A program made the position numbers and the translations under genes. Below, piece after piece: positions 1 through 64,000 of a DNA stretch of 64,000 nucleotides. The stretch spans positions 2,712 through 66,711 of the forward strand of contig DFXU01000007.1 of assembly GCA_002383285.1 (NCBI GenBank), given 5' to 3'. The stretch is from Bacillales bacterium UBA4100. GTDB taxonomy: Bacteria; Bacillota; Bacilli; Paenibacillales; UBA4045. The number at the start of each line of letters is the position of its first letter. Positions within the stretch are counted from its first letter, which is position 1. The notes under the pieces were generated by a model. The model saw nothing but the letters and a program-made list of their open reading frames with translations, had not been told where the DNA came from and did not search any database.

Positions 1-425
1 CCAGGTCGTGTTGGGTGCTTGGTCAAAGCGTCTAGCTCCTGCCAAGAAACACCACTATCACGACTGACGAATATGCCCGCTTCCTCAACTCCAGCGTATA
101 AAGTCTTGGGCTCCATCGTTCCTCCTGGGACAAGCTGCCATATACGATTAAGAGAAAAACCACTTTCCTTCGAATACGAAGGCCCCTGCTCGATCTGTGT
201 CCAGCTTTCTCCCATATCATTAGACATTCTAATCGTCGCGCCGTAAGCAGCATGTGAGGTGCCTGCGAATATACGATGTCCCTGACGACTATCTCCGAGA
301 ATGCTATACACTTCCCAACCAGATAAAAAAGGACCGCTCAAACTCCATTCTCTTCGATTCACATCAGAGGAATAGATGAACAATCCTTTGTTCGTACCTA
401 CTAACAGCTTCACTCGCTTACCCAT
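1..425 (-). CDS. BNR/Asp-box repeat beta-propeller protein (sialidase/glycosidase-like). Only the N-terminal part is present because the gene runs off the window start.
   Basis: Absent from the ORF track because it is open-ended. ATG at 425 lies 5 nt after AGGAGGT (RC of 431-437). My translation MGKRVKLLVGTNKGLFIYS... contains two Asp-box motifs, SNDMGESW and SRDSGVSW. Confidence 0.7.
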   Translation of the reverse strand, partial: MGKRVKLLVGTNKGLFIYSSDVNRREWSLSGPFLSGWEVYSILGDSRQGHRIFAGTSHAAYGATIRMSNDMGESWTQIEQGPSYSKESGFSLNRIWQLVPGGTMEPKTLYAGVEEAGIFVSRDSGVSWQELDALTKHPTRP

Positions 426-467
426 TAGTTACCTCCTGAATATATATTTTTACAATATATTCAATAT

Positions 468-1202
468 TCAAGACTCATCTTGAAATTCCTTCAACCATTC
501 TAATTCTTTCTTACTTAATTCAAGTTGTTGAAGTAGATCAGGTCTTCGCTGCCAGGTACGTCGGAGGGATTCACGACGACGCCATTGTTCCACATTCACA
601 TGGTGACCAGATACTAGCACATCCGGTACAGACCAGTCACGGAACGTTGCAGGCCGAGTGTAGTGAGGATGCTCTAATAGTCCTGTGCTGAATGAATCAC
701 TCACTGCGGACATCTCATTGCCAAGAACGCCAGGTAATAGTCTGACTACACTGTCAATAACAGCCATCGCTGCGATTTCCCCACCGGTCAGTACATAATC
801 GCCAATTGAAATTTCGTCAGTTACCAGAAACTCTCTTATCCGTTCATCATAGCCTTCATAATGTCCACAGATAAACACGAGCTCTTGCTCGCCTGCTAGT
901 GACTCCGCCATACTCTGTGTATACCGCTTACCTTGAGGGCACATCAGAATGATACGAGGTCTAGTCGTCCAATCTAGCTGTAGACTATCTACCGCGTTGA
1001 ATATTGGCTCAGGCTTAAGCACCATCCCACCCCCACCACCATAGGGGGAATCATCAACGGTCATATGCTTGTTATTCGCATACTCACGAAAATTTACAGT
1101 TTGAATATTAACAATATTCTTTTCCTGAGCTTTCCCAATCATACTGTCTGTCAGTACCCCGTCGAACATATTCGGAAACAGCGTAAGGATGTGGATTCGC
1201 AT
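468..1202 (-). CDS. trmD: tRNA (guanine37-N1)-methyltransferase
   Basis: 244-aa ORF with a TrmD/SPOUT-like sequence ([19 protein letters not shown]). It directly follows rimM, as in the conserved rpsP-rimM-trmD operon. Confidence 0.95.
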
Positions 1203-1204
1203 AT

Positions 1205-1732
1205 TTATATAAGCCCCTCTAGAATGTAAACAATCACTCGTTTGTTCTGAATATCGACATGCTTAACCACATCTTCAATATAAGGTATATATATAGCTTT
1301 TCCTGTAGAGGGTTGGACAACCCAGACATCATTAGCTCCCGGAGACAGAATTTCTTGAATAACGCCAAGCTCTTCCCCTTCATCACTAACTACAGTACAG
1401 CCAACAATTTCATTATAGTAGAATTCATGCTCGGAGAGATTAATTCGTTGATCCTTGTTAATTTTGAGCAGCCAACCCTTATACTTCTCTACCTCGTTAA
1501 TATCATTCCATGCAGAAAATTTAACAATATAAGTGTTCTTCATATTCCTTGAAGTAGCGACCTCTACTTCGATCTGCTTCGTTAGCTCAGGGTCCATCAT
1601 CGTCATACGACTACCTGGGCTAAAGCGTTGTTCTGGAAAATCCGTTTGGGATACAATCTTTAATTCGCCCTTAAGTCCATGAGTATTTGCAATGGTACCT
1701 ACCGTGAACCATTCATTTGCCAAGGTATTCAT
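1205..1732 (-). CDS. rimM: 16S rRNA processing protein RimM
   Basis: 175 aa, sitting between the KH-domain gene and trmD with a 2-nt gap to trmD. Length and layout fit RimM with a PRC barrel. Confidence 0.9.
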
Positions 1733-1803
1733 CTCCTAAGTTCAATTATTCTTAGATAATGAAAAGGGTCAGGGATAGACCCCCAACCCTTCTCCGATAC
1801 ATC

Positions 1804-2034
1804 TTATGAGCTAATATCCACAGATACCCGTTTGCTATGCTTCACAGCTGCCGAGGTAACGACGGTGCGAAGCGCCTTGGCGATCCGACCTTGCTTGCCA
1901 ATCACTTTCCCTACATCACTAGGATGCACCAGTAAACGATAAACAATAACATGATCTTCTTCCACTTCATGCACATGAACTTCATCCGGAAAATCCACCA
2001 GAGCTTTGGCAATGACCGTAATAAGTTGTTTCAT
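1804..2034 (-). CDS. khpA: KH-domain RNA-binding protein (YlqC/KhpA family)
   Basis: 76 aa with the KH GXXG loop (VGKVIGKQGRIAKALRTV). It occupies the conserved position between rpsP and rimM. Confidence 0.85.
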   Translation of the reverse strand: MKQLITVIAKALVDFPDEVHVHEVEEDHVIVYRLLVHPSDVGKVIGKQGRIAKALRTVVTSAAVKHSKRVSVDISS

Positions 2035-2056
2035 CGTAATCCCTCCTGAAAGCTGA

Positions 2057-2329
2057 TTACTTGCTAAGCTTGGATTCGTGGAATTTCTTCATTACGCCCG
2101 CTTTGCTAAGCAAGTTACGGACAGTATCTGATGCTTGAGCACCATCTTGAAGCCATTTCAACGCTTTCTCTTCATCAAGAGTTACAGCTGCTGTAGGTGC
2201 AAGTGGATTATAAGTGCCAATTTCCTCTATGAAACGACCGTCTCTAGGAGAACGGGAATCGGAAACGACGACACGATAGAATGGAGCTTTATGTGCGCCC
2301 ATGCGCTTAAGTCGAATACGTACTGCCAT
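2057..2329 (-). CDS. rpsP: 30S ribosomal protein S16
   Basis: 90 aa starting [22 protein letters not shown], preceded by a GGAGGAGGTG RBS. Confidence 0.97.
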
Positions 2330-2346
2330 GATATTTCACCTCCTCC

Positions 2347-2487
2347 AAAAATTAACTTTGTGACAAACGAGAAGTTTATTTTTGGCCTACACAGTGTAGC
2401 GCAGACCTGAAAAATTAACTTTGACAAACGAGAAGTTTATTTTTGGCCTACACAGTGTAGCGCAGACCTGAAAAATTAACTTTGTGG
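2347..2487. repeat. Tandem direct repeat, about 62-nt unit, 2.3 copies, in the ffh-rpsP spacer
   Basis: Copy 1 is 2347-2409 (63 nt). Copy 2 is 2410-2470 (61 nt) and is identical except for a 2-nt TG indel. A partial copy 3 spans 2471-2487. Each full unit carries the 13-bp palindrome CTACACAGTGTAG. Confidence 0.95.
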
Positions 2488-2498
2488 TTGTATTCTAA

Positions 2499-3860
2499 TC
2501 AACCAAACGGAAACTTCATACCTTTGCCAAGCTTACCCTTCAATCCTTTGGCGCCCTTACCGCCGCCCATCATGCCTGAGAATTGTTTCATCATCTTCTT
2601 CATATCCTCAAATTGCTTAAGCAATCGATTCACATCTTGTATGGAAGTACCACTCCCTAGTGCAATTCGTTTCCGACGATTTCCATTTAGGATCTCCGGC
2701 TTTCGTTTCTCCATCGTAGTCATGGATTTAACAATCGCTTCTACTCGACCCATCTGTTTCTCATCGACCTTCATATTTCCTTTCATCTTACCCATGCCTG
2801 GCATCATCTCCATAAGCTGGTCAAGCGGCCCCATCTTCTTCAACTGCTCCATCTGATCGAGGAAATCCTCTAATGTAAATTCAGCAGTTCTCATCTTACG
2901 TTCTAGCTCAGCAGCTTTATCGTTATCAATGTTAAATTGAGCCTTCTCGATGAGAGATAACATATCTCCCATACCAAGTATCCGTGAAGCCATCCGTTCT
3001 GGATGGAATGGTTCTAATGCATCGACCTTCTCACCGGTAGCAGCGAATTTGATCGGACACCCTGTAACGGCTTTAACGGATAATGCAGCTCCACCACGGG
3101 TATCACCATCAAGCTTGGTTAATACGACACCGGTAAGTTCCATCTGTTGATGGAAGTTATTAGCTACATTGACAGCATCCTGTCCTGTCATAGCATCGAT
3201 AACCAGGAGGATTTCATCAGGATTAACAGCTGATCGTATTTGCTGCAGCTCGTCCATCAGATTCTCATCAATATGCAGTCGGCCTGCTGTATCAATAATT
3301 AGATAATCGAGATGGTTATCCTTAGCATGCTGCAGTCCAGCTTTGGCGATTGCAATCGGACTCGTCTGATCACCTAATGTAAATACGGGCACATTAATTT
3401 GGCTTCCTAACACTTGAAGCTGCTTGATAGCGGCGGGTCGATAAATGTCCGCTGCTACTAATAGCGGTTTATGGTTTTGCTTCTGCAGCAACTTAGCTAA
3501 CTTACCTGAGGTTGTTGTCTTACCGGCCCCTTGTAACCCGACCATCATGATAACTGTTGGAGGACGATTGTTATGGGCTAATTTACTTTGAGTTCCACCC
3601 ATAAGCTCAGTAAGTTGCTTGTTAACAATATCGATAACGACCATACCAGGAGTAAAGCTCTTCATTACATCCTGACCAATCGCTTGTTCCTTTACCTTAG
3701 CAATAAAATCCTTGACGACTTTAAAATTAACATCCGCTTCAAGTAAAGCGAGTCTAACCTCACGAAGTGCCTCATTGACATCTTCTTCGCTCAACTTGCC
3801 GCGACCCTTCAGCTTACTGAATACATTCTGTAATCGGCTCGATAGTCCTTCGAATGCCAT
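2499..3860 (-). CDS. ffh: Signal recognition particle protein Ffh (SRP54 GTPase)
   Basis: Contains GLQGAGKTTT, DTAGR and TKLDGD GTPase motifs plus a Met-rich C-terminal M domain. I trimmed the ORF-track start (3872) to ATG 3860, which lies 9 nt after GGGGGTG. Confidence 0.95.
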   Translation of the reverse strand: MAFEGLSSRLQNVFSKLKGRGKLSEEDVNEALREVRLALLEADVNFKVVKDFIAKVKEQAIGQDVMKSFTPGMVVIDIVNKQLTELMGGTQSKLAHNNRPPTVIMMVGLQGAGKTTTSGKLAKLLQKQNHKPLLVAADIYRPAAIKQLQVLGSQINVPVFTLGDQTSPIAIAKAGLQHAKDNHLDYLIIDTAGRLHIDENLMDELQQIRSAVNPDEILLVIDAMTGQDAVNVANNFHQQMELTGVVLTKLDGDTRGGAALSVKAVTGCPIKFAATGEKVDALEPFHPERMASRILGMGDMLSLIEKAQFNIDNDKAAELERKMRTAEFTLEDFLDQMEQLKKMGPLDQLMEMMPGMGKMKGNMKVDEKQMGRVEAIVKSMTTMEKRKPEILNGNRRKRIALGSGTSIQDVNRLLKQFEDMKKMMKQFSGMMGGGKGAKGLKGKLGKGMKFPFG

Positions 3861-3895
3861 GTTCGTCATCACCCCCTGCCTATTGAATCAGACTG

Positions 3896-4243
3896 TTATT
3901 CTAAGCGGTTTAACTGATCTAATAGTTTCGTTATTGTTTGCCTATATTCTTCAGGAACCTTCTCGATCTCCAATTGAAGTTGATCCATAAGCTCTCTGTT
4001 TCGATTATGTTTACCTAACAAGCTTAGCTTCAATTCATATTCCTCTAGCATGTGCTCGGCTCGTTTAATATGCTCGAACACAGCTTGTCGACTAATATCA
4101 AATTCAGTTGCGATCTCACCTAATGAGAAATCATCATGATAATAACACCTTAGGAAGGTCTGCTGCTTCTCCGTCAATAATGTTTGATAAAAATCAAACA
4201 GCATATTGATCCGGATCGTCTTCTCAAGACTTTGATCTTGCAT
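3896..4243 (-). CDS. ylxM: YlxM/UPF0122 putative helix-turn-helix protein
   Basis: Small HTH protein immediately upstream of ffh, as in other Firmicutes. I moved the start to ATG 4243 ([19 protein letters not shown]), which follows a GAGGAG RBS. Confidence 0.85.
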
Positions 4244-4295
4244 GGTGTTCACTCCTCTCGTCAAGGGAAAACACTTGTCATGTGCAACATTTATT

Positions 4296-4324
4296 ATTCT
4301 AACCAATCTACTCTATACTGTCAA
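4296..4324 (-). promoter_or_regulatory. Sigma-A-type promoter for ylxM-ffh
   Basis: On the minus strand, TTGACA (4324-4319), a 17-nt spacer, then TAGAAT (4301-4296), about 50 nt upstream of the ylxM start. Confidence 0.6.
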
Positions 4325-4337
4325 GTATAAATCCCTG

Positions 4338-5351
4338 TCAGCTAATCCATCCACGATCATATTGTTCTGGTGCAATAATTGAATAATTCAGCTGCTTAGC
4401 AGCTCTTCTTGCCCAGTAAGGATCTCGAAGCAGCTCACGACCAAGAAAGATTAAGTCTGCTTGATTATGTATCAATATTTCATTAGCTTGATCAGGATCA
4501 GTAATAATTCCCACCGCTCCTGTCGCTATTCCTACCTGCTTGCGAATATGCTCTGCATACTGAACCTGATAACCCGGAAATACGTCGAGTGATGCTGGAA
4601 CAACCCCGCCAGAGCTGCAATCAATCAGATCAACGCCCTGCTTCTTCATTCGCTCTGAATAATAGGTTATATCGTCCAATGTATTGCCTTCTGGATGATA
4701 TTCTGCAGCAGATATACGTACGAACAATGGGCCCTTCCAGCTCAGCCTGATGGTATTAATAATTCGTTCTAGAAAATGATAGCGTCGCTCCCGATCACCG
4801 CCATATTGATCTTCGCGATGATTAGACAGCGGTGACAGAAATTCATTAATTAAATAACCGTGAGCAGCATGAATTTCGATAACATCAAACCCAGCCTCGT
4901 ATGCTCTAACGGCAGCATCCCCAAAGCTTTGAATGGTTTCCTCAACTTGTTCAATAGTCATTTCCAGTGGAGTTCTATACTTATCATTGAAAGCAACAGC
5001 AGAAGGAGCTATAATCGGACCCTCTACCTCACTTTTTCTCCCTGCATGTGCAAGCTGTATACCAATTTTTCCATTATGCTCATGAGTCAGACCTACTAAT
5101 TCTCTTAATCCTGCAATATGATCATCGCTCCATATACCCAAGTCCTTTGGAGAAATTCTTCCCTGTTCGGTCACGGCACTAGCCTCAACTATTATCAAAC
5201 CAACCTGCCCTACTGCCCGACTTGAATAATGCATTTTGTGCCAATTCATGACCTTACCATCTTCAGATGTACACGAATACATACACATCGGCGACATAAC
5301 AATTCTATTCTTAAGCTCTAAATTTCCGATTGTCATTGGTGTGAACAGCAT
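4338..5351 (-). CDS. namA: NADPH dehydrogenase, Old Yellow Enzyme family (YqjM/NamA type)
   Basis: 337 aa with a YqjM-like N-terminus ([14 protein letters not shown]) and the [14 protein letters not shown] motif. Confidence 0.85.
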
Positions 5352-5382
5352 GATGTAATCCTTCTTTCTAATTAGTTAGTAG

Positions 5383-6369
5383 TCAAGCTTCCTCTCGTGC
5401 AATTAAACCTGAGAATAACCCATATACGAATTGCTCAGAGTCGAATGGTTGTAGATCATCCATCTTCTCACCAAGTCCAACAAATTTAACAGGAATATCT
5501 AACTCTTGTTTAATTGCGATAACAATGCCACCTTTAGCGGTTCCATCAAGCTTCGTAAGTACTAACCCACTCACCCCCGATTTATCACCAAATAATTTAG
5601 CCTGACTAAGTGCATTCTGTCCTGTAGTCGCATCTATAACGAGCAGCACCTCATGAGGTGCATCAGGAACTTCTCTCCGAATAACACGATATATCTTATT
5701 TAACTCTTCCATCAAGTTCGATTTATTCTGTAAACGACCTGCAGTATCACAGAGCAGAACATCCACATTCCGATTCTTGGCTGCTTGAACAGCGTCAAAC
5801 ATCACCGCAGCAGGATCTGATCCAGACTGCTGCTTAATAACGTCCACACCAACACGTTGTCCCCAAACCTCAAGCTGTTCAATTGCTCCAGCACGGAACG
5901 TATCACCTGCAGCCAACAATACATGCTTGCCCTGCTGCTTTAATCGATGAGCCAGCTTACCGATTGAGGTTGTCTTACCAACACCGTTAACACCTACGAA
6001 TAGAATAATCGATAGGCCATTCTTTGCCATCGTAAGCTCATTATCCTGTCTCCCAGAACTCATTAATGCCATTAACTTTTCAGATAAAATTGGTTGAAGC
6101 TCAACAGCATCCTCTATCTTCTGCTTACGCACCGCTGCACGTAGCTCATCAATTAACTTCATCACTGTTGGGATTCCAACATCAGCACCGATCAGAATCT
6201 CTTCTAGTTCTTCAAAGAAATCCTCATCTATCTTTTTGCGACGCAAGATCAGATCTTCAACCTTCTCGACAAATGCGTCTCTGGTTTTCGATAAACCATC
6301 CTTAAACTTCGATGTAACAGCCTCAGTGCTTGATGATATCGATTCTTTTAACTTTTGAAAAAAGCTCAT
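5383..6369 (-). CDS. ftsY: Signal recognition particle receptor FtsY
   Basis: Contains GVNGVGKTTS, DTAGR and TKLDGTAKGG SRP-GTPase motifs, and follows smc. Confidence 0.95.
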   Translation of the reverse strand: MSFFQKLKESISSSTEAVTSKFKDGLSKTRDAFVEKVEDLILRRKKIDEDFFEELEEILIGADVGIPTVMKLIDELRAAVRKQKIEDAVELQPILSEKLMALMSSGRQDNELTMAKNGLSIILFVGVNGVGKTTSIGKLAHRLKQQGKHVLLAAGDTFRAGAIEQLEVWGQRVGVDVIKQQSGSDPAAVMFDAVQAAKNRNVDVLLCDTAGRLQNKSNLMEELNKIYRVIRREVPDAPHEVLLVIDATTGQNALSQAKLFGDKSGVSGLVLTKLDGTAKGGIVIAIKQELDIPVKFVGLGEKMDDLQPFDSEQFVYGLFSGLIAREEA

Positions 6370-6430
6370 TATATCTAACCCCTATCCATATCTCTATAAG
6401 TATCGTGTTCTATTTCGATTTATCTACACC

Positions 6431-9400
6431 TTACGCTGAGACAGATTCATCTTCAAGACGTACAGATACAAGCTTGGAAACGCCATGATCCTCCATGGTA
6501 ACACCATAGAGTACATCAGCCTCTTCCATCGTTCCTTTTCGATGTGTAACAACAATAAATTGTGTGTCCTCTGAAAATTCTCTAAGATATTCAGCAAATC
6601 GGGATACATTCGCTTCATCCAAAGCGGCTTCTACTTCATCTAGTACACAGAAAGGGACCGGCTTTATACGAAGAATTGCGAATAATAATGCGATTGCGGT
6701 TAAGGCACGTTCTCCACCTGATAGCAGCTGAAGATTTTGCAGCTTCTTGCCTGGCGGTTGGGCAACTATATCAATACCCGTTTCCAATAATTGATCAGGA
6801 TCAGCAAGCACAAGATCAGCACGTCCACCCCCGAACAAGCGAGTGAACACGATTGCGAATTGAATGCGGATCGCATCGAAGGTTGTGCGGAATCGCTTAG
6901 ACATCTCTTCATTCATATCGTGAATAACTTGGTATAATGTCGTCTTGGCTTCAATCAAATCTGCTTTTTGTGCACTCAAAAATTGGAATCTCTCATTCAC
7001 ACGCTGGAACTCCTCAATCGCTCCTAGGTTTACATCACCAAGTTTGGCGATTTCGCGCTTCAAATCCCTAACTAAATTCTGAGTCCCAAGAACATCCTCA
7101 GGAATTGGATAACGCTCCTTAGCAAGCTCATAGCTTAGCTCATATTCTTCAGATAGTTTCTTAAGGAGGCCGTCTAACTCAACATCAAGTCTATTCACAC
7201 GAACTTCCGTCTGATGCAATTGCTCTTCAATACGACGCAGGTTAGCACGCTGCTCACGAATATGGCTTTCTTCCTCATCCAATTGCTTAATACGCTCTGC
7301 CCGATCCGCTCGTTTATAATCAATTTCTTCCGAATTCGCTTTCTTATCAAGATGAAATTGATTCATTCTCTCAACCTGCTGTACAATTTCCAATTCATTC
7401 GAATCATAATCGCGTTGAAGCTGTTCAAGCAGGAGTACGCTGTTATTATGCTCAACTTGTGTGCTTTCCATATCCTGCTCGAATCGATGGAGTTGATCGG
7501 ATAATGATGCTCTCTCTTGCGCTAAGGCAGCTGTTCGAACCTTTAGGTCAGTTAGCTCTTCCTGCAATAATTCCTTCGTGGATTCGTTCATCTTTCTTGT
7601 TGTTTCTGCCTGCAGAATGGCTTCTTGAATACGAGCCTGCTCTTGCTCTAATAGGATGGATTGTTCAGCTAAAACTATTCTGCGCTCTGCAGCTTTCTTC
7701 TGATCAACCTCATGTCCATCATGGTCCTCATTATACATATCCAATTGGGCTTGAATATGATTCAATTCACTGTCAATTTGCTGTGAATCCGCCTTTATCT
7801 GCTGCTCTTCAATTCTCTTCTGCTCACCCTCCTGACGAAGATGATCTAGCGTAACTAGCAAATCAGCGCTTTCTTTTTTGATTACATTGTACTTCTCTCT
7901 CAATTCCTTGAGCTGCTGTTCTGTTAGAATAATTTCTTGCTGAATCGCTTCTATCTGCCGCTGACGTCCTAGCAGATTAGCCCCACGCTTCTGAAGCGTA
8001 CCACCTGTCATGGATCCACCAGCATTCACTACGTCGCCTTCCTGCGTTACTACACGGAACCTATACTTACATGAAGCCGCAATTCGATTGGCGTCCTCCA
8101 GCTGCTCTGCAATAATAATTTGACCGAGCAAGTTTCGAGCAATATCATCATATTGTGCATCGAATTGGATCAAATCAACAGCAACACCTACAAAGCCTTT
8201 CATTCCGCGCACTTGATTTAACTCATAGTCATTAATTGAACGACCTTTAATAACATCAAGTGGTAAGAATGTTGCTCTACCGAGTTGACGCTTTTTCAGA
8301 AAATTAATCGCTTCTCTTGCATCCGTCTCATTATTCATTACGATATGCTGAAGAGCTCCGCCTAGCGCAGTCTCGAGTGCAACTTCTACATGTGCCGGCA
8401 CCTTCAGAAGCTCGGCCACTGCACCATGTACTCCGCGGAGACCACCTGAAGAAGACCCACGGCTTTTCAGCACTTCTTTAACACCATGTATGAAACCATC
8501 ATAATCATTCTGCATCTCAGTCATTGTATCTCGACGAGAAACACTTGCATCCAGCTTCTGCTCCCACTTGCGTATCGCCTGTTGTACTTCCTCTATAAGC
8601 TGCTGGTCCTTGCGCATCTTCTCGCTTAATTGTAGATATTCATTGCGAATACGAGTAATCTGGGTGGCAAGCTGCTCCATCTGGAGAGCAACAGCTGATT
8701 TCTTCAGAACAAACTGCTCTCGCTGTTCCGTCCAACGTTCCTTCTCTTCAAGAATACGCTCTACCTTACGACCGATCCCTTCACTTTGCTGCTCCAAGAA
8801 TTTCAATTCATTGCGAACCTGAGCAATCTGATTCAAGGAATCGATTAATTCGGCCTTTAATTGTTCCTCAACAATTGAATCTCTACCGTTCACACCCAAG
8901 AGCTTATCTTCTTCCGTCTTAAGACTAGCCCTAAGCTCCGTCAATTGACGATTAACCTCACTAAATTTGCTCTGAACATCCTCCTTCTCCACCTTACGAT
9001 CATGCATACGTCGAGATTGGATGTCCATCGACTGATTCAATTGTTCTCGATTCGTAGTTAAATGCTTACGACGCTCGCGTAAAACCTCGACCTGACCAGA
9101 GCTCCTATCGAATTCCTCACTAACACTTAGGAGCGATTCATGCAGCCGCTCCAGCTCCTCCTCTACAATACGCAGCTCAGCCCTTGATTTCTCAAGACGA
9201 GCATCGTGACGATTCACTACAGTTGAGACTTCTAGCTGTTCATGCTCGAGCTGCTTTAGCTTATTCCCAGATTCCGTCCAAGAACGATGAAGCTGATCTA
9301 TCTGAACCACATACATTGATATTTCGTTAAATTTCAATTCTTCTTTAAGCTTCTTGAATTGTTGCGCAACCTCAGATTGCTCTCTTAATGGATCTAACTG

Positions 9401-10000
9401 ATCCTCAAGCTCAGTAATAAGATCATGGATGCGAAGTAAATTATTCTCTGTCTCATCCATCTTCTTCTGAGCTTCTTTTCTTCTTGACTTATATTTCACA
9501 ATCCCTGAGGCTTCTTCGAAGATTGCCCGACGATCCTCAGAGCGCGTGCTAAGTATTTCCTCAATACGACCTTGTCCAATAATCGAATACGCTTCTTTAC
9601 CAATACCGGTGTCCATGAATAATTCCGTTATGTCCTTTAATCTACAGGATTGTTTATTAATAAAATATTCGCTATCACCATTCCTATGGATACGCCGAGT
9701 TACGGTTACTTCACTGTAATCTAATGATAATCCGTGGTCTGTATTATCTAAAGTTAAAGAGACCTCGCCATAATTAACAGCCTTACGCGAATCGCTTCCA
9801 GAGAATATGATATCCTGCATATTACCGCCACGAAGTGACTTGGCGCTCTGCTCACCAAGAACCCAACGAATTCCATCGGAAATATTACTTTTGCCGCTTC
9901 CATTAGGGCCAACAACTGCGGTAATACCTTGAACAAATTCCAGTTCGGTTTTATCTGCAAAGGATTTAAATCCTGTTAGTTCAATGCGCTTAAGGAACAT
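6431..10000 (-). CDS. smc: Chromosome partition protein Smc
   Basis: 1189 aa with N-terminal Walker [10 protein letters not shown], very long coiled-coil arms, a central hinge, and the C-terminal LSGGE signature followed by Walker B ([12 protein letters not shown]). Confidence 0.97.
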
Positions 10001-10096
10001 GGTTTCACCCTATCTTAAATAATTAACAGACTCCTAGCTTATTCTATCATAATGCATAGCAAAAGAGCACTACAAACCACCCGTCACTCTTTGCAT

Positions 10097-10171
10097 AATA
10101 GCCTGATTTCTTATATTTAATTCATATGCCCGTTGGCACACTCATGAATTAGTCTAAGAAATCAGGCTATT
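10097..10171 (-). other. Long composite hairpin immediately 3' of rnc (candidate dsRNA processing element)
   Basis: A perfect 17-bp outer helix pairs 10097-10113 with 10155-10171. An 8-bp middle helix pairs 10118-10125 with 10144-10151. A 4-bp apical helix pairs 10127-10130 with 10135-10138. The right arm overlaps the rnc stop codon, and no T-run follows on the minus strand. Confidence 0.6.
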
Positions 10172-10868
10172 ATTGTTGTTGCTTCTGTTGTAGCTTGATT
10201 AGCGCTTGTGCAGCTGCCCGTTGCTCGGATTCTTTCTTACTTCGACCGATACCAGTTCCCATTACATTAGAATCAAATCTTACCTCAATGGTAAATTGTT
10301 TCTCATGAGAAGGACCGCTTTCCATGACTAGACAATATTCCGGTTTACTCAGGTTATTCTGCTGCGTATACTCCTGGAGCTGCGACTTAGCATCGGTTAT
10401 TTGGTCTGAATTCTCCAGCCTCAGCTTCATAAATAAATTAGATTGTAGAAACTGCACAACAGTCTCAAGCCCCTGATCCAAGTATAAGGCGCCAATGAAT
10501 GCTTCGAATACATCGGCGAGAATAGCAGGCTTTGACCTTCCACCTGTCGTTTCCTCACCTCTGCCAAGTAATAAATGTCTGCCGAAATGATGTTCGTCCG
10601 CAAGTAATTTCAGAGAGGGCTCACATACGATCGATGCCCTCATCTTCGTTAATTCACCTTCCGGAAGCTTTGGGAATTGCTCATAAAGATACTGAGTGAC
10701 TGTTAACTCTAGAACAGCATCTCCTAGAAATTCTAGTCGTTCATTATGCTTAGCTTGTTTGTTCTCATTCACATAAGAAGTATGGGTGAATGCTTGCTGT
10801 AACAAACTCAGATCATTAAACTTCACACCTAATTCAGCCTGGAGCTGTTGGAACATCTTCATAGGCAT
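10170..10868 (-). CDS. rnc: Ribonuclease III
   Basis: Carries the RNase III signature ERLEFLGDAVLE and a C-terminal dsRNA-binding domain. It abuts the fabF stop. Confidence 0.95.
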   Translation of the reverse strand: MPMKMFQQLQAELGVKFNDLSLLQQAFTHTSYVNENKQAKHNERLEFLGDAVLELTVTQYLYEQFPKLPEGELTKMRASIVCEPSLKLLADEHHFGRHLLLGRGEETTGGRSKPAILADVFEAFIGALYLDQGLETVVQFLQSNLFMKLRLENSDQITDAKSQLQEYTQQNNLSKPEYCLVMESGPSHEKQFTIEVRFDSNVMGTGIGRSKKESEQRAAAQALIKLQQKQQQ

Positions 10869-12106
10869 TACTCTTCGAATCGTTTCAGCACGATGGTTGC
10901 ATTATGACCGCCGAAGCCGAAGGAGTTAGAGAGAGCAATTGATATATCTGCTTTACGAGGTTTATTCGGAACATAATCTAAATCACATTCCGGATCTTGA
11001 TTTTCCAAGTTAATCGTTGGTGGGATGAACCCTCGAGTGATCGTTAGCGCTAATATTACAGCCTCTACTCCACCAGCCGCTCCGAGCATGTGACCCGTCA
11101 TAGACTTTGTTGAGGATACAGCTAGTTTATAAGCATGATCGCCGAACGTTTTCTTAATAGCGATGGTCTCGGATTTATCACCAACTGGTGTAGATGTACC
11201 ATGTGCATTAATATATTCAACTTGATCGGCATTGATTCCGGCATCCTTCAACGCACGAACCATACAACGGGCTGCACCATCGGGATCGGGATCCGTCATG
11301 TGATGAGCATCTCCACTCATACCATAACCGATAATTTCAGCATAGATATGTGCTCCACGTTTCTTCGCATGCTCAAGCTCTTCAATAACGAGCACACCAG
11401 CACCTTCTGACATAACGAAACCATCTCGATCGACATCGAATGGACGACTTGCCCGTTCAGGCTCATCATTCCTAGTTGACATCGCTCTCATCGCGCAGAA
11501 TCCTGACATACCCGTAGGACGAATCGTTGCTTCTGCTCCACCACAAACCATGACATCTGCTTCATCACGAAGAATAAGCTTATAGGCATCTCCGATCGAG
11601 TTCGTTCCTGTAGCACATGCTGTAACTACCGTGCTGTTCGGACCCTTAGCACCAGTGATTATAGATATTTGTCCAGAACCCATATTAGCAATCATCATCG
11701 GAATGAAGAACGGGCTAACACGCTTAGGTCCTCGCTCTAATAATATATTATGTTGATCCTCCCAAGTACCAAGTCCACCGATACCTGAACCTACATATAT
11801 CCCTGCTCGTTCAGGATCCATGTCTTCTCTAATATTCAAATTAGCGTCCTTAAGTGCCATTGTACTAGCAGCAACAGCAAACTGAACAAAGCGGTCCATT
11901 CTGCGAGTTTCCCGCTTATCCATATAATTCTCAGGCTCGAAATCTTTAATTGCACCAGCAATCGTTGTAGGATATTCACTTACATCAAAGCTCTCCACTT
12001 GTGAGATCCCTGATTTACCTGTCATCAGACTATCCCAGAACGTGTCTAAGTCCTTACCTATCGCTGACATAACTCCCATACCTGTAATAACAACTCTGCG
12101 TTTCAT
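10868..12106 (-). CDS. fabF: 3-oxoacyl-ACP synthase II
   Basis: 412 aa with active-site contexts TACATGTNS, NAHGTSTPVGD and GFGGHNA. Confidence 0.95.
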   Translation of the reverse strand: MKRRVVITGMGVMSAIGKDLDTFWDSLMTGKSGISQVESFDVSEYPTTIAGAIKDFEPENYMDKRETRRMDRFVQFAVAASTMALKDANLNIREDMDPERAGIYVGSGIGGLGTWEDQHNILLERGPKRVSPFFIPMMIANMGSGQISIITGAKGPNSTVVTACATGTNSIGDAYKLILRDEADVMVCGGAEATIRPTGMSGFCAMRAMSTRNDEPERASRPFDVDRDGFVMSEGAGVLVIEELEHAKKRGAHIYAEIIGYGMSGDAHHMTDPDPDGAARCMVRALKDAGINADQVEYINAHGTSTPVGDKSETIAIKKTFGDHAYKLAVSSTKSMTGHMLGAAGGVEAVILALTITRGFIPPTINLENQDPECDLDYVPNKPRKADISIALSNSFGFGGHNATIVLKRFEE

Positions 12107-12233
12107 CTATTTGACCACCTCAATATTCACGGCTAATGAAAGATTATATTATTAATGATGCTTATTCAAAAAAAGTACACAATGCATGAATACCTTAATC
12201 GAACAAGTCTCTAAGGGTGTAATTACAAGGAAT

Positions 12234-12264
12234 AGTCCCGCTAGCTTACGCTTTGAGCGGGACT
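12234..12264 (-). terminator. Stem-loop after acpP (possible partial terminator or attenuator)
   Basis: AGTCCCGCT pairs with AGCGGGACT (9 bp), starting 14 nt downstream of the acpP stop. The T-tract on the minus strand is weak. Confidence 0.4.
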
Positions 12265-12277
12265 ACGAGCAATTTCT

Positions 12278-12514
12278 TTAAGAGCGATTTGCCTCTATGT
12301 ACTTCACAACTTCGCCCACAGTTGTTACTTTCTCGGCGTCTTCGTCGGAAATTTCAATATCAAACTCATCTTCCAACTCCATAACTAACTCAACTACATC
12401 TAATGAATCAGCACCTAAATCATCTTTAAACGAAGCTTCAAGGGTTACTTCAGCTTCTTCAACTCCGAGGCGATCAATTACGATTTTCTTTACGCGATCT
12501 ACTACATCTGACAT
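12278..12514 (-). CDS. acpP: Acyl carrier protein
   Basis: Carries the phosphopantetheine-attachment motif [16 protein letters not shown] trimmed the start to ATG 12514, which follows GGAGGTG. Confidence 0.95.
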
Positions 12515-12602
12515 CCGGCTCACCTCCTCCATGGTATTATACGAAAATTAAAACGAAATTACCAGAGTGCTTGTTTATAGTGTTAGGAACAACAGTAATT
12601 CC

Positions 12603-13343
12603 TTACATATACATGCCACCATCTACATGCAGCGTCTGTCCTGTCATATAGGAAGCAGCACTGGATGCGAGGAACAATACAACATTGGCGATATCATCAG
12701 GTTTCCCAAGCTTTGCTAGTGGGATTTGCTGCAGCAAAGCTGCTTTTGCATCCTCAGGAAGCTTGTCAGTCATCTCAGTTTCAATGAATCCTGGCGCTAT
12801 ACAATTAACTGTAATATTACGTGATGCCAGCTCCCGAGCTGTTGCTTTGGTTAAACCAATAACACCCGCTTTGGCTGCTACATAATTTGCTTGACCAGGG
12901 TTACCCAGTACACCCACAACAGAGGATATATTAATGATCTTACCCGAACGCTGCTTCATCATCGGTCGAGTCACTGCTTTAATACAATTAAATACACCCT
13001 TCAGATTCGTATTAATTACATCATCAAATTCCTCTTCCTTCATTCGCATAATTAGATTATCCCGCGTAATCCCAGCATTATTCACCAGGATATCAATTGT
13101 TCCAAATTGCTCAATAACAGCTTTTATCATACTCTCAGCTTGCTCAGAATTCCCGACATGAGCTTGAATCTTCTCAGCTCTTCTCCCCATGCCTCTAATC
13201 AATTGTACAACTTCTTCAGCGGCGCTTTCACTTCCTGCGTAGTTGACAATAACATCAGCACCGGCCTTGGCTAATACTAGCGCTATTGCTCTACCAATGC
13301 CACGTGAAGCTCCTGTTACAAGTGCTACTTGACCATTAAGCAT
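12603..13343 (-). CDS. fabG: 3-oxoacyl-ACP reductase
   Basis: SDR protein with TGASRGIG and YVAAK catalytic motifs, sitting between fabD and acpP. Confidence 0.93.
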
Positions 13344-13378
13344 GTGATATCTCCTTCTTCGTATATCAATTGTTTGTG

Positions 13379-14308
13379 TTATCTGCTAATAAAGTTGTTG
13401 ATTGCTTCTATACTGTCCAACGTATAGCAGCTTACATCTTTATTAATTTTCTTGTTTAAACCAGTTAGCACGCTTCCAGACCCTACCTCTACGAAAGTAT
13501 CCACTCCATCAGCGATCATACGGTTGATACAATCCTCCCATAGTACTGGGGAGTACACTTGCTGTACTAATAGGTCACGAATTACATCCGAGTGTACAAC
13601 AGGCTCGGCTGTAACATTAGCGACGACAGGTATTGCTGCATCCTGGAATGCTAGTCCTCGCAGAACTTCATCGAGCTTCGCAGATGCGGGCTTCATTAAT
13701 GAGGAATGAAATGGACCGCTGACAACAAGGGGAATGACCCTCTTCGCCCCTATACCTCTGCCTTGATCTACCACTGCTTGAACTCCTTCACTGCTGCCAG
13801 AAACTACAATCTGACCAGGACAATTTACATTTGCAAGCTCAACTACTCCAGTATCCCTCGTTATTGTAGCACATAATGAAGCTAGAGCATCTCGATCAGC
13901 ACCTAGAACAGCAGCCATTGCCCCTAGACCCGCGGGAACAGCTTGATCCATGAATTCACCTCTGAGACGAACCGTTCTCACGGCATCCTCGAATGTCAGA
14001 ACACCGGCAACAACAAGAGCGCTATACTCACCTAAGCTGTGCCCTGCTACATAATCTGGTCGAATTTCAGCAGAACGGAGTAATTCGTAATAAGCAATGC
14101 TCGTTGTTAATAATGCTGGCTGTGTATGATAAGTTAGCCTAAGCTGATCCTCTGGACCCTGAAAGATTAGATTCGTTAATGAATAGCCTAATACTTCATC
14201 CGCTTTATCGAATACGTGTCTAGCCAATGCATTAGTATCATAGGCATCAAGTCCCATGCCAACCGATTGTGCACCCTGCCCTGGGAAGATTAGCGCTAAT
14301 TTACTCAA
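13379..14308 (-). CDS. fabD: Malonyl CoA-ACP transacylase
   Basis: Contains FPGQGAQ and GHSLGEYSA motifs. The probable start is TTG 14308, 8 nt after GGAGG; the ORF-track start at 14326 has no RBS. Confidence 0.9.
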
Positions 14309-14351
14309 GTAAGTAACCTCCATCAAATCGAGTTAATTGTACCAATAATAA

Positions 14352-15293
14352 TTACCAGATCAGTACAGCTGCTCCCCAAGTTAAACCACCGCCAAAGCCA
14401 ACGAATAGTAAACAATCGCCTTCCTTTACGCGACCGGTCTCTACTGCTTCCGCTAACGCAAGTGGAATCGAGGCAGCTGAAACGTTGCCATAACGATCTA
14501 AATTCACAATACACTTATCAATATTCAAATCTAATCGCTCCATAGCAGATTCAATAATCCGCATATTGGCTTGGTGAGGAATTAATAAATCGATATCCCC
14601 TTTAGTCAGATTAGCTTTCCGTAACGCTTCTTCTGCGGTAGATCCCATAATACGAACTGCAAACTTAAACACATCACGACCAGCCATGTGAATATGTCCG
14701 TTCTCATTAACCTTCAAGAGGTCTCCACCGGTACCGTCAGCACCAAGCTCGAACGATTTAAAGCCACGTCCTTCAGCAACTGGTCCAAGAATAACTGCTC
14801 CTGCTCCGTCACCGAACAGAATGCAAGTATTACGATCCGTGTAATCCGTAATCTTCGACAATGTCTCTGCACCAATAACTAATGCATATTTATATGTACC
14901 CAGTGCGATAAAGTTAGAAGCATTAGCCATAGCATATATAAAGCCAGAGCAAGCTGCCGATAAGTCGAATGCAGCAGCCTTCTTCATTCCTAATCTTTCT
15001 TGAAGTTTGCAGGCAGTTGAGGGAAAGGTTGCTTCTGGTGTAATTGTAGCAACGATGATTAGATCGATATCCTCAGGCATTAATCCCGCATTAGCGATAG
15101 CTCTTCTTGCTGCTTCAGTTGCAATATCAGTTGTCGTTTGCTCAGCGGATGCCAATCTTCTTTCCTTGATTCCAGTACGAGTCACGATCCATTCATCATT
15201 CGTTTCAACCATAGCCTCAAGCTCTTTATTCGTTAATATCCGTTCAGGTACATAACTACCTGTTCCTATAATTCCAACTGGTATAATTCCCAT
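14352..15293 (-). CDS. fabH: 3-oxoacyl-ACP synthase III
   Basis: Carries active-site Cys AACSGF and HQANMRI. The likely start is ATG 15293, downstream of AGAAGGTGAG; the ORF-track GTG at 15308 overlaps the plsX stop. Confidence 0.92.
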   Translation of the reverse strand: MGIIPVGIIGTGSYVPERILTNKELEAMVETNDEWIVTRTGIKERRLASAEQTTTDIATEAARRAIANAGLMPEDIDLIIVATITPEATFPSTACKLQERLGMKKAAAFDLSAACSGFIYAMANASNFIALGTYKYALVIGAETLSKITDYTDRNTCILFGDGAGAVILGPVAEGRGFKSFELGADGTGGDLLKVNENGHIHMAGRDVFKFAVRIMGSTAEEALRKANLTKGDIDLLIPHQANMRIIESAMERLDLNIDKCIVNLDRYGNVSAASIPLALAEAVETGRVKEGDCLLFVGFGGGLTWGAAVLIW

Positions 15294-15304
15294 GAAGTAA
15301 CCAC

Positions 15305-16294
15305 TCACCTTCTATTAATTTCTGCAGAGATGGCTCCAACTAGGCTGCCTACCCTCAACGCATCACGTGCTTGTCTAACCGAGCTCTTAATTGCGGTAGC
15401 ATCTGATGAGCCATGACTCTTAATACATACACCATTCACACCTAATAGCAGTGCCCCACCGTGCTCGCGATAATCCATCTTATTCTTGAATTTGCGTAAG
15501 CCTGGAGCTACGATTGCTGCTGCAATCTTCGTTAAGAAGTTGCGGGTGAACTCTTTTTTTATAGCAGAGAATATCGTAGATGAAGCCCCTTCAAAGGCTT
15601 TAAGTAGAATGTTACCAACGAATGCATCACAGATGAGTACATCACAATTACCTTCAAGAACATCACGAGCTTCAACATTACCAATAAAATGGATCGGGGC
15701 TTGCTGAAGCAACGGAAAAACAGCCTTAGTAAGTTCATTACCCTTCATCTCTTCAGTACCAACATTCAATAAGGCAATTCGAGGATTACTCATCCCATGT
15801 ACAAGCTCTCGATAAACACGTCCCATAATCGCATACTGTACTAAATGCTGGGGCTCAGCATCCATGTTAGCACCCAAATCAAGAGCAAGCACGCCTCTTC
15901 CATCCGAAGACGGAAGCATAGGAGCAAGAGCAGGCCTCTCAACACCTTCAATCCGCCCGATAATGAGCAAGCCTGTCGCCATTAAAGCGCCGGTATTCCC
16001 AGAAGAAATCATGGCATCAGCTTCGCGTTCCTTTACTAATCTGCCTGCAACTACCATTGATGCATCCTTCTTCCTTCGAACTGCCTTCACGGGCTCGTCG
16101 TCAGCTAGAATGACCTCTGTGGTGTGATGTATATGTATATTGGGTGGTTTATCCTTCAGTAATGGCAGTATTCGCGTTTCATCTCCAACTAGAATAATAT
16201 CGATATCATTCCATTCTCTAGCTGCCAATAAAGCTCCTTCAACATTTGACTCAGGAGCATGATCTCCTCCCATAGCATCGATAGCAATTCTCAT
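15305..16294 (-). CDS. plsX: Phosphate acyltransferase PlsX
   Basis: 329 aa with the MRIAIDAMGGDHAP N-terminus, following fapR. Confidence 0.95.
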   Translation of the reverse strand: MRIAIDAMGGDHAPESNVEGALLAAREWNDIDIILVGDETRILPLLKDKPPNIHIHHTTEVILADDEPVKAVRRKKDASMVVAGRLVKEREADAMISSGNTGALMATGLLIIGRIEGVERPALAPMLPSSDGRGVLALDLGANMDAEPQHLVQYAIMGRVYRELVHGMSNPRIALLNVGTEEMKGNELTKAVFPLLQQAPIHFIGNVEARDVLEGNCDVLICDAFVGNILLKAFEGASSTIFSAIKKEFTRNFLTKIAAAIVAPGLRKFKNKMDYREHGGALLLGVNGVCIKSHGSSDATAIKSSVRQARDALRVGSLVGAISAEINRR

Positions 16295-16305
16295 GATGAG
16301 ACCTC

Positions 16306-16875
16306 CTACTCTTTATGAATACGAAAAATGACAAAATCACCTTGGAAAACAAGCTCTTCACCTACATAGGTTAAGACTTCTACGCGCGCTTTAGTTCGAG
16401 CCTTCGAGATCGAACGCACATATGCCTTAGCTATACATTTCTCCCCTAAAACAACAGTACGAACAAATCGAATTTCGGCTGAGGCAGTTAATGCCACTTC
16501 CTCATTAATGACTGCGACTGCAAGTGAATTAGCTTGGGCAAAGATATGATGTCCTCGCGCAATTTTTGTACGTGAGAAAACATGATGATCCATAATCTCG
16601 AATAAAGAGATACCACTCTTATCCAGCTGTAGATCTATCACATCTCCAATAATTTCATGTAAGGGCAATGAGCGTACTTGGTCATAGGATTGTTCTGCCA
16701 TTAGTTTCATTCGTTCCCGCAGCTCAGGTATGGAGAGCTCCATACGGTCTAGGCGAATCGTTTGAATACTAACATTGAACTTACGCATCAATTCATCATC
16801 GGTGATGAATGGATTCTGTTCTATGGAATCAGTTAATTGCTGCTGACGTATTTTTTTGGGCAGACGGTCGATCAC
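16306..16875 (-). CDS. fapR: Fatty acid/phospholipid synthesis transcription factor FapR
   Basis: HTH region (VSIQTIRLDRMELSIPELRERM) followed by a hot-dog thioesterase-like domain (ARGHHIFAQANSLAVA). The probable start is GTG 16875, after AAAGGTGGTGA, which gives 189 aa. The ORF-track ATG at 16899 lacks a spaced RBS. Confidence 0.9.
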   Translation of the reverse strand: MIDRLPKKIRQQQLTDSIEQNPFITDDELMRKFNVSIQTIRLDRMELSIPELRERMKLMAEQSYDQVRSLPLHEIIGDVIDLQLDKSGISLFEIMDHHVFSRTKIARGHHIFAQANSLAVAVINEEVALTASAEIRFVRTVVLGEKCIAKAYVRSISKARTKARVEVLTYVGEELVFQGDFVIFRIHKE

Positions 16876-16926
16876 AATCACCACCTTTAAGCGGAGCATT
16901 CCTTAGAAAAATGAGTTTACTGCTTT

Positions 16927-16960
16927 TTAATACCTGATACTAGTAGTAGTATATATAATT
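16927..16960 (-). promoter_or_regulatory. Putative FapR operator overlapping the fapR promoter -10 region
   Basis: The minus strand reads AATTATATATACTACTACTAGTATCAGGTATTAA. This is an AT-rich imperfect inverted repeat (TAGTATC / GGTATTA). It closely resembles the FapR operator as I recall it (..ACTACTATTAGTACCTAGTCTTAA..) and lies about 50 nt upstream of fapR. Confidence 0.55.
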
Positions 16961-16980
16961 CCGCATGAAAAGGAAAGAAC

Positions 16981-17013
16981 AAAAAAAGCATCTCACAAAT
17001 TGTGAAATGCTTT
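16981..17013 (-). terminator. Intrinsic terminator after rpmF
   Basis: The minus strand reads AGCATTTCACAATTTGTGAGATGCT followed by TTTTTTT, about 20 nt downstream of the rpmF stop. Confidence 0.75.
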
Positions 17014-17035
17014 CTTTGATAGGATTGTATAATCA

Positions 17036-17209
17036 CTAGGCTTTAACGATATCTCTACCGTCATAAGATCCACACGATTTACAAACGTGATGTGCTAGCT
17101 TTAATTCTGCACAATTGTCACACTTTACCATGCCCGGTACACTTAGTTTAAAGTGAGTACGGCGCTTGTCGCGACGAGTTTTTGATGTCCTTCTTTGGGG
17201 TACTGCCAT
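17036..17209 (-). CDS. rpmF: 50S ribosomal protein L32
   Basis: Starts [19 protein letters not shown] and carries a CxxC..CxxC zinc ribbon. The start is ATG 17209, after GGAGGTGGG. Confidence 0.95.
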
Positions 17210-17232
17210 ATTGCCCACCTCCTAATCAGAAT

Positions 17233-17748
17233 CTACTTGCTTAGAAAACCCTTTAATCCGCTCCAACGCGGGTCCGTTAGCTCTTCGGTACAATTACATG
17301 CTTCCTCATTGAGATTAACACCACAAGCGGGGCATAGCCCCTTGCAATGCTCGCTGCATAATGGAAACATCGGTAGTTCCAATAAGATATGCTCTTTAGT
17401 GTACGGGTCTAAACTGATCTTATCCTCGGTCACAACATTAACCGTATCATCTATATCAGCAGGCTCCTCGTCTTCCTTCGGAGTCTCATTAGAGAACAAT
17501 TCAGTATACGAGAAATCTAAAGGCTCCTCGAAGGCCGCTAAGCATCTCGAGCAGATAAGTTCAAGATCAACGTGAACATGAGCGTTCACCCTAACATTCC
17601 CAGCTTCATAAATCGCATCCGCTTCTGTATGTACCAGCCCAGATTTGCTAATGCTCAGATGATTGTCAACAATGTCAGAGATATCGATCTTATCAGCGAG
17701 GTGAACCTTCTCTTGTTTGCCGTATAGTTCACGCAAATGGATTAACAC
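17233..17748 (-). CDS. yceD: DUF177 (YceD/YlbN) protein
   Basis: 171 aa with a C-terminal Cys cluster (CSEHCKGLCPACGVNLNEEACNC). It sits in the conserved position immediately upstream of rpmF and starts at a GTG after GAGGTGA. Confidence 0.85.
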   Translation of the reverse strand: MLIHLRELYGKQEKVHLADKIDISDIVDNHLSISKSGLVHTEADAIYEAGNVRVNAHVHVDLELICSRCLAAFEEPLDFSYTELFSNETPKEDEEPADIDDTVNVVTEDKISLDPYTKEHILLELPMFPLCSEHCKGLCPACGVNLNEEACNCTEELTDPRWSGLKGFLSK

Positions 17749-17775
17749 AATGTATCACCTCAAACAAACAAAGTA

Positions 17776-17805
17776 ATTATAGCGAGTTTTGCATTCTGTT
17801 GTCAA
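17776..17805 (-). promoter_or_regulatory. Sigma-A-type promoter for yceD-rpmF
   Basis: On the minus strand, TTGACA (17805-17800), an 18-nt spacer, then TATAAT (17781-17776), about 30 nt upstream of the yceD start. Confidence 0.65.
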
Positions 17806-17841
17806 TGAATTTAGTAAAAAACGTTATTTGTCTAATACGAG

Positions 17842-18903
17842 CTACTCTGTAATTATAGGGATATCACGCAAATAGTCAAGTGCATCCTGAATGGTAGTAA
17901 CGGGAATGATCTTCAAATCGATGTCAAGCTCGTCTGCCCTTTCAATCGCAGCCTTCTCATTATTGACAGGCACGAAGAATAGATCAGCTTCTTCACGATC
18001 GGCTGCAACAACCTTATGATGGATTCCCCCGATTGGACCGACGGTTCCTTCAGGACTTATTGTACCCGTTCCTGCAATGCGATAACCCTTAGTTAGATCG
18101 CCCGGTGTTAATTGGTCATAAATTTCTAGAGCAAAAATTAAGCCAGCTGATGGACCGCCTATATCCTTTACATCTATCGATACTTGCTGGTTCACATGCT
18201 CTGCACGAATTTCTGCAACATCTACAGGTGATATGCCTAGACCGGGATGTGGCTCTAGATTCTTCACTACCTCGCCCTGTTCATTCGGCAAGAGAGAGTA
18301 ATCACCCATCACAATATCAGAATATAGAAGCTCACCTTTACGTTTGTATCCGATCGATACCTTGTCACCGACTTTCCTTCCTTTAACCCAATCGAATACT
18401 TCATCACTACGCGTAATCGCTTTACGATCGAACTCGACAATCACATCTCCGATTTGTAGAATACCAGCGGCAGGCATTCCCTCGATCACTCGATTAATGA
18501 CAACACCCTTGTAATCCAAAAAATATGGGATACCCGCCGCTTCATAGGCTGCCTGCAGTGCATTACTCTGAGACGACAACATCACGATAGCTTGCCTTTC
18601 ACTATAGTCTGCACGAGACTCACCAGGCGGACGCAAGTCCTTCTCCACATAGATATCCCACTTGGAATTGAAGTGTGCGACCACATACATGAACCAATTC
18701 GGATACATCTGACGTACCGTTGTCAGCATTAGAACGCTTCCCTCGACAACAGCTGGATCATTCACCTGTACCATCGGTCCTACATCCTCGGCAGTTCCTG
18801 GCTTCTGAATGACATAAGGCGTACTCATAAAAAAAAGTCCATAGGTGACGATGAAGAAGAATATCATAGCGAGTGTTGTTACCCATATATCTCGTTTAAT
18901 CAT
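17842..18903 (-). CDS. ylbL: PDZ domain plus Lon-like C-terminal domain membrane serine protease (YlbL/SepM family)
   Basis: Has an N-terminal TM helix, a central PDZ-like segment (GILQIGDVIVEFD) and the Lon proteolytic-domain motif DIGGPSAGLIFALEIY. Confidence 0.8.
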   Translation of the reverse strand: MIKRDIWVTTLAMIFFFIVTYGLFFMSTPYVIQKPGTAEDVGPMVQVNDPAVVEGSVLMLTTVRQMYPNWFMYVVAHFNSKWDIYVEKDLRPPGESRADYSERQAIVMLSSQSNALQAAYEAAGIPYFLDYKGVVINRVIEGMPAAGILQIGDVIVEFDRKAITRSDEVFDWVKGRKVGDKVSIGYKRKGELLYSDIVMGDYSLLPNEQGEVVKNLEPHPGLGISPVDVAEIRAEHVNQQVSIDVKDIGGPSAGLIFALEIYDQLTPGDLTKGYRIAGTGTISPEGTVGPIGGIHHKVVAADREEADLFFVPVNNEKAAIERADELDIDLKIIPVTTIQDALDYLRDIPIITE

Positions 18904-19062
18904 GTAATGAAACTCCTCTCAAGCACCCTCAACCCCATCTTTATATGTCCAACATGCGGCTTCCACAAGACGGAATAGCATATTAGCTTGGTCTATTCTT
19001 TCTAATTATAGCGTAACATGTAACACAACCCAACCACAGCACAATAACTATATATAGATAGG

Positions 19063-20316
19063 ATGTATCCAATGCGATTTTTAAAGCTTAGCTACCAAGA
19101 TCGAACATTCACATTCCTTATCGGCATTATAGCGACTTGCACAGTGGTAGGTGTGCTCGCCTATCCTTCTCAAGCGCTCGCTGCTTCTACATTAGGTTTG
19201 CGTATTTGGTGGAATATGGTATTCCCTGCACTTCTACCTTTTTTTATTCTATGCGAAATTGTTATGGCTTATGGTATAGCACATACATTAGGTGTGCTGA
19301 TTGATCCGCTTCTTCGAAGATTATTCCGTTTGCCAGGCATTTCTGGTTGGTCCTTCATAACCGCAATACTTGCAGGATCTCCCGCAGGAGTCGAGGTCGT
19401 AGTTAAGCTTCGCAAGGCAGGCCGAATAGATCAGCTTGCGGGTGAACGAATAACGATGCTCTCCCATTTTGCCAATCCAATCTTCATGATAACCATTGTT
19501 TCTGTGGCTTTTCTACAACGACCTGAACTAGCTTTATTCATCTGTATTGTCCATTACATTTCTGTGCTTGGCTGTGCAATCATATTCCGTAATTATCACT
19601 TACCCAAGGATGTGACTGGAGAGCAGCTGCAAGATGATCCACTGAAATCCATATGGTCCAAGGTGAATATGGCCATTCACGAAGCGCGACAACAGGATCA
19701 ACGTTCTTTCGGACAGCTATTAGGTGAAGCAGTATCTGGCTCCTTGCAGAAATTGATGATGATTGGCGGGACAATCATGATGTTCTCCGTACTTCTAGAA
19801 TTAGTTGCTGTATCAGGTATTTCAGGATTTTTCATAAACATCATACGGTTTCTAGATCATCCCAACTCTCTATGGACCACCAGCTTGGATCCCCTCATCG
19901 CAGGATTATCAGAAGTCCATATCGGTATTTACTCTGTGACACAACTGGAGCATATGTCTATCTTAATAAAAACCGTGTTACTCAGTGGGATGATCGCTTG
20001 GGGTGGATTATCTGTACATCTGCAGGTTCGAGCGCTACTACACGGTACAGACATTCGATATTCACCTTTCTTACTAGCTAGAGCTGTTCAGAGTGTCCTA
20101 TCCATACTTCTCGTCTTCCTATTGTGGCTGCCATACCATCGATGGCTCTCACCAGTTGTTCCAAGCTTTCTGAGTAACGAAGCTCCCTCATTAGTCGTTG
20201 ACACTATGGTATTCTGGGATATGTACGTGCCTTGGCGAAATTCTTCAGTCATATTCATCGTAGTCACTTTCTTGCTTGCAGCAGTAATTTACTCTAACCG
20301 AACGCGGTCTAGCTAA
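19063..20316 (+). CDS. ylbJ: Sporulation integral membrane protein YlbJ
   Basis: 417-aa polytopic membrane protein next to coaD/rsmD, as in the Bacillus ylb cluster. It is the only large plus-strand gene in block A. Confidence 0.75.
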
Positions 20317-20797
20317 ATAATTGTGGATTCTTCCGCTTCAGTGCTTGTTCGACAACTGGTGGTACGAGCTCGGATACAGGTCCTTGGAAGCGGGCAATCT
20401 CCTTCACAATACTTGAGCTCAAGTATGAATACTCAGGACTTGATGTCATGAACAATGTCTCCACTTGATCACCCAATTTACGATTCATCGTCGCTAATTG
20501 TAGCTCATATTCATAATCGGATACAGAACGAATGGCTCTAACAATGACCTTAGCACCCTTTGTTTCCATATAATGAATGAGCAGGTCATTAAAGCTATCC
20601 ACCTCAACGTTCGGCAAGTCATGTATCACCTCATGTAATAATTCAAGACGCTCAGGTATAGTAAATAATGGATTCTTGCTAGCGTTGTTAAGAACTGCAA
20701 CGATCAGATGATCGAATACATCGGCCGCTCGCTTTATAATATCTAGATGCCCCATCGTAAGTGGATCGAAGCTCCCAGGGTACACTGCAATCTTCAT
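20309..20797 (-). CDS. coaD: Phosphopantetheine adenylyltransferase
   Basis: Starts [21 protein letters not shown], which includes the nucleotidyltransferase HxGH motif. The ATG at 20797 overlaps the rsmD stop (ATGA). Confidence 0.93.
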
Positions 20798-21360
20798 TGA
20801 ATCACATCCCCCTTCCATTCATAAATTGACACTGTTGTCTCACCGTATTCTGCCTTTCGAATGCACGCGAACCCGCCAATCTGCTCCGCATAACGTGTTC
20901 GGGTATCATGCTCGAGTACAAGCTTAGCGCCTAGTGCAAGTAAATGGCGTTCCTCAATAATCATTAACAGCTCGTCCATCTTCTTCATGCGGTAAGGTGG
21001 ATCTAGGAATACTAAATCAAATTTAAGCTCTCTACGTTGTAGTACCTTTAGCGCCTGCTCTGCTGAATTTCGATATACCTCTGATTGTTCGATGAGTCCA
21101 GTTGATTGTAAATTCTGTTTAATAATATCCACACTAGCACGTTCAATATCAATGAAGATACCTCGTGCAATTCCTCTACTTATAGCCTCGATACCTAATC
21201 CACCAGCTCCAGCAAATAGATCGAGTACTAAGCCACCGTCAAAGTAAGGACCTATCATACTGAATATGGCTTCTTTCACCTTATCCGTCGTTGGACGTGT
21301 ATTCATACCAGGAACGGCTTTCAAATTCCGACCTCGCACCGAGCCAGATATAACTCTCAC
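20794..21360 (-). CDS. rsmD: 16S rRNA (guanine966-N2)-methyltransferase
   Basis: Contains [13 protein letters not shown] and FLDPPY motifs. It starts at a GTG 7 nt after AAGGAG. Confidence 0.9.
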
Positions 21361-21497
21361 CTTGTATCTCCTTCATTAAAAGCTCGTGTTTAGCACTCAT
21401 AGTACCATATTCTATTTGGTTAGAAAAGACAAAGAAGCAGTAGGTGGCTCGTGAATGCTTTAACATTTTTCATCATGAGGTATAGAACTATGGAAAT

Positions 21498-21668
21498 CGG
21501 TTATCCTTAATATATCGGCGTCGAGAGATGTCGTAGATAACCGCGGAGAAGACTTACGTTTCCCCATAAGATCTTCATCCGGTTTCTCCTCTCCCATGAG
21601 GTGCCCTGCAAGGGGCACCGATATAATCAACACCGCTTAGCCTCAGAGCTCTGCGGTTTTTTCTTGTT
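21498..21668 (+). ncRNA. Candidate orphan structured RNA ending in an intrinsic terminator (family unknown)
   Basis: No credible ORF is present. Helices pair 21498-21505 with 21536-21543 (8 bp), 21544-21556 with 21567-21581 (13 bp, two bulged A), and 21600-21606 with 21613-21619 (7 bp, GC-rich). A hairpin at 21632-21657 is followed by T6, which reads as a terminator only on the plus strand. Confidence 0.4.
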
Positions 21669-21687
21669 TTCTATTCAAGTTTTCAGT

Positions 21688-21716
21688 TTCACCAATACAC
21701 CGTGCATACCTATTAT
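21688..21716 (+). promoter_or_regulatory. Sigma-A-type promoter for ORF 21776
   Basis: TTCACC (21688-21693), a 17-nt spacer, then TATTAT (21711-21716). It lies downstream of the terminator at 21632-21662. Confidence 0.5.
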
Positions 21717-21775
21717 CATTTCGGATAGGCTAAGTTGGTGGACTAACATCAATTCTTGCAAAGGAGATTCCTACG

Positions 21776-22144
21776 ATGCCTGAGAAACCGATCATCGTTT
21801 ATTTTAGAAGTGCTGAACAGGCCAATGAGGCCTTGAACAAGATGAAGCGTGAGTTTGAAGTGATCGAAGCATCAATTGACCAATTCGACGGATACCCCGG
21901 CAACGGTCATGATCCAGGTAATCCTATCACTGGCCATATACCAAGTCTGGGTTCTCTAACACTGGGCGGTGACTTCAACCGTGACGCTGGAATTCTAGCT
22001 GCGACAAGCGTAAGTGCTAGTGGCTTGAGCTCAGGAGAACCCGGCAATATGGTCTCAGGAGTGAACATTATTCTAACCGCCATAGTGCAAGAAGAGAACG
22101 GAGAGCAGGCAATGCAGATCGCGCAGGATTGTGGAGCTGAATAA
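21776..22144 (+). CDS. Hypothetical 122-aa protein with a Gly/Pro/Ser-rich centre
   Basis: ATG lies 9 nt after AAAGGAG. The gene has its own promoter and is followed by two hairpins, including a bidirectional terminator. I did not recognise a family. Confidence 0.55.
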   Translation: MPEKPIIVYFRSAEQANEALNKMKREFEVIEASIDQFDGYPGNGHDPGNPITGHIPSLGSLTLGGDFNRDAGILAATSVSASGLSSGEPGNMVSGVNIILTAIVQEENGEQAMQIAQDCGAE

Positions 22145-22183
22145 TGATTTGCACCGGAGACTAGATCGGTTTTCGGTGCAAAT

Positions 22184-22208
22184 AAAAAAGCACCCGAGGG
22201 TGCTTTTA
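22184..22208. terminator. Bidirectional intrinsic terminator between convergent small genes
   Basis: AAAAAGCACCC-GA-GGGTGCTTTT is flanked by an A-run and a T-run. It is preceded by a second hairpin, TTGCACCG...CGGTGCAA (22149-22181). Confidence 0.75.
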
Positions 22209-22219
22209 AATATCTTTAT

Positions 22220-22393
22220 CTAATCCTTTACCGTATTGAATTTTCCTGTCCTGGTATCGTATGGCCCTACACTAACTACCGGTGGATCAATAACCATGGG
22301 TTCATCTGTTTTTCTTGTTTCATGCAAATCTGTAGCTCCTGCTTGATGAGTAAGTAAATCTCGCAGTTCCTCATTCTCTTCAGGTTTGTACAC
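22220..22393 (-). CDS. Hypothetical small acidic protein (57 aa)
   Basis: GTG 22393 lies 7 nt after AAGGAGGG; the ORF-track start at 22429 has no RBS. The gene sits between the dehydratase stop and the bidirectional terminator. Confidence 0.45.
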   Translation of the reverse strand: MYKPEENEELRDLLTHQAGATDLHETRKTDEPMVIDPPVVSVGPYDTRTGKFNTVKD

Positions 22394-22470
22394 AGTTGAT
22401 CCCTCCTTCTCATTCTTACTTTCTACCACAGTTTGCTTCTGAATTAGAACAATTATTCAAGATTAAGCAC

Positions 22471-24633
22471 TCACTGCCTAGAATCATTCCAATCCATATC
22501 CGCATCAAGCGCTACGCTCATGGGAACTACACCGCAAGAAGCATCGGTGCAATCTCGGAAGCGATTCGATGCTGCAATCCGTCTTTGTCTCATGCGCAAG
22601 CTATTCATTCGAGTCTGAGCTAGCTCTGCTCGCAGAACACGCAGATTCTCAGACGATCGCGTAAGATGACCCATAGCAAATTGCTCAGCGTCTAACAAGT
22701 CTATACGCTTATTACGGAATTGCAGATGCAGCAGATCAGCATCCTGTAAGTAGAGAATGTCTCCATCACGGAAGGCCTCTGGTGTCATATGGCCAATCGC
22801 CGCACCGTAGGTAACACCTGAATAGCGTCCATCACTAATTAGAGTCGCTAACCGTTTGAGCTGACGATGAGCATTAATATGCTGCATCGGCGTGAACATT
22901 TCCGGCATCCCGAATGCTTCAGGTCCTTGGCCAGAGATAACAATAGCCAGCTTAAGCCATTCATTGCTGACCGATTTATCGAAAATCTCTTCATAATTCA
23001 ACAGCTTAAGCTCATTCGTATTCATGTTAGCATTATGGTTAGCCATAACAATCAAATGTTCCAGTTTGAATATTCGTTTCGATTTTAATTTATCCAATAA
23101 GTGAATATCTAATAGATGCTGGTTAGCTTGCTCCTCATTCTCGAAGTAAAGAATGAAAGCCACTTTGTTATCGAATTGATCCAATTGCTTTGTTGGCATC
23201 CCGCTTACTTTTACTACAGCCTGATTAAAGAAATTACCTCTCAATACATCAACACCACTAAATTGACGTCTTGGCTTACTCAGGATAATCGGATTATCCT
23301 TCACACCATCCGCGCTAAGCCCTTCAGTGTTTGCAAGCCTTTCCCGCCAGGTTTGACCACTCACGGTAGGAGCATCCAGATCCATGGGTACACCATTACG
23401 CCCAAGCTCATAGATCAGTGTTTCCATCCCGCGAATTTCACCTGAGCAGCATTGCTGTGCAAGCGCATAGATGTCTCGTCCCTCTGTGAGGCTATAATCA
23501 TACAAGTCAGGAATGGGATACTCCATCAATACACGCTCAATGTCCTCAAGTGAAAAATCATATCCAGCATATATCATTGCACCAACCATATGCATAATCA
23601 GATTAGACGACCCACCACTAGCACTATGAAGCCTGATTGTATTCTTAATATTAGCAATCACTAGCTTGCTTACGCTAAATTCTCGTTTATTCACTATGAA
23701 GAATAGCGCTTCTATTGCCTTATCAACCTGCATGAATGTTGGAGGGTCTGTCAACAGCTCAAGGGCTGGATATACGACACCAAATCCTGCCGTGACTTCT
23801 CTAGAGCTGTTCCCTGTTCCATGGAATGCGCATATTCCACCCTTGGCATCACAAGTATTCACAGCGAGACTTTTCTCGAAAAACTTTTGCTGCTCCTCGG
23901 TCAATATGCCTCTTTCGATCGCTCTTAGGAATACACCCTGGAATGCCGTATTCGACGAACACTGCAGAATATAGCTAACAGCTTCATCGATATCTGATGC
24001 AATATCATCATAACCCGCCACAGTCGCAAGTGACGCTAATTGAGCCAGCTCCCTTCTCAGGTCATCTGGAATGCTGCCACCCTTAAGTACATGGGAAGGG
24101 CAGAAGCTAGCGAATACAGGTGCTTCCCCCCGATATTGTCTTACACGATCTAGATGAGCGAGACCACTTAACACACCGAGCGGCTGTTTATCACAGCCCT
24201 GAATAACGAATGCACCATGATAGGAATGGGCTTCCATCTGATTCACGACCATCTCAGCAATTACGTTACGGCTCTGCAGCGAGTATGACATCCCCATATT
24301 ACTCTGTGCGGTTCCATCACACAGCACAGGCGTACTGAAATAGAATGGGACTCCACCATGCTTCCATATACTAATAGCAGCTTTGGATACGGTTTCATAA
24401 TCAAGAATATGCGCAGGGTGATCTGAGGAGCCGCCGATAATAGCAATCCGAGGAGCATTGTATTCAAGTCGATCATATATGTTCTCCAGCGTCCAATCTG
24501 ATGGACCTCCTGTATAATCCGCTCCCAACTCGCGTCGGGATCGATCTAGAAGTCCAGCAACAGTTATTGGCTCGTTGGCCTTTCCTTGTACATTATCTCT
24601 GTAAGGATTAATATCGCTATTCATCTTAATCAT
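22471..24633 (-). CDS. IlvD/Edd-family dehydratase, long YjhG/YagF-like (sugar-acid dehydratase-like) variant
   Basis: 720 aa with family motifs LCDGTAQSNMGM, QGCDKQPLG, GGICAFHGTGNS and LISDGRYSGVTYGAAIGHMTPEA. It also carries an extra internal segment and a basic C-terminal tail. Confidence 0.8.
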   Translation of the reverse strand: MIKMNSDINPYRDNVQGKANEPITVAGLLDRSRRELGADYTGGPSDWTLENIYDRLEYNAPRIAIIGGSSDHPAHILDYETVSKAAISIWKHGGVPFYFSTPVLCDGTAQSNMGMSYSLQSRNVIAEMVVNQMEAHSYHGAFVIQGCDKQPLGVLSGLAHLDRVRQYRGEAPVFASFCPSHVLKGGSIPDDLRRELAQLASLATVAGYDDIASDIDEAVSYILQCSSNTAFQGVFLRAIERGILTEEQQKFFEKSLAVNTCDAKGGICAFHGTGNSSREVTAGFGVVYPALELLTDPPTFMQVDKAIEALFFIVNKREFSVSKLVIANIKNTIRLHSASGGSSNLIMHMVGAMIYAGYDFSLEDIERVLMEYPIPDLYDYSLTEGRDIYALAQQCCSGEIRGMETLIYELGRNGVPMDLDAPTVSGQTWRERLANTEGLSADGVKDNPIILSKPRRQFSGVDVLRGNFFNQAVVKVSGMPTKQLDQFDNKVAFILYFENEEQANQHLLDIHLLDKLKSKRIFKLEHLIVMANHNANMNTNELKLLNYEEIFDKSVSNEWLKLAIVISGQGPEAFGMPEMFTPMQHINAHRQLKRLATLISDGRYSGVTYGAAIGHMTPEAFRDGDILYLQDADLLHLQFRNKRIDLLDAEQFAMGHLTRSSENLRVLRAELAQTRMNSLRMRQRRIAASNRFRDCTDASCGVVPMSVALDADMDWNDSRQ

Positions 24634-24813
24634 TTACTTATCGTCTCCTCCATTGTTTGTGTACTTTCCTGTAGACTCAGGTCTCTTTCCTTTTCGGAAC
24701 ATCCCTGATTCCACCCCACAGTTTTTATTCTTATCATACAATAAATTGCGGAATAAATTCAGCTTCCATATCCGATAATAAGCTTAGTCTATAAACTAGA
24801 GGTGTTGACATAC

Positions 24814-24930
24814 ATGAAATCGAAAGATAGATCAAATATGAAGACGATTATAGGATTAGCCATAGTAATTGGACTCGTGATGATCTACTTCATTGGATTT
24901 TCTCTATATGAGTGGTTGGTTCCGGAATGA
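24814..24930 (+). CDS. Possible 38-aa single-TM micro-protein
   Basis: Absent from the ORF track because it is under 60 aa. ATG lies 9 nt after GAGGTG. My translation is MKSKDRSNMKTIIGLAIVIGLVMIYFIGFSLYEWLVPE, with a basic N-terminus followed by one hydrophobic helix. Confidence 0.3.
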   Translation: MKSKDRSNMKTIIGLAIVIGLVMIYFIGFSLYEWLVPE

Positions 24931-25011
24931 ACAGAAGGAAAAGAAGTATTGATTTCGTTTCATTAATCTCCCCTTGTGGTAATAAGTATGTATAACAAGG
25001 AGATGAGGATT

Positions 25012-25221
25012 ATGTACATTAGATCAAGTTCACGTTTAGAGCCGGTTGATTCCATCAATATCATCGATAGCCATAGACACGATAATAACCAACAATTGAC
25101 CGAAGATCACCCAAGTAATTCTAGAGAGCATCAATCCAAAGAACGACAATTACAAAATCAGATTTACATGGAGAGTAGTGTACTTGTTGATATAGGACAG
25201 AATATTAATACATTTGTGTGA
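25012..25221 (+). CDS. Hypothetical hydrophilic 69-aa protein
   Basis: ATG 25012 lies 9 nt after AAGGAG; the ORF track begins at GTG 24976. I did not recognise a family. Confidence 0.4.
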   Translation: MYIRSSSRLEPVDSINIIDSHRHDNNQQLTEDHPSNSREHQSKERQLQNQIYMESSVLVDIGQNINTFV

Positions 25222-25222
25222 T

Positions 25223-26008
25223 CTATTCTATTCGATAAAATCTTCGTGTGTTTTCATTTATAATGCTAGCTGCCTTCAGAGGGTCTAGGCCTTTCAGTAC
25301 AGCAATTTCGTGAACCACATCCCTAACCATACTAGGTAATGTGGTCTTTCCTTTGAAGTGAGCCTCGAATGGCCATGGACCGTCGGTTTCTACCATAAGC
25401 TGTTCAATTGGATAAATCCGAACTAGCTCTCTAATTTCTTCTTCGTAACAAACATCAGGTGATATGGATATGTAATAACCGTTCCTAGCCATCCTCTTAA
25501 CTGTGTGCTCTGGACCCTTGAACCAGTGAAAATGTGCAGTAGTAACGCAGTGCTTCTCCAACAAACCACATACAATGTCTGCGTCCTCATAAACAGCATG
25601 AAGGATGATCGGTTTATTCAATTCGATAGATAACAGAATAAATCTCTCAAGCAAGGAAATATACGGATTAAGATTATACGATATTCCCTTTGCCTCAAAT
25701 TCTGTTCGAGTATAATAAGGTAAACCAACCTCTCCAATAGCAATAGCCTCCGTATGATGCTCGCGGATCCATGCGAATAATTGCTGTTCAACCTCCATAT
25801 CGGGAATGGGCTGCTCAGGATGGTATCCAAAGGCAGGTAAGTACATGCCAGAGTATGCATGAGCTAACTCTAGATTTGTTCTACATGAATCCTGATGTAA
25901 GGAAACAGCAATTATTGCCTCTACATTGACACCTAACTGCTCTAATAATTGCTTTCGATCATCCAAGCTATAAAGATCGGGATGAATGTGTGCATCAATC
26001 CATTTCAT
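25223..26008 (-). CDS. TatD-family metal-dependent hydrolase
   Basis: 261 aa with motifs DAHIHPD, GEVGLPYY, ILHAV and VETDGPWPF. Its start overlaps the stop of the upstream ABC ATPase gene (ATGA). Confidence 0.8.
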   Translation of the reverse strand: MKWIDAHIHPDLYSLDDRKQLLEQLGVNVEAIIAVSLHQDSCRTNLELAHAYSGMYLPAFGYHPEQPIPDMEVEQQLFAWIREHHTEAIAIGEVGLPYYTRTEFEAKGISYNLNPYISLLERFILLSIELNKPIILHAVYEDADIVCGLLEKHCVTTAHFHWFKGPEHTVKRMARNGYYISISPDVCYEEEIRELVRIYPIEQLMVETDGPWPFEAHFKGKTTLPSMVRDVVHEIAVLKGLDPLKAASIINENTRRFYRIE

Positions 26009-26775
26009 ATGATTGTCTCCTTCTTCATCAGACTATATATGTGTGCTCGCAAACGTATAAAGTCGCTATGCTGTAGAATATCTTCCCCTCGCGGACGTTG
26101 GAATGGGACAATTATCTCTTCAAGTACGCCAGTAGGTTTTTCTGAGAACACGTATATGCGATCAGACAAGAATAGGGCTTCTTCAATGCTGTGAGTTACG
26201 AATAGCACAGATCTTCTGGAGTCCTCCCAGAGTGCAAGCAACCAACGTTGCATATCCATCCTTGTAAGTGCGTCTAATGCACCGAAAGGCTCATCCAAAC
26301 ACATCACCTCTTGCGGACTTAGTAGTGCCCTTAGAAAGGCAACACGCTGCTGCATACCTCCAGATAATACATCTGGGTATGCTGACTCATAGCCCTGAAG
26401 TCCGACTCTTGCTAACCATTCCTTAGCTAGCTCGCGCGATTGCTTCTTGCTCGAGACTCCCGAAACCTCCATCGCAAGGACAGTATTCTCTAATACGGTT
26501 CTCCATGGGAATAACGAGTGCTGCTGGGGTACATAACTGATATGTCCTCTCCTGCCTGTTATATCCTTACCATCTAATAGAATTTCTCCTAGGTCAGGTT
26601 GCAGCAGTCCCCCGATCATATGGAACACAGTGCTCTTTCCACTTCCAGAAGGTCCAATTATCGAAACAAACTCTCCCTCGTTGACATAGAGAGAAAGCTC
26701 CTTAATCACGAAATTATCCGCTCCTAGGTTACTGAACGATTTACCAATACCTCTTACCTCCAGCTTAGGCTGCAT
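26005..26775 (-). CDS. thiZ: ABC transporter ATP-binding protein (NitT/TauT family, ThiZ-like)
   Basis: Contains Walker A GPSGSGKST, signature LSGGMQQR and Walker B MCLDEP. ATG 26775 overlaps the permease stop (TAATG) and follows AAGGAGGGA. Confidence 0.8.
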   Translation of the reverse strand: MQPKLEVRGIGKSFSNLGADNFVIKELSLYVNEGEFVSIIGPSGSGKSTVFHMIGGLLQPDLGEILLDGKDITGRRGHISYVPQQHSLFPWRTVLENTVLAMEVSGVSSKKQSRELAKEWLARVGLQGYESAYPDVLSGGMQQRVAFLRALLSPQEVMCLDEPFGALDALTRMDMQRWLLALWEDSRRSVLFVTHSIEEALFLSDRIYVFSEKPTGVLEEIIVPFQRPRGEDILQHSDFIRLRAHIYSLMKKETII

Positions 26776-27557
26776 TAGCTTCCCTCCTTGACAGAGCGAG
26801 AATTCCAACGAATAATGAGCTTCTGTAATATCACAATCAAAGCATACATGAGCAAGCTTAGCGTGACGATTACGAACACTACTGTGAATACTCGGTCATT
26901 ACGAAAACTCTTATATGAAAGAACCATGTAACGGCCTAATCCACTGCTACCACCAAGCCATTCGGCAATTACAGCACCCATCACGCTATAGGTTGCAGAA
27001 ATCTTCAATCCAGCGAACAGGTAAGGAAGTGAGAATGGGAGCTCTAGCTTCGTGAAGATTTGACGGCGGCTGGCGCCTATCATACGCATATAGTTAAATA
27101 AGCTTCGATCAGTCTCAACAAGACCTGTGGTCATGGATACAACAATGGGGAAAAAACATACAAGTACTACTACAATAATCTTTGGGAACATCCCGTAACC
27201 GAACCATACTACAAATAGAGGAGCAAGTACGATCATAGGAATGTTCTGCGAGATAATAAGCAATGGCGAGAAAGCAGATTTAATTGGCTTGGACAAGTGC
27301 ATAACAACAGCGATCATTACCCCAGCAAGCACACCAGTCGGAAAACCGATTAATATCTTCTGAAGTGTTGATGTTGTATGCAACCACAAACGAGGCCATG
27401 AAATAATACCCTCACGGATAATATCCGTAGGGCTTGGAAGAAACCACTTTTCAATTCCTAGCCAGTTAACAAGTAACTCCCAACTAGTTAAGATAAGGAT
27501 AACCGCCACTATGGGCGGCCATCCTTTGTTAACTACATTAATTAATGTTCTACTCAT
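26775..27557 (-). CDS. thiX: ABC transporter permease (NitT/TauT family, ThiX-like)
   Basis: 260-aa polytopic membrane protein sitting between the binding-protein genes and the ATPase gene. Confidence 0.8.
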   Translation of the reverse strand: MSRTLINVVNKGWPPIVAVILILTSWELLVNWLGIEKWFLPSPTDIIREGIISWPRLWLHTTSTLQKILIGFPTGVLAGVMIAVVMHLSKPIKSAFSPLLIISQNIPMIVLAPLFVVWFGYGMFPKIIVVVLVCFFPIVVSMTTGLVETDRSLFNYMRMIGASRRQIFTKLELPFSLPYLFAGLKISATYSVMGAVIAEWLGGSSGLGRYMVLSYKSFRNDRVFTVVFVIVTLSLLMYALIVILQKLIIRWNSRSVKEGS

Positions 27558-27850
27558 TATCGATCATACTTCTCTGTCAGCTTGTCCATCGAGACACCGC
27601 TTGGACCATACAGAATCTTGATTTGTGAGATAACACTCGGACAGCCTTCAGCTATCATCACTTCATTCATTTCCTTAACAACATTAAGTAGCTGGTCAAG
27701 CTCCCCCTCCATCGTCGTTTCTAGTGGTGCCACACGGTACTTTACTCCAGATCGGTCAATAACGGCTATTGCCTTATCTACGTAAGGAATAACATCCTCA
27801 TTGTTCTTAGTTCGCGGGATAATCTGAATACTTACAAGCGCATTTGCCAT
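27557..27850 (-). CDS. MTH1187/YkoF-family (DUF77) thiamine/HMP-binding protein
   Basis: 97 aa counted from ATG 27850, which follows AGAGGAG. The sequence MANALVSIQIIP...YRVAPLETTMEGE is typical of the family. The ORF-track start at 27919 would overlap thiY. Confidence 0.7.
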   Translation of the reverse strand: MANALVSIQIIPRTKNNEDVIPYVDKAIAVIDRSGVKYRVAPLETTMEGELDQLLNVVKEMNEVMIAEGCPSVISQIKILYGPSGVSMDKLTEKYDR

Positions 27851-27878
27851 GTGTAAGCTCCTCTCTTTAATGGATACA

Positions 27879-28907
27879 TTATTCTGGTAGGTAATCATTC
27901 GTGAACGCTTTTGCTGCATCGAATGTTCCTTCTAATAGATTGTACTTCGTCATCCAATCAGCATAATTGTTCCATACTTCAAGCTTCTGCTCTCCCCAAC
28001 GAGGGGCATCATCCTGGTATCGTGTGCTTAACCATTGTTGGCTTGCCTTCACTAGCTCTGCATTCAAGTCAGGCTCAGCCTTCACGAATAGGTCTGCAGC
28101 CTTCACCGGTTCATCCATTGCGAATTGATAGCCCTGTGCTGTTGCTTTCATGAATGCCTTAACGGTATCAGGCTCATCAGCAATCATCTTTTCATTCGTA
28201 ACCAAAACTGGAGTGTAATAATCCAATTCAATTGCATAGTCACGTAAGTAAACCATATCAATCTCATCACCACGAAGCTCTGCCTCTACACCTGTCCAAG
28301 CATAATATATCCATGCGAAGTCTATGTCTCTCTTAACGGCCGTGAAGAAATCGGCATCACCGATGCTTACATTCTCAACCTTGGTTGGATCTGCATTCTC
28401 ATTTAGCATCATGGATTCAAGCATTGCATCCTCTACTGGGGAGCCCCAGCCGCCATATACCTTACCTTCGAAATCCTTGGGTGATTTAATATTCTTACTA
28501 ACGGGTGTTGCAAAACCAGAGGTATTATGCTGGATTACCGCAGCTATTGATACAAGCGGTACATTCTGAGTACGCGCTAATGTCACCGACTCCTGATAGC
28601 TTACACCAAATTGAGCATTACCAGCAGCAACCATCGTATCAGCACCTGATTCACCTGGTTGTACAATGGTTACATTCAAGCCTGCTTCCTCATAATAACC
28701 ATTATCTCTTGCAACATAAAGCCCAGTATGATTTGTATTTGGAGTCCAATCAAGAACTACAGTAATCTCTTGTAATTTCTTGCTATCATCCTTCTTATCC
28801 GTTCCGGCTTCCTTCTCATTCGTATTCCCACAACCAATAACCGTTACTTGAACAACTACAAGCATCATCAATAATACTAATTTTGTTGCCTTGTTAATCT
28901 TAAACAT
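27879..28907 (-). CDS. thiY: Lipoprotein substrate-binding protein, NMT1/THI5-like (ThiY-type pyrimidine-precursor binding protein)
   Basis: Has a signal peptide with a lipobox (VIGC) and the DWTPNTNHTGLYVA motif. It is the first gene after a TPP riboswitch. Confidence 0.8.
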   Translation of the reverse strand: MFKINKATKLVLLMMLVVVQVTVIGCGNTNEKEAGTDKKDDSKKLQEITVVLDWTPNTNHTGLYVARDNGYYEEAGLNVTIVQPGESGADTMVAAGNAQFGVSYQESVTLARTQNVPLVSIAAVIQHNTSGFATPVSKNIKSPKDFEGKVYGGWGSPVEDAMLESMMLNENADPTKVENVSIGDADFFTAVKRDIDFAWIYYAWTGVEAELRGDEIDMVYLRDYAIELDYYTPVLVTNEKMIADEPDTVKAFMKATAQGYQFAMDEPVKAADLFVKAEPDLNAELVKASQQWLSTRYQDDAPRWGEQKLEVWNNYADWMTKYNLLEGTFDAAKAFTNDYLPE

Positions 28908-29034
28908 GTGCATCTCTCCATTCTCTCTATTTGTCCCTTAACCTTTTACCATAATCTGCTCTCTCTCATAGGCGTCATTAAACATAGAAAAGACGCCCCT
29001 CAAGAGGAAAGCGCCATAAGTCACATAGATCGAT

Positions 29035-29135
29035 TCAGTCCGATTCCTACGCTGGCATTATCCAGATCAGGTTGCGGGTCAGTATCTTGAGGGATACTCT
29101 CTCAGCCGGCCAATTCCAGCTCCCCGTGGAAAACT
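29035..29135 (-). promoter_or_regulatory. TPP (THI-box) riboswitch
   Basis: The minus strand reads CACGGGGAGCUGG..GGCUGAGAGAGUAUCCC..GACCCGCAACCUGAUCUGGAUAAUGCCAGCGUAGGAAUCGG. It contains the conserved CUGAGA and ACCUGAUCUGGAUAAUGCCAGCGUAGG cores. Confidence 0.88.
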
Positions 29136-29156
29136 ATTAGGTTAGTTACATGAATC

Positions 29157-29184
29157 AGTATAGCATAATGGTTGCGATTGTCTA
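29157..29184 (-). promoter_or_regulatory. Promoter for the TPP-riboswitch operon
   Basis: On the minus strand, TAGACA (29184-29179), a 16-nt spacer, then TGcTATACT as an extended -10 (TATACT = 29162-29157). The -35 element overlaps the TAG stop of the upstream nucleotidase gene. Confidence 0.55.
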
Positions 29185-30078
29185 TTGTTTCTTGTATGGC
29201 ACTCTAGCGACGGGTACGTGCTGTGAGGCAGGACCAAGGTGCACATCCTGGTCGTCAAAGAAAATATGAGCCCCAAACGCTTGCAGAACCTCTGCTTTAG
29301 ATACCCCACCGAGGAAGAAGGCTTCATCAATTCGCACATGCCATTCCCTGAGTGTGCGAATGACTCGTTCATGAGCAGGGCTATTCCGTGCAGTTACAAG
29401 AGCAGTGCGTATTGGAGATTTCCCCGCTTCAATGTGGTGCTGTAGGTAAGAGATCGTTTTTAATAACTTGGCAAAAGGACCCTCTGGCAGCATCTTTCGA
29501 GCGTTATCCTTCTCATGCTTCAAGAATGCATCTAGTCCTTCATTCTTATATATAAGTTCAGACTCATCGGAGAATAGCACCGCATCTCCATCAAAGGCAA
29601 CCCTGATTTGATCAATGTCAGATTCATATAACTCGGGATGTGTGTAGATGAATCCAGCAGCTACATTAGCATCAATCGCAGCTTGAACATCCTCTTCTGA
29701 AGCCGACAAGAATAAATCAATATCAAAGGCCTTTAGGTAAGGTGCTAATGATGCACCGCCAGTTAATGCGGCACGGGTAATATCTAAGCCATAGTGCGCG
29801 ATGGAATTAAATATTCTCATACTCGTATCCGCTGTATTCCGAGACATGATAATAACCTCTGTCTTACGATCATCCGGGAACAATTCATTCAAGCGAAGTA
29901 ATGCACGAACTAAAGGAAACCCACTGCCTGGCTTTAATACATCATCCTCGTGCTCGTGCTGATAGGCAATGTATGGTTCTAAACCTTCATTCATAAAGAT
30001 GTTATCCTCAAGAGATAGATCGAATAACGCACGAGAAGATATCCCAATAACCAGAAACTTAGTTAAATCATATGCCAT
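29182..30078 (-). CDS. 5'-nucleotidase family protein (the PF06189-like family, as I recall it)
   Basis: 298 aa. The sequence (LVIGISSRALFDL..., FDGDAVLFSDESE, TARNSPAHERVIRTL, FFDDQ) matches my memory of the bacterial cytosolic 5'-nucleotidase family. Confidence 0.65.
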   Translation of the reverse strand: MAYDLTKFLVIGISSRALFDLSLEDNIFMNEGLEPYIAYQHEHEDDVLKPGSGFPLVRALLRLNELFPDDRKTEVIIMSRNTADTSMRIFNSIAHYGLDITRAALTGGASLAPYLKAFDIDLFLSASEEDVQAAIDANVAAGFIYTHPELYESDIDQIRVAFDGDAVLFSDESELIYKNEGLDAFLKHEKDNARKMLPEGPFAKLLKTISYLQHHIEAGKSPIRTALVTARNSPAHERVIRTLREWHVRIDEAFFLGGVSKAEVLQAFGAHIFFDDQDVHLGPASQHVPVARVPYKKQ

Positions 30079-30102
30079 GAATGAAATGCCCCCTGCCCCG
30101 AT

Positions 30103-30789
30103 TTAAACAATCGAACGTAACTGCGAGAGCTCACGAATGTGATATAGCGGCGTATATTCCTCATCAATCACCGTGCCCAGTGGATTATAGAAACAAAAGT
30201 CAATTCCGGCATTCTTGGCACCATGATAATCATCATTCAAGGAGTCCCCTACGAACAGCACTTGCTCTCTAGACACCTTCAGATCCTCCAACGCCAGCTC
30301 GAAGATTAATGAATCTGGTTTATTCACACCAACCTCATCGGATATCATCAGGGAATGGAAGAATCCATCAATTCCACAGGCTTGTAATCTCTTGCGCTGT
30401 GAATCACCATATCCGTTCGTAATCATACCTATTCGATATAAGCTACTTACATAGGTTAGAATTTCGTGAGCGCCAGGTTCGAAATGACAGATGCTACAGA
30501 ACAAATCCCAATATGCTTGTGCAAGCACATCCGCAAGCTTGCTATCGCCTAAGTAAGCATGAAGCGCATCTCGGAATGTGAATAAAGTTAGTTCCGACCT
30601 AGTTAGCGTATGTCGTCTTTCCCAATATGACCAATTAATGGGGTCATAAACCTTGCTGAAATCATTCCAGGAAATCTCTTGCTCGTCAATGATCTGATGT
30701 GTAAGTAACGTTTGCCTTAAAGCGTCCTGCTCACAACGATTATAATTGATTAATGTATTGTCAAAGTCGAATATGATCGCCTTGTAGAT
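30103..30789 (-). CDS. HAD-IA phosphatase (YjjG-like nucleotidase type) with no canonical start codon
   Basis: The ORF track gives only 141 aa, starting at GTG 30528. The reading frame stays open upstream to a TGA at 30798-30796 and encodes catalytic motif I (AIIFDFDNTL). Only ATC 30789, 7 nt after AGGAGTG, sits where the Met is expected. Motifs ITNG and GDSLNDD lie downstream. Confidence 0.6.
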   Translation of the reverse strand: MYKAIIFDFDNTLINYNRCEQDALRQTLLTHQIIDEQEISWNDFSKVYDPINWSYWERRHTLTRSELTLFTFRDALHAYLGDSKLADVLAQAYWDLFCSICHFEPGAHEILTYVSSLYRIGMITNGYGDSQRKRLQACGIDGFFHSLMISDEVGVNKPDSLIFELALEDLKVSREQVLFVGDSLNDDYHGAKNAGIDFCFYNPLGTVIDEEYTPLYHIRELSQLRSIV

Positions 30790-30832
30790 ACTCCTTCACT
30801 CCTATCTTGATGGTAGTCTGTGATGTGATATA

Positions 30833-31432
30833 TTAAGGCGCTAAGTATCCCTTGGCTACAGACGATCGAATCAGCTCCTCAGCAAATTCCCATAAGATCT
30901 CTGACCCTTCAGCGATATGTGCATTCGCCTCCATCACTTGACTACTCGTAATACCATGCTTCTTCCATGCTGCTCCTTCTGTATAGTAATTATGCAGCAA
31001 AGGCTGCAACCGATCTAGGGAAGTTGCGAACAGAGCCTCCGATGTTTCCTTTTCTTCAAACTCATCCCATAATTGACGAATTTCCTCGTGTTGATCTTCT
31101 GGTAGCAGATCGAAAATACGGTTGGCAGCTGCCTGTTCACGTACCGATTTATCCTCTCGTCCGACCGAATCATATAACATCGTATCTCCTGCATCAATCT
31201 CTACAATATCGTGGATCAATACCATTCGTATGACTCGCATAACATTCAAGTCCGGCTCATTCGCATGCTCACACAGCATCATCGCGAACATCGCTAAGTG
31301 CCAAGAATGCTCTGCCGTATTCTCTAATCGTGATTTGTTTGTAACCATCGTCCGACGAAGAATCAGCTTCAACTTATCAATCTCCATAAGGAAGTTAATT
31401 TGTTGCTTTAATCGTTCTACATATTCTGTCAT
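30833..31432 (-). CDS. HD-domain phosphohydrolase (YfbR/HDDC2-like 5'-deoxynucleotidase family)
   Basis: Contains ENTAEHSWHLA and LIHDIVEIDAGDT metal-binding motifs. ATG 31432 follows GAGGAGAAG. Confidence 0.75.
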   Translation of the reverse strand: MTEYVERLKQQINFLMEIDKLKLILRRTMVTNKSRLENTAEHSWHLAMFAMMLCEHANEPDLNVMRVIRMVLIHDIVEIDAGDTMLYDSVGREDKSVREQAAANRIFDLLPEDQHEEIRQLWDEFEEKETSEALFATSLDRLQPLLHNYYTEGAAWKKHGITSSQVMEANAHIAEGSEILWEFAEELIRSSVAKGYLAP

Positions 31433-31436
31433 AAGG

Positions 31437-32114
31437 TCACTTCTCCTCACATGGATGGGTAATGTTAACGATAATGTCCTCTAACCCAATATCCTCCATA
31501 GACGCTAATCGTAAATCATGGGTCAAGAACTCGAGCTGACTTGTCACCGGATTCGGAACGATGACACAATAGATATCCGCAGCTTTAGCTGCGAGAAGAC
31601 CATTCAACGAATCCTCAAAGACGATAGCCTCTGAGTTCTTCACACCAAGATGCTCAAGCGCTTGGAGATAAAGCTCGGGATTTGGCTTCACTTGTGCTAC
31701 GTCATCTTTCGTTCTTATCACGTGAAAGTAAGAGTATATCTCATACTTCTTCAGATATGATTCAACCCAACTCCGACTCGAGCTTGAAGCAAGTCCAATT
31801 CGTAAACCAAACCTCTGTGCTGTCTGCAAATAATTGATTACACCAGGCCGAACTTGCATGGATTGAACAAGAATATGATACTTTTTTTCTGCTTGCTGTT
31901 TAAAGAATACTCGATCAACCTTCTTACCAATTTGTCGCTCCAGGTAATCTAGGGGATGAAAGTAACCGGAGTTTGTCGTTCCAATGCCTTTCGCCCACTC
32001 TTCTAGCGGCAATTGTGCACCTAGCTCCTCGAACGTCTGTCGATAAGAATGATAACCAGGTGTCTCTGTATCTAAGATAAGTCCATCGAAATCGAATATG
32101 ACTGCTTTAATCAT
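31437..32114 (-). CDS. HAD-IA phosphatase (beta-phosphoglucomutase-like subfamily)
   Basis: Contains motif I VIFDFDGLILDTE, motif II GLASSS, and EDSLNG. ATG 32114 lies 5 nt after AAGGGGTGA. Confidence 0.8.
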   Translation of the reverse strand: MIKAVIFDFDGLILDTETPGYHSYRQTFEELGAQLPLEEWAKGIGTTNSGYFHPLDYLERQIGKKVDRVFFKQQAEKKYHILVQSMQVRPGVINYLQTAQRFGLRIGLASSSSRSWVESYLKKYEIYSYFHVIRTKDDVAQVKPNPELYLQALEHLGVKNSEAIVFEDSLNGLLAAKAADIYCVIVPNPVTSQLEFLTHDLRLASMEDIGLEDIIVNITHPCEEK

Positions 32115-32119
32115 AGCAT

Positions 32120-32821
32120 TCACCCCTTGATCTTGGCTACATACATACCCCGACCACTAATACCTATTGGATCATACTCGGCGGAAAACCCTGACATCTT
32201 GAATGCCTGTAGCATATTATTGTTACTGAATAAACCAAGCTCATGCTTCTCCTTATAATGTGTAATACCTTGACGAGAATTAACTAGATAATGAAAATGG
32301 AGTATCGACAGGAGTCCTTCTCTAGTCGAATGTGACATTCTACAAATTTTGTGTGTTTCATCCTCTACCGTAAGCATATCATATCGATTGGATTCATAAG
32401 TATCTGGTGCGAACCAAGGCTCCACAATTAAGTAACCAGAAGGTTTTGTATGATTATGTAGTTGCCCGAGTGTATCGACAAGAGCGTCGAACGACTTTGC
32501 ATACGCAATTGAGCTGAATAAACATAAAACCACATCGTACTGCTGGGGCAGCTGGAACTTCATCATATCCTTACAATAGAATTGTCCGTCAGGATTTCTA
32601 TTTGCAGCGATCTCAACAAATACAGGGTTACTATCTATTCCATCTACCTGATAATGCTCACTTAGGAATTGAGCATGCTTGCCAGTTCCACAGGCAATAT
32701 CTAGAATTCGTACCGCTTCCGGATATACGTTATGCAGATAATCCTGAATTTCCTTAGCTTCCTTCTGATAATCCTTAAAGCTATAGATTAAATCGTAATA
32801 GGCTGCAGTTTGTTCGAACAT
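32120..32821 (-). CDS. Class I SAM-dependent methyltransferase, TylM1/DesVI-like
   Basis: 233 aa. It carries a string of motifs shared with sugar N,N-dimethyltransferases as I recall TylM1: YDLIY..KDY, LDIACGTG, FSSIAY, EPWF, SHSTREG, HYLV, GITH and SGRG. Confidence 0.7.
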   Translation of the reverse strand: MFEQTAAYYDLIYSFKDYQKEAKEIQDYLHNVYPEAVRILDIACGTGKHAQFLSEHYQVDGIDSNPVFVEIAANRNPDGQFYCKDMMKFQLPQQYDVVLCLFSSIAYAKSFDALVDTLGQLHNHTKPSGYLIVEPWFAPDTYESNRYDMLTVEDETHKICRMSHSTREGLLSILHFHYLVNSRQGITHYKEKHELGLFSNNNMLQAFKMSGFSAEYDPIGISGRGMYVAKIKG

Positions 32822-32933
32822 GGATAGTACCCCTTTCCTTACTCGAAATATTCTTTGATGTATAAAGGGAATAAACTTATACTCAACTTACCATTTATTT
32901 GAAAGCCATTCAAACGAAAATTAAATGAATTAC

Positions 32934-32980
32934 AAATACAAAAACCTAGTGGAGAACTTCTTCACTAGGTTTTTGTATTT
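32934..32980. terminator. Bidirectional intrinsic terminator
   Basis: AAATACAAAAACCTAGTG-gagaacttctt-CACTAGGTTTTTGTATTT forms a perfect 18-bp-arm hairpin with A/T flanks, about 20 nt downstream of the THUMP methyltransferase stop. Confidence 0.85.
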
Positions 32981-33002
32981 GATCTAAATGATACTATTCG
33001 GC

Positions 33003-34160
33003 TTACCTCGGTGGTAATGGACCAAAATATTGATAAAATGTACATTCAATTTGTCCGTTGAAAAGCTTGCGTTTCTTGTCAGCACGACGCTCGAATAAGG
33101 TTTCAAAGTTCTTGTTCGGGCTGATAATGAAGTGAGACCAATTCCTCAGCCGCTTAGCTACCTTGCCTAGCTGTCGGCTTACACGCTCTACCTCTTCATA
33201 GCTACCGATTCGTTCACCATATGGAGGATTGGAAATTATACAGCCATATTCTCCCTCTGGGCTAATGTCCGCGACTGGTGCCAATTCTAGCTTTATATCC
33301 TTACTAAATCCAGCATTTTTCACCGCTGATAGAGCAATATCAATTGCTTCCTGATCGATATCTGATCCGATGATATTAAGTGGCACATCGTCTTTGATAA
33401 GATCATAAGCTTCTTCCCGAGTTTGCGTCCACAGCTCTGGAGGCAGGTTCGTCCAGTCTTCAGCATTAAAGCTACGCTTGAGTCCTGGAGCAATGTTCCA
33501 GCCGATCATCGCAGCTTCAATTGGAATAGTACCTGAACCACAGAATGGATCGTATAACGGACGCTCTGGTCGCCATCGACTTAGTAGAATCATGGCCGCA
33601 GCTAAGGATTCTCGAAGCGGAGCTTCAGTAGCTACCTTACGGTATCCACGCTTATGTAATCCAGCTCCTGTTGTATCGATCGTTAACGTGGCAATATCAT
33701 TCAGCAGAGTAACCTCTACCACATAACGTGGTCCAGATTCAGGAAACCATTCAGTGTTGTATCTTTGCTTCAGCTTCTCAACAATCGCTTTCTTAACAAT
33801 TCCTTGGCAAGCAGGAACACTCGTTAACTGTGATTTGTGAGATCTACCATCAACCGGAAACTCACCAAGCTGAGGTATCCAATGTGTCCAAGGAAGCGCC
33901 TTAGTACCTTCGAAGAGATCATCGAACGTACGAGCCTCAAATTCACCAAGCTTCACTAGAATCCTTCCTGCGGTTCGCAGCCACATGTTGGTTCTACATA
34001 TATCCTTCTCATCTCCGTAGAAGGTTACACGTCCATTCTCCACAACCTGATCTATATAGCCCAGGTTTTTTAGTTCACGTGCTAACACGGCCTCAAGCCC
34101 CATAGGGGTTGTTGCAATTAATTGATATTTGGACAAGTTTAGGACCACTCTCTCATTCAC
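33003..34160 (-). CDS. THUMP-domain class I RNA methyltransferase (YpsC/RlmL-like)
   Basis: 385 aa with an N-terminal THUMP region and the SNPPYGERIG catalytic motif. The true start may be TTG 34136 (MSKYQLIATTPMG). Confidence 0.8.
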   Translation of the reverse strand: MNERVVLNLSKYQLIATTPMGLEAVLARELKNLGYIDQVVENGRVTFYGDEKDICRTNMWLRTAGRILVKLGEFEARTFDDLFEGTKALPWTHWIPQLGEFPVDGRSHKSQLTSVPACQGIVKKAIVEKLKQRYNTEWFPESGPRYVVEVTLLNDIATLTIDTTGAGLHKRGYRKVATEAPLRESLAAAMILLSRWRPERPLYDPFCGSGTIPIEAAMIGWNIAPGLKRSFNAEDWTNLPPELWTQTREEAYDLIKDDVPLNIIGSDIDQEAIDIALSAVKNAGFSKDIKLELAPVADISPEGEYGCIISNPPYGERIGSYEEVERVSRQLGKVAKRLRNWSHFIISPNKNFETLFERRADKKRKLFNGQIECTFYQYFGPLPPR

Positions 34161-34283
34161 GTATTATGTTGTCAAACAATAACATCAGTATAGGTGATTT
34201 CCGGTGTCTTCACAAACTTTTGCGACCCATAGTTCAATATACTGCTGATATCGCTGCAATAGTCCGCTCTGTCCATTCATAAT

Positions 34284-35051
34284 CTAGACGTATCCGTTAG
34301 CTAACCATCCGCCATCAACCTTCAGAATGGTCCCCGTGACATAATTCGAATCCGCCGTGGCTAAGAATAATGCAGGTCCAACTAAATCTTCGACCTCTCC
34401 TAGGCGCCCTGCCGGAATTCGTGCTATCATTCGCTCTGGTTTGTGGACACCCTTACTAATTAAATCTTGAACGATTTCCGTACGGATAAATCCGGGGCTT
34501 ATCGCATTCACTTGTATATTATGCTTAGCCCATTCAACACCCAAATTCTGCGTTAATTGCATAACGCCCCCTTTACTCGCTGCATATGCAGCTCTCTCAG
34601 GTATAGCTGCATGCGCAACGATAGATGTAATATTAATCATTTTCCCACCTTCACCACGTTCGATCATATGTGCACCAACCTTCTGACAGCAGAGGAATGT
34701 TCCGTCCAGATTTATGCGTAAACACTTATGCCAATTTTCCAAGGATAGCGATTCTGATGGAGAAACCATTGTGATCCCTGCACAGTTAGCCAGTATGTCA
34801 ATTTTGCCGAACGCTTTCACTGATTCATCGACAATGCGTTGTACATCTGACTCACTACCCACATCAGCTTCAATGGTTAGAACTGAAGATGTTGTATTCC
34901 CGCGGATCCATGCTTCCTGCTCTTTCAATTGAGACAATGTGCGACTTATCAATACGATATGTGCACCCTCTCTTGCGAAACCACGAGCCATCGCACCCCC
35001 AATCCCTCTTCCACTTCCTGTAACAACTGCAACTTTCCCTTGTAATCTCAT
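34284..35051 (-). CDS. SDR-family oxidoreductase (KduD/gluconate-5-dehydrogenase-like)
   Basis: Contains TGSGRGIG and YAASKGG motifs. Its start overlaps the GntR gene stop (ATGA). Confidence 0.8.
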   Translation of the reverse strand: MRLQGKVAVVTGSGRGIGGAMARGFAREGAHIVLISRTLSQLKEQEAWIRGNTTSSVLTIEADVGSESDVQRIVDESVKAFGKIDILANCAGITMVSPSESLSLENWHKCLRINLDGTFLCCQKVGAHMIERGEGGKMINITSIVAHAAIPERAAYAASKGGVMQLTQNLGVEWAKHNIQVNAISPGFIRTEIVQDLISKGVHKPERMIARIPAGRLGEVEDLVGPALFLATADSNYVTGTILKVDGGWLANGYV

Positions 35052-35788
35052 TTATCTTCTCTCCATTCTACTGAATTTCTGATGTTTCTAAGAAAATATT
35101 GTGGATGAACCTTACGAATTTCTGGGAACTCATGATTTAATTTACCCAAATGGTCATCCAAAAGCTGAGCGGTTCGTTCCTCATTATTAGCTTCAATTGC
35201 CGCAAAAATCTCCACATGCTCATCAACAATACGATGCATGTGATGGTATTCCTCTAACAGCATATATCGAAGGCGATTTAAATGTCCGCGCATATGATAT
35301 ACGACCTGAAGTAGGGTATCGTTATTAGCTAATCCCAGAATAATGCGGTGAAACGTCTCGTCCAGTTGTAGAAATAAGGCAGCGTTATTATTATCAGCGG
35401 CAGCTCGTTGGTCCCGTATTGAATGCAGGATAAGTTGCTTTGTTAGCTTCTGATTATGCTCATCCCATACCCGTGCAGCGATACGGAAGGCGCCAAGCTC
35501 CAGCTGTGCTTGAATGAAGCGTGTCTCCAGCACCTTGCGTTCCGACACATAGGTAACAAGCGTACCCCGCTGTGGTAAAACCTCAAGTAATTGCTCATTT
35601 ACCAAGCTGCGGATGGCTTCGCGGATAGGCGTTCTGCTTACCCCAAGTGATTCTGCAAGTTCATTCTCATAGATCATTTGACCTGGCTTGAGCTTCAGGC
35701 AAATAATCGCTTCACGAACTGCATCATAAACTTGTGTACTTAACGGCTTTGAAGCATCATTCGGTGCGGGTAATGTGAGAAAATCCAA
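35048..35788 (-). CDS. GntR-family transcriptional regulator (FadR/FCD subfamily)
   Basis: Has a winged-HTH region (ENELAESLGVSRTPIREAIRSL) and an alpha-helical C-terminal FCD-like domain. It starts at a TTG 6 nt after GGAGGTGA. Confidence 0.85.
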   Translation of the reverse strand: MDFLTLPAPNDASKPLSTQVYDAVREAIICLKLKPGQMIYENELAESLGVSRTPIREAIRSLVNEQLLEVLPQRGTLVTYVSERKVLETRFIQAQLELGAFRIAARVWDEHNQKLTKQLILHSIRDQRAAADNNNAALFLQLDETFHRIILGLANNDTLLQVVYHMRGHLNRLRYMLLEEYHHMHRIVDEHVEIFAAIEANNEERTAQLLDDHLGKLNHEFPEIRKVHPQYFLRNIRNSVEWREDK

Positions 35789-35829
35789 ATAAGATCACCT
35801 CCTACCTACATTAATATCATACTTACATA

Positions 35830-35841
35830 CTTGTATACAAG
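35830..35841. promoter_or_regulatory. Putative GntR operator
   Basis: CTTGTATACAAG is a perfect 12-bp palindrome of the GntR/FadR t.GT..AC.a type, 42 nt upstream of the GntR gene start. Confidence 0.5.
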
Positions 35842-35953
35842 CACTTTGTTGGTCAATGCCATTCGAAGCAGACAAAATAAAAAAGCCCAGGATGATATTC
35901 CTTTATCAGGATATACCAGCCATAGGGCTGAAACATAGAGTTAGAATCTCGTA

Positions 35954-36379
35954 TTAATCTTCATGGGTATCATACGTGCATTCGAACCGCTCTACACCTG
36001 GATATTTCTCTCCAAGGCTAACAACAGTAAATCCCACATTCCGATAGAAGTCTACGGCATCTTGATCTGTCTCTGCGAATAATCGATTCGGCTTCTTCAT
36101 TTCGATTAATTCAACCAAGAGTCCTCTCCCATAGCCCAGACCTCGAAAGTTCGGTTGAACAGACAGATGGAGAATCTCAAGAATTGCCCCCTCCATCATC
36201 TGGACACCGACTATGCCAATATATACATCGTCGACTTCATAAGCATATATTTCGGAATTATCATTCGACTGATAGGCATTAATTGTATGTATGAGCCTGC
36301 TCTCATCTGGAAAAATCGAATATGAAAGCAATTCTTTGAACTCACTTTCAAGTAATCTAGATTTAATCTCAACAAACAT
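35954..36379 (-). CDS. GNAT-family N-acetyltransferase
   Basis: 141 aa with the acetyl-CoA-binding motif FRGLGYGRGLL. Confidence 0.8.
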   Translation of the reverse strand: MFVEIKSRLLESEFKELLSYSIFPDESRLIHTINAYQSNDNSEIYAYEVDDVYIGIVGVQMMEGAILEILHLSVQPNFRGLGYGRGLLVELIEMKKPNRLFAETDQDAVDFYRNVGFTVVSLGEKYPGVERFECTYDTHED

Positions 36380-36505
36380 TTCAAATCACTCCCTTATATC
36401 GATATTGTATGGCAATTGAATAAGCCTTTCAACTTTATGTTGTAATTTAAATAGTACATACTATATATTATATATAACGTCATATATAAAATTGGAGTGG
36501 TAATC

Positions 36506-37468
36506 ATGGAGAGAGAATTAGCCTTAGAAATCGTTAGAGTTACTGAATTAGCCGCACTTGCATCCGCACCTTGGATGGGTCGTGGAGATAAGAATAGCGC
36601 AGATGGTGCCGCCGTAACCGCCATGAGGGCTATGTTCGATACCGTATCGATTCGTGGTACTGTTGTTATTGGCGAAGGCGAAATGGACGAGGCACCTATG
36701 CTTTACATTGGCGAGCAGGTAGGTAGCTTGAATGGACGTGAGGTTGATGTTGCTGTTGATCCCCTCGAAGGTACTGAATTAGTCGCCAAAGGACTAGATA
36801 ATGCGATGGCCGTAGTTGCTGTTGCTGATAAAGGGAGCCTATTACATGCTCCAGATATGTATATGGAGAAGTTAGCGGGAGGACCTCTGTTAGTTGGTCA
36901 CCTTAACCTAGACGATCCACTTGAACTCACGCTAGAGAAGACAGCGAGGCTATTACATAAGAAAATCAGTGACTTAACCGTGATGATTCTTGATCGGGAC
37001 AGACATGAAGAGCAAGTGAAGATTTTACGTCGTGTAGGTGTACGAATCAAATTTCTAATCGCTAACGATGTAGCGGGTGCCATTGCACCAGCAATCCCCG
37101 AAACGGGTATTGACCTTTATGTCGGCTCTGGAGGTGCACCAGAAGGCGTCCTCGCAGCAGCAGCATTACGTTGCTTAGGAGGAGAATTCCAAGGTCGTCT
37201 CCTTCCAGCTGGCCCCGCTGATATTGAACGCTGCTCAACAATGGGACTTACTGATCCGCATCGCATTCTGAATATGGATGATCTTGTAGGTACTGGTGAT
37301 GTCATCTTCGCAGCTACCGGTATTACGCCTGGCGCATTCTTGGATGGAGTTACTTACTTAGCGGACCAACGAGCAGAAACCCATTCTATTGTTATGCGAG
37401 CAGCCACGCGCACCGTTCGTTTCATTAAGGCTTCGCATTATTTGCCGAATAAACCATTATTGCGTTGA
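36506..37468 (+). CDS. glpX: Fructose-1,6-bisphosphatase class II
   Basis: Starts MERELALEIVRVTE and contains GEGEMDEAPML and DPLEGT motifs. ATG 36506 follows GGAGTGG. Confidence 0.92.
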   Translation: MERELALEIVRVTELAALASAPWMGRGDKNSADGAAVTAMRAMFDTVSIRGTVVIGEGEMDEAPMLYIGEQVGSLNGREVDVAVDPLEGTELVAKGLDNAMAVVAVADKGSLLHAPDMYMEKLAGGPLLVGHLNLDDPLELTLEKTARLLHKKISDLTVMILDRDRHEEQVKILRRVGVRIKFLIANDVAGAIAPAIPETGIDLYVGSGGAPEGVLAAAALRCLGGEFQGRLLPAGPADIERCSTMGLTDPHRILNMDDLVGTGDVIFAATGITPGAFLDGVTYLADQRAETHSIVMRAATRTVRFIKASHYLPNKPLLR

Positions 37469-37530
37469 AATTAATAACACATATCCGAAGTTAAAAATGG
37501 CTTATTGCGCGAAGATTTGTTACCATAGTA

Positions 37531-38046
37531 ATGGTGAATTTATTGAGAAAACTATCTAGAATGCTTAAATATAAATTAATTCAACTTTTACGTATAAGGA
37601 CAGGAGCCCAACAGGTAGCTCTTGGTTTTGTAACTGGTTTTTTCCCATGCTGGTTCCCTACCTTTGGTGCGGGTGCAGCACTGTCAATCGGTATCACCAA
37701 ATTAATAAAGGGCAATATTGTGGCGTCCATAATATCAGCAGCCTTGGGTTCTATTCTATGGCCAGTGTTGTTCTTAATGAACTTTAAGGTCGGTAAAATC
37801 TGGAGGGCATGGGCGGATACACAGACGATTGTAGCAGATAGTAACATTGACATTGTAGAAGTTGAATATATCGAAACCATCGATAGCATTAATGAATGGA
37901 GCACAATGGGCATTGACTTTCTTGTCGGTTCTATAATTAACAGTTTATTGTTCACAATATTAGGCTACTTTATTATCAGGTTCATCTTAGACCATTATCG
38001 CCACAGTCTCCTGAGGCTTATTAGAAATAAAGGTAAATCATTCTGA
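37531..38046 (+). CDS. DUF2062 membrane protein
   Basis: 171 aa with the motif GFVTGFFPCWFPTFG and several TM segments. Confidence 0.65.
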   Translation: MVNLLRKLSRMLKYKLIQLLRIRTGAQQVALGFVTGFFPCWFPTFGAGAALSIGITKLIKGNIVASIISAALGSILWPVLFLMNFKVGKIWRAWADTQTIVADSNIDIVEVEYIETIDSINEWSTMGIDFLVGSIINSLLFTILGYFIIRFILDHYRHSLLRLIRNKGKSF

Positions 38047-38071
38047 CATCAGAATTTCAGAATGATTTACC
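38032..38071. terminator. Hairpin/terminator overlapping the end of the DUF2062 gene
   Basis: GGTAAATCATTCTGA pairs with TCAGAATGATTTACC (perfect 15 bp) and is followed by TTT. It lies between convergent genes. Confidence 0.7.
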
Positions 38072-38080
38072 TTTGCAGTT

Positions 38081-38368
38081 TCACCTAAACATCCCCCAAA
38101 GCTTTATTAAATGAAATGTATTGTTCGGATCGATTTTCTGATCAAGAATAAATTGAATAAGCTGACCCAGCTGGTGCTCTGTCAGCTTCTCATCTAATAC
38201 CTTTGCGGTCTGGATAGTAAGCTTACGAACTCGATTCCGATCTTGTAAATCTTGCTTCGTAATGTCAGCCAAAACCATCTTTACCCGTTCTTTAACGACG
38301 GGATTCTTCATCTTGAGTTTAATCCGTTGGACAAATTCTTGATTGATTCCATACCTCTGGTATGCCAC
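38081..38368 (-). CDS. Small alpha-helical protein, possibly SpoVIF (stage VI sporulation protein F) family
   Basis: 95 aa starting at a GTG 6 nt after GGAGGTGA. The SpoVIF assignment rests on weak remembered similarity only. Confidence 0.4.
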   Translation of the reverse strand: MAYQRYGINQEFVQRIKLKMKNPVVKERVKMVLADITKQDLQDRNRVRKLTIQTAKVLDEKLTEHQLGQLIQFILDQKIDPNNTFHLIKLWGMFR

Positions 38369-38455
38369 GTAAGGTCACCTCCGTTTCATCATCACCATTA
38401 GCCTATGATTAGGAATAACCTTATGTGACTTTATTTTTCCAGCCTTTTTTTGTCA

Positions 38456-40510
38456 CTAGTCTATACTCTTGTTCTCGAACACTTGCTCTCTCTGCAGATA
38501 TGCGTGTATATCGGAGTAGTTTAGTCCCGTCCAGAAATCAGATTGATTTAGGAGTGTTGCTACATCATCTCGTGCTGTTTCAAGAATTTGAAAATCAGTA
38601 AGAATATTCGCTACCTTAAAGTCGGGCATTCCACTCTGCTTCGTTCCGAAGAAATCTCCTGGGCCCCTTAGCTCCAGATCACGTCTGGAAATCTCAAAGC
38701 CATCATTCGTCTCAGTCATAACTTGGAGCCGTTCCTCAGCGATTTCCGATTTAGGGTCAGATATGAGTATACAGTACGATTGATGAACTCCTCTCCCAAC
38801 ACGACCTCGCAATTGATGAAGCTGTGATAAACCAAATCGATCAGCATCATATATAACCATTACAGTCGCATTAGGCACATCAACCCCAACCTCTATAACC
38901 GTTGTGGAAACCAATACATCAAGCTGACCGGCAGCATATGCTTTCATCACATTCTCTTTCTCATTTACGGACATTCTTCCGTGAAGTAAACCTACTTGTA
39001 TCTTTGGTTCGAGTAGATGTTGAAGCTGTTGATGGACATCCATCGCATTCTGTACATCGAGCTTCTCTGACTCTTCAATAAGCGGACAGATCACATACGA
39101 CTGACGTTTCTCCTCAGCTTCACGACGAATAAAACCGATCACACGGCTTAGCATGTCGTGATGAACAGTGTACGTCTTAATCGGTATTCTCCCAATTGGA
39201 AGCTCGTTAAGTGTGGATACATCCATATCACCAAATGCTGAGATCGCTAATGTACGTGGGATTGGTGTAGCCGTCATCGTTAATACATCTGGATTCATCC
39301 CTTTACGACGTAATATACTACGCTGCTGCACACCGAAGCGATGCTGCTCATCCACAACTACAAGTCCGAGATTACGGAAGTATACATCCTCCTGGATCAG
39401 TGCATGTGTACCCACTACGATGTGCGTTAAACCCATCTGCAAGGATGAAATCATCTCTCTACGTGCACGAGCACCTAAGCTTCCTGTGAGCAAACCTACT
39501 TGAATTCCATATGGAGATAAGAGCTTGTCCAACGATCTCGTATGTTGCTCTGCTAATATCTCCGTCGGAACCATTAGGGCTCCCTGTAATCCTGCAGTCC
39601 AAGTAGCGAATAAGCCAATCGCTGCTACAATGGTCTTACCAGCACCAACATCCCCCTGTAGTAAACGATTCATCGTATGTACGCTTTGAATATCCTTCAG
39701 AATTTCAGCTACAACTAGCTTCTGAGAGTTTGTCAGCTTGAATGGCAATGATTTTACAAAAGCTCGAATACGTACGATATCTATACATTGGGCAATACCG
39801 TCAGCTCTCTTCTTCGTAACTGCACGGAATGCTTGCAGCTTGAGCTGGAATAAGAAAAATTCTTCATAGACAATCGTGTACCGAGCCTGTGTACCTATCT
39901 CTGTCTCTTCTGGATGATGAATAGCGTGAATGGCATTCTTCCGAGACAGTAAGTTCCGCTTTATTACGATTTGTTCAGGTATAATTTCCGAGATAAACTC
40001 ACCAAATTGTACAAGTCCTTGTTGGATCGTCTTCCTCATCCAGCCTTGAGTAATTGTCCCACCTATCGAATAAACCGGCTGTACTGTACCCGATTTCATG
40101 CTATGCGCACCGACAAATTCTGATTCACTCACCGTCATTTGCCGTCGTTGTTGATCCCACTTCCCAGTTAGAACAATCTCACGTCCAGACTGTAGCTGCT
40201 CCTTCAGATAATGTCGATTAAACCATACAGCACTGACCAGCATGTGATCGATCATGACCTTACAAGTTAAACGTGACTTCTTGAAGCCCCATACCTGTAA
40301 CACAGGCTCACTGTAGAGCATTCCGACAACGGTTACCTTCTCACCACTCTTCACATCTGCAAGAGAACGGATACGATAATCCTCATATCGATAAGGGTAG
40401 TACTCCAGTAGATCCAACACCGTACTAATTCCGAATGCTTCTAACTCCTTCGCCTTCTGTGGTCCTATGGACTTAACAGAACGCACAGGCAGCTGATGTA
40501 ATTCACTCAT
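38456..40510 (-). CDS. recG: ATP-dependent DNA helicase RecG
   Basis: 684 aa with helicase motifs GDVGAGKT and VVDEQHRFGV and an N-terminal wedge domain. Confidence 0.95.
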   Translation of the reverse strand: MSELHQLPVRSVKSIGPQKAKELEAFGISTVLDLLEYYPYRYEDYRIRSLADVKSGEKVTVVGMLYSEPVLQVWGFKKSRLTCKVMIDHMLVSAVWFNRHYLKEQLQSGREIVLTGKWDQQRRQMTVSESEFVGAHSMKSGTVQPVYSIGGTITQGWMRKTIQQGLVQFGEFISEIIPEQIVIKRNLLSRKNAIHAIHHPEETEIGTQARYTIVYEEFFLFQLKLQAFRAVTKKRADGIAQCIDIVRIRAFVKSLPFKLTNSQKLVVAEILKDIQSVHTMNRLLQGDVGAGKTIVAAIGLFATWTAGLQGALMVPTEILAEQHTRSLDKLLSPYGIQVGLLTGSLGARARREMISSLQMGLTHIVVGTHALIQEDVYFRNLGLVVVDEQHRFGVQQRSILRRKGMNPDVLTMTATPIPRTLAISAFGDMDVSTLNELPIGRIPIKTYTVHHDMLSRVIGFIRREAEEKRQSYVICPLIEESEKLDVQNAMDVHQQLQHLLEPKIQVGLLHGRMSVNEKENVMKAYAAGQLDVLVSTTVIEVGVDVPNATVMVIYDADRFGLSQLHQLRGRVGRGVHQSYCILISDPKSEIAEERLQVMTETNDGFEISRRDLELRGPGDFFGTKQSGMPDFKVANILTDFQILETARDDVATLLNQSDFWTGLNYSDIHAYLQREQVFENKSID

Positions 40511-41367
40511 GTGGCAGGAGTAACGAACACGGCAAGTGTTCCTGGACCAGTATGAGTCCCTATAACAGGACCAAGGTCAGTATAAGAATGTTGGTTAACT
40601 TGGAATTGTTCATTGATTAAATGATATATCTCTTCAGCACCATCCCTCGATTGAGAATGCCCGATACCTACATTAATCCGCTGTCCTTCAAAATCCTTCT
40701 GTAGTAACTCTATAATGCGTTTCACTGCTTTCTTATGTCCTCGCACTTTATCGACCGAATCCACTTCTCCTCCATCATCAAGAGTTAAGATTGGTTTAAT
40801 ATTAAGCAGTGATCCGAACATGGCTGATGCCTTTCCAATACGTCCACCTTTATACAAATATTCAAGCGTATCTAATATAAAATAAATTCGGGTTTTATTC
40901 CGGAGATCCTGCACTAAAGCTTGGATTTCATCCACACTCTTACCGGCTTGTGCAGCTTCTGCAGCGGCAATAACGAGTAAGCCAAGACCATAACAAGCGC
41001 TCTTAGAATCCACTAAAACTACATTAGTTTGATTATCTAGCAGTGACTTCGCGAGCATAGCAGACTGATATGTACCACTAAGAGCAGATGAAAGATGTAT
41101 AGATATCACACTCGTATCAGGCTGATCACATAATTCTTTGTATACCTCCATAAAATCAACAGGTGATGGCTGGGAAGTAGTTGGGAGCTCTTGGGATTGA
41201 CTCAGCTTCGTATAAAATTCACTCGAGATAATATCTACACTATCAAGGAAGGTTTCTTTGCCAAAGTGAACCTTTAGCGGAACCATCCTTATACCTAACT
41301 TTTCTCTGATTTCTAGCGGTAAATCTGCCGTACTGTCTGTTACAATCTTGACTTGAGCCAATTCCAC
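40507..41367 (-). CDS. DegV-family fatty-acid-binding protein
   Basis: 286 aa with the family N-terminus KIVTDSTADLP. The start may be TTG 41361. Its stop overlaps the recG start (ATGA). Confidence 0.88.
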   Translation of the reverse strand: MELAQVKIVTDSTADLPLEIREKLGIRMVPLKVHFGKETFLDSVDIISSEFYTKLSQSQELPTTSQPSPVDFMEVYKELCDQPDTSVISIHLSSALSGTYQSAMLAKSLLDNQTNVVLVDSKSACYGLGLLVIAAAEAAQAGKSVDEIQALVQDLRNKTRIYFILDTLEYLYKGGRIGKASAMFGSLLNIKPILTLDDGGEVDSVDKVRGHKKAVKRIIELLQKDFEGQRINVGIGHSQSRDGAEEIYHLINEQFQVNQHSYTDLGPVIGTHTGPGTLAVFVTPAT

Positions 41368-41401
41368 ACACCCCTTTTCAATAATTGAAAAACGTGTAAA
41401 T

Positions 41402-43084
41402 TCACTCTACCGATATGATATAAGCGTACAAAGGTTGTCCACCTGAGTGAATTTCAAGTTCTGTATTCGGATAATTGTCCTCGATATGATTTTGAATCGC
41501 TTGTGTCCACTCTGAGCTGGCTTCTTCTCCATAGAATAGAGTAATCACCTCATCACCCCGTTCAATCATGCGATCAAGAAGCAATTCACTTACTTTCAGT
41601 GGATTAGGATCAGATGCAATGAGCTTATAATCCATCATTCCAAGGAAATCATGCTCGCGAATTTCCAATTGATCAATCGTCGAATCACGAACCGCGAATG
41701 TAATGGAACCTGATTTAACCTGCTCCATCGCGGATATCATAGCTGCTACATTCTCTTCCACATCCGAGTTTTCATTAAAGGCGAGAATTGCCGAAAGTCC
41801 TTGTGGGATTGTTCTACTCGGAATAACAATCACTTCTTTGTCTGTAAGCTGTCCCGCTTGCTTAGCTGCAAGGATGATATTGGAATTATTAGGAAAAATA
41901 TAAATCAAATCTGAGGGTATATGATTCACCGCTTGTAATAATTCCTCTGTGGAAGGATTCATGGATTGTCCACCAGCAAGAATGCTATCTACCCCTAAGC
42001 TACTAAAAACATTACTTATTCCGTCACCCATTGCTACTGCTAATATCCCATACGATTTCTTAGGTGTTATTATCGGTGTAACCATTGGAGATTCGAAATG
42101 ATTATCAGAGTCTAATATATGAGCGTGTTGTTCACGCATATTCTCAATCTTAATTCTGGTTAGATCACCAAACTGCATAGCATGATTCATAACCGTTCCC
42201 GGCTGTTCTGCATGAATATGGACTTTCACGAGATCATCATCGGATACAACTAACAAAGAATCTCCTAGCTTCTCGAGCTCGTCGCGAAATAATAATTCAT
42301 TAAATGGTGTCTTGTTATCGGACTTAAGACTAATAATGAACTCTGTACAATAACCATACTCAATATCCTCTGTTGCTATATGTGACTGTGCACTACTGGT
42401 CCGCTCAGTCATTATCGGAATAGGAATTTCCGACTTATTGATCAGACTACCACCTGTAAGTGCTTGTATAAAACCTGCGTAAATATAAACAAGTCCTTGT
42501 CCTCCAGCATCTACTACACCGACCTGCTTAAGAATAGGTAGCTGCTCTGGGGTATAATCTAGAGCTACTTGCGCGGCATGCTGCACATTCTGGAACAATT
42601 CTACAATATCGTCCGTCATACCAATAACCTCTGCACTTTGCTTGGCTGCCTGCTTGGATACTGTGAGAATAGTTCCTTCAACAGGCTTAACCACCGCTTG
42701 GTATGCAGATTCAACACCTTGCAATAGGGCGTGGGATAGTTGTTGAATATTGGCTTCTGGAAGACCACTTACAGATTTTGCAAATCCTCGGAATAGCTGA
42801 GACAAGATGACGCCAGAATTCCCGCGTGCTCCTAACAACAGCCCTCTTGAAAGCGCTTCCGCAGATTGACCTAAATGGCTACTTGCTTTGGCTTTCATTT
42901 CCTGAATTCCGCTCTGTAATGTAAGGCTCATATTCGTACCTGTATCACCATCTGGTACGGGAAATACATTCAATGCATTGATATGAACTATGTTCTCCTG
43001 AAGTTTCTGGGCCCCTATCCATACCATGTTCAAAAAATCTGTTCCATCTAGGTAGTGTTTCAACAATGTATTTTCCCCTATCAT
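41402..43084 (-). CDS. yloV: DAK2-domain fusion protein YloV
   Basis: 560 aa with the Dak phosphatase motif PVPDGDTGTNM and a C-terminal DegV-like half. It sits in the conserved position opposite rpmB. Confidence 0.88.
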   Translation of the reverse strand: MIGENTLLKHYLDGTDFLNMVWIGAQKLQENIVHINALNVFPVPDGDTGTNMSLTLQSGIQEMKAKASSHLGQSAEALSRGLLLGARGNSGVILSQLFRGFAKSVSGLPEANIQQLSHALLQGVESAYQAVVKPVEGTILTVSKQAAKQSAEVIGMTDDIVELFQNVQHAAQVALDYTPEQLPILKQVGVVDAGGQGLVYIYAGFIQALTGGSLINKSEIPIPIMTERTSSAQSHIATEDIEYGYCTEFIISLKSDNKTPFNELLFRDELEKLGDSLLVVSDDDLVKVHIHAEQPGTVMNHAMQFGDLTRIKIENMREQHAHILDSDNHFESPMVTPIITPKKSYGILAVAMGDGISNVFSSLGVDSILAGGQSMNPSTEELLQAVNHIPSDLIYIFPNNSNIILAAKQAGQLTDKEVIVIPSRTIPQGLSAILAFNENSDVEENVAAMISAMEQVKSGSITFAVRDSTIDQLEIREHDFLGMMDYKLIASDPNPLKVSELLLDRMIERGDEVITLFYGEEASSEWTQAIQNHIEDNYPNTELEIHSGGQPLYAYIISVE

Positions 43085-43181
43085 AGCTTCATTTAGACTT
43101 AGTCACATTTTACTATATGTAAACGAATAATGAAATGGCTTTATCAAGATAACAGGTTTAATGTCTTAATTTGCATTTTGA

Positions 43182-43211
43182 TTGACTGACATGAAGTAAG
43201 CATGATATTAT
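43182..43211 (+). promoter_or_regulatory. Sigma-A-type promoter for rpmB
   Basis: TTGACT (43182-43187), an 18-nt spacer, then TGaTATTAT as an extended -10 (TATTAT = 43206-43211). Confidence 0.55.
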
Positions 43212-43294
43212 AGTAAAAGTGTGTTTCAATCAAGTTGATACATCCGTGCTGAGAGAGATCTTGCATATGGATTTAGTTTAAGGAGGTGTGTTAG

Positions 43295-43483
43295 ATGTCT
43301 CGCAAATGTTATATTACAGGTAGATCACCAAAAAGCGGCAATAACGTTTCTCATGCTAATAACAAAACGAAACGTACTTGGGGAGTTAACGTTCAGAAAG
43401 TACGTATTATTGTAGACGGTAGACCGGTGAAGGTTTATGTCAGTACTCGTGCTTTGAAATCAGGTAAAGTGGTTCGCGCTTAG
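43295..43483 (+). CDS. rpmB: 50S ribosomal protein L28
   Basis: 62 aa starting [27 protein letters not shown], preceded by an AAGGAGGTG RBS. Confidence 0.97.
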
Positions 43484-43504
43484 CATTAATTATCTAACAA
43501 GAGT

Positions 43505-43535
43505 AAAAAGCACCCTATAGTGGTGCTTTTTTTTT
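43505..43535. terminator. Intrinsic terminator after rpmB (the A/T flanks make it potentially bidirectional)
   Basis: AAAAAGCACC-ctatagt-GGTGCTTTTTTTTT. Confidence 0.8.
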
Positions 43536-43538
43536 CAT

Positions 43539-43570
43539 GAATCGATTCCGCAATAATGCGGAATCGATTC
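43539..43570. other. Second perfect hairpin between rpmB and spoVM
   Basis: GAATCGATTCCGC-aataat-GCGGAATCGATTC forms a 13-bp perfect stem. Neither side has a T-run. Confidence 0.6.
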
Positions 43571-43620
43571 ACTATTATGAAATTAAGTATAAGAACCATA
43601 TAAGTGGTACTGGTGCCTCA

Positions 43621-43701
43621 TTATTTCTTGCTAAACGTGTTAAGGACGGTCTTAACGAAACTGCCTAGAAATCTTGGTAGTTTGATTGTATAGAATTTCA
43701 T
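43621..43701 (-). CDS. spoVM: Stage V sporulation protein M (26 aa)
   Basis: Absent from the ORF track because it is under 60 aa. My translation MKFYTIKLPRFLGSFVKTVLNTFSKK is nearly identical in its first half to B. subtilis SpoVM (MKFYTIKLPKFLGG...). A GGGAGGGG RBS precedes it, and it sits in the conserved position between rpe and rpmB. Confidence 0.85.
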   Translation of the reverse strand: MKFYTIKLPRFLGSFVKTVLNTFSKK

Positions 43702-43841
43702 CCCCTACCCCTCCCAATGATTAGTCATCCTGCATGCGCATCCACTTCTATTGTATTCAGCCCATTTGATAAGGTGTCTAACGACCAAACAAAAAAGATA
43801 CCGTAGACAGACGTCTTTAGTATCTCAGTATATGCTACTTA

Positions 43842-44507
43842 TTATCTGATCATTCCACAGCCTTGACGAAGTTCATTAATCGCCTTGGTGCGATCAGCTG
43901 CTCCGAAGACAGCGTTTCCTGCAACCAGCACATTAGCGCCTGCTGCAACAACCTGTGCAGCAGTTTCTGCATTAATACCTCCATCAACCTCAATATCAAT
44001 AGTGGAAAGCTCTCGTTCATCTATTAAGCCTCTTAAACGACGAATTTTGTCCAAGGTTGATGGAATGAAGGGTTGCCCCCCGAATCCAGGATTTACTGTC
44101 ATAATGAGTATGTAATCCACCATATCTAATACGGGAATTAGCTGCTCAACTGGTGTTGCTGGATTGATAACAGCCCCTGCACGTACTCCAAGCTGCTTAA
44201 TCATCTGTAATGTGCGATGTAGATGAACGTCCGCTTCAGCATGCACGGAGATTAGATCAGCCCCTGCCTTGGCGAATGCAGGTACATAACGATCTGGATG
44301 CTCAATCATCAAGTGAACATCAAGAGGCAGCTTCGTATGCGGACGAATCGCCTCCACAATAAGGGGACCAATCGTAATATTAGGAACAAAGTGACCATCC
44401 ATTACATCGATATGCAACCAGTCTGCCCCAGCTTGCTCAACCTCTTGTACTTCCTGCGCCAACTTCGCAAAATCAGCAGATAATATCGAGGGTGCTAATA
44501 AAATCAT
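43842..44507 (-). CDS. rpe: Ribulose-phosphate 3-epimerase
   Basis: Contains the motifs [12 protein letters not shown] and [15 protein letters not shown] 44507 follows GCGGAGGT. Confidence 0.93.
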
Positions 44508-44511
44508 ACCA

Positions 44512-45426
44512 TTAATACCTCCGCTTCCTCTCACTTATTTCCTGTAAGAATATCAAATAATGATCATAACGACTTTGTGCAATTCGACCTGCATGAACAC
44601 CCTCGATAACCCTGCAATCTGGCTCATTACGATGTAAGCAGCCTCGGAATTTGCAAAGATCTTCTGATTGATTAAATTCAACAAAGAACTGACTTAGGTC
44701 ATCTGTCTCAATACCGGCAAAATCCAATTGGCTAAAACCAGGGGTGTCAAAAACCCACCCACCGTTCTCAAGCGGTAATAGCTCGACATGTCGAGTGGTA
44801 TGCTTGCCACGACCTAATCTAACACTTATCTCATTCGTCTCAATATCCATATTAGGAATTATCGCATTAATTAACGAAGATTTACCTACACCAGATTGAC
44901 CCGAGAAAACAGTGATTTTCCCTGCGAGATGTGCTAGTATCTCATCCTTGCCTTCTCCCGTCTTTGCACTACAGATTAACACAGAATAACCAATAGTTTC
45001 ATAAATTTGCCGAATGTTATCTATTGTTTCCAGCAATTTATACGCTTCCTTGGGTTGAAGAAGATCACTCTTAGATATACAAATCGTCGTCTGTAAATGA
45101 TGCTTCTCCGTATGAACTAGAAACTTATCAAGTAGATGTGTGCTTAAGTCTGGTTCGGCAGCTGCGAACACTAATAAAGCTGTGTCAGCATTAGCAACTT
45201 GAGGACGTATTAATTCAGATGTACGTGGTAGAATTTCATCAACCATACCTTCGCTATCACCATCTGTAAGTGTGTATATAACCCGATCACCTACTAATGG
45301 TGTAACCTCATTCTTCCTGAGTATTCCTCTACCTCTACATTGAATAGATATATCATTCGGTGAAGCATGATCAGGTAACACATAATAATATCCGCTTAAT
45401 GCTTTTACAATAAGCCCTTCTGGCAT
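44512..45426 (-). CDS. rsgA: Ribosome small-subunit-dependent GTPase A
   Basis: Circularly permuted GTPase with [13 protein letters not shown], a C-terminal zinc motif ([14 protein letters not shown]) and an OB fold at the N-terminus. Confidence 0.93.
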
Positions 45427-45449
45427 ACATTAAGCCTCCTTTATTATTG

Positions 45450-47522
45450 TTATTCACCTTGAATCACTGTGTCATCTGTAGCTGGAGATGGTGTATCATT
45501 CTCATCCCCTAATTGTGCATCTTCCTCATTAGCATCAATTTCTGGAGATTGACGATTCTTGGCATCCGCATAAGTCACTGTATGTGTGTCATACGGTTTG
45601 TCATTCGTATAGACAGAAATTACAGCATTCTTCTTAGGTGATAACACCAGTCGAATGGTGAAGGATTTCTCCTCGGTAATATCAGTAATCCCCCATTCAA
45701 CACTCTCACCAGAAGCATCTGTGACCAGTATCTTAACCTTTGTCGATTCTCCGGGAGCTGTAGGTTTTACGGTTACCGATTTGAGATCCTCTACTGCATC
45801 CTCCGGGAGTCCATCACTGATGAATAGAGTAATTTCTGATCCAGGCTCCACATCCTCATTCGGTTGGTAAGGGAACTGCTTGAATATATAGTCTTTAGGA
45901 GTATATGTCTTTTCCTTCTTAATTCCGTCCTTAGCGAGAACTAATCCTACCTTCTCTAACATGACGGTTGCAGGTCCTAATGTCAGTCCAGTTAGATCAG
46001 GCATAGGGATTGTGCCTGGACCAGAGCTGACGGTAATCTTAATTTCCGTCCCTTTCGGATTGAATTCCTCTTCATATGCGGGATCTTGGCTTAGAACCGT
46101 ACCTGCAGCTTCATCGCTTTTTTCTTCAATCTTACTAATTATTGTACCTGCTTCTTTATATTTTGCTGATAACGCAAGCTGAACTTCCTTCCATGCTAAT
46201 CCCACGTAATCATCCATAAAGGACATTTCCGGTCCACTGCTTACAACTAGATTAATATAAGTACCTTCTTTTGCAGTAACCCCCTCTTTATCCTGAGAGA
46301 TAACTACATCCTTCTCAACCACATCGCTTAACTCATATTCAGGCTCAAGAACCTTCAAACCTTCATTATTGAGTTCTGCTATAGCTTTATCTAAAGTCAT
46401 ACCTACAACACTCGGTACGGTAACATCAGGAACCTCTAGCTTATCCTTGAGCCACATTACGCCATACCACATGGCAAGCAATATACCTACTATGAAGACG
46501 ATCCATATTAAAGGCTTTATCCAAGCTCTGCTGGGCTTTTCTTCGTCTACCTCATCCCACCGTTTAGAATCCTGTCTCCCCATAGACTGACCTTCCTTCT
46601 TGTCTGGGAATCGCTGATCATGTCGGACTGCAGGGATAATCAAGGTCCGCTCATCATCATGCTCTTCTGTAGCTTCGAACAAGGCTTTTGCTTCTACCCT
46701 TCGATCAGGTAATAAGCAGCTTTCCAAATCCTCATACATTTCTTTAGCAGACATGTATCTTTCAACCGGATCTTTACGCACAGCCTTGAGTATGATATTC
46801 TCTACGCTCTGTGGGATGAGTGGATTCACCTTCCTAGGCTCTTCCACCTTCTCTTGCAGATGCTTTAGAGCAACACTTATCGGACTTTCACCTATAAAGG
46901 GAAGCTTTCCTGTTAACATTTGGTATAATACGATTCCTAGAGAATAAATGTCTGATTTAGCACCTTGAGAGACACCTTTAGCGTGCTCAGGGGAAAAGTA
47001 ATGTACGGAACCCAGCACTGCACCTGTTTGCGTAATATCTGTAGATGCTGTTGCGCGTGCAATACCAAAGTCAGTTACTTTAATCCGACCATTCTTACCT
47101 ATTAATATGTTATGGGGCTTAATATCTCGATGAATAATTTCATTCTGATGGGCATGATCGAGCGCATCACAAATTTGACTTGCGATATGTACAGCTTCTT
47201 CAATCTGTAATGGTGCAGCCTCTTTTATCTTATCATTCAACGTTGAACCTTCTATATACTCCATTACAATATAATAAACATCATCATCTTGACCAACATC
47301 ATAGATGCTTACTATATTCGGATGGGACAGAGATGCTGCAGCCTGAGCTTCACGGCGGAAACGACGAATAAAATCATCATCATTCGTATACTGCTGGCGT
47401 AATACCTTCACAGCTACTTTACGATTAAGCAGAGAATCGTGCGCTTTGTATACGATAGCCATTCCGCCGCCGCCAACTCGTTCGATCACTTCGTATCGTT
47501 TACCCAGCTCACGTCCGATCAT
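45450..47522 (-). CDS. prkC: Ser/Thr protein kinase with extracellular PASTA repeats
   Basis: Has a Hanks kinase domain (HRDIKPHNIL, DFGIA), one TM helix and repeated PASTA-like modules in the C-terminal half. Confidence 0.93.
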   Translation of the reverse strand: MIGRELGKRYEVIERVGGGGMAIVYKAHDSLLNRKVAVKVLRQQYTNDDDFIRRFRREAQAAASLSHPNIVSIYDVGQDDDVYYIVMEYIEGSTLNDKIKEAAPLQIEEAVHIASQICDALDHAHQNEIIHRDIKPHNILIGKNGRIKVTDFGIARATASTDITQTGAVLGSVHYFSPEHAKGVSQGAKSDIYSLGIVLYQMLTGKLPFIGESPISVALKHLQEKVEEPRKVNPLIPQSVENIILKAVRKDPVERYMSAKEMYEDLESCLLPDRRVEAKALFEATEEHDDERTLIIPAVRHDQRFPDKKEGQSMGRQDSKRWDEVDEEKPSRAWIKPLIWIVFIVGILLAMWYGVMWLKDKLEVPDVTVPSVVGMTLDKAIAELNNEGLKVLEPEYELSDVVEKDVVISQDKEGVTAKEGTYINLVVSSGPEMSFMDDYVGLAWKEVQLALSAKYKEAGTIISKIEEKSDEAAGTVLSQDPAYEEEFNPKGTEIKITVSSGPGTIPMPDLTGLTLGPATVMLEKVGLVLAKDGIKKEKTYTPKDYIFKQFPYQPNEDVEPGSEITLFISDGLPEDAVEDLKSVTVKPTAPGESTKVKILVTDASGESVEWGITDITEEKSFTIRLVLSPKKNAVISVYTNDKPYDTHTVTYADAKNRQSPEIDANEEDAQLGDENDTPSPATDDTVIQGE

Positions 47523-48282
47523 TCAGTTGCTCCCCTTTCCCATTGAGAATTTGCTCATTGGAAACCAACACAACCGTTACATTGTCTTCTCCACCAGCCT
47601 CAAGGGCACGTTCAATTAGAAGGTCAGCTCGACCCTCTAATGATAAATCCATATTCAGAATTTCCACCATAGAAGATTCAGATAATAAATTACTTAAGCC
47701 ATCTGTGCATAACAAAAGAATATCGCCTTGATACCATTCCGTATGACCGATATCAGCTTCGATTGTCTGATCTGTCCCAAGCGCTCTTGTTATTACATTC
47801 CGTCTTGGATGGAGATTCGCTTCCTGTTCACTGATCTGACCGGTTTTTAATAATTCATTCACTAATGAATGATCCTCGGTAATCCGATTAAGCTGGCCCT
47901 TGTGTAATAGGTAAGCTCTACTATCTCCGATATGGGCAATTGACAAGCGATTTTTACTCATAATTCCGATAACGAGTGTGGTTCCCATACCGAGAAATTC
48001 TGTGCTTTGAGAAGCTTTGTTGTAAACTTCAGTATTCGCTCTATCAATGGCCTGCATCATCGCCTCTTCCCATTGCTTAACAGACATCTCATGATGTATT
48101 GCAGACAATTCACGCTGCAACACATCAATCGTCATCTGACTAGCAACATCTCCAGCTTTATGACCACCCATTCCATCAGCTAACAATGCTAACGTCATCC
48201 CGTTCAAATCTGAACTCACCGCGGCGCAATCCTCGTTCACCGAACGGATACGGCCAATATCCGTCTTATAGGCCGTCCTCAT
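47509..48282 (-). CDS. prpC: PP2C-type Ser/Thr phosphatase
   Basis: Contains [14 protein letters not shown] and CTDGLSN motifs. It is coupled to rlmN upstream and prkC downstream through overlapping ends. Confidence 0.93.
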
Positions 48283-49373
48283 CGTTGCTCCACCTCAGCT
48301 GACTCCATGTGCTTGGCTCGAAGCTGGCCGCAGGCTGCGGCTATATCTCCACCTTGTTCACGGCGTATAGTTGCATTCACTTTTTTGTTCTCCAATATTC
48401 GTTGGAATTGGAAGATTAGATCTCTCGGTGTCTGCACATAATTCCGTTCTGGCACATAATTAACTGGGATTAAATTAACATGGCATAGTATACCTGACTC
48501 ATTCAATACGTCTGCCAATTCCTCTGCGTGCTCTGGTTGATCGTTAACTCCCCCAATTAATGCATATTCAAAGGTAATGCGACGTCCTGTCTTATCCCAA
48601 TAATACTTCAGTGCTTTCATAACCTCGGTGAAAGGGAATCGGCGATTAACTGGCATCAATTTAGAACGCAGCTTATCATTCGGTGCGTGTATAGAGATGG
48701 CCAGGTTAATCTGAGTGTTCTCATCAGCAAATCGATAGATATTAGGAGCAATTCCACTTGTGGAGACTGTAATATGGCGCTGACCAATATTCAAGCCCTT
48801 CTCATGAATCATAACTCTAAGAAAATTCATCAATGCATCATAATTTTCGAACGGCTCTCCTATTCCCATAACGACAATACTACTCACTCTTTCATTCGTT
48901 GGGTCAAGCAATTGCTGGCATTTCACGACCTGCGCTATGATCTCACCTGGTGTTAGATCTCGCTTCAAACCACCGAGAGTAGAAGCGCAGAATGTACAGC
49001 CTACACGACATCCGACCTGTGTAGTTACACATACGCTGTTACCATAGTTGTGCTTCATGAGCACTGTCTCTATTGCATTGTCGTCTTGTAATTGGAATAA
49101 GAATTTGACAGTTCCATCAGCCGATTGCATGCGAGTTATTTCCTTAAGCGTTACAAATTCGAAATGTTCAGCTAATCTTTCTTGCAGCTCTTTAGGCAGA
49201 TTTGTCATATCTTCAAATTGGTTTACTCGTTTTACATACAACCAATCGAATATTTGACCCGCACGGAATTTAGGAAGATCATTCGTCTTCATCCAATCCT
49301 GCAGCTGCTCTAATGTTAAATCATAAATAAATGGTTTCATCTCATCACAATCCCATTCCAAGAATACATACAT
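48279..49373 (-). CDS. rlmN: 23S rRNA/tRNA m2A methyltransferase RlmN (radical SAM)
   Basis: Carries the [10 protein letters not shown] radical-SAM cluster. The start is uncertain (ATG 49373 or ATG 49337). Confidence 0.9.
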
Positions 49374-49423
49374 CCTTATAGTCTGGCTTAACTATTCTAT
49401 TTTATCACATTAGCTTTACTGCT

Positions 49424-50848
49424 TTAAAGGGCTTGTTTAATAAGTCTGGCAATAAAGAAGCCGTCAGACTGATATTGATGCGGCAATATTTGGAGCATGC
49501 CTTCTCCAAGGAAGCTCCGAGACAAGGCTGGAAACTGATGATTCAAGTTGTTATCTAAAGCATAATCTGGATGTTTCTCTAAAAACTGACTAATCACAGC
49601 TTGGTTTTCATCATACTCTAGGGTACATGTACTATAGATAAGCATTCCACCAGGCTTTAGCAGATTATGTATATTGTCCAGAATACGAATCTGAATTTCT
49701 CGAATTTCCGTAATATCACCTTCTTGCTTTGCCCACTTTAGATCAGGCTTGCGTCGAATAACACCAAGACCAGAACAAGGTGCATCTAATAGAATACGAT
49801 CAAACATATGATCAACATAATCACTACCTAACAAGCGAGCATCTCCAATCCTCGTTTGTATGGATCGAATGCCTAAGCGCTCAGCTTGAGCATCGATGAG
49901 CTGCTTCTTATGCTCATGAATGTCATTGGCAATTATGGAGCCTTGATCATTCATAAGCTCAGCCATATGAGTTGTCTTCCCCCCTGGTGCCGCACAGCAA
50001 TCCAGTACCTTCTCACCCGGCTGTGGATCAACAATTCTCGCCACGAGCATTGAGCTTTCGTCCTGAATGGAGATATCACCTTCTTTGTACCATGAAGATA
50101 GAGCCATATTACCGCCACCTTCAACTACGATGCCGTCAGGTGCGATAGCTGATCGTTCAGATGAATATCCATTCTCACCTAGCAGTGTAAGAAACTTATC
50201 GGTGTTCATCTGAATTGCATTCACTCTTACGCTTGTATGCGGGGGCTTATTATTCGACTCGCAGATCGCTCTTGTTTCACTTTCGCCGTATTGATCTAAC
50301 CAGCGACTCACAATCCATTCTGGATGAGAGTAAGTGAGTGCAATCGATTCAATGATCGGAAGATCCGTGGGAATCTGCAGCTTCTCAGGCTGACGCAGCA
50401 TATTGCGCAGAACTGCATTAACCATACCAGAAATCCCTTTGTGGCCTCTTCGTCCTGCAATCTTTACAGCTTCATTCACTGCTGCATGATGTGGAATTCG
50501 ATCTAAATAATGAATCTGATACAAGCTTATCCGCAACAGGCTTCTAACCCACGGCTCAAGCTTGTCTAATCCCTTACTCAAGAAACGAGTAAGCAGGTAA
50601 TCAATCGTATTCAAACGTTGTATGGTGCCGTATACCAGTTCTGTTACTAATCCAGCTTCACTACGAGGTAATTTTTCTCTAAGTAACACTTGATTCAAGG
50701 CAATATTACTATACGCTTGCTGTTGTTCAACACGAACTAACACATCCATTGCTAGCTCCCGAGAGGACTGTGCTGATTTCGAATCACTTGCTGAACTTGT
50801 GGATTTTGTCGGTTGAGGTGACTTATGTCGCCGCTTTAATTCCTTCAC
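49424..50848 (-). CDS. rsmB: 16S rRNA m5C967 methyltransferase
   Basis: Has a NusB-like N-terminal domain and the catalytic motifs DAPCSGLG and YSTCT. Confidence 0.92.
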   Translation of the reverse strand: MKELKRRHKSPQPTKSTSSASDSKSAQSSRELAMDVLVRVEQQQAYSNIALNQVLLREKLPRSEAGLVTELVYGTIQRLNTIDYLLTRFLSKGLDKLEPWVRSLLRISLYQIHYLDRIPHHAAVNEAVKIAGRRGHKGISGMVNAVLRNMLRQPEKLQIPTDLPIIESIALTYSHPEWIVSRWLDQYGESETRAICESNNKPPHTSVRVNAIQMNTDKFLTLLGENGYSSERSAIAPDGIVVEGGGNMALSSWYKEGDISIQDESSMLVARIVDPQPGEKVLDCCAAPGGKTTHMAELMNDQGSIIANDIHEHKKQLIDAQAERLGIRSIQTRIGDARLLGSDYVDHMFDRILLDAPCSGLGVIRRKPDLKWAKQEGDITEIREIQIRILDNIHNLLKPGGMLIYSTCTLEYDENQAVISQFLEKHPDYALDNNLNHQFPALSRSFLGEGMLQILPHQYQSDGFFIARLIKQAL

Positions 50849-50853
50849 TACTC

Positions 50854-51813
50854 TTATGCACCTCCGTTTAACACATTACCAACCCTCATACGGCCATTCT
50901 TCACAAATTCAGAAACCGGCATCCGTGTTTTGCCTGCAGGCTGAACCTCAGTCACTGTAATTGTTCCGTCACCTGTTAATATATCAATACCTGTTGGAGA
51001 TAAATGTATGACCGTACCTGGTGCAACAGATGTACCCAATCTTTCATTCCGTATTGTATCATCGGGCTTCAAGCAAGCCCATATCTTCAATACCTCATCG
51101 TTCCATAGTGTGTAAGCACCTGGCCAAGGGCGCAAAGCACGAATATGATTGAAAATCTGAATGCTTGAATCAGACCAATTCAACATCTCGTCTGCTCTAC
51201 TTATGACTCGGGCATAGGTCGCCTCAATATCGTTCTGCGGAGTTGCCAAGCAACGGCCCGCTATAAGGTCGGGTAAAGTTTGTTTGAGTAGACTGGCGCC
51301 TACAACGCTAAGCTTATCAAACATGGATCCGGCATCATCTTCGTCTTCAATTGGAATTTCAATCCTGCTAATCATGTCACCAGTATCCAAGCCCTCAGCC
51401 ATATACATGATCGTTATACCCGTAATCTTCTCACCTTTCATAATGGCATATTGAATAGGCGCACCACCGCGGTATAGAGGCAGCAGTGAACCATGAATAT
51501 TAATACATCCAAGTCGAGGAATAGTTAATACTGATCTTGGTAAAATTTGTCCATATGCAGCGGTTACGATCAGATCAGGCTCATAGGCTGCAATCACATC
51601 GGCAACCGCAGGATCACGCATGCGTTGTGGTTGATACACAGGAAGCTGATGACGCTCTGCTTCCACCTTCACAGGAGACGGTGTCATTAGCTTCTTACGA
51701 CCCTTGGGTCGATCTGGCTGGGTAATGACCGCAACAATATGATAGCCTTCCTCTACTAACATCCGAAGTGAAGGAACTGCGAATTCCGGTGTACCCATGA
51801 ATATAATATTCAA
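50854..51813 (-). CDS. fmt: Methionyl-tRNA formyltransferase
   Basis: Contains IIFMGTPEFAV and HGSLLPLYRGGAPIQ motifs. The probable start is TTG 51813, 7 nt after GGAGAG; the ORF-track ATG at 51834 would overlap def by 17 nt. Confidence 0.92.
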   Translation of the reverse strand: MNIIFMGTPEFAVPSLRMLVEEGYHIVAVITQPDRPKGRKKLMTPSPVKVEAERHQLPVYQPQRMRDPAVADVIAAYEPDLIVTAAYGQILPRSVLTIPRLGCINIHGSLLPLYRGGAPIQYAIMKGEKITGITIMYMAEGLDTGDMISRIEIPIEDEDDAGSMFDKLSVVGASLLKQTLPDLIAGRCLATPQNDIEATYARVISRADEMLNWSDSSIQIFNHIRALRPWPGAYTLWNDEVLKIWACLKPDDTIRNERLGTSVAPGTVIHLSPTGIDILTGDGTITVTEVQPAGKTRMPVSEFVKNGRMRVGNVLNGGA

Positions 51814-51817
51814 ATAA

Positions 51818-52300
51818 TCACTCTCCTGGCTCATCAGGCGGAATTTTATAAACCGCTTCGGCTATATCCGTGAATAGAATACCGTTTAGATGATCGATTT
51901 CATGTTGGAATATACGTGCAAGATAACCGCTTGCCTCTATAATAATTTCATTGCCATCCCTATCCAAACCTTTAACCGTAATGTTCAGCTTACGATTAAC
52001 ATCGCCATTCAAACCCGGGATGCTTAGGCAACCTTCAGCTCCAAGCTGATCGCCATCAGCGCTTAGAATTTCTGGATTTATACACTCAATAAGCTCAGTC
52101 TCACCATCATGAGGATCTAGAACAATAACACGCTTCTGGATTCCAATCTGCGGGGCCGCTAGACCAACTCCACCTGCATCATACATCGTATCTGCCATAT
52201 CGTTGAGCAGCTTTACGATATTAGACGTTACTTTTGGTACTGGTTTAGCAATTTCACGTAATATCGGGTCTGGGTCTTTAACTATAATTCGGATGGCCAT
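51818..52300 (-). CDS. def: Peptide deformylase
   Basis: Contains GVGLAAPQ, EGCLS and HEIDH motifs. Confidence 0.95.
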   Translation of the reverse strand: MAIRIIVKDPDPILREIAKPVPKVTSNIVKLLNDMADTMYDAGGVGLAAPQIGIQKRVIVLDPHDGETELIECINPEILSADGDQLGAEGCLSIPGLNGDVNRKLNITVKGLDRDGNEIIIEASGYLARIFQHEIDHLNGILFTDIAEAVYKIPPDEPGE

Positions 52301-52315
52301 TATTATCCTCTTCCC

Positions 52316-54808
52316 TTACATTAAAGATTGTGGATCTACATCAACGCTAATTAACAATTTATCCTTATGAACATGCTCACTAACAGAGGCTAGTGCTTTC
52401 CGCATCCACTCTGCAATGGGAAGCTCTCCCCGATATTTTACCACGCACTGGTAACGATATCTATCTTTTAAACGAGCAATCGGTGAAGTTACTGGTCCTA
52501 ACACCTCAATATATTGCTCCGAGAGACGATTTATTAACGTGCTCACGTTATTCATTAATGCCCATGAACGCCAATTTTCATATACGCATCTTACTAAGGT
52601 CTCTCCAGCACGCACCAATAATGGGATTTGTTCATGTGCAAGTGTGATTAAGATGAGATGGCTGTATGGTGGATAAGCTAGCTGCTTACGATAATGAATT
52701 TCCGTATTGTAGAACGCACGATAATCATGCTGCTTCGCATTCAACATGCTATAATGCTCGGGGTTATATGTCTGGATGAACACCTCGCCAGGGAGCTGGT
52801 GTCGTCCTGCTCTTCCTGCTACCTGTGTAAGAAGCTGAAATGTCTTCTCAACCGAACGGAAATCAGGCAGATTGAGCACTGAGTCAGCGGCGATTACCCC
52901 GACAAGCGTTACATCTGGAAAGTCTAACCCCTTGGCAACCATCTGAGTTCCAAGTAAGACATCTGCTTGGCGATCTCGAAACATGTTCAGCCACTTCTCA
53001 TGCGCACCCTTCTCATTCGTAGTGTCAACATCCATCCGAATAACTCGAATGCCTGGGAATTGCTTAATGAGTTCCTCTTCGACCTTCTGAGTACCCGTGC
53101 CAAAGTGGCGAATATGCTCGCTTCCACAGGTCGGACAGATTTGCTGCTGCTTCTCTGCATAGCCGCAATAGTGGCAACGAAGCATCTCCGCCCTCTGGTG
53201 ATAGGTCAATTTAATCTCACAATGCGGACAGGCAGCAGTATAACCACAGGAACGGCAGAGCACGAATGTTGCATAACCGCGGCGATTCAGCAGTAGGACC
53301 ATCTGCTCCTTCCGTTCTATGCGCTGCACAATGCCATTGAATAGCTGACGGCTAAACATCGATCGATTACCGTTCTTCAGCTCTTCACGCATATCTACGA
53401 TTTCAACTGCGGGTAACGGACGACCCTCCACCCTATATTCCATAGAGAGTAACACCGTCTGATCATCTTCTCGCCTCGCGCTGTAATAGGATTCAATAGA
53501 GGGTGTTGCCGAACCTAGAATAACTACTGCACCATGATATAACGCTCTCTCGGCCGCAACATCTCTTGCGTGATACTTCGGACTTTCTTCTTGCTTATAG
53601 GAGGATTCATGCTCTTCATCAATAATAATTAATCCGATTTCTGTAAGTGGAGCGAACACGGCTGAACGAGCGCCAATTACAACGCGAACCTGCTTGCGCT
53701 GAATTTTGCGCCATTCATCATACCGCTCCCCTTGTGATAATCGGCTATGCAGCACGGCTACTAAATCACCGAACCGTCCCTTGAAGCGATCAACCATTTG
53801 TGGTGTGAGAGCAATTTCAGGAACGAGCACGATGGCCTCTCTACCAAGCTCGAGACAACGTTGTATGGATTGCAGGTAAATTTCAGTTTTACCACTTCCC
53901 GTCACACCATGGAGCAAAAAAATTTGTCTCTCCAATGATTCCAATGAGGCAACTATAGGCTCATAAACCTGCTGCTGCTCCTCTGTGAGAATGAGTGGGC
54001 TTGTACGAGCGAATGTCTTGCCTTCGTACGGGTCCCTCATCATCTCAACATCACTGATCGTGATCCAACCCTTCTCAGCTAATGATTTCACAGTTCCCGA
54101 GCTAATCTGAAGCTTCTGGGTCAGCTCTGCCATTGAGATCGGTTCTGGGTTTAAATCGAAGAAGGCTAGCACATCCTTCTGTCGCTTGGAGCGTAATGGA
54201 ATTTGCTCCATATAACTGGGGATAGCACCCAAATCGCTTGGTGGAAATACCGTTTGTCGTTTCTTGGGCTGCATACGATCTTTAACGGTTTGTCTTTCAC
54301 TGATTAGACCACGACGAATTAACCCCTTAACTACAAGCTCATTTCCTTGAAACTGATCAGTAAGCGCGGTAAATTCAACCTGTCCCTTCTGTACAACATA
54401 TTCCAATATCGCAAGCTCGGTAGATGTAAGCTCACAAAGTGTGAGATCAGATGAGACAGCAGATAAGATACGCTCATACTTAGCCTTAAGTGCCCCAGGA
54501 ATCATTGCTTGAAGCGCAGTGATCTCATGGCACATATATTTATTGCTCATCCAACCGGACAGCTCTACCAGCTCTGGCGTTAATGGAGGAACTAGATCTA
54601 ACATCTGCGCAACCATTCTGAGCTTCTTAGGATCAACTTCACTAATTTCTTGTAACGCAACAACAAAGCCCTGAATTATTCTAGGGCCGAAGGGAACGCC
54701 AACTCGACTGCCTACCTCGATCCATGACTCCCACTCTGGAGGCACACCATAATCGAAAGCACGATTCGTCTGTTTAGCTGGGACATCTACAATTATCTTT
54801 GCTATCAT
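52316..54808 (-). CDS. priA: Primosomal replication-restart helicase PriA
   Basis: 830 aa with GVTGSGKTE, IIDEEH and a Cys-rich zinc-binding insertion (CRSCGY..CPHC..CHYCGY..CPTCGS). Confidence 0.95.
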   Translation of the reverse strand: MIAKIIVDVPAKQTNRAFDYGVPPEWESWIEVGSRVGVPFGPRIIQGFVVALQEISEVDPKKLRMVAQMLDLVPPLTPELVELSGWMSNKYMCHEITALQAMIPGALKAKYERILSAVSSDLTLCELTSTELAILEYVVQKGQVEFTALTDQFQGNELVVKGLIRRGLISERQTVKDRMQPKKRQTVFPPSDLGAIPSYMEQIPLRSKRQKDVLAFFDLNPEPISMAELTQKLQISSGTVKSLAEKGWITISDVEMMRDPYEGKTFARTSPLILTEEQQQVYEPIVASLESLERQIFLLHGVTGSGKTEIYLQSIQRCLELGREAIVLVPEIALTPQMVDRFKGRFGDLVAVLHSRLSQGERYDEWRKIQRKQVRVVIGARSAVFAPLTEIGLIIIDEEHESSYKQEESPKYHARDVAAERALYHGAVVILGSATPSIESYYSARREDDQTVLLSMEYRVEGRPLPAVEIVDMREELKNGNRSMFSRQLFNGIVQRIERKEQMVLLLNRRGYATFVLCRSCGYTAACPHCEIKLTYHQRAEMLRCHYCGYAEKQQQICPTCGSEHIRHFGTGTQKVEEELIKQFPGIRVIRMDVDTTNEKGAHEKWLNMFRDRQADVLLGTQMVAKGLDFPDVTLVGVIAADSVLNLPDFRSVEKTFQLLTQVAGRAGRHQLPGEVFIQTYNPEHYSMLNAKQHDYRAFYNTEIHYRKQLAYPPYSHLILITLAHEQIPLLVRAGETLVRCVYENWRSWALMNNVSTLINRLSEQYIEVLGPVTSPIARLKDRYRYQCVVKYRGELPIAEWMRKALASVSEHVHKDKLLISVDVDPQSLM

Positions 54809-54814
54809 AGGCAG

Positions 54815-56029
54815 TTACTCCATTATGCCAGGCTTAGGAATAGCTATTCGCTTGGCGACTAATTCCATGACATGCCGGGCAACCTGACGCTTGTCCATGA
54901 GTGGAAGTGACACAACTAAACCTTGCTCATCGAACAAGGAGACGATATTCGTATCGCCACCAAAGCCAGCTCCTGGTAAAGTCACATTATTCGCAACGAG
55001 CAAATCACAACGTTTGCGTCTCAGCTTATCCATTGCATATTGCTCCATATGTTCGGTCTCAGCAGCAAAGCCCACAATGAACTGCGTGGTCTTACGCTCT
55101 CCAAGTAATTGTAGAATATCGGGGTTCTTAACTAACTGAAGCTCTAAATGATCATCACTCTTCTTCATCTTATTCGTGGCAATCTCTGCAGGTCTATAAT
55201 CTGATACAGCCGCCGCTTTGATTACGATATCAACATTATCGAATCGTGCTAAAGCCTCGTCGAGCATTTGTTGAGCTGATTCGACATGAATGACCTCTAC
55301 TCCAATGGGTGGCTTCAGTGTCGTTCGACCAGAGATTAATGTAACCTCAGCACCTAATGATTTAGCGACCTCAGCGAATGCATAACCCATCTTGCCCGAG
55401 GAGTCATTCGTCAGATATCGGACAGGATCGATCCGCTCAATTGTTCCTCCTGCAGTGATTAGTACCCGTTTGCCCTGTAATGGCTGCTGATCGGATAATA
55501 ATTCCTTAATCCGCTCGAAAAGCTCCTCTGGTTCAGCCATCCGACCTTTACCTACATATCCACAAGCAAGCTGACCTTCTCCCGGATCGAAGATATGAAC
55601 TCCCCGGGCTTGAAGAATGGCCAGATTATGCTGTACAGCTGGATGGTCGTACATATGAACATTCATTGCAGGCGCAACTAATACAGGTGCCATAGAAGCA
55701 AGCACTGTAGTTGTTAGCATATCATCCGCAATACCATTCGCCAGCTTCCCAATCACATTCGCAGTTGCGGGTGCGATGATGATGAGGTCTGCTGCATCTG
55801 CGAGATCTATATGCTGAACACTCGATGGATCACGCTCATCGAAGGTATCTATTGCAACAGGATGACGAGATAAGGTTTGGAAGGTAAGTGGCTGAACAAA
55901 TTTTGTAGCTGATGCCGTCATAATCACTCGAACGTTTACACCCGCTTGAGCAAGCTTGCTACACAAAGTTGCTGCTTTATAAGCAGCAATTCCACCAGTA
56001 ATACCAAGAATGACTGTTTTCCCCTTCAT
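54815..56029 (-). CDS. coaBC: Bifunctional phosphopantothenoylcysteine decarboxylase/synthetase
   Basis: Has the flavoprotein N-terminus ILGITGGIAAYKA and a CoaB C-terminal half. ATG 56029 follows AAGGGAAGGGG; the ORF-track start is 56083. Confidence 0.92.
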   Translation of the reverse strand: MKGKTVILGITGGIAAYKAATLCSKLAQAGVNVRVIMTASATKFVQPLTFQTLSRHPVAIDTFDERDPSSVQHIDLADAADLIIIAPATANVIGKLANGIADDMLTTTVLASMAPVLVAPAMNVHMYDHPAVQHNLAILQARGVHIFDPGEGQLACGYVGKGRMAEPEELFERIKELLSDQQPLQGKRVLITAGGTIERIDPVRYLTNDSSGKMGYAFAEVAKSLGAEVTLISGRTTLKPPIGVEVIHVESAQQMLDEALARFDNVDIVIKAAAVSDYRPAEIATNKMKKSDDHLELQLVKNPDILQLLGERKTTQFIVGFAAETEHMEQYAMDKLRRKRCDLLVANNVTLPGAGFGGDTNIVSLFDEQGLVVSLPLMDKRQVARHVMELVAKRIAIPKPGIME

Positions 56030-56129
56030 AATAAGTAGACCCCTTCCCTTAAGGAACATAGAAAGGTGAACCTTTCGGTTCACCCTAGTTATTTATAAAT
56101 GGTGGTTAAATCTTCTGATCAATAAAGAA

Positions 56130-56327
56130 CTACTCTAATCTTTCGTAAACGACATGCTCATTATAAATTTCTTCAAGAGCAACACCAACATACTTGTGTG
56201 ATTTGGGTACTTGCATCTCCGTCTTACTACCGTCTCTTAGCATTCTCGCTCTTCGAGAAGCTGCAACTACAAGTGTATATTTGCTATCTACTTGCTCTAA
56301 TAACTTATCAATTGATGGGTATAGCAT
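56130..56327 (-). CDS. rpoZ: DNA-directed RNA polymerase subunit omega
   Basis: 65 aa starting MLYPSIDKLL..SKYTLVVAASRRAR, sitting between gmk and coaBC. Confidence 0.93.
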   Translation of the reverse strand: MLYPSIDKLLEQVDSKYTLVVAASRRARMLRDGSKTEMQVPKSHKYVGVALEEIYNEHVVYERLE

Positions 56328-56331
56328 AATC

Positions 56332-56940
56332 TCACACCTCCGCGATCCATTTTTGTACTTGGGGCATCATTCGTTCTCTCTTAGAATGCTCCGCAGTAAT
56401 TATAGCTTGAATTCTACCACATGCTGAGTTAATCTCGTCATTCACAACAGCATAGTCATATTGCTCCAGGAGTCTTAACTCCTCGACTGCTACATTCATA
56501 CGTTCTCGAATCGTTTCATCTGATTCCGTACCCCGATTTGTAATGCGACTCTTTAATTCCTCTAACGAAGGTGGAAGCAGGAATATAAAGACGCCTTGAG
56601 GAAATCGCTCTTTAACCTGCAAAGCGCCTTGGACCTCAATTTCCAGAATAATGTCCTTGCCATTATGTATAGTCTCATTCACAAAGCTACGAGGTGTTCC
56701 ATAATAGTTACCAACATACTCTGCCCATTCCAGAAGATCATCATGTTCGATCATCTGACGGAATTGGTCTTGGGATTTGTAGAAGTAGTTAACGCCATCC
56801 TGCTCACCTTCTCGTGGTGTTCTAGTAGTGGCAGAGACTGAATACACGATGTCAGGATTGCAGATACGCAATGCCGAACATACTGTACCTTTGCCAACAC
56901 CCGAGGGTCCTGATAATACGATCAATAATCCTTTACCCAT
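56332..56940 (-). CDS. gmk: Guanylate kinase
   Basis: Contains the [10 protein letters not shown]-loop. The start is ATG 56940 or the adjacent ATG 56943; the ORF-track GTG is at 56952. Confidence 0.93.
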
Positions 56941-56955
56941 CATTTCCCTCACAAG

Positions 56956-57216
56956 TTATTCGTCTTGATCGTCATCCTTGTTGGATAAACGATGAGCTAC
57001 TGTTTCTGGTTGAACGGCAGACAATATGACATGATCGCTGTCTGTAATAATAACAGCCCGTGTTCTTCTTCCGTAAGTTGCATCGATGAGCATATGCCTA
57101 TCTCTAGCTTCTTGAATAATTCGTTTAATCGGAGCTGATTCTGGGCTAACAATCGATATAATTCGATTCGCCGAGACAATATTACCAAACCCGATGTTAA
57201 TAAGTTTAATTGCCAT
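56956..57216 (-). CDS. remA: Extracellular matrix/biofilm regulator RemA (YlzA)
   Basis: 86 aa starting [38 protein letters not shown]. Confidence 0.9.
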
Positions 57217-57320
57217 TTTACCATTTCCTCCAGACTAATTAAACTTTAACGAGTTAGATCGCAATAAACCATTACCTTATTTTATAGTATTTTGTATATG
57301 GGTACAAGTACCTTAAGGAT

Positions 57321-59174
57321 TTATGAATGAAGCGGCGCACTTTCCCATACATAACTCGTTAAATCTACAGACATTTCATAATTCAAGAATGGTGTAATCA
57401 GATAAATCCCATTAAAGAGAGGCATAGCAACATCTAGTAGCTCCTTAGCGATTTGAATACCCATCCTACGACCTTCATCCTTCTCTAAACCACTCATCCT
57501 GCGGCGTACTTCCTCGGAAAGCTGGATTCCTGGAACTTCATTGTGAAGATATTCCGCATTCCGCCCAGTAGCGAGCGGCATAATACCAATGAATATCGGT
57601 ACGTTCAGATGTCTCGTCATCTCATACACGCGTTCCATGAGGATTGGATCATATACGGGCTGAGTCATAATATAATCCGCGCCTGCCTCTATCTTCCGTT
57701 CGAGCCTCAAGATTGCTTTATCAAGATGCTTCACGTTAGGATTAAATGCTGCACCTACAATAAACTTGGCCCTCTGCTTCAACGGTTTTCCAGAGAATGC
57801 AGTGCCTAAGTTCAATTGCTTGATCATGCGGATTATCTCGAACGATGTCAAGTCATATACAGAGCTAGATCCTGGTAGATCACCAAATTTCGCTGGATCT
57901 CCAGTTACTGCTAGCACATGGTCAATACCAAGCGCGTCCAATCCCATTAAGTGTGATTGTGTTCCAATCAGATTACGGTCTCGACAAGCGATATGAATCA
58001 ATGGGCGAATACCCAGTTTATCTTTGAGTAATGAGCCTAAAGCCAGGTTACTCATCCGAGTTACTGCAAGTGAATTGTCCGCCATCGTTATCGCATCAGC
58101 TTGAGCAGCCTTAAGAGCCGCTGCACCTGTCATAAACTTAGTGATGTCCAAATCACGAGGTGGATCTAACTCCACAATAACCGTATGTCGTTTCTTCACA
58201 AGCTCTAGTATGGAAAGCTCTTCACTCTGTGTCGATTTAGCTTCCTTGCTATTCAGCGGTTCGGTTATTGTAATAACCCTGCTTCGCTCTTCACTATATA
58301 CGTTGGGGGTATACTTAGTAAGCACCTCTGCTATCGCTTGAATATGCGCTGGCGTCGTTCCGCAGCAACCACCAATAACGCGAGCACCTAAGTCTGCAAA
58401 GCTTAAAGCACTCTCAGCGAAATATGCTGGTGTAGATACATAATGATAGCGGCCATCAACATAATCTGGGATACCTGCATTCGGAAACACGGAGATTGGG
58501 AACTGTGGAGGTACAATCGTCTTCTCCAACACTCGCATAATTCCATTAGGACCCGTACGGCAATTAAAGCCTACGACATCAGCCCCTGCGGCTATCAACT
58601 GTTCGAAAGCATCCGATACCAGAATTCCATCGTAGGTTCTACCGACATCCTCCATTGCAAGCTGACAGATTACTGGTATATGGCTAAGTTTACGGGTAAT
58701 GTGTAAGGCTAATAAAATCTCATTCAGATCGAAAAAGGTTTCTAGTAAGATTCCATCTACTGCCGATTCAGTTAAAATCTCAATTTGTTGTGTAAAGTCA
58801 GCCTCAATCTGTGAGGTCCGTATATTCTTCCGTTTACCTGCACGAATGGATCCTACCGATCCAATTACATATGCATCATTCCCAACAGCACGACGGGCGA
58901 TCTCGACGCCAGCACGATTAATCTGCTCAACATCAGCCTCTAGCCCAAATTTGGAAAGATGCTCTCGATTAGCGGAATACGTATTAGTTTCGATAAACCG
59001 GGCGCCTGCTTCATAGTACTCACGATGAACTCTCTCAATAATCTCCGGTTGGGATATATTAAGCTCTTCATAGGAAATACCAACGGGGAAGCCAATCTGA
59101 TACAAGTATGTACCCATTGCACCATCTCCAACGAGTATACTGTTGCTTAATTTCTCGCGTAAATCTGGTTTCAT
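57321..59174 (-). CDS. yitJ: Bifunctional homocysteine S-methyltransferase / 5,10-methylenetetrahydrofolate reductase
   Basis: 617 aa. The N-terminal half is a Hcy-binding domain (GGCCGTTPAHI) and the C-terminal half is MTHFR-like. Confidence 0.88.
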   Translation of the reverse strand: MKPDLREKLSNSILVGDGAMGTYLYQIGFPVGISYEELNISQPEIIERVHREYYEAGARFIETNTYSANREHLSKFGLEADVEQINRAGVEIARRAVGNDAYVIGSVGSIRAGKRKNIRTSQIEADFTQQIEILTESAVDGILLETFFDLNEILLALHITRKLSHIPVICQLAMEDVGRTYDGILVSDAFEQLIAAGADVVGFNCRTGPNGIMRVLEKTIVPPQFPISVFPNAGIPDYVDGRYHYVSTPAYFAESALSFADLGARVIGGCCGTTPAHIQAIAEVLTKYTPNVYSEERSRVITITEPLNSKEAKSTQSEELSILELVKKRHTVIVELDPPRDLDITKFMTGAAALKAAQADAITMADNSLAVTRMSNLALGSLLKDKLGIRPLIHIACRDRNLIGTQSHLMGLDALGIDHVLAVTGDPAKFGDLPGSSSVYDLTSFEIIRMIKQLNLGTAFSGKPLKQRAKFIVGAAFNPNVKHLDKAILRLERKIEAGADYIMTQPVYDPILMERVYEMTRHLNVPIFIGIMPLATGRNAEYLHNEVPGIQLSEEVRRRMSGLEKDEGRRMGIQIAKELLDVAMPLFNGIYLITPFLNYEMSVDLTSYVWESAPLHS

Positions 59175-60007
59175 AGCAATGATCCTGTGTATACTTCAGT
59201 AGCTGGACCAGTCATGTAGATATGATCATCAGACTCATCCCACTCAATATAGAGGTCTCCACCCTTTAAGGAAATCGTAGCAATTCGATCCGTTAAACCA
59301 TTCAATACAGATGAGACTAATGTAGCACAAGCACCGGTACCACAAGCTAGGGTCGGACCCGCTCCCCGCTCCCATACACGCATATCTACAAATTCTCGGG
59401 ATTTCACTGTTGCGAATTCAACATTAATTCGACGTGGAAACATCGGATGATTTTCCAGCTTTGGACCCCATTGCTGCAAATCCATATTCACTGCATCATC
59501 CACATAGATGACACAGTGAGGATTACCCATGGATACTGCTGTAAATTCAAACGTTCGACCATCCACTTCAATGGGATATCGAACAACTGGATTCTGATCT
59601 ACCGTGGTCGGTACCTTCAAGCCATCTAGAATTGGTCGTCCCATATCTACACGTACAGTTGCTACCTTACCAGTCTTATTAAGCGTCAATTGCACATTCT
59701 GAGCACCTGCTCCGATTGTTTCGATCGATAATTCCGTCTTACTTGTTAATCTTCTATCGAATACATATTTGGCCACACATCGAATTGCATTTCCACATTG
59801 TTCTGATTCAGAACCATCAGAATTAATAATGCGCATCATAAAATCAGCATTAATGGAAGGTAGAATATACACAAGACCATCCGCACCAATCCCAAAGTAC
59901 CGATCGCAATACTGAATAGCAAGCTCTGCCGCATTGTCAGGCAAACTAGCCTCAGTTGCTATTACAATAAAATCATTACCCAATCCATTCATTTTCGTAA
60001 AAATCAT
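59171..60007 (-). CDS. dapF: Diaminopimelate epimerase
   Basis: Carries both catalytic Cys contexts, NSDGSESEQCGNAIRC and LACGTGACA. Its stop overlaps the yitJ start (ATGA). Confidence 0.93.
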   Translation of the reverse strand: MIFTKMNGLGNDFIVIATEASLPDNAAELAIQYCDRYFGIGADGLVYILPSINADFMMRIINSDGSESEQCGNAIRCVAKYVFDRRLTSKTELSIETIGAGAQNVQLTLNKTGKVATVRVDMGRPILDGLKVPTTVDQNPVVRYPIEVDGRTFEFTAVSMGNPHCVIYVDDAVNMDLQQWGPKLENHPMFPRRINVEFATVKSREFVDMRVWERGAGPTLACGTGACATLVSSVLNGLTDRIATISLKGGDLYIEWDESDDHIYMTGPATEVYTGSLL

Positions 60008-60100
60008 AGCTAGTATTCACCCCTCCAGCAACTATGCCAGTATCTACTATCCTATATCATACCGCAATTCGATACGGATGCATAGCCATGGAAAGTCGAA

Positions 60101-62890
60101 TTATGCGGCTGACTTGTATGACTTTCTTCCTGAGTAACGTTTGTCTGCGGAATGTCCACCTTTCCCCTTCATTAGACTACCTATCCCAAAGAAGAAGGTT
60201 GGGATTCCAGCTGCAATCAAGACGATCAGCCATTCACTAATTCCTAGCTCGACGGTCTTAAATATGGGCTGCATCGCGTCTACATAAACAACACCTAAGA
60301 GCAATAACACAGAGGAAAGCACCGCTAATACAAGATAACGGTTCTGAAATGGATTGCGATGAAAGATCGAACGTGAGCTGCGACAATCGAAAACATGAAT
60401 ATATTGAGCCATAACAAGAGTTGCAAAAGCCATAGTCTGAGCACGAACCAAATTATCTGCCTCTAAGGGGTTGTACTGTAGACTAATCCAGAAGGCACCT
60501 AATGTACACAGTCCGATTAATGCACCACGACTTATGATTTTCCACCCCAGACGACGTGCGAATATATTCTCCTTGGCTGATCGTGGGCTGTGCTGCATTA
60601 AGTCCTTCTCCGGTTGGTCGACACCAAGCGCCATGGCAGGCAACCCATCTGTCACAAGGTTAACCCATAGAATTTGAATAGGAACGAGCGGTAATGGCAT
60701 GCCCATTAACATGGCAATGAACATTGTTAGAATTTCACCAACGTTTGAAGCGAGCAAATAGCGAATAAATTTACGAATGTTCTCGTAAATACCACGGCCC
60801 TCTTCTATCGCTGCAACAATTGTAGAGAAATTGTCATCGCTTAAAATTAAGGATGAAGCTTCCTTTGTGACATCTGTTCCAGTTATGCCCATGGCAATTC
60901 CGATATCCGCAGCCTTAATTGCCGGTGCATCATTCACACCATCACCCGTCATAGCAACAACATGGCCATTCGCTTTGAGCGCTTTGACGATGCGAAGCTT
61001 ATGCTCCGGAGATACTCTTGCATACACATAAACATCATTAATGATATGATCGAGCTCTTCATCCGACATCGCGCTAAGCTGACGACCTGTTACAGAAAGA
61101 CCACCCTTCTGCATAATACCTAATTTCTCAGCGATAGCTTCTGCAGTTGATTGATGATCTCCGGTAATCATCACCGTCTTAATCCCTGCTTTGCGACATA
61201 GCTGAATGGATGAGCGTACTTCTTGCCTTGGAGGATCCATCATACCCGTCAAGCCGACGAATATAAGCTGCTTCTCCACATCTATTGCTTCGCTTACTGC
61301 ATCATGAGGTCTTAAGACTCGGTAGGCCATACCTATGACACGCAGTGCAGCCTTCGCCATTCCTTCATTAGCGGATAATGCCCGCTGTCGAAGTGTATTC
61401 GTTAATGGAATGACCTTGCCCTCCCATAGAATATGGGAGCAATGATGCAGTAGTTCATCTGGTGCTCCCTTGGCGAATACCATACGACTGCCTTGATGCT
61501 TCACCACAACCGACATCCGTTTACGCTCAGATTCGAAAGGGAACTCAACCTCTCGATGATAGAAGGCAGACATAGATTTTGATGTTATTCCAGCTTTAGC
61601 CCCCAGAACCATTAACGCCCCTTCTGTCGGGTCCCCTTTTATGGTCCATACCGGCTGTACGACCGTTTTTGATGCTTTCTTCTTATTCGTATCCGGTTCT
61701 TCCTCTGTAAGTGCTGCATTGTTACACAAAATCGCTGTGGACAATAATCGCTCCAAGGTGAGATTTTTCTTAGGATCTATATGCTTACCTTCATATTTTA
61801 TTTCACCATATGGGTCGTACCCTGTCCCCGATACCTCAATCAGCTTGCCATCTACCCAGATGTGAGTAACCGTCATCTTATTCTGAGTTAGCGTTCCCGT
61901 CTTGTCAGAGCAGATAACGGATGCGCAGCCCAATGTTTCAACAGAAGGCAGCTTTCTTACAATGGCTCTTCGTTTAATCATACGCTGCACTCCCATCGCA
62001 AGGGCAATGGTCACGATAGCAGGTAGTCCCTCTGGAATAGCGGCAACTGCTAGACTAACACCAGCTAGGAACATCCCATAAGCAGGCTGACCATGAATTA
62101 TTCCAGCTAATACGACGACAATAGTTAAAGCGATGGCAACACCAATGAGAATTTTCCCAAGCTGCTCCAATCGATGCTGGAGAGGTGTCTCACCGGATTC
62201 CGTACTCTGAATAAGGTGTGCAATCTTACCCATCTCCGTGTCCATTCCTGTTCTTACAACTATTCCTCTTGCTGTTCCTCGAGTTACCATCGTACCCATG
62301 AATCCAATATTCTTCTGATCTCCGAGTGCAATGCCCTCTGCTTGAATTTCTCGATTGTGCTTATTCACGGGTAGAGATTCCCCAGTTAAAGCTGATTCCT
62401 CCACATATAAGCTGTTTGCTTCTGTGAACCTTAGATCAGCTGGTATACGATCTCCGCTCTCTAACAAAACAACATCACCTGTAACTAACAAATTAGCAGG
62501 AATATGTTGTGCTACACCACCCCGGATCACATTCGCCATAGGAGATGTCAATTGCTTCAATGCTCTTAAGGAGCGTTCTGCACGATATTCTTGTACAAAT
62601 CCTAGAATTGCGTTCATAATAATAATGGCCACGATCGTAATTGCATCTAGATATTCACCAAGCAACCCGGATATGAGAGTAGCCCCTACAAGCACCAATA
62701 CCATAAAATCTTTGAATTGATTCAAAAATTGCATGATCGCGGATTTACGTTCAGCTTCCTGTAATTCATTCTTACCCTGCTCGGCTAGTCGCGCTTGTGC
62801 GACGTCTTCTTGTAGACCATCTGTTAAGCTGGTTTGCTCTAGAGCACAGACGGAATTTACATCATTCTGATACCATTCTTTGGCGCTCAT
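60101..62890 (-). CDS. yloB: P-type Ca2+-transporting ATPase (YloB/PMCA-SERCA-like)
   Basis: Contains the phosphorylation site CSDKTGTLT, TGDGVNDAPA and ten predicted TM segments. ATG 62890 lies 8 nt after GGAGGAG; the ORF-track start at 63064 adds 58 implausible codons. Confidence 0.92.
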   Translation of the reverse strand: MSAKEWYQNDVNSVCALEQTSLTDGLQEDVAQARLAEQGKNELQEAERKSAIMQFLNQFKDFMVLVLVGATLISGLLGEYLDAITIVAIIIMNAILGFVQEYRAERSLRALKQLTSPMANVIRGGVAQHIPANLLVTGDVVLLESGDRIPADLRFTEANSLYVEESALTGESLPVNKHNREIQAEGIALGDQKNIGFMGTMVTRGTARGIVVRTGMDTEMGKIAHLIQSTESGETPLQHRLEQLGKILIGVAIALTIVVVLAGIIHGQPAYGMFLAGVSLAVAAIPEGLPAIVTIALAMGVQRMIKRRAIVRKLPSVETLGCASVICSDKTGTLTQNKMTVTHIWVDGKLIEVSGTGYDPYGEIKYEGKHIDPKKNLTLERLLSTAILCNNAALTEEEPDTNKKKASKTVVQPVWTIKGDPTEGALMVLGAKAGITSKSMSAFYHREVEFPFESERKRMSVVVKHQGSRMVFAKGAPDELLHHCSHILWEGKVIPLTNTLRQRALSANEGMAKAALRVIGMAYRVLRPHDAVSEAIDVEKQLIFVGLTGMMDPPRQEVRSSIQLCRKAGIKTVMITGDHQSTAEAIAEKLGIMQKGGLSVTGRQLSAMSDEELDHIINDVYVYARVSPEHKLRIVKALKANGHVVAMTGDGVNDAPAIKAADIGIAMGITGTDVTKEASSLILSDDNFSTIVAAIEEGRGIYENIRKFIRYLLASNVGEILTMFIAMLMGMPLPLVPIQILWVNLVTDGLPAMALGVDQPEKDLMQHSPRSAKENIFARRLGWKIISRGALIGLCTLGAFWISLQYNPLEADNLVRAQTMAFATLVMAQYIHVFDCRSSRSIFHRNPFQNRYLVLAVLSSVLLLLGVVYVDAMQPIFKTVELGISEWLIVLIAAGIPTFFFGIGSLMKGKGGHSADKRYSGRKSYKSAA

Positions 62891-63070
62891 ACGCGTATCT
62901 CCTCCATTTTGAGAAATTCCACTGCCCTTACCACTTACATCAGAACTTGTACGTTTACGTTGATATGTATTCAGACAAGCTGAAAAATATCCCATGAAGC
63001 CCTTAAGTTTTGCTATAAAGTATGGCATGATAGTAGAGGCGTTATTAATAGAAGTTAGGAGCATTCAATT

Positions 63071-64000
63071 ATGGCATTAGATGGTCTAGTCACACATGCA
63101 TTAGTCGAACAACTTCAACTGCTCTCCGGAGCCAAAATAAATAAGATTCACCAACCGTCCCCCTACGATGTCATTCTCAATATCCGTTATCAAGGGCAGA
63201 ACGGTAGGTTATTGCTCTCAGCGAACCCTACTTATCCACGGCTGCATCTATCGGAGCATTCATTCATCAATCCAATGGAAGCTCCAATGTTCTGTATGCT
63301 CCTGCGTAAGCATTGTGAGAACGGAACGATAGATCGTATTGAACAGATTGGATCTGAACGAATAATCCATATCCTCATTAATCACCGAGATGAGCTTGGT
63401 GATATCCGAGCTAAGGTAATCGTCATTGAGCTTATGGGGCGCCATAGTAATATTATCCTCCTAGATCCAATAACGCAGACCATTCTAGATGGTATTCAGC
63501 ACGTTACTCCAGCTATTAGCTCTCATCGGATCGTCATGCCAGGAAGTCGTTATGTGGACCCGCCTGATCAGTTAAAGGGCGACCCGCTGCTAACTAGCAA
63601 GGAGCAATTCATCCTAGATATGTCCAAGCGTTTGAATCAACAGACTAGTCCAGATCTTGAGAAACAAGGAAATCTGGAAGAGCTTATGAATTCAGATGAC
63701 CGGCAACCCCAGCTGGAATTATCGCCAGTTATTAAGGATGCTCAATTCTGGTTACAAGCCATCGTGAATGGCTATACGGGGATAAGTCCATTAATTGCAA
63801 GGGAGCTCGTCCATCGATGCACTATCACGCTAGAGCAATCTCAGCAGAAGCTCATAGATACCGACGAATCAGTAGTGCTTAGAGCACTAGGGAATCATTT
63901 TGCAGAGCTTATGAGTCAGATTATGAATAATACCGTTATTCCGAATATCGTGACGCTTCCCTCGGGGAAATCAAGTTTTTCAATTACTGAGCTTAGTCAC
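63071..64000 (+). CDS. rqcH: Ribosome quality-control factor RqcH / fibronectin-binding protein A homologue (YloA). Only the N-terminal 310 codons are present because the gene runs off the window end.
   Basis: Absent from the ORF track because it is open-ended. ATG 63071 lies 8 nt after TAGGAG. My translation begins MALDGLVTHALVEQLQLLSGAKINKIHQP and includes ELMGRHSNIILLD, which is typical of the NFACT-N domain. The gene is divergent from yloB, as in Bacillus. Confidence 0.85.
   Translation, partial: MALDGLVTHALVEQLQLLSGAKINKIHQPSPYDVILNIRYQGQNGRLLLSANPTYPRLHLSEHSFINPMEAPMFCMLLRKHCENGTIDRIEQIGSERIIHILINHRDELGDIRAKVIVIELMGRHSNIILLDPITQTILDGIQHVTPAISSHRIVMPGSRYVDPPDQLKGDPLLTSKEQFILDMSKRLNQQTSPDLEKQGNLEELMNSDDRQPQLELSPVIKDAQFWLQAIVNGYTGISPLIARELVHRCTITLEQSQQKLIDTDESVVLRALGNHFAELMSQIMNNTVIPNIVTLPSGKSSFSITELSH

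Follow-up and report, generated by a model that had tools for sequence, protein, structure and literature searches.

The structured element in the gap between rsmD on the minus strand and the open reading frame (ORF) at 21776 on the plus strand is very probably an ortholog of CsfG (segment S547 of Bacillus subtilis), that is, a trans-acting small RNA (sRNA) whose gene lies on the plus strand, divergent from rsmD, and whose length is about 150 nt. The gap measures 415 bp, as given in an earlier reading of the DNA made without database searches (the sequence-only reading), in which the element was called an orphan. This label was abandoned, since the element is a known sRNA: CsfG is the reverse complement of the Rfam family RF00516, and the CsfG element of the window (the whole stretch of DNA that was analysed, 64,000 nucleotides) is already known and not novel. 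The CsfG sRNA was reportedly described by Marchais et al. in 2011 (RNA Biol 8:358), and the 'ylbH leader' is said to have been catalogued by Barrick et al. in 2004 as an orphan riboswitch candidate. The window element is one more ortholog of this sRNA, and its identification matters little for the window.

The family was recognized in an Rfam scan of the whole 64-kb window, a check that the sequence-only reading had proposed with RF00516 on the minus strand named among its targets. RF00516, 'ylbH leader', was matched significantly and full-length at 21541-21665 on the minus strand, with 62.5 bits compared with a gathering score of 50 and E = 1.2e-10. In a permissive scan of 21380-21800, RF00516 aside, no family fell below E = 3.9. 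The RsaE covariance model gave no match in the same region even at E <= 10, in agreement with the earlier statement that the element is not a recognisable RsaE homologue. Moreover, the RF00516 model scored 130.7 bits in the ylbG-rsmD spacer of Bacillus stercoris, a close relative of B. subtilis, and this spacer is the published csfG locus. The features of the window locus were as follows.

19063-20316, plus strand: YlbJ-like membrane protein of sporulation (237.9 bits with TIGR02871, short of the 304.65 cut-off).
20794-21360, minus strand: rsmD (ylbH) (TIGR00095, 169.8 bits compared with a cut-off of 117.5).
21480-21484, plus strand: putative -35 element GTATA of the sigma-F/sigma-G (forespore) type, conserved among related loci and matching the consensus.
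21499-21508, plus strand: putative -10 element GGTTATCCTT, 14 nt after the -35 element.
21514-21663, plus strand: predicted CsfG transcript of about 150 nt, with the 5' end placed from the promoter position (+/- 3 nt) and the 3' end in the T-run.
21516-21533, plus strand: P1, 5' hairpin CGGCGUC / GAUGUCG of 7 bp including two G·U pairs, with a GAGA loop, from folds and covariation.
21541-21665, minus strand: match to RF00516 ('ylbH leader'), which corresponds to CsfG in reverse complement with P1 left out.
21544-21556 / 21567-21581, plus strand: P2, helix of 13 bp in which A21571 and A21577 are bulged.
21559-21567, plus strand: C-rich region 1 (UUUCCCCAU), situated in the loop of P2, mean probability of being unpaired 0.81.
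21582-21599, plus strand: single-stranded linker GUUUCUCCUCUCCCAUGA with C-rich regions 2 and 3, mean probability of being unpaired 0.61.
21600-21619, plus strand: P3, GC-rich hairpin GGUGCCCU-GCAA-GGGGCACC, from the fold, with a GNRA loop.
21620-21631, plus strand: linker between P3 and the terminator.
21632-21662, plus strand: intrinsic terminator, ACCGC...GCGGU stem followed by T6, from the fold and the relatives.

To gather related loci, GTDB genomes were searched for the pattern TTTCCCCA-N14-18-TTTCTCCTCT, and at least 120 rows were returned. Among the matches listed, 86 were true family members, giving 87 loci together with the window, and the other rows were chance matches in unrelated phyla. 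The true members among the matches listed came from Paenibacillus, Cohnella, Brevibacillus, Bacillus, Neobacillus, Thermoactinomycetaceae, Alicyclobacillaceae and others, and the closest relatives among them were Paenibacillaceae. On whether the host is an endospore former, the analysis offers this kinship and the YlbJ-like neighbour, which scores below its curated cut-off. After the removal of duplicates, 85 loci among these matches were tabulated for the promoter. The 70 distinct 5' halves among the matches listed formed alignment A1, which was the basis for the pairing counts of P1 and P2. Two variant forms were also observed. A CsfG-like element truncated at its 5' end was found in a Tepidanaerobacter sp. 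metagenome-assembled genome (L094:3021-3120), where CATACTATAAT, resembling a sigma-G -10 element, lies directly upstream and the RNA would begin just before UUUCCCCAUAAGCUCUUCCUCCGGUUUCUCCUCUCCC. This element has neither P1 nor the 5' arm of P2, so its C-rich region 1 would be unstructured. A further divergent CsfG variant was seen in Alicyclobacillus tolerans (L098).

The Rfam match has the orientation of rsmD, on the minus strand, and is located upstream of that gene. It would suit a 5' leader acting in cis, or an orphan riboswitch, for rsmD (ylbH), carried in the rsmD mRNA and controlling rsmD-coaD. The near-universal linkage of the element with rsmD in the loci among the matches listed is consistent with such a leader, as is the finding that no clear rsmD promoter lies between rsmD and the element, so that an rsmD transcript might start beyond it. 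However, this reading was judged highly improbable. In the northern blots of Dambach et al. 2013 (PMC3574147), the B. subtilis ylbH 'orphan riboswitch' was probed on both strands; the ylbH strand gave no detectable RNA, and the strong signal on the reverse strand was CsfG. In addition, at its 5' end the Rfam model has an A-run and then a hairpin, the arrangement of a terminator read in reverse.

The comparative signals were in agreement with the northern blots. Across P1 and P2 in the 70 sequences, G·U cells on the plus strand numbered 70 compared with 6 A·C cells, the latter being those that read as G·U on the minus strand. GNRA loops accounted for 21/60 of the tetraloops on the plus strand and 1/53 on the minus strand in the loci among the matches listed, and the window itself has GAGA in P1 and GCAA in P3. 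The covarying P1 of the window falls apart on the minus strand, with -1.0 kcal/mol compared with -9.0 kcal/mol on the plus strand. Among the matches listed, P1 was more stable on the plus strand in 53/69 sequences, and P3 with the terminator in 55/65. Per-helix tests of this kind replaced the comparison of whole-transcript minimum free energy (MFE), in which the two strands differed by a mean of 0.3 kcal/mol (p = 0.23) over 83 loci among the matches listed. Of the strand signals, only the invariant P2 favoured the rsmD strand: it was more stable on the minus strand (-14.4 compared with -8.9 kcal/mol) in 68/69 sequences among the matches listed. A fixed C·A beside the P2 loop becomes U·G on the minus strand. 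This strand preference of P2 carries no comparative information, because the C·A position never varies, whereas every strand signal from variable positions favours the plus strand. The stability of P2 on the minus strand may explain the original choice of strand for RF00516. The sequence-only reading had named a significant minus-strand match to the ylbH leader as a ground for refutation, and such a match was obtained. It does not overturn the plus-strand reading, since the B. subtilis northern blots and the strand-specific comparative signals agree on the plus strand. The strand and the class given to RF00516 are contradicted by the B. subtilis experiments and by the comparative evidence of this analysis.

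The conserved promoter points away from rsmD, which also speaks against the rsmD leader. In B. subtilis, sigma-F and sigma-G direct the transcription of CsfG in the forespore. For sigma-F of that species the consensus is GTATA at -35 and GGNAANAMTR at -10, and for sigma-G it is GNATA and CAWAMTA. The motif G[TA]ATA was found 74-90 nt upstream of the TTTCCCCA motif of the C-rich loop in 86/87 true loci among the matches listed, the window included. In the 85 loci tabulated among these matches, this -35 motif was followed, 14-15 nt on, by GG(n)CATAAT or GG(n)CATCCTT, and counted from the -35 element, G was present at +19 in 76% and at +20 in 95%. The Paenibacillus relatives have GGnCATCCTT as the -10 element. 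GTATA in the window fits the -35 consensus of both sigma factors, and the -10 element matches 5/8 specified positions for sigma-F and 4/7 for sigma-G. Accordingly, GTATA-N14-GGTTATCCTT at 21480-21508 is a predicted promoter of the sigma-F/G type on the strand of the sRNA. The sequence-only reading had overlooked it and had offered TTTAAC-16-TATAGA as a weak promoter. This sigma-A-type site was rejected: the conserved promoter is of the forespore type, and 'TATAGA' overlaps its -35 element. An A-tract followed by T's (AAAAAATT) was observed 10-30 nt upstream of the csfG -35 element in many related loci (L022, L032, L056), and is weaker in the window, at 21460-21470. It may serve as an UP-like element or belong to an rsmD promoter placed back to back with that of csfG.

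The RNA probably extends from about 21514 to 21663. Its start near 21514 was deduced from the positions of the -35 and -10 elements, and the exact 5' end should be read accordingly. The predicted transcripts had a median length of 148 nt in 83 loci among the matches listed, and the CsfG peak reported for B. subtilis was 136 nt (PMC3574147). The 5' boundary that had been drawn earlier at an 8-bp helix, CGGTTATC (21498-21505) with GATAACCG (21536-21543), was not retained. The two arms are indeed complementary, and this part of the claim stood. However, the helix is not conserved: at the homologous positions, 2-6/8 were paired in 25 other equally spaced loci, and 8/8 in the window only, among the matches listed. 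In addition, the 5' arm is probably not transcribed, because it overlaps the conserved -10 element.

Transcription would end at the hairpin of 21632-21657 and the T6 that follows it, both correctly located in the sequence-only reading. The stem is modest, with 5 bp, an internal loop and 3 bp (-11.7 kcal/mol), and it is weaker than the terminators of most relatives among the matches listed. No terminator was called by a simple scanner on 21300-21800, which missed this one because the stem has an internal loop. Among the matches listed, a hairpin with a T-run was present on the plus strand in 83/87 loci. For the minus strand, a first terminator control was drawn over too broad a region (48 hits), and counts of T-tails and A-runs were used instead. 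In 81/81 distinct cases among the matches listed, the 8 nt following the hairpin contained 5 T or more, compared with an A-run ahead of it in 12/81. The promoter, the T-tail and the pairing asymmetry support the earlier proposal of an independent plus-strand sRNA with its own terminator rather than a leader.

The weak terminator also has to be considered together with the ORF downstream. The element is co-oriented with ORF 21776 and lies 113 nt upstream of its start codon, and some read-through is plausible with a comparatively weak terminator. The element could thus be a 5' leader or attenuator of this ORF, with the hairpin and T6 as a regulated terminator. This is almost certainly wrong: the ORF has no homolog in the 86 related element-bearing loci among the matches listed, the downstream gene of the B. 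subtilis group (ylbG) is convergent, and the ORF has a separate sigma-A-like promoter. The latter, TTCACC-17-TATTAT at 21688-21716, had been pointed out before; it has 9/12 matches and lies between the terminator and the ORF. ORF 21776-22144 (plus strand) encodes 122 aa, has a good ribosome-binding site and a bidirectional-looking terminator at about 22150-22200, and occupies the place of ylbG in Bacillus. No Pfam or NCBIfam match was obtained for it. One may speculate that read-through from the csfG terminator could make ORF 21776 forespore-expressed.

For the CsfG transcript itself, a stable fold was obtained. The region 21490-21668 folded on the plus strand with -60.3 kcal/mol (z = -4.0), and 0/200 shuffles were as stable, in line with the dense structure noted from the sequence; the minus strand of the same region had z = -3.4. 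The predicted 150-nt transcript had an MFE of -52.7 kcal/mol, with P1, P2, P3 and the terminator all present. P1, which the sequence-only reading had missed, was supported by covariation: both sides were changed in 6/9 aligned pairs, and 0/500 shuffles reached the observed score (70 sequences). For example, column pair 10/31 of alignment A1 was AU in 35 sequences, GC in 27 and GU in 4. The 13-bp helix P2, with its two bulged A residues and 10-nt loop, was confirmed as described before. It was paired in 99.1% of the cells and nearly invariant in the 70 sequences, and its loop, CGTTTCCCCA, also written CGUUUCCCCA, was invariant. The GC-rich helix also proved correct, with GGTGCCC(T) at 21600-21607 pairing with (G)GGGCACC at 21612-21619. 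The relatives too have a hairpin at the position of P3, with unrelated sequences.

An alternative helix was returned by RNAalifold, which on the 5'-half alignment preferred to pair the 5' arm of P2 with GGUUUCUCC. It was not accepted as the main fold: with it the window reached -43.6 compared with -52.7 kcal/mol, a cost of 9.1 kcal/mol if forced, and no two-sided covariation was seen. This pairing, 21545-21554 (GGAGAAGACU) with 21581-21589 (GGUUUCUCC), excludes P2 and would hide C-rich region 2, and a conformational switch between the two modelled structures is possible. A reading of the region as small ORFs (two of 57 and 34 aa on the minus strand and one of 60 aa on the plus strand) was also rejected, because the invariant nucleotide runs are long and without codon periodicity.

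In the literature, CsfG, RoxS and FsrA form the group of three B. subtilis sRNAs that carry C-rich regions, and CsfG has three of these regions. Three conserved C-rich regions in unpaired contexts were likewise found in the window element, in the UUUCCCCAU loop and the UUUCUCCUCUCCC linker. The single-stranded stretch UUUCUCCUCUCCC and the linker TTTCTCCTCTCCC were both invariant in the 70 sequences. The C-rich regions were invariant across Bacillaceae, Paenibacillaceae, Thermoactinomycetaceae and Alicyclobacillaceae in the loci among the matches listed. The earlier comparison of exposed C-rich motifs with those of RoxS/RsaE was thus well chosen, as the literature places CsfG beside RoxS and FsrA. 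As read from its sequence, the linker is complementary to Shine-Dalgarno sequences of the GGAGG type. When the window was searched for longer stretches complementary to C-rich regions 2 and 3, only the locus itself and one site with 2 mismatches were returned, no more than expected by chance. For RoxS and FsrA, the action proposed is pairing of their C-rich regions with G-rich Shine-Dalgarno sequences. CsfG co-precipitates with Hfq (PMC3574147). The expression and Hfq data on CsfG in the literature come from experiments on B. subtilis and B. anthracis only, and no mRNA target or phenotype of CsfG has been reported there for any species.

From these features a way of working may be proposed for the source organism, where the promoter type and the B. 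subtilis data suggest expression in the forespore. RNA polymerase with sigma-F and then sigma-G would start at GTATA-N14-GGTTATCCTT, near 21514, and would stop at the hairpin and T6 of 21632-21662. The RNA would fold into P1, P2 presenting UUUCCCCAU in its apical loop, the single-stranded UUUCUCCUCUCCC, the P3 GNRA hairpin and the terminator. By analogy with RoxS and FsrA, the invariant C-rich regions would most likely pair with the G-rich Shine-Dalgarno regions of target mRNAs. Such pairing would alter the translation or stability of the targets in the developing spore.

The gene order around the element was conserved. Among the matches listed, rsmD was divergent and upstream in 81/82 loci, at a median of about 200 nt, and rsmD, coaD and ylbJ had the order and orientation of the window in 81/82, 73/74 and 66/66 loci, respectively. 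The arrangement is the same in Bacillus. This strict linkage with rsmD is a clue to CsfG. It would be explained if both strands were functional, with CsfG also acting as a cis-antisense RNA to a long 5' UTR of rsmD-coaD, or by transcriptional interference, and lowering rsmD-coaD in the forespore. An RNA-seq table of B. licheniformis gives CsfG the code 'A misc' and sets ylbG and ylbH against it; we take 'A' to stand for antisense, which would favour this dual role. The search for an rsmD promoter on the minus strand of the window gave no better than an 8/12 match, which leaves room for this role. On the other hand, no sigma-A-like minus-strand promoter with at least 9/12 matches was found in 21300-21800. 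Minus-strand promoter matches did not favour the stretch between rsmD and csfG (16/83 loci) over that beyond the terminator (12/83), among the matches listed. Moreover, the window has no co-oriented gene upstream of rsmD from which read-through could come, ORF 21776 being on the plus strand, and no minus-strand transcript was detected in B. subtilis (PMC3574147). The invariant, exposed C-rich regions argue for targets in trans. A dual role is hence regarded as unlikely, and a trans-acting CsfG is preferred. If the dual role were true, 16S rRNA m2G966 methylation and CoA synthesis would be switched off in the forespore.

Two further observations were made in the window. A full-length TPP riboswitch (RF00059) was found at 29027-29136 on the minus strand, with 64.6 bits compared with a gathering score of 54.3. 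In addition, 22471-24633 (minus strand) encodes a 720-aa protein related to the IlvD/Edd dehydratases. Its best score was 182.8 bits compared with a cut-off of 644, far under every curated cut-off, and it is about 150 aa longer than IlvD. It is a divergent member of the family.

The result bears mainly on annotation. Automated annotation based on Rfam will call this locus a minus-strand cis-regulatory leader, and both strand and class will be wrong. The northern blots are matched by the comparative signals (promoter, T-tail, G·U asymmetry, GNRA loops and P1), and these could support a re-orientation of RF00516.

Compared with known systems, the window element resembles RoxS/RsaE and FsrA in having a terminator hairpin and, in loops and linkers, exposed C-rich motifs capable of pairing with ribosome-binding sites rich in G. 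However, these sRNAs have no sequence or structure homology to it, and they differ in their regulators, which are ResD/Rex for RoxS, Fur for FsrA and sigma-F/G for CsfG; unlike them, CsfG has no validated target. With Rfam RF00516 the element shares the sequence family, at a score above the gathering cut-off. The Rfam model differs in that it was built on the strand opposite to CsfG and classed as a cis-regulatory leader, with the P1 hairpin outside the model and the CsfG terminator, read backwards, as model positions 1-30. Within the CsfG family, the -10 element of Bacillus differs, and that of the window has the Paenibacillaceae form (C/T)ATCCTT. CsfG of Bacillus has a long P3 and a terminator, whereas in the window a linker of 12 nt separates a short GC-rich P3 with a GNRA loop from a terminator of its own, which is weaker. 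In most Paenibacillus loci one hairpin also serves as the terminator, unlike the P3 and separate terminator of the window. Downstream, the convergent ylbG of the B. subtilis group is replaced in the window by an unrelated, co-oriented ORF. The main features are nevertheless those of B. subtilis CsfG (S547): the window element has the same covariance-model family, the same locus and the same strand relative to rsmD, and it shares the promoter of the sigma-F/G type, the three C-rich regions, the Rho-independent terminator and the length of about 150 nt.

Follow-up and report, generated by a model that had tools for sequence, protein, structure and literature searches.

A TPP-riboswitch operon of Bacilli that joins a thiamine-type ABC importer to a divergent TatD-family hydrolase

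ThiXYZ of B. halodurans is an ABC import system whose binding protein, ThiY (PDB 3IX1), binds FAMP. As described by Jenkins et al. 2007, in the form in which that work is cited in PMC5627462, it pairs an NMT1-fold binding protein with a permease and an ATPase of the NitT/TauT type and is controlled by a TPP riboswitch, and the operon described here appears to share all of these features. The present operon differs in that it is unlinked to tenA and is found where pyrimidines are unusable. The C. difficile binding protein in PDB entry 4NMY, which is described as thiamin-bound (PMC10586155), likewise appears from sequence comparison to share the NMT1 fold, the ABC system, and apparent thiamine binding with the protein studied here. 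No accessory TatD is described for the C. difficile system.

The five-gene architecture itself has appeared once before. RNA-seq of B. methanolicus defined (TPP)-tauA-x-tauC-tauB-tatD as one transcription unit, which is identical in architecture to the present operon and also lies behind a TPP riboswitch (PMC4342826). The unit is given there as a table row only, labelled 'ABC transporter', and its function and conservation are undiscussed; this uncommented row is the sole trace of the riboswitch-importer-tatD pairing found in the literature. Judged by its architecture, the B. methanolicus tatD would be an ortholog of TatD2, the divergent TatD-family hydrolase considered below.

Architecture of the riboswitch operon

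The window is the whole stretch of DNA that was analysed, 64,000 nucleotides in length. It contains five genes that, as predicted from sequence, form a TPP-riboswitch-attenuated operon with its own promoter and terminator (Table 1). The aptamer matches the Rfam covariance model RF00059 at full length with 64.6 bits (gathering threshold 54.3; E 2.2e-10), and it is accompanied by an expression platform and by a downstream thiY-type gene, which is thiamine-related. The promoter-like site agrees with the consensus at 10 of 12 positions and abuts the aptamer on its 5' side. The terminator-like hairpin of the expression platform has an 8-pair stem (29015..28992) followed by TTTTCTATGT. An earlier, sequence-only reading of this DNA had proposed a TPP aptamer with its own promoter, and both elements are found at, or a few bases from, the coordinates given then.

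Table 1. Elements and genes of the TPP-riboswitch operon (window coordinates)
Feature	Coordinates	Strand	Description
Sigma-70-type promoter-like site	29157..29184	-	TAGACA, 16-nt spacer with TG extension, TATACT
TPP riboswitch aptamer (THI element)	29027..29136	-	RF00059, model positions 1-105 of 105
Expression platform, terminator-like hairpin and U-run	28982..29015	-	Transcription attenuation (predicted)
NMT1/ThiY-type substrate-binding lipoprotein, 4NMY type	27879..28913	-	PF09084, 259 bits
MTH1187/YkoF-type small cytoplasmic thiamine/HMP-binding protein	27557..27850	-	PF01910
ABC permease (ThiX type)	26775..27557	-	BPD_transp_1, PF00528, 113 bits
ABC ATPase (ThiZ type)	26005..26775	-	PF00005, 118 bits
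TatD2, divergent TatD-family metal-dependent hydrolase	25223..26008	-	PF01026, 168.1 bits vs cut-off 27

The ThiY-type protein carries the lipobox VIGC in its translation. The YkoF-type protein scores 86.3 bits against the Thiamine_BP family (cut-off 24.9), 72 bits to 1YQH, and 50.7 bits against TIGR00106, slightly below the cut-off of 54.7. Its gene probably starts at the ATG at 27850, which is preceded by GAGAGGAG, and would encode a product of 97 aa. Stop and start codons overlap as TAATG at both the YkoF/permease and the permease/ATPase junctions, with the ATPase ATG at 26775 preceded by AAGGAGGG. At the ATPase/TatD2 junction the stop and the ATG overlap as ATGA, and GGAGAC stands ahead of the TatD2 start. 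Gene identities by Pfam, together with these junctions, bear out the earlier description of five tightly packed genes with an ATPase/TatD overlap. The domain matches also agree with it that neither tenA nor ylmB is present in the five-gene operon. Within thiZ there is a weak promoter-like site (26061..26032), so TatD2 could also be expressed independently of the riboswitch.

The importer and its cargo

The sequence-only reading had taken the importer for a ThiXYZ system that brings in FAMP or another pyrimidine precursor, with TatD2 replacing YlmB, TenA, or an HMP-P phosphatase. Several features are compatible with such salvage: the amidohydrolase superfamily takes in amide hydrolases, ylmB and tenA are missing from the operon, and the NMT1/ThiY fold is common to the window's binding protein and the FAMP binder 3IX1. 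In addition, PMC5627462 describes proteins of the YkoF type as binders of the HMP moiety. The binding protein itself argues against this premise. It aligns end to end with thiamin-bound C. difficile 4NMY at 350.7 bits (E 6.6e-104), with about 60% identity by inspection, versus 110.6 bits to 3IX1. Thus, from sequence, the ThiY-type lipoprotein is a probable thiamine binder.

Genomes that retain the operon point the same way. Genome G001, which is 99% complete, is without ThiD, ThiE, ThiC, TenA, ThiL, and ThiT but has TPK, and its sole TPP riboswitch heads the importer-TatD2 operon. Genome G161 is without ThiD, ThiE, ThiC, TenA, and ThiL, also has TPK, and keeps the operon intact, TatD2 included. 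Since both lack ThiD and ThiE, pyrimidine salvage would be of no use to them. The importer also occurs in four more TPK-positive genomes without ThiE or ThiD (G214, G242, G255, and G267), and in G398 a TPK gene lies inside such an operon, 109 nt after thiZ. Some TatD2 genomes have TenA and others do not, and the congener G002 has its own salvage operon behind a separate riboswitch (tenA-ykoEDC-thiF-thiE-thiG-thiO-thiD), which includes the YkoEDC pyrimidine importer.

The 4NMY-type match and the retention of the operon in TPK-only genomes together indicate that the importer probably takes intact thiamine. Its identity as a ThiXYZ importer for FAMP/HMP salvage is disfavoured, because the binding protein is far from 3IX1 and the operon occurs without TenA, ThiD, and ThiE. 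Pyrimidine salvage is accordingly very improbable as an account of the locus, and a role for TatD2 as a deformylase or TenA substitute is unlikely. Dephosphorylation, the other activity offered in the sequence-only reading, survives for a thiamine phosphate and falls away for a pyrimidine precursor.

Conservation of the thiXYZ-TatD2 linkage

The gene block thiY-ykoF-thiX-thiZ lies upstream of tatD2 in 75 of the 80 best loci examined, and the genes are directly adjacent in 68 of those 75. A TPP aptamer is found at 74 of the linked loci, and the remaining locus is cut by a contig end. Recurrence of the five-gene order behind a TPP riboswitch at 75 of 80 related loci places the arrangement far above chance. 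Among 401 sampled Bacilli genomes, the same block occurs in about 40, which represent nine GTDB families (f1, f16, f22, f29, f31, f41, f56, f59, and f64). The proposed tie between the TatD gene and the riboswitch operon therefore extends to many other genomes, in at least nine Bacilli families.

All 91 linked TatD2 rows of the tree fall in one clade (98% SH-aLRT) with 18 unlinked rows scattered inside it, and the basal rows are unlinked. This topology suggests a single old linkage followed by scattered losses, of which the tree holds about a dozen. The 4NMY-type ThiY accompanies core-clade TatD2 in 60 of 66 genomes and is absent from the other six, compared with its presence in 91 of the remaining 335. 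Where core-clade TatD2 has moved off thiY (genera g17, g108, and g62; genome G151), no TPP riboswitch is found and the neighbours are unrelated.

The same distribution bears on the possibility that TatD2 is a general Bacilli nuclease or phosphoesterase with no thiamine role, placed beside the importer by ancestral chance and inherited vertically. TatD2 belongs to a wide paralog family, present in 128 of the 401 genomes and mostly unlinked and riboswitch-free, and its repeated separation from the importer also speaks for this possibility. It has the fold and ligands of a TatD nuclease, and no thiamine-related fusions were found for it. However, the coupled adjacency has persisted in families as far apart as Paenibacillaceae, Caryophanaceae, and Bacillaceae, whose proteins share 45-57% identity, and neutral gene order does not usually last so long. 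Core-clade TatD2, even when unlinked, is found alongside the importer in 91% of genomes. The attenuator, moreover, would let thiamine switch off a housekeeping nuclease, and a canonical YabD is already encoded in the host genome. Chance adjacency is for these reasons rather improbable, although the pocket residues described below lend it some weight.

TatD2 and its candidate substrates

Characterised TatD-family enzymes are metal-dependent phosphoesterases. TatD2 is the second TatD paralog in its genome, with 28% identity to the housekeeping YabD. It scores 149.9 against TIGR00010, under the cut-off of 206, and so lies outside the curated YchF/TatD DNA exonuclease subfamily; against the E. coli TatD/YcfH/YjjV equivalogs it reaches 52-79 bits, where the cut-offs are 395-481. 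The metal ligands H7, H9, E93, H137, H161, and D209 do not vary across 113 rows, and in the alignment they coincide with those of YabD. The AF2 model (pLDDT 96.3) is a TIM-barrel with a TM of 0.86 to TATDN3 (2Y1H). Around this intact catalytic centre the pocket is remodelled and aromatic-lined, with Y13, P97, W162, K164, P184, W212, and F214 in place of YabD T, D, C, S, G, Y, and T. These residues are identical, and equally conserved, in linked and in basal never-linked TatD2, which implies that the activity is older than the linkage and may be general.

Thiamine pyrophosphokinase accepts free thiamine only. ThiL was not found in G000, G001, G002, G019, or G047, all five of which have TPK, and the host genus has neither ThiL nor ThiT, which leaves TPK as the only route to the cofactor. 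Since TPK needs free thiamine, the likeliest job of TatD2 in such genomes would be to free thiamine from an ester. An independent source likewise notes that thiL is missing from Paenibacillus, which has to dephosphorylate ThMP (PMC5627462). The tenA-ykoEDC operon of G002 contains no phosphatase, so TatD2 is the sole hydrolase of the G002 riboswitch regulon.

In the proposed mechanism, the 4NMY-type ThiY lipoprotein would catch extracellular thiamine or a closely related vitamer, and the permease and ATPase would bring it in. The YkoF-type protein and TatD2 would serve as cytoplasmic accessories, held at a fixed ratio by translational coupling. TatD2 would then release free thiamine for TPK by hydrolysing an esterified form of the vitamin, with thiamine monophosphate, either imported or ThiE-made, as the best candidate substrate. 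Taken whole, this picture of an intact-B1 uptake operon in which TatD2 releases thiamine from an ester vitamer stands about evenly between right and wrong. Action of TatD2 on some thiamine vitamer is slightly favoured, while its assignment to ThMP or another phosphate ester is tentative at best. It is similarly doubtful, though worth naming, that TatD2 is a dedicated thiamine-vitamer esterase, likeliest the missing ThMP phosphatase of TPK-only Bacilli, which would work alongside the 4NMY-type importer and the YkoF-type binding protein. If true, this would give the TatD family its first physiological function on a small molecule rather than as a nuclease.

An expected anticorrelation between ThiL and TatD2 is not borne out, and absence of ThiL is no predictor of TatD2. 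Both are present in 25 Paenibacillales genomes, and of the nine linked families, f41 and f64 have ThiL; its lack in the other seven is no different from the 65% background. Within family f10, the ThiL/TatD2 split is 67% versus 45%. Retention of TatD2 in ThiL-positive genomes would be accounted for if the enzyme served damage control, hydrolysing a co-imported damaged or toxic thiamine analogue or its phosphorylated form. Oxythiamine-type or bacimethrin-derived compounds would be candidate substrates, and the role would resemble that of the thiamin-linked Nudix enzyme, a thiamin-cluster precedent in the form cited in PMC5627462. [quoted passage not shown] However, damage control explains the unlinked, unregulated TatD2 copies no better than thiamine release from an ester does, and it is quite improbable.

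TatD2, read as a hydrolase of thiamine esters, can be compared with two described groups of enzymes. Like TatD, YcfH, YabD, and TATDN3 (PF01026; 1YIX, 2Y1H, 4P5U), it is a TIM-barrel protein (TM 0.82-0.87) of about 260 aa with the ligand set HxH/E/H/H/D, and it differs from them by its family-specific pocket and riboswitch-controlled operon context. With the HAD-family thiamin monophosphate phosphatases (Hasnain et al. 2016, to the extent cited in PMC5627462) it would share the proposed role of supplying free thiamine for TPK without ThiL, as well as clustering with thi genes. The folds of the two are unrelated (HAD versus amidohydrolase TIM barrel), and TatD2 clusters with an importer rather than with thiD or thiE.

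Riboswitch operon and neighbouring features

The sequence-only reading described a TPP-riboswitch operon ending in a translationally coupled TatD gene, and Rfam matches, gene calls and junctions recover all of its elements (see table). The aptamer is followed by a hairpin and U-run, so the switch probably acts by transcription attenuation. Profile searches of the window's proteins place five minus-strand genes downstream of the aptamer. The last three junctions, read from the sequence, are the overlaps TAATG, TAATG and ATGA, which indicate translational coupling.

Immediately ahead of the riboswitch promoter sits a run of phosphohydrolase genes whose conservation extends no further than the closest relative (locus L004); the run thus does not belong to the thiamine operon. 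Its YjjG-like protein is a listed ORF without the N-terminal motif.

Features of the thiamine operon and its surroundings in the window
Feature	Position	Strand	Description
ylbH leader	21541-21665	minus	Rfam match, 62.5 bits
IlvD/Edd-family dehydratase	22471-24633	minus	720 aa; well below all NCBIfam cut-offs, matches in several stretches
Gene 5	25223-26008	minus	TatD-family protein, PF01026 (TatD2)
Gene 4	start 26775	minus	ABC ATPase
Gene 3		minus	permease
Gene 2	probable true start (ATG) 27850	minus	MTH1187/YkoF-type protein, PF01910; 97 aa
Gene 1		minus	NMT1/ThiY-type lipoprotein; lipobox visible in translation
Terminator-like element	29015..28992	minus	hairpin and U-run
TPP aptamer	29136..29027	minus	Rfam, full-length; 64.6 bits, gathering threshold 54.3
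Promoter-like element	29184..29157	minus	TAGACA/TG-TATACT
Phosphohydrolase gene run	29182-31450	minus	PF06189 5'-nucleotidase; YjjG-like HAD protein; HD_3 protein

Linkage of tatD2 to the importer

TatD2 is one of two TatD proteins in the genome. The YabD-like copy scores 314 bits to PF01026 and TatD2 168 bits; the two share 28% identity, and TatD2 falls below the NCBI TatD/YchF exonuclease cut-off. TatD scores across Paenibacillales are bimodal, with TatD2 orthologs at 166 bits or more and YabD types at about 80 bits, and TatD2 is present in about 100 of 151 genomes. Phylogenetic and linkage checks upheld the association with thi genes: thiY-(ykoF)-thiX-thiZ lies upstream of tatD2 in 75 of the 80 best loci (contigs from one genome per species), directly adjacent in 68 of these, and the same riboswitch-importer-tatD2 block occurs in about 40 genomes from nine GTDB families in a 401-genome Bacilli sample. 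In that sample, 91% of the genomes with core TatD2 also have the importer. Linked taxa include Paenibacillus, Cohnella, Thermobacillus, Brevibacillus, Rummeliibacillus and Neobacillus, and some linked operons lack ykoF (L022, L041, L114). All complete linked loci contain a TPP aptamer; in some it is an ATCTGA variant that narrowly misses the Rfam threshold. In Bacillus methanolicus, (TPP)-tauA-x-tauC-tauB-tatD is a single RNA-seq-defined unit (Irla et al., PMC4342826). This conserved synteny supports a functional tie between TatD2 and the B1 operon.

In a quick IQ-TREE run rooted on YabD, the basal TatD2 branches are unlinked, and a clade with 98% SH-aLRT contains all 91 linked entries plus 18 scattered unlinked ones. 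The tree broadly matches taxonomy, and its simplest reading is one old linkage event followed by about a dozen losses. Unlinked copies have unrelated neighbours, with no riboswitch beside them in the 10 loci examined. Remote representatives lie mostly on short metagenomic contigs; one (253 bits) sits behind metK with no thi genes near.

Several loci depart from the common layout. An opposite-strand insert of a tyrosine integrase and an HD-domain gene (~5800-7800) parts thiZ from tatD2, and so uncouples them, in five linked loci of the P. macerans/P. barengoltzii group (L010, L012, L014, L015, L043). Aptamers of the P. alginolyticus group (L019, L032, L051, L062, L080; ~4900-5000) carry ATCTGA for ACCTGA; their identity to the L040 aptamer (55.3 bits) is 94%. 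TatD2 appears split into two frames in one genome (G022:C8:454124-454911) and has one in-frame TAA in another (G117:C3:1012709-1013488); both may be pseudogenes.

Cargo of the importer

The sequence-only reading took the cargo to be pyrimidine precursors, but the binding protein and the gene content of importer-bearing genomes point to intact thiamine instead. The window's binding protein matches 4NMY end to end at 350.7 bits, versus 110.6 bits for the FAMP-binding ThiY 3IX1. 4NMY is a Clostridioides difficile protein reported with thiamin bound (PMC10586155). In G001, a 99% complete genome of the same GTDB family, ThiD, ThiE, ThiC, TenA, ThiL and ThiT were not found and TPK was; its sole TPP riboswitch heads the importer operon with an intact TatD2. 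G161, from another family, repeats this pattern, and four further genomes with TPK and without ThiE or ThiD carry the importer. Locus L143 (G398:C1:4056500-4065000), ordered TPP-ykoF-thiX-thiY-thiZ, encodes TPK (PF04263 and PF04265; 3445-4086, plus strand) 109 nt after thiZ, which ties this importer type directly to intact thiamine.

The congener G002 has a second TPP operon, tenA-ykoE-ykoD-ykoC-thiF-thiE-thiG-thiO-thiD (L112, G002:C86:124000-139000; 4403-13423, minus strand), whose tenA-ykoEDC genes serve pyrimidine salvage separately from the importer operon. No thiC was found anywhere in the G002 genome, which marks the genus as an HMP auxotroph whose pyrimidine salvage runs through this separate system. 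The "ThiXYZ" label on operons of this type is thus probably wrong, and the intact-thiamine reading bears on genome-based prediction of B1 auxotrophy and cross-feeding.

Importer operons of the 4NMY type (L134-L153) occur in two gene orders. The order thiY-ykoF-thiX-thiZ can carry tatD2, and ykoF-thiX-thiY-thiZ never did in the loci examined.

Candidate function of TatD2

The AlphaFold model of TatD2 is a confident TatD TIM barrel (pLDDT 96.3), and the metal ligands H7, H9, E93, H137, H161 and D209 are invariant among TatD2 proteins. The active-site pocket, which the sequence-only reading proposed to inspect, is remodelled relative to YabD, and the nearest folds belong to the TatD family only. 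Residues Y13, P97, W162, K164, P184, W212 and F214, just after the barrel strands, are T, D, C, S, G, Y and T in YabD, and these differences are systematic across the family. The structure search matched human TATDN3 (TM 0.86) and YcfH (TM 0.82), and no small-molecule enzyme came nearer. Isoelectric point and net charge do not differ between TatD2 and YabD.

TatD2 is kept in complete thiamine auxotrophs, which cannot use pyrimidine, so in them a role in pyrimidine salvage is out of the question; the deformylase role first suggested for it is not supported. The best mechanism is a putative thiamine-vitamer hydrolase, in which TatD2 would release thiamine from one of its phosphate esters, ThMP being the simplest candidate. 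This is favoured because ThiL is absent from the hosts examined, which use TPK, because TPK requires thiamine in its free form, because the TatD enzymes characterised so far are metal-dependent phosphoesterases, and because TatD2 is the only hydrolase under TPP riboswitch control in G002. A published Paenibacillus analysis likewise finds ThiL absent and ThMP in need of dephosphorylation (PMC5627462).

A serious rival is that TatD2 is a housekeeping "hitchhiker" in the importer operon. A housekeeping nuclease under thiamine repression would be odd, and the long-kept translational coupling and the 91% co-occurrence also speak against it, but it stays serious because ThiL status predicts TatD2 no better than phylogeny, relocated copies lie among unrelated genes and have no riboswitch, pocket residues are equally conserved in never-linked members, and a search of longer proteins gave one uninformative HPr-kinase fusion.

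Two further ideas were set aside. Replacement of ThiL by TatD2 was dropped as support because the expected anticorrelation tracks phylogeny: in Paenibacillales, TatD2 occurs in 25 of 57 ThiL-positive and about 78 of 94 ThiL-negative genomes, the TatD2/ThiL split in family f10 is 67% versus 45%, and ThiL is absent in 7 of 9 linked families versus a 65% Bacilli background. Non-orthologous displacement of TatD2 was rejected, as the genes after thiZ in 20 4NMY-type operons without it encode no other hydrolase, only TPK (once), DinB, DUF4303, a sigma factor, thioredoxin, CtsR and unknowns.

Full-text literature on TatD with thiamin or with riboswitches yielded a B. methanolicus table row and otherwise unrelated papers; TatD goes unmentioned in the Paenibacillus thiamin-genomics paper (PMC5627462) and the OarX salvage paper (PMC11223231). 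The riboswitch-controlled, coupled and conserved place in a B1 uptake operon offers a concrete, cheaply testable hypothesis for one TatD clade. Across all life, the default annotation of TatD-family proteins is DNase, and we know of no physiological role for most paralogs (YcfH, YjjV, TATDN3). TatD2 is a candidate for the ThMP phosphatase step needed by Paenibacillus and many other ThiL-less Bacilli, a step that, to our knowledge, is elsewhere carried out by HAD enzymes only.
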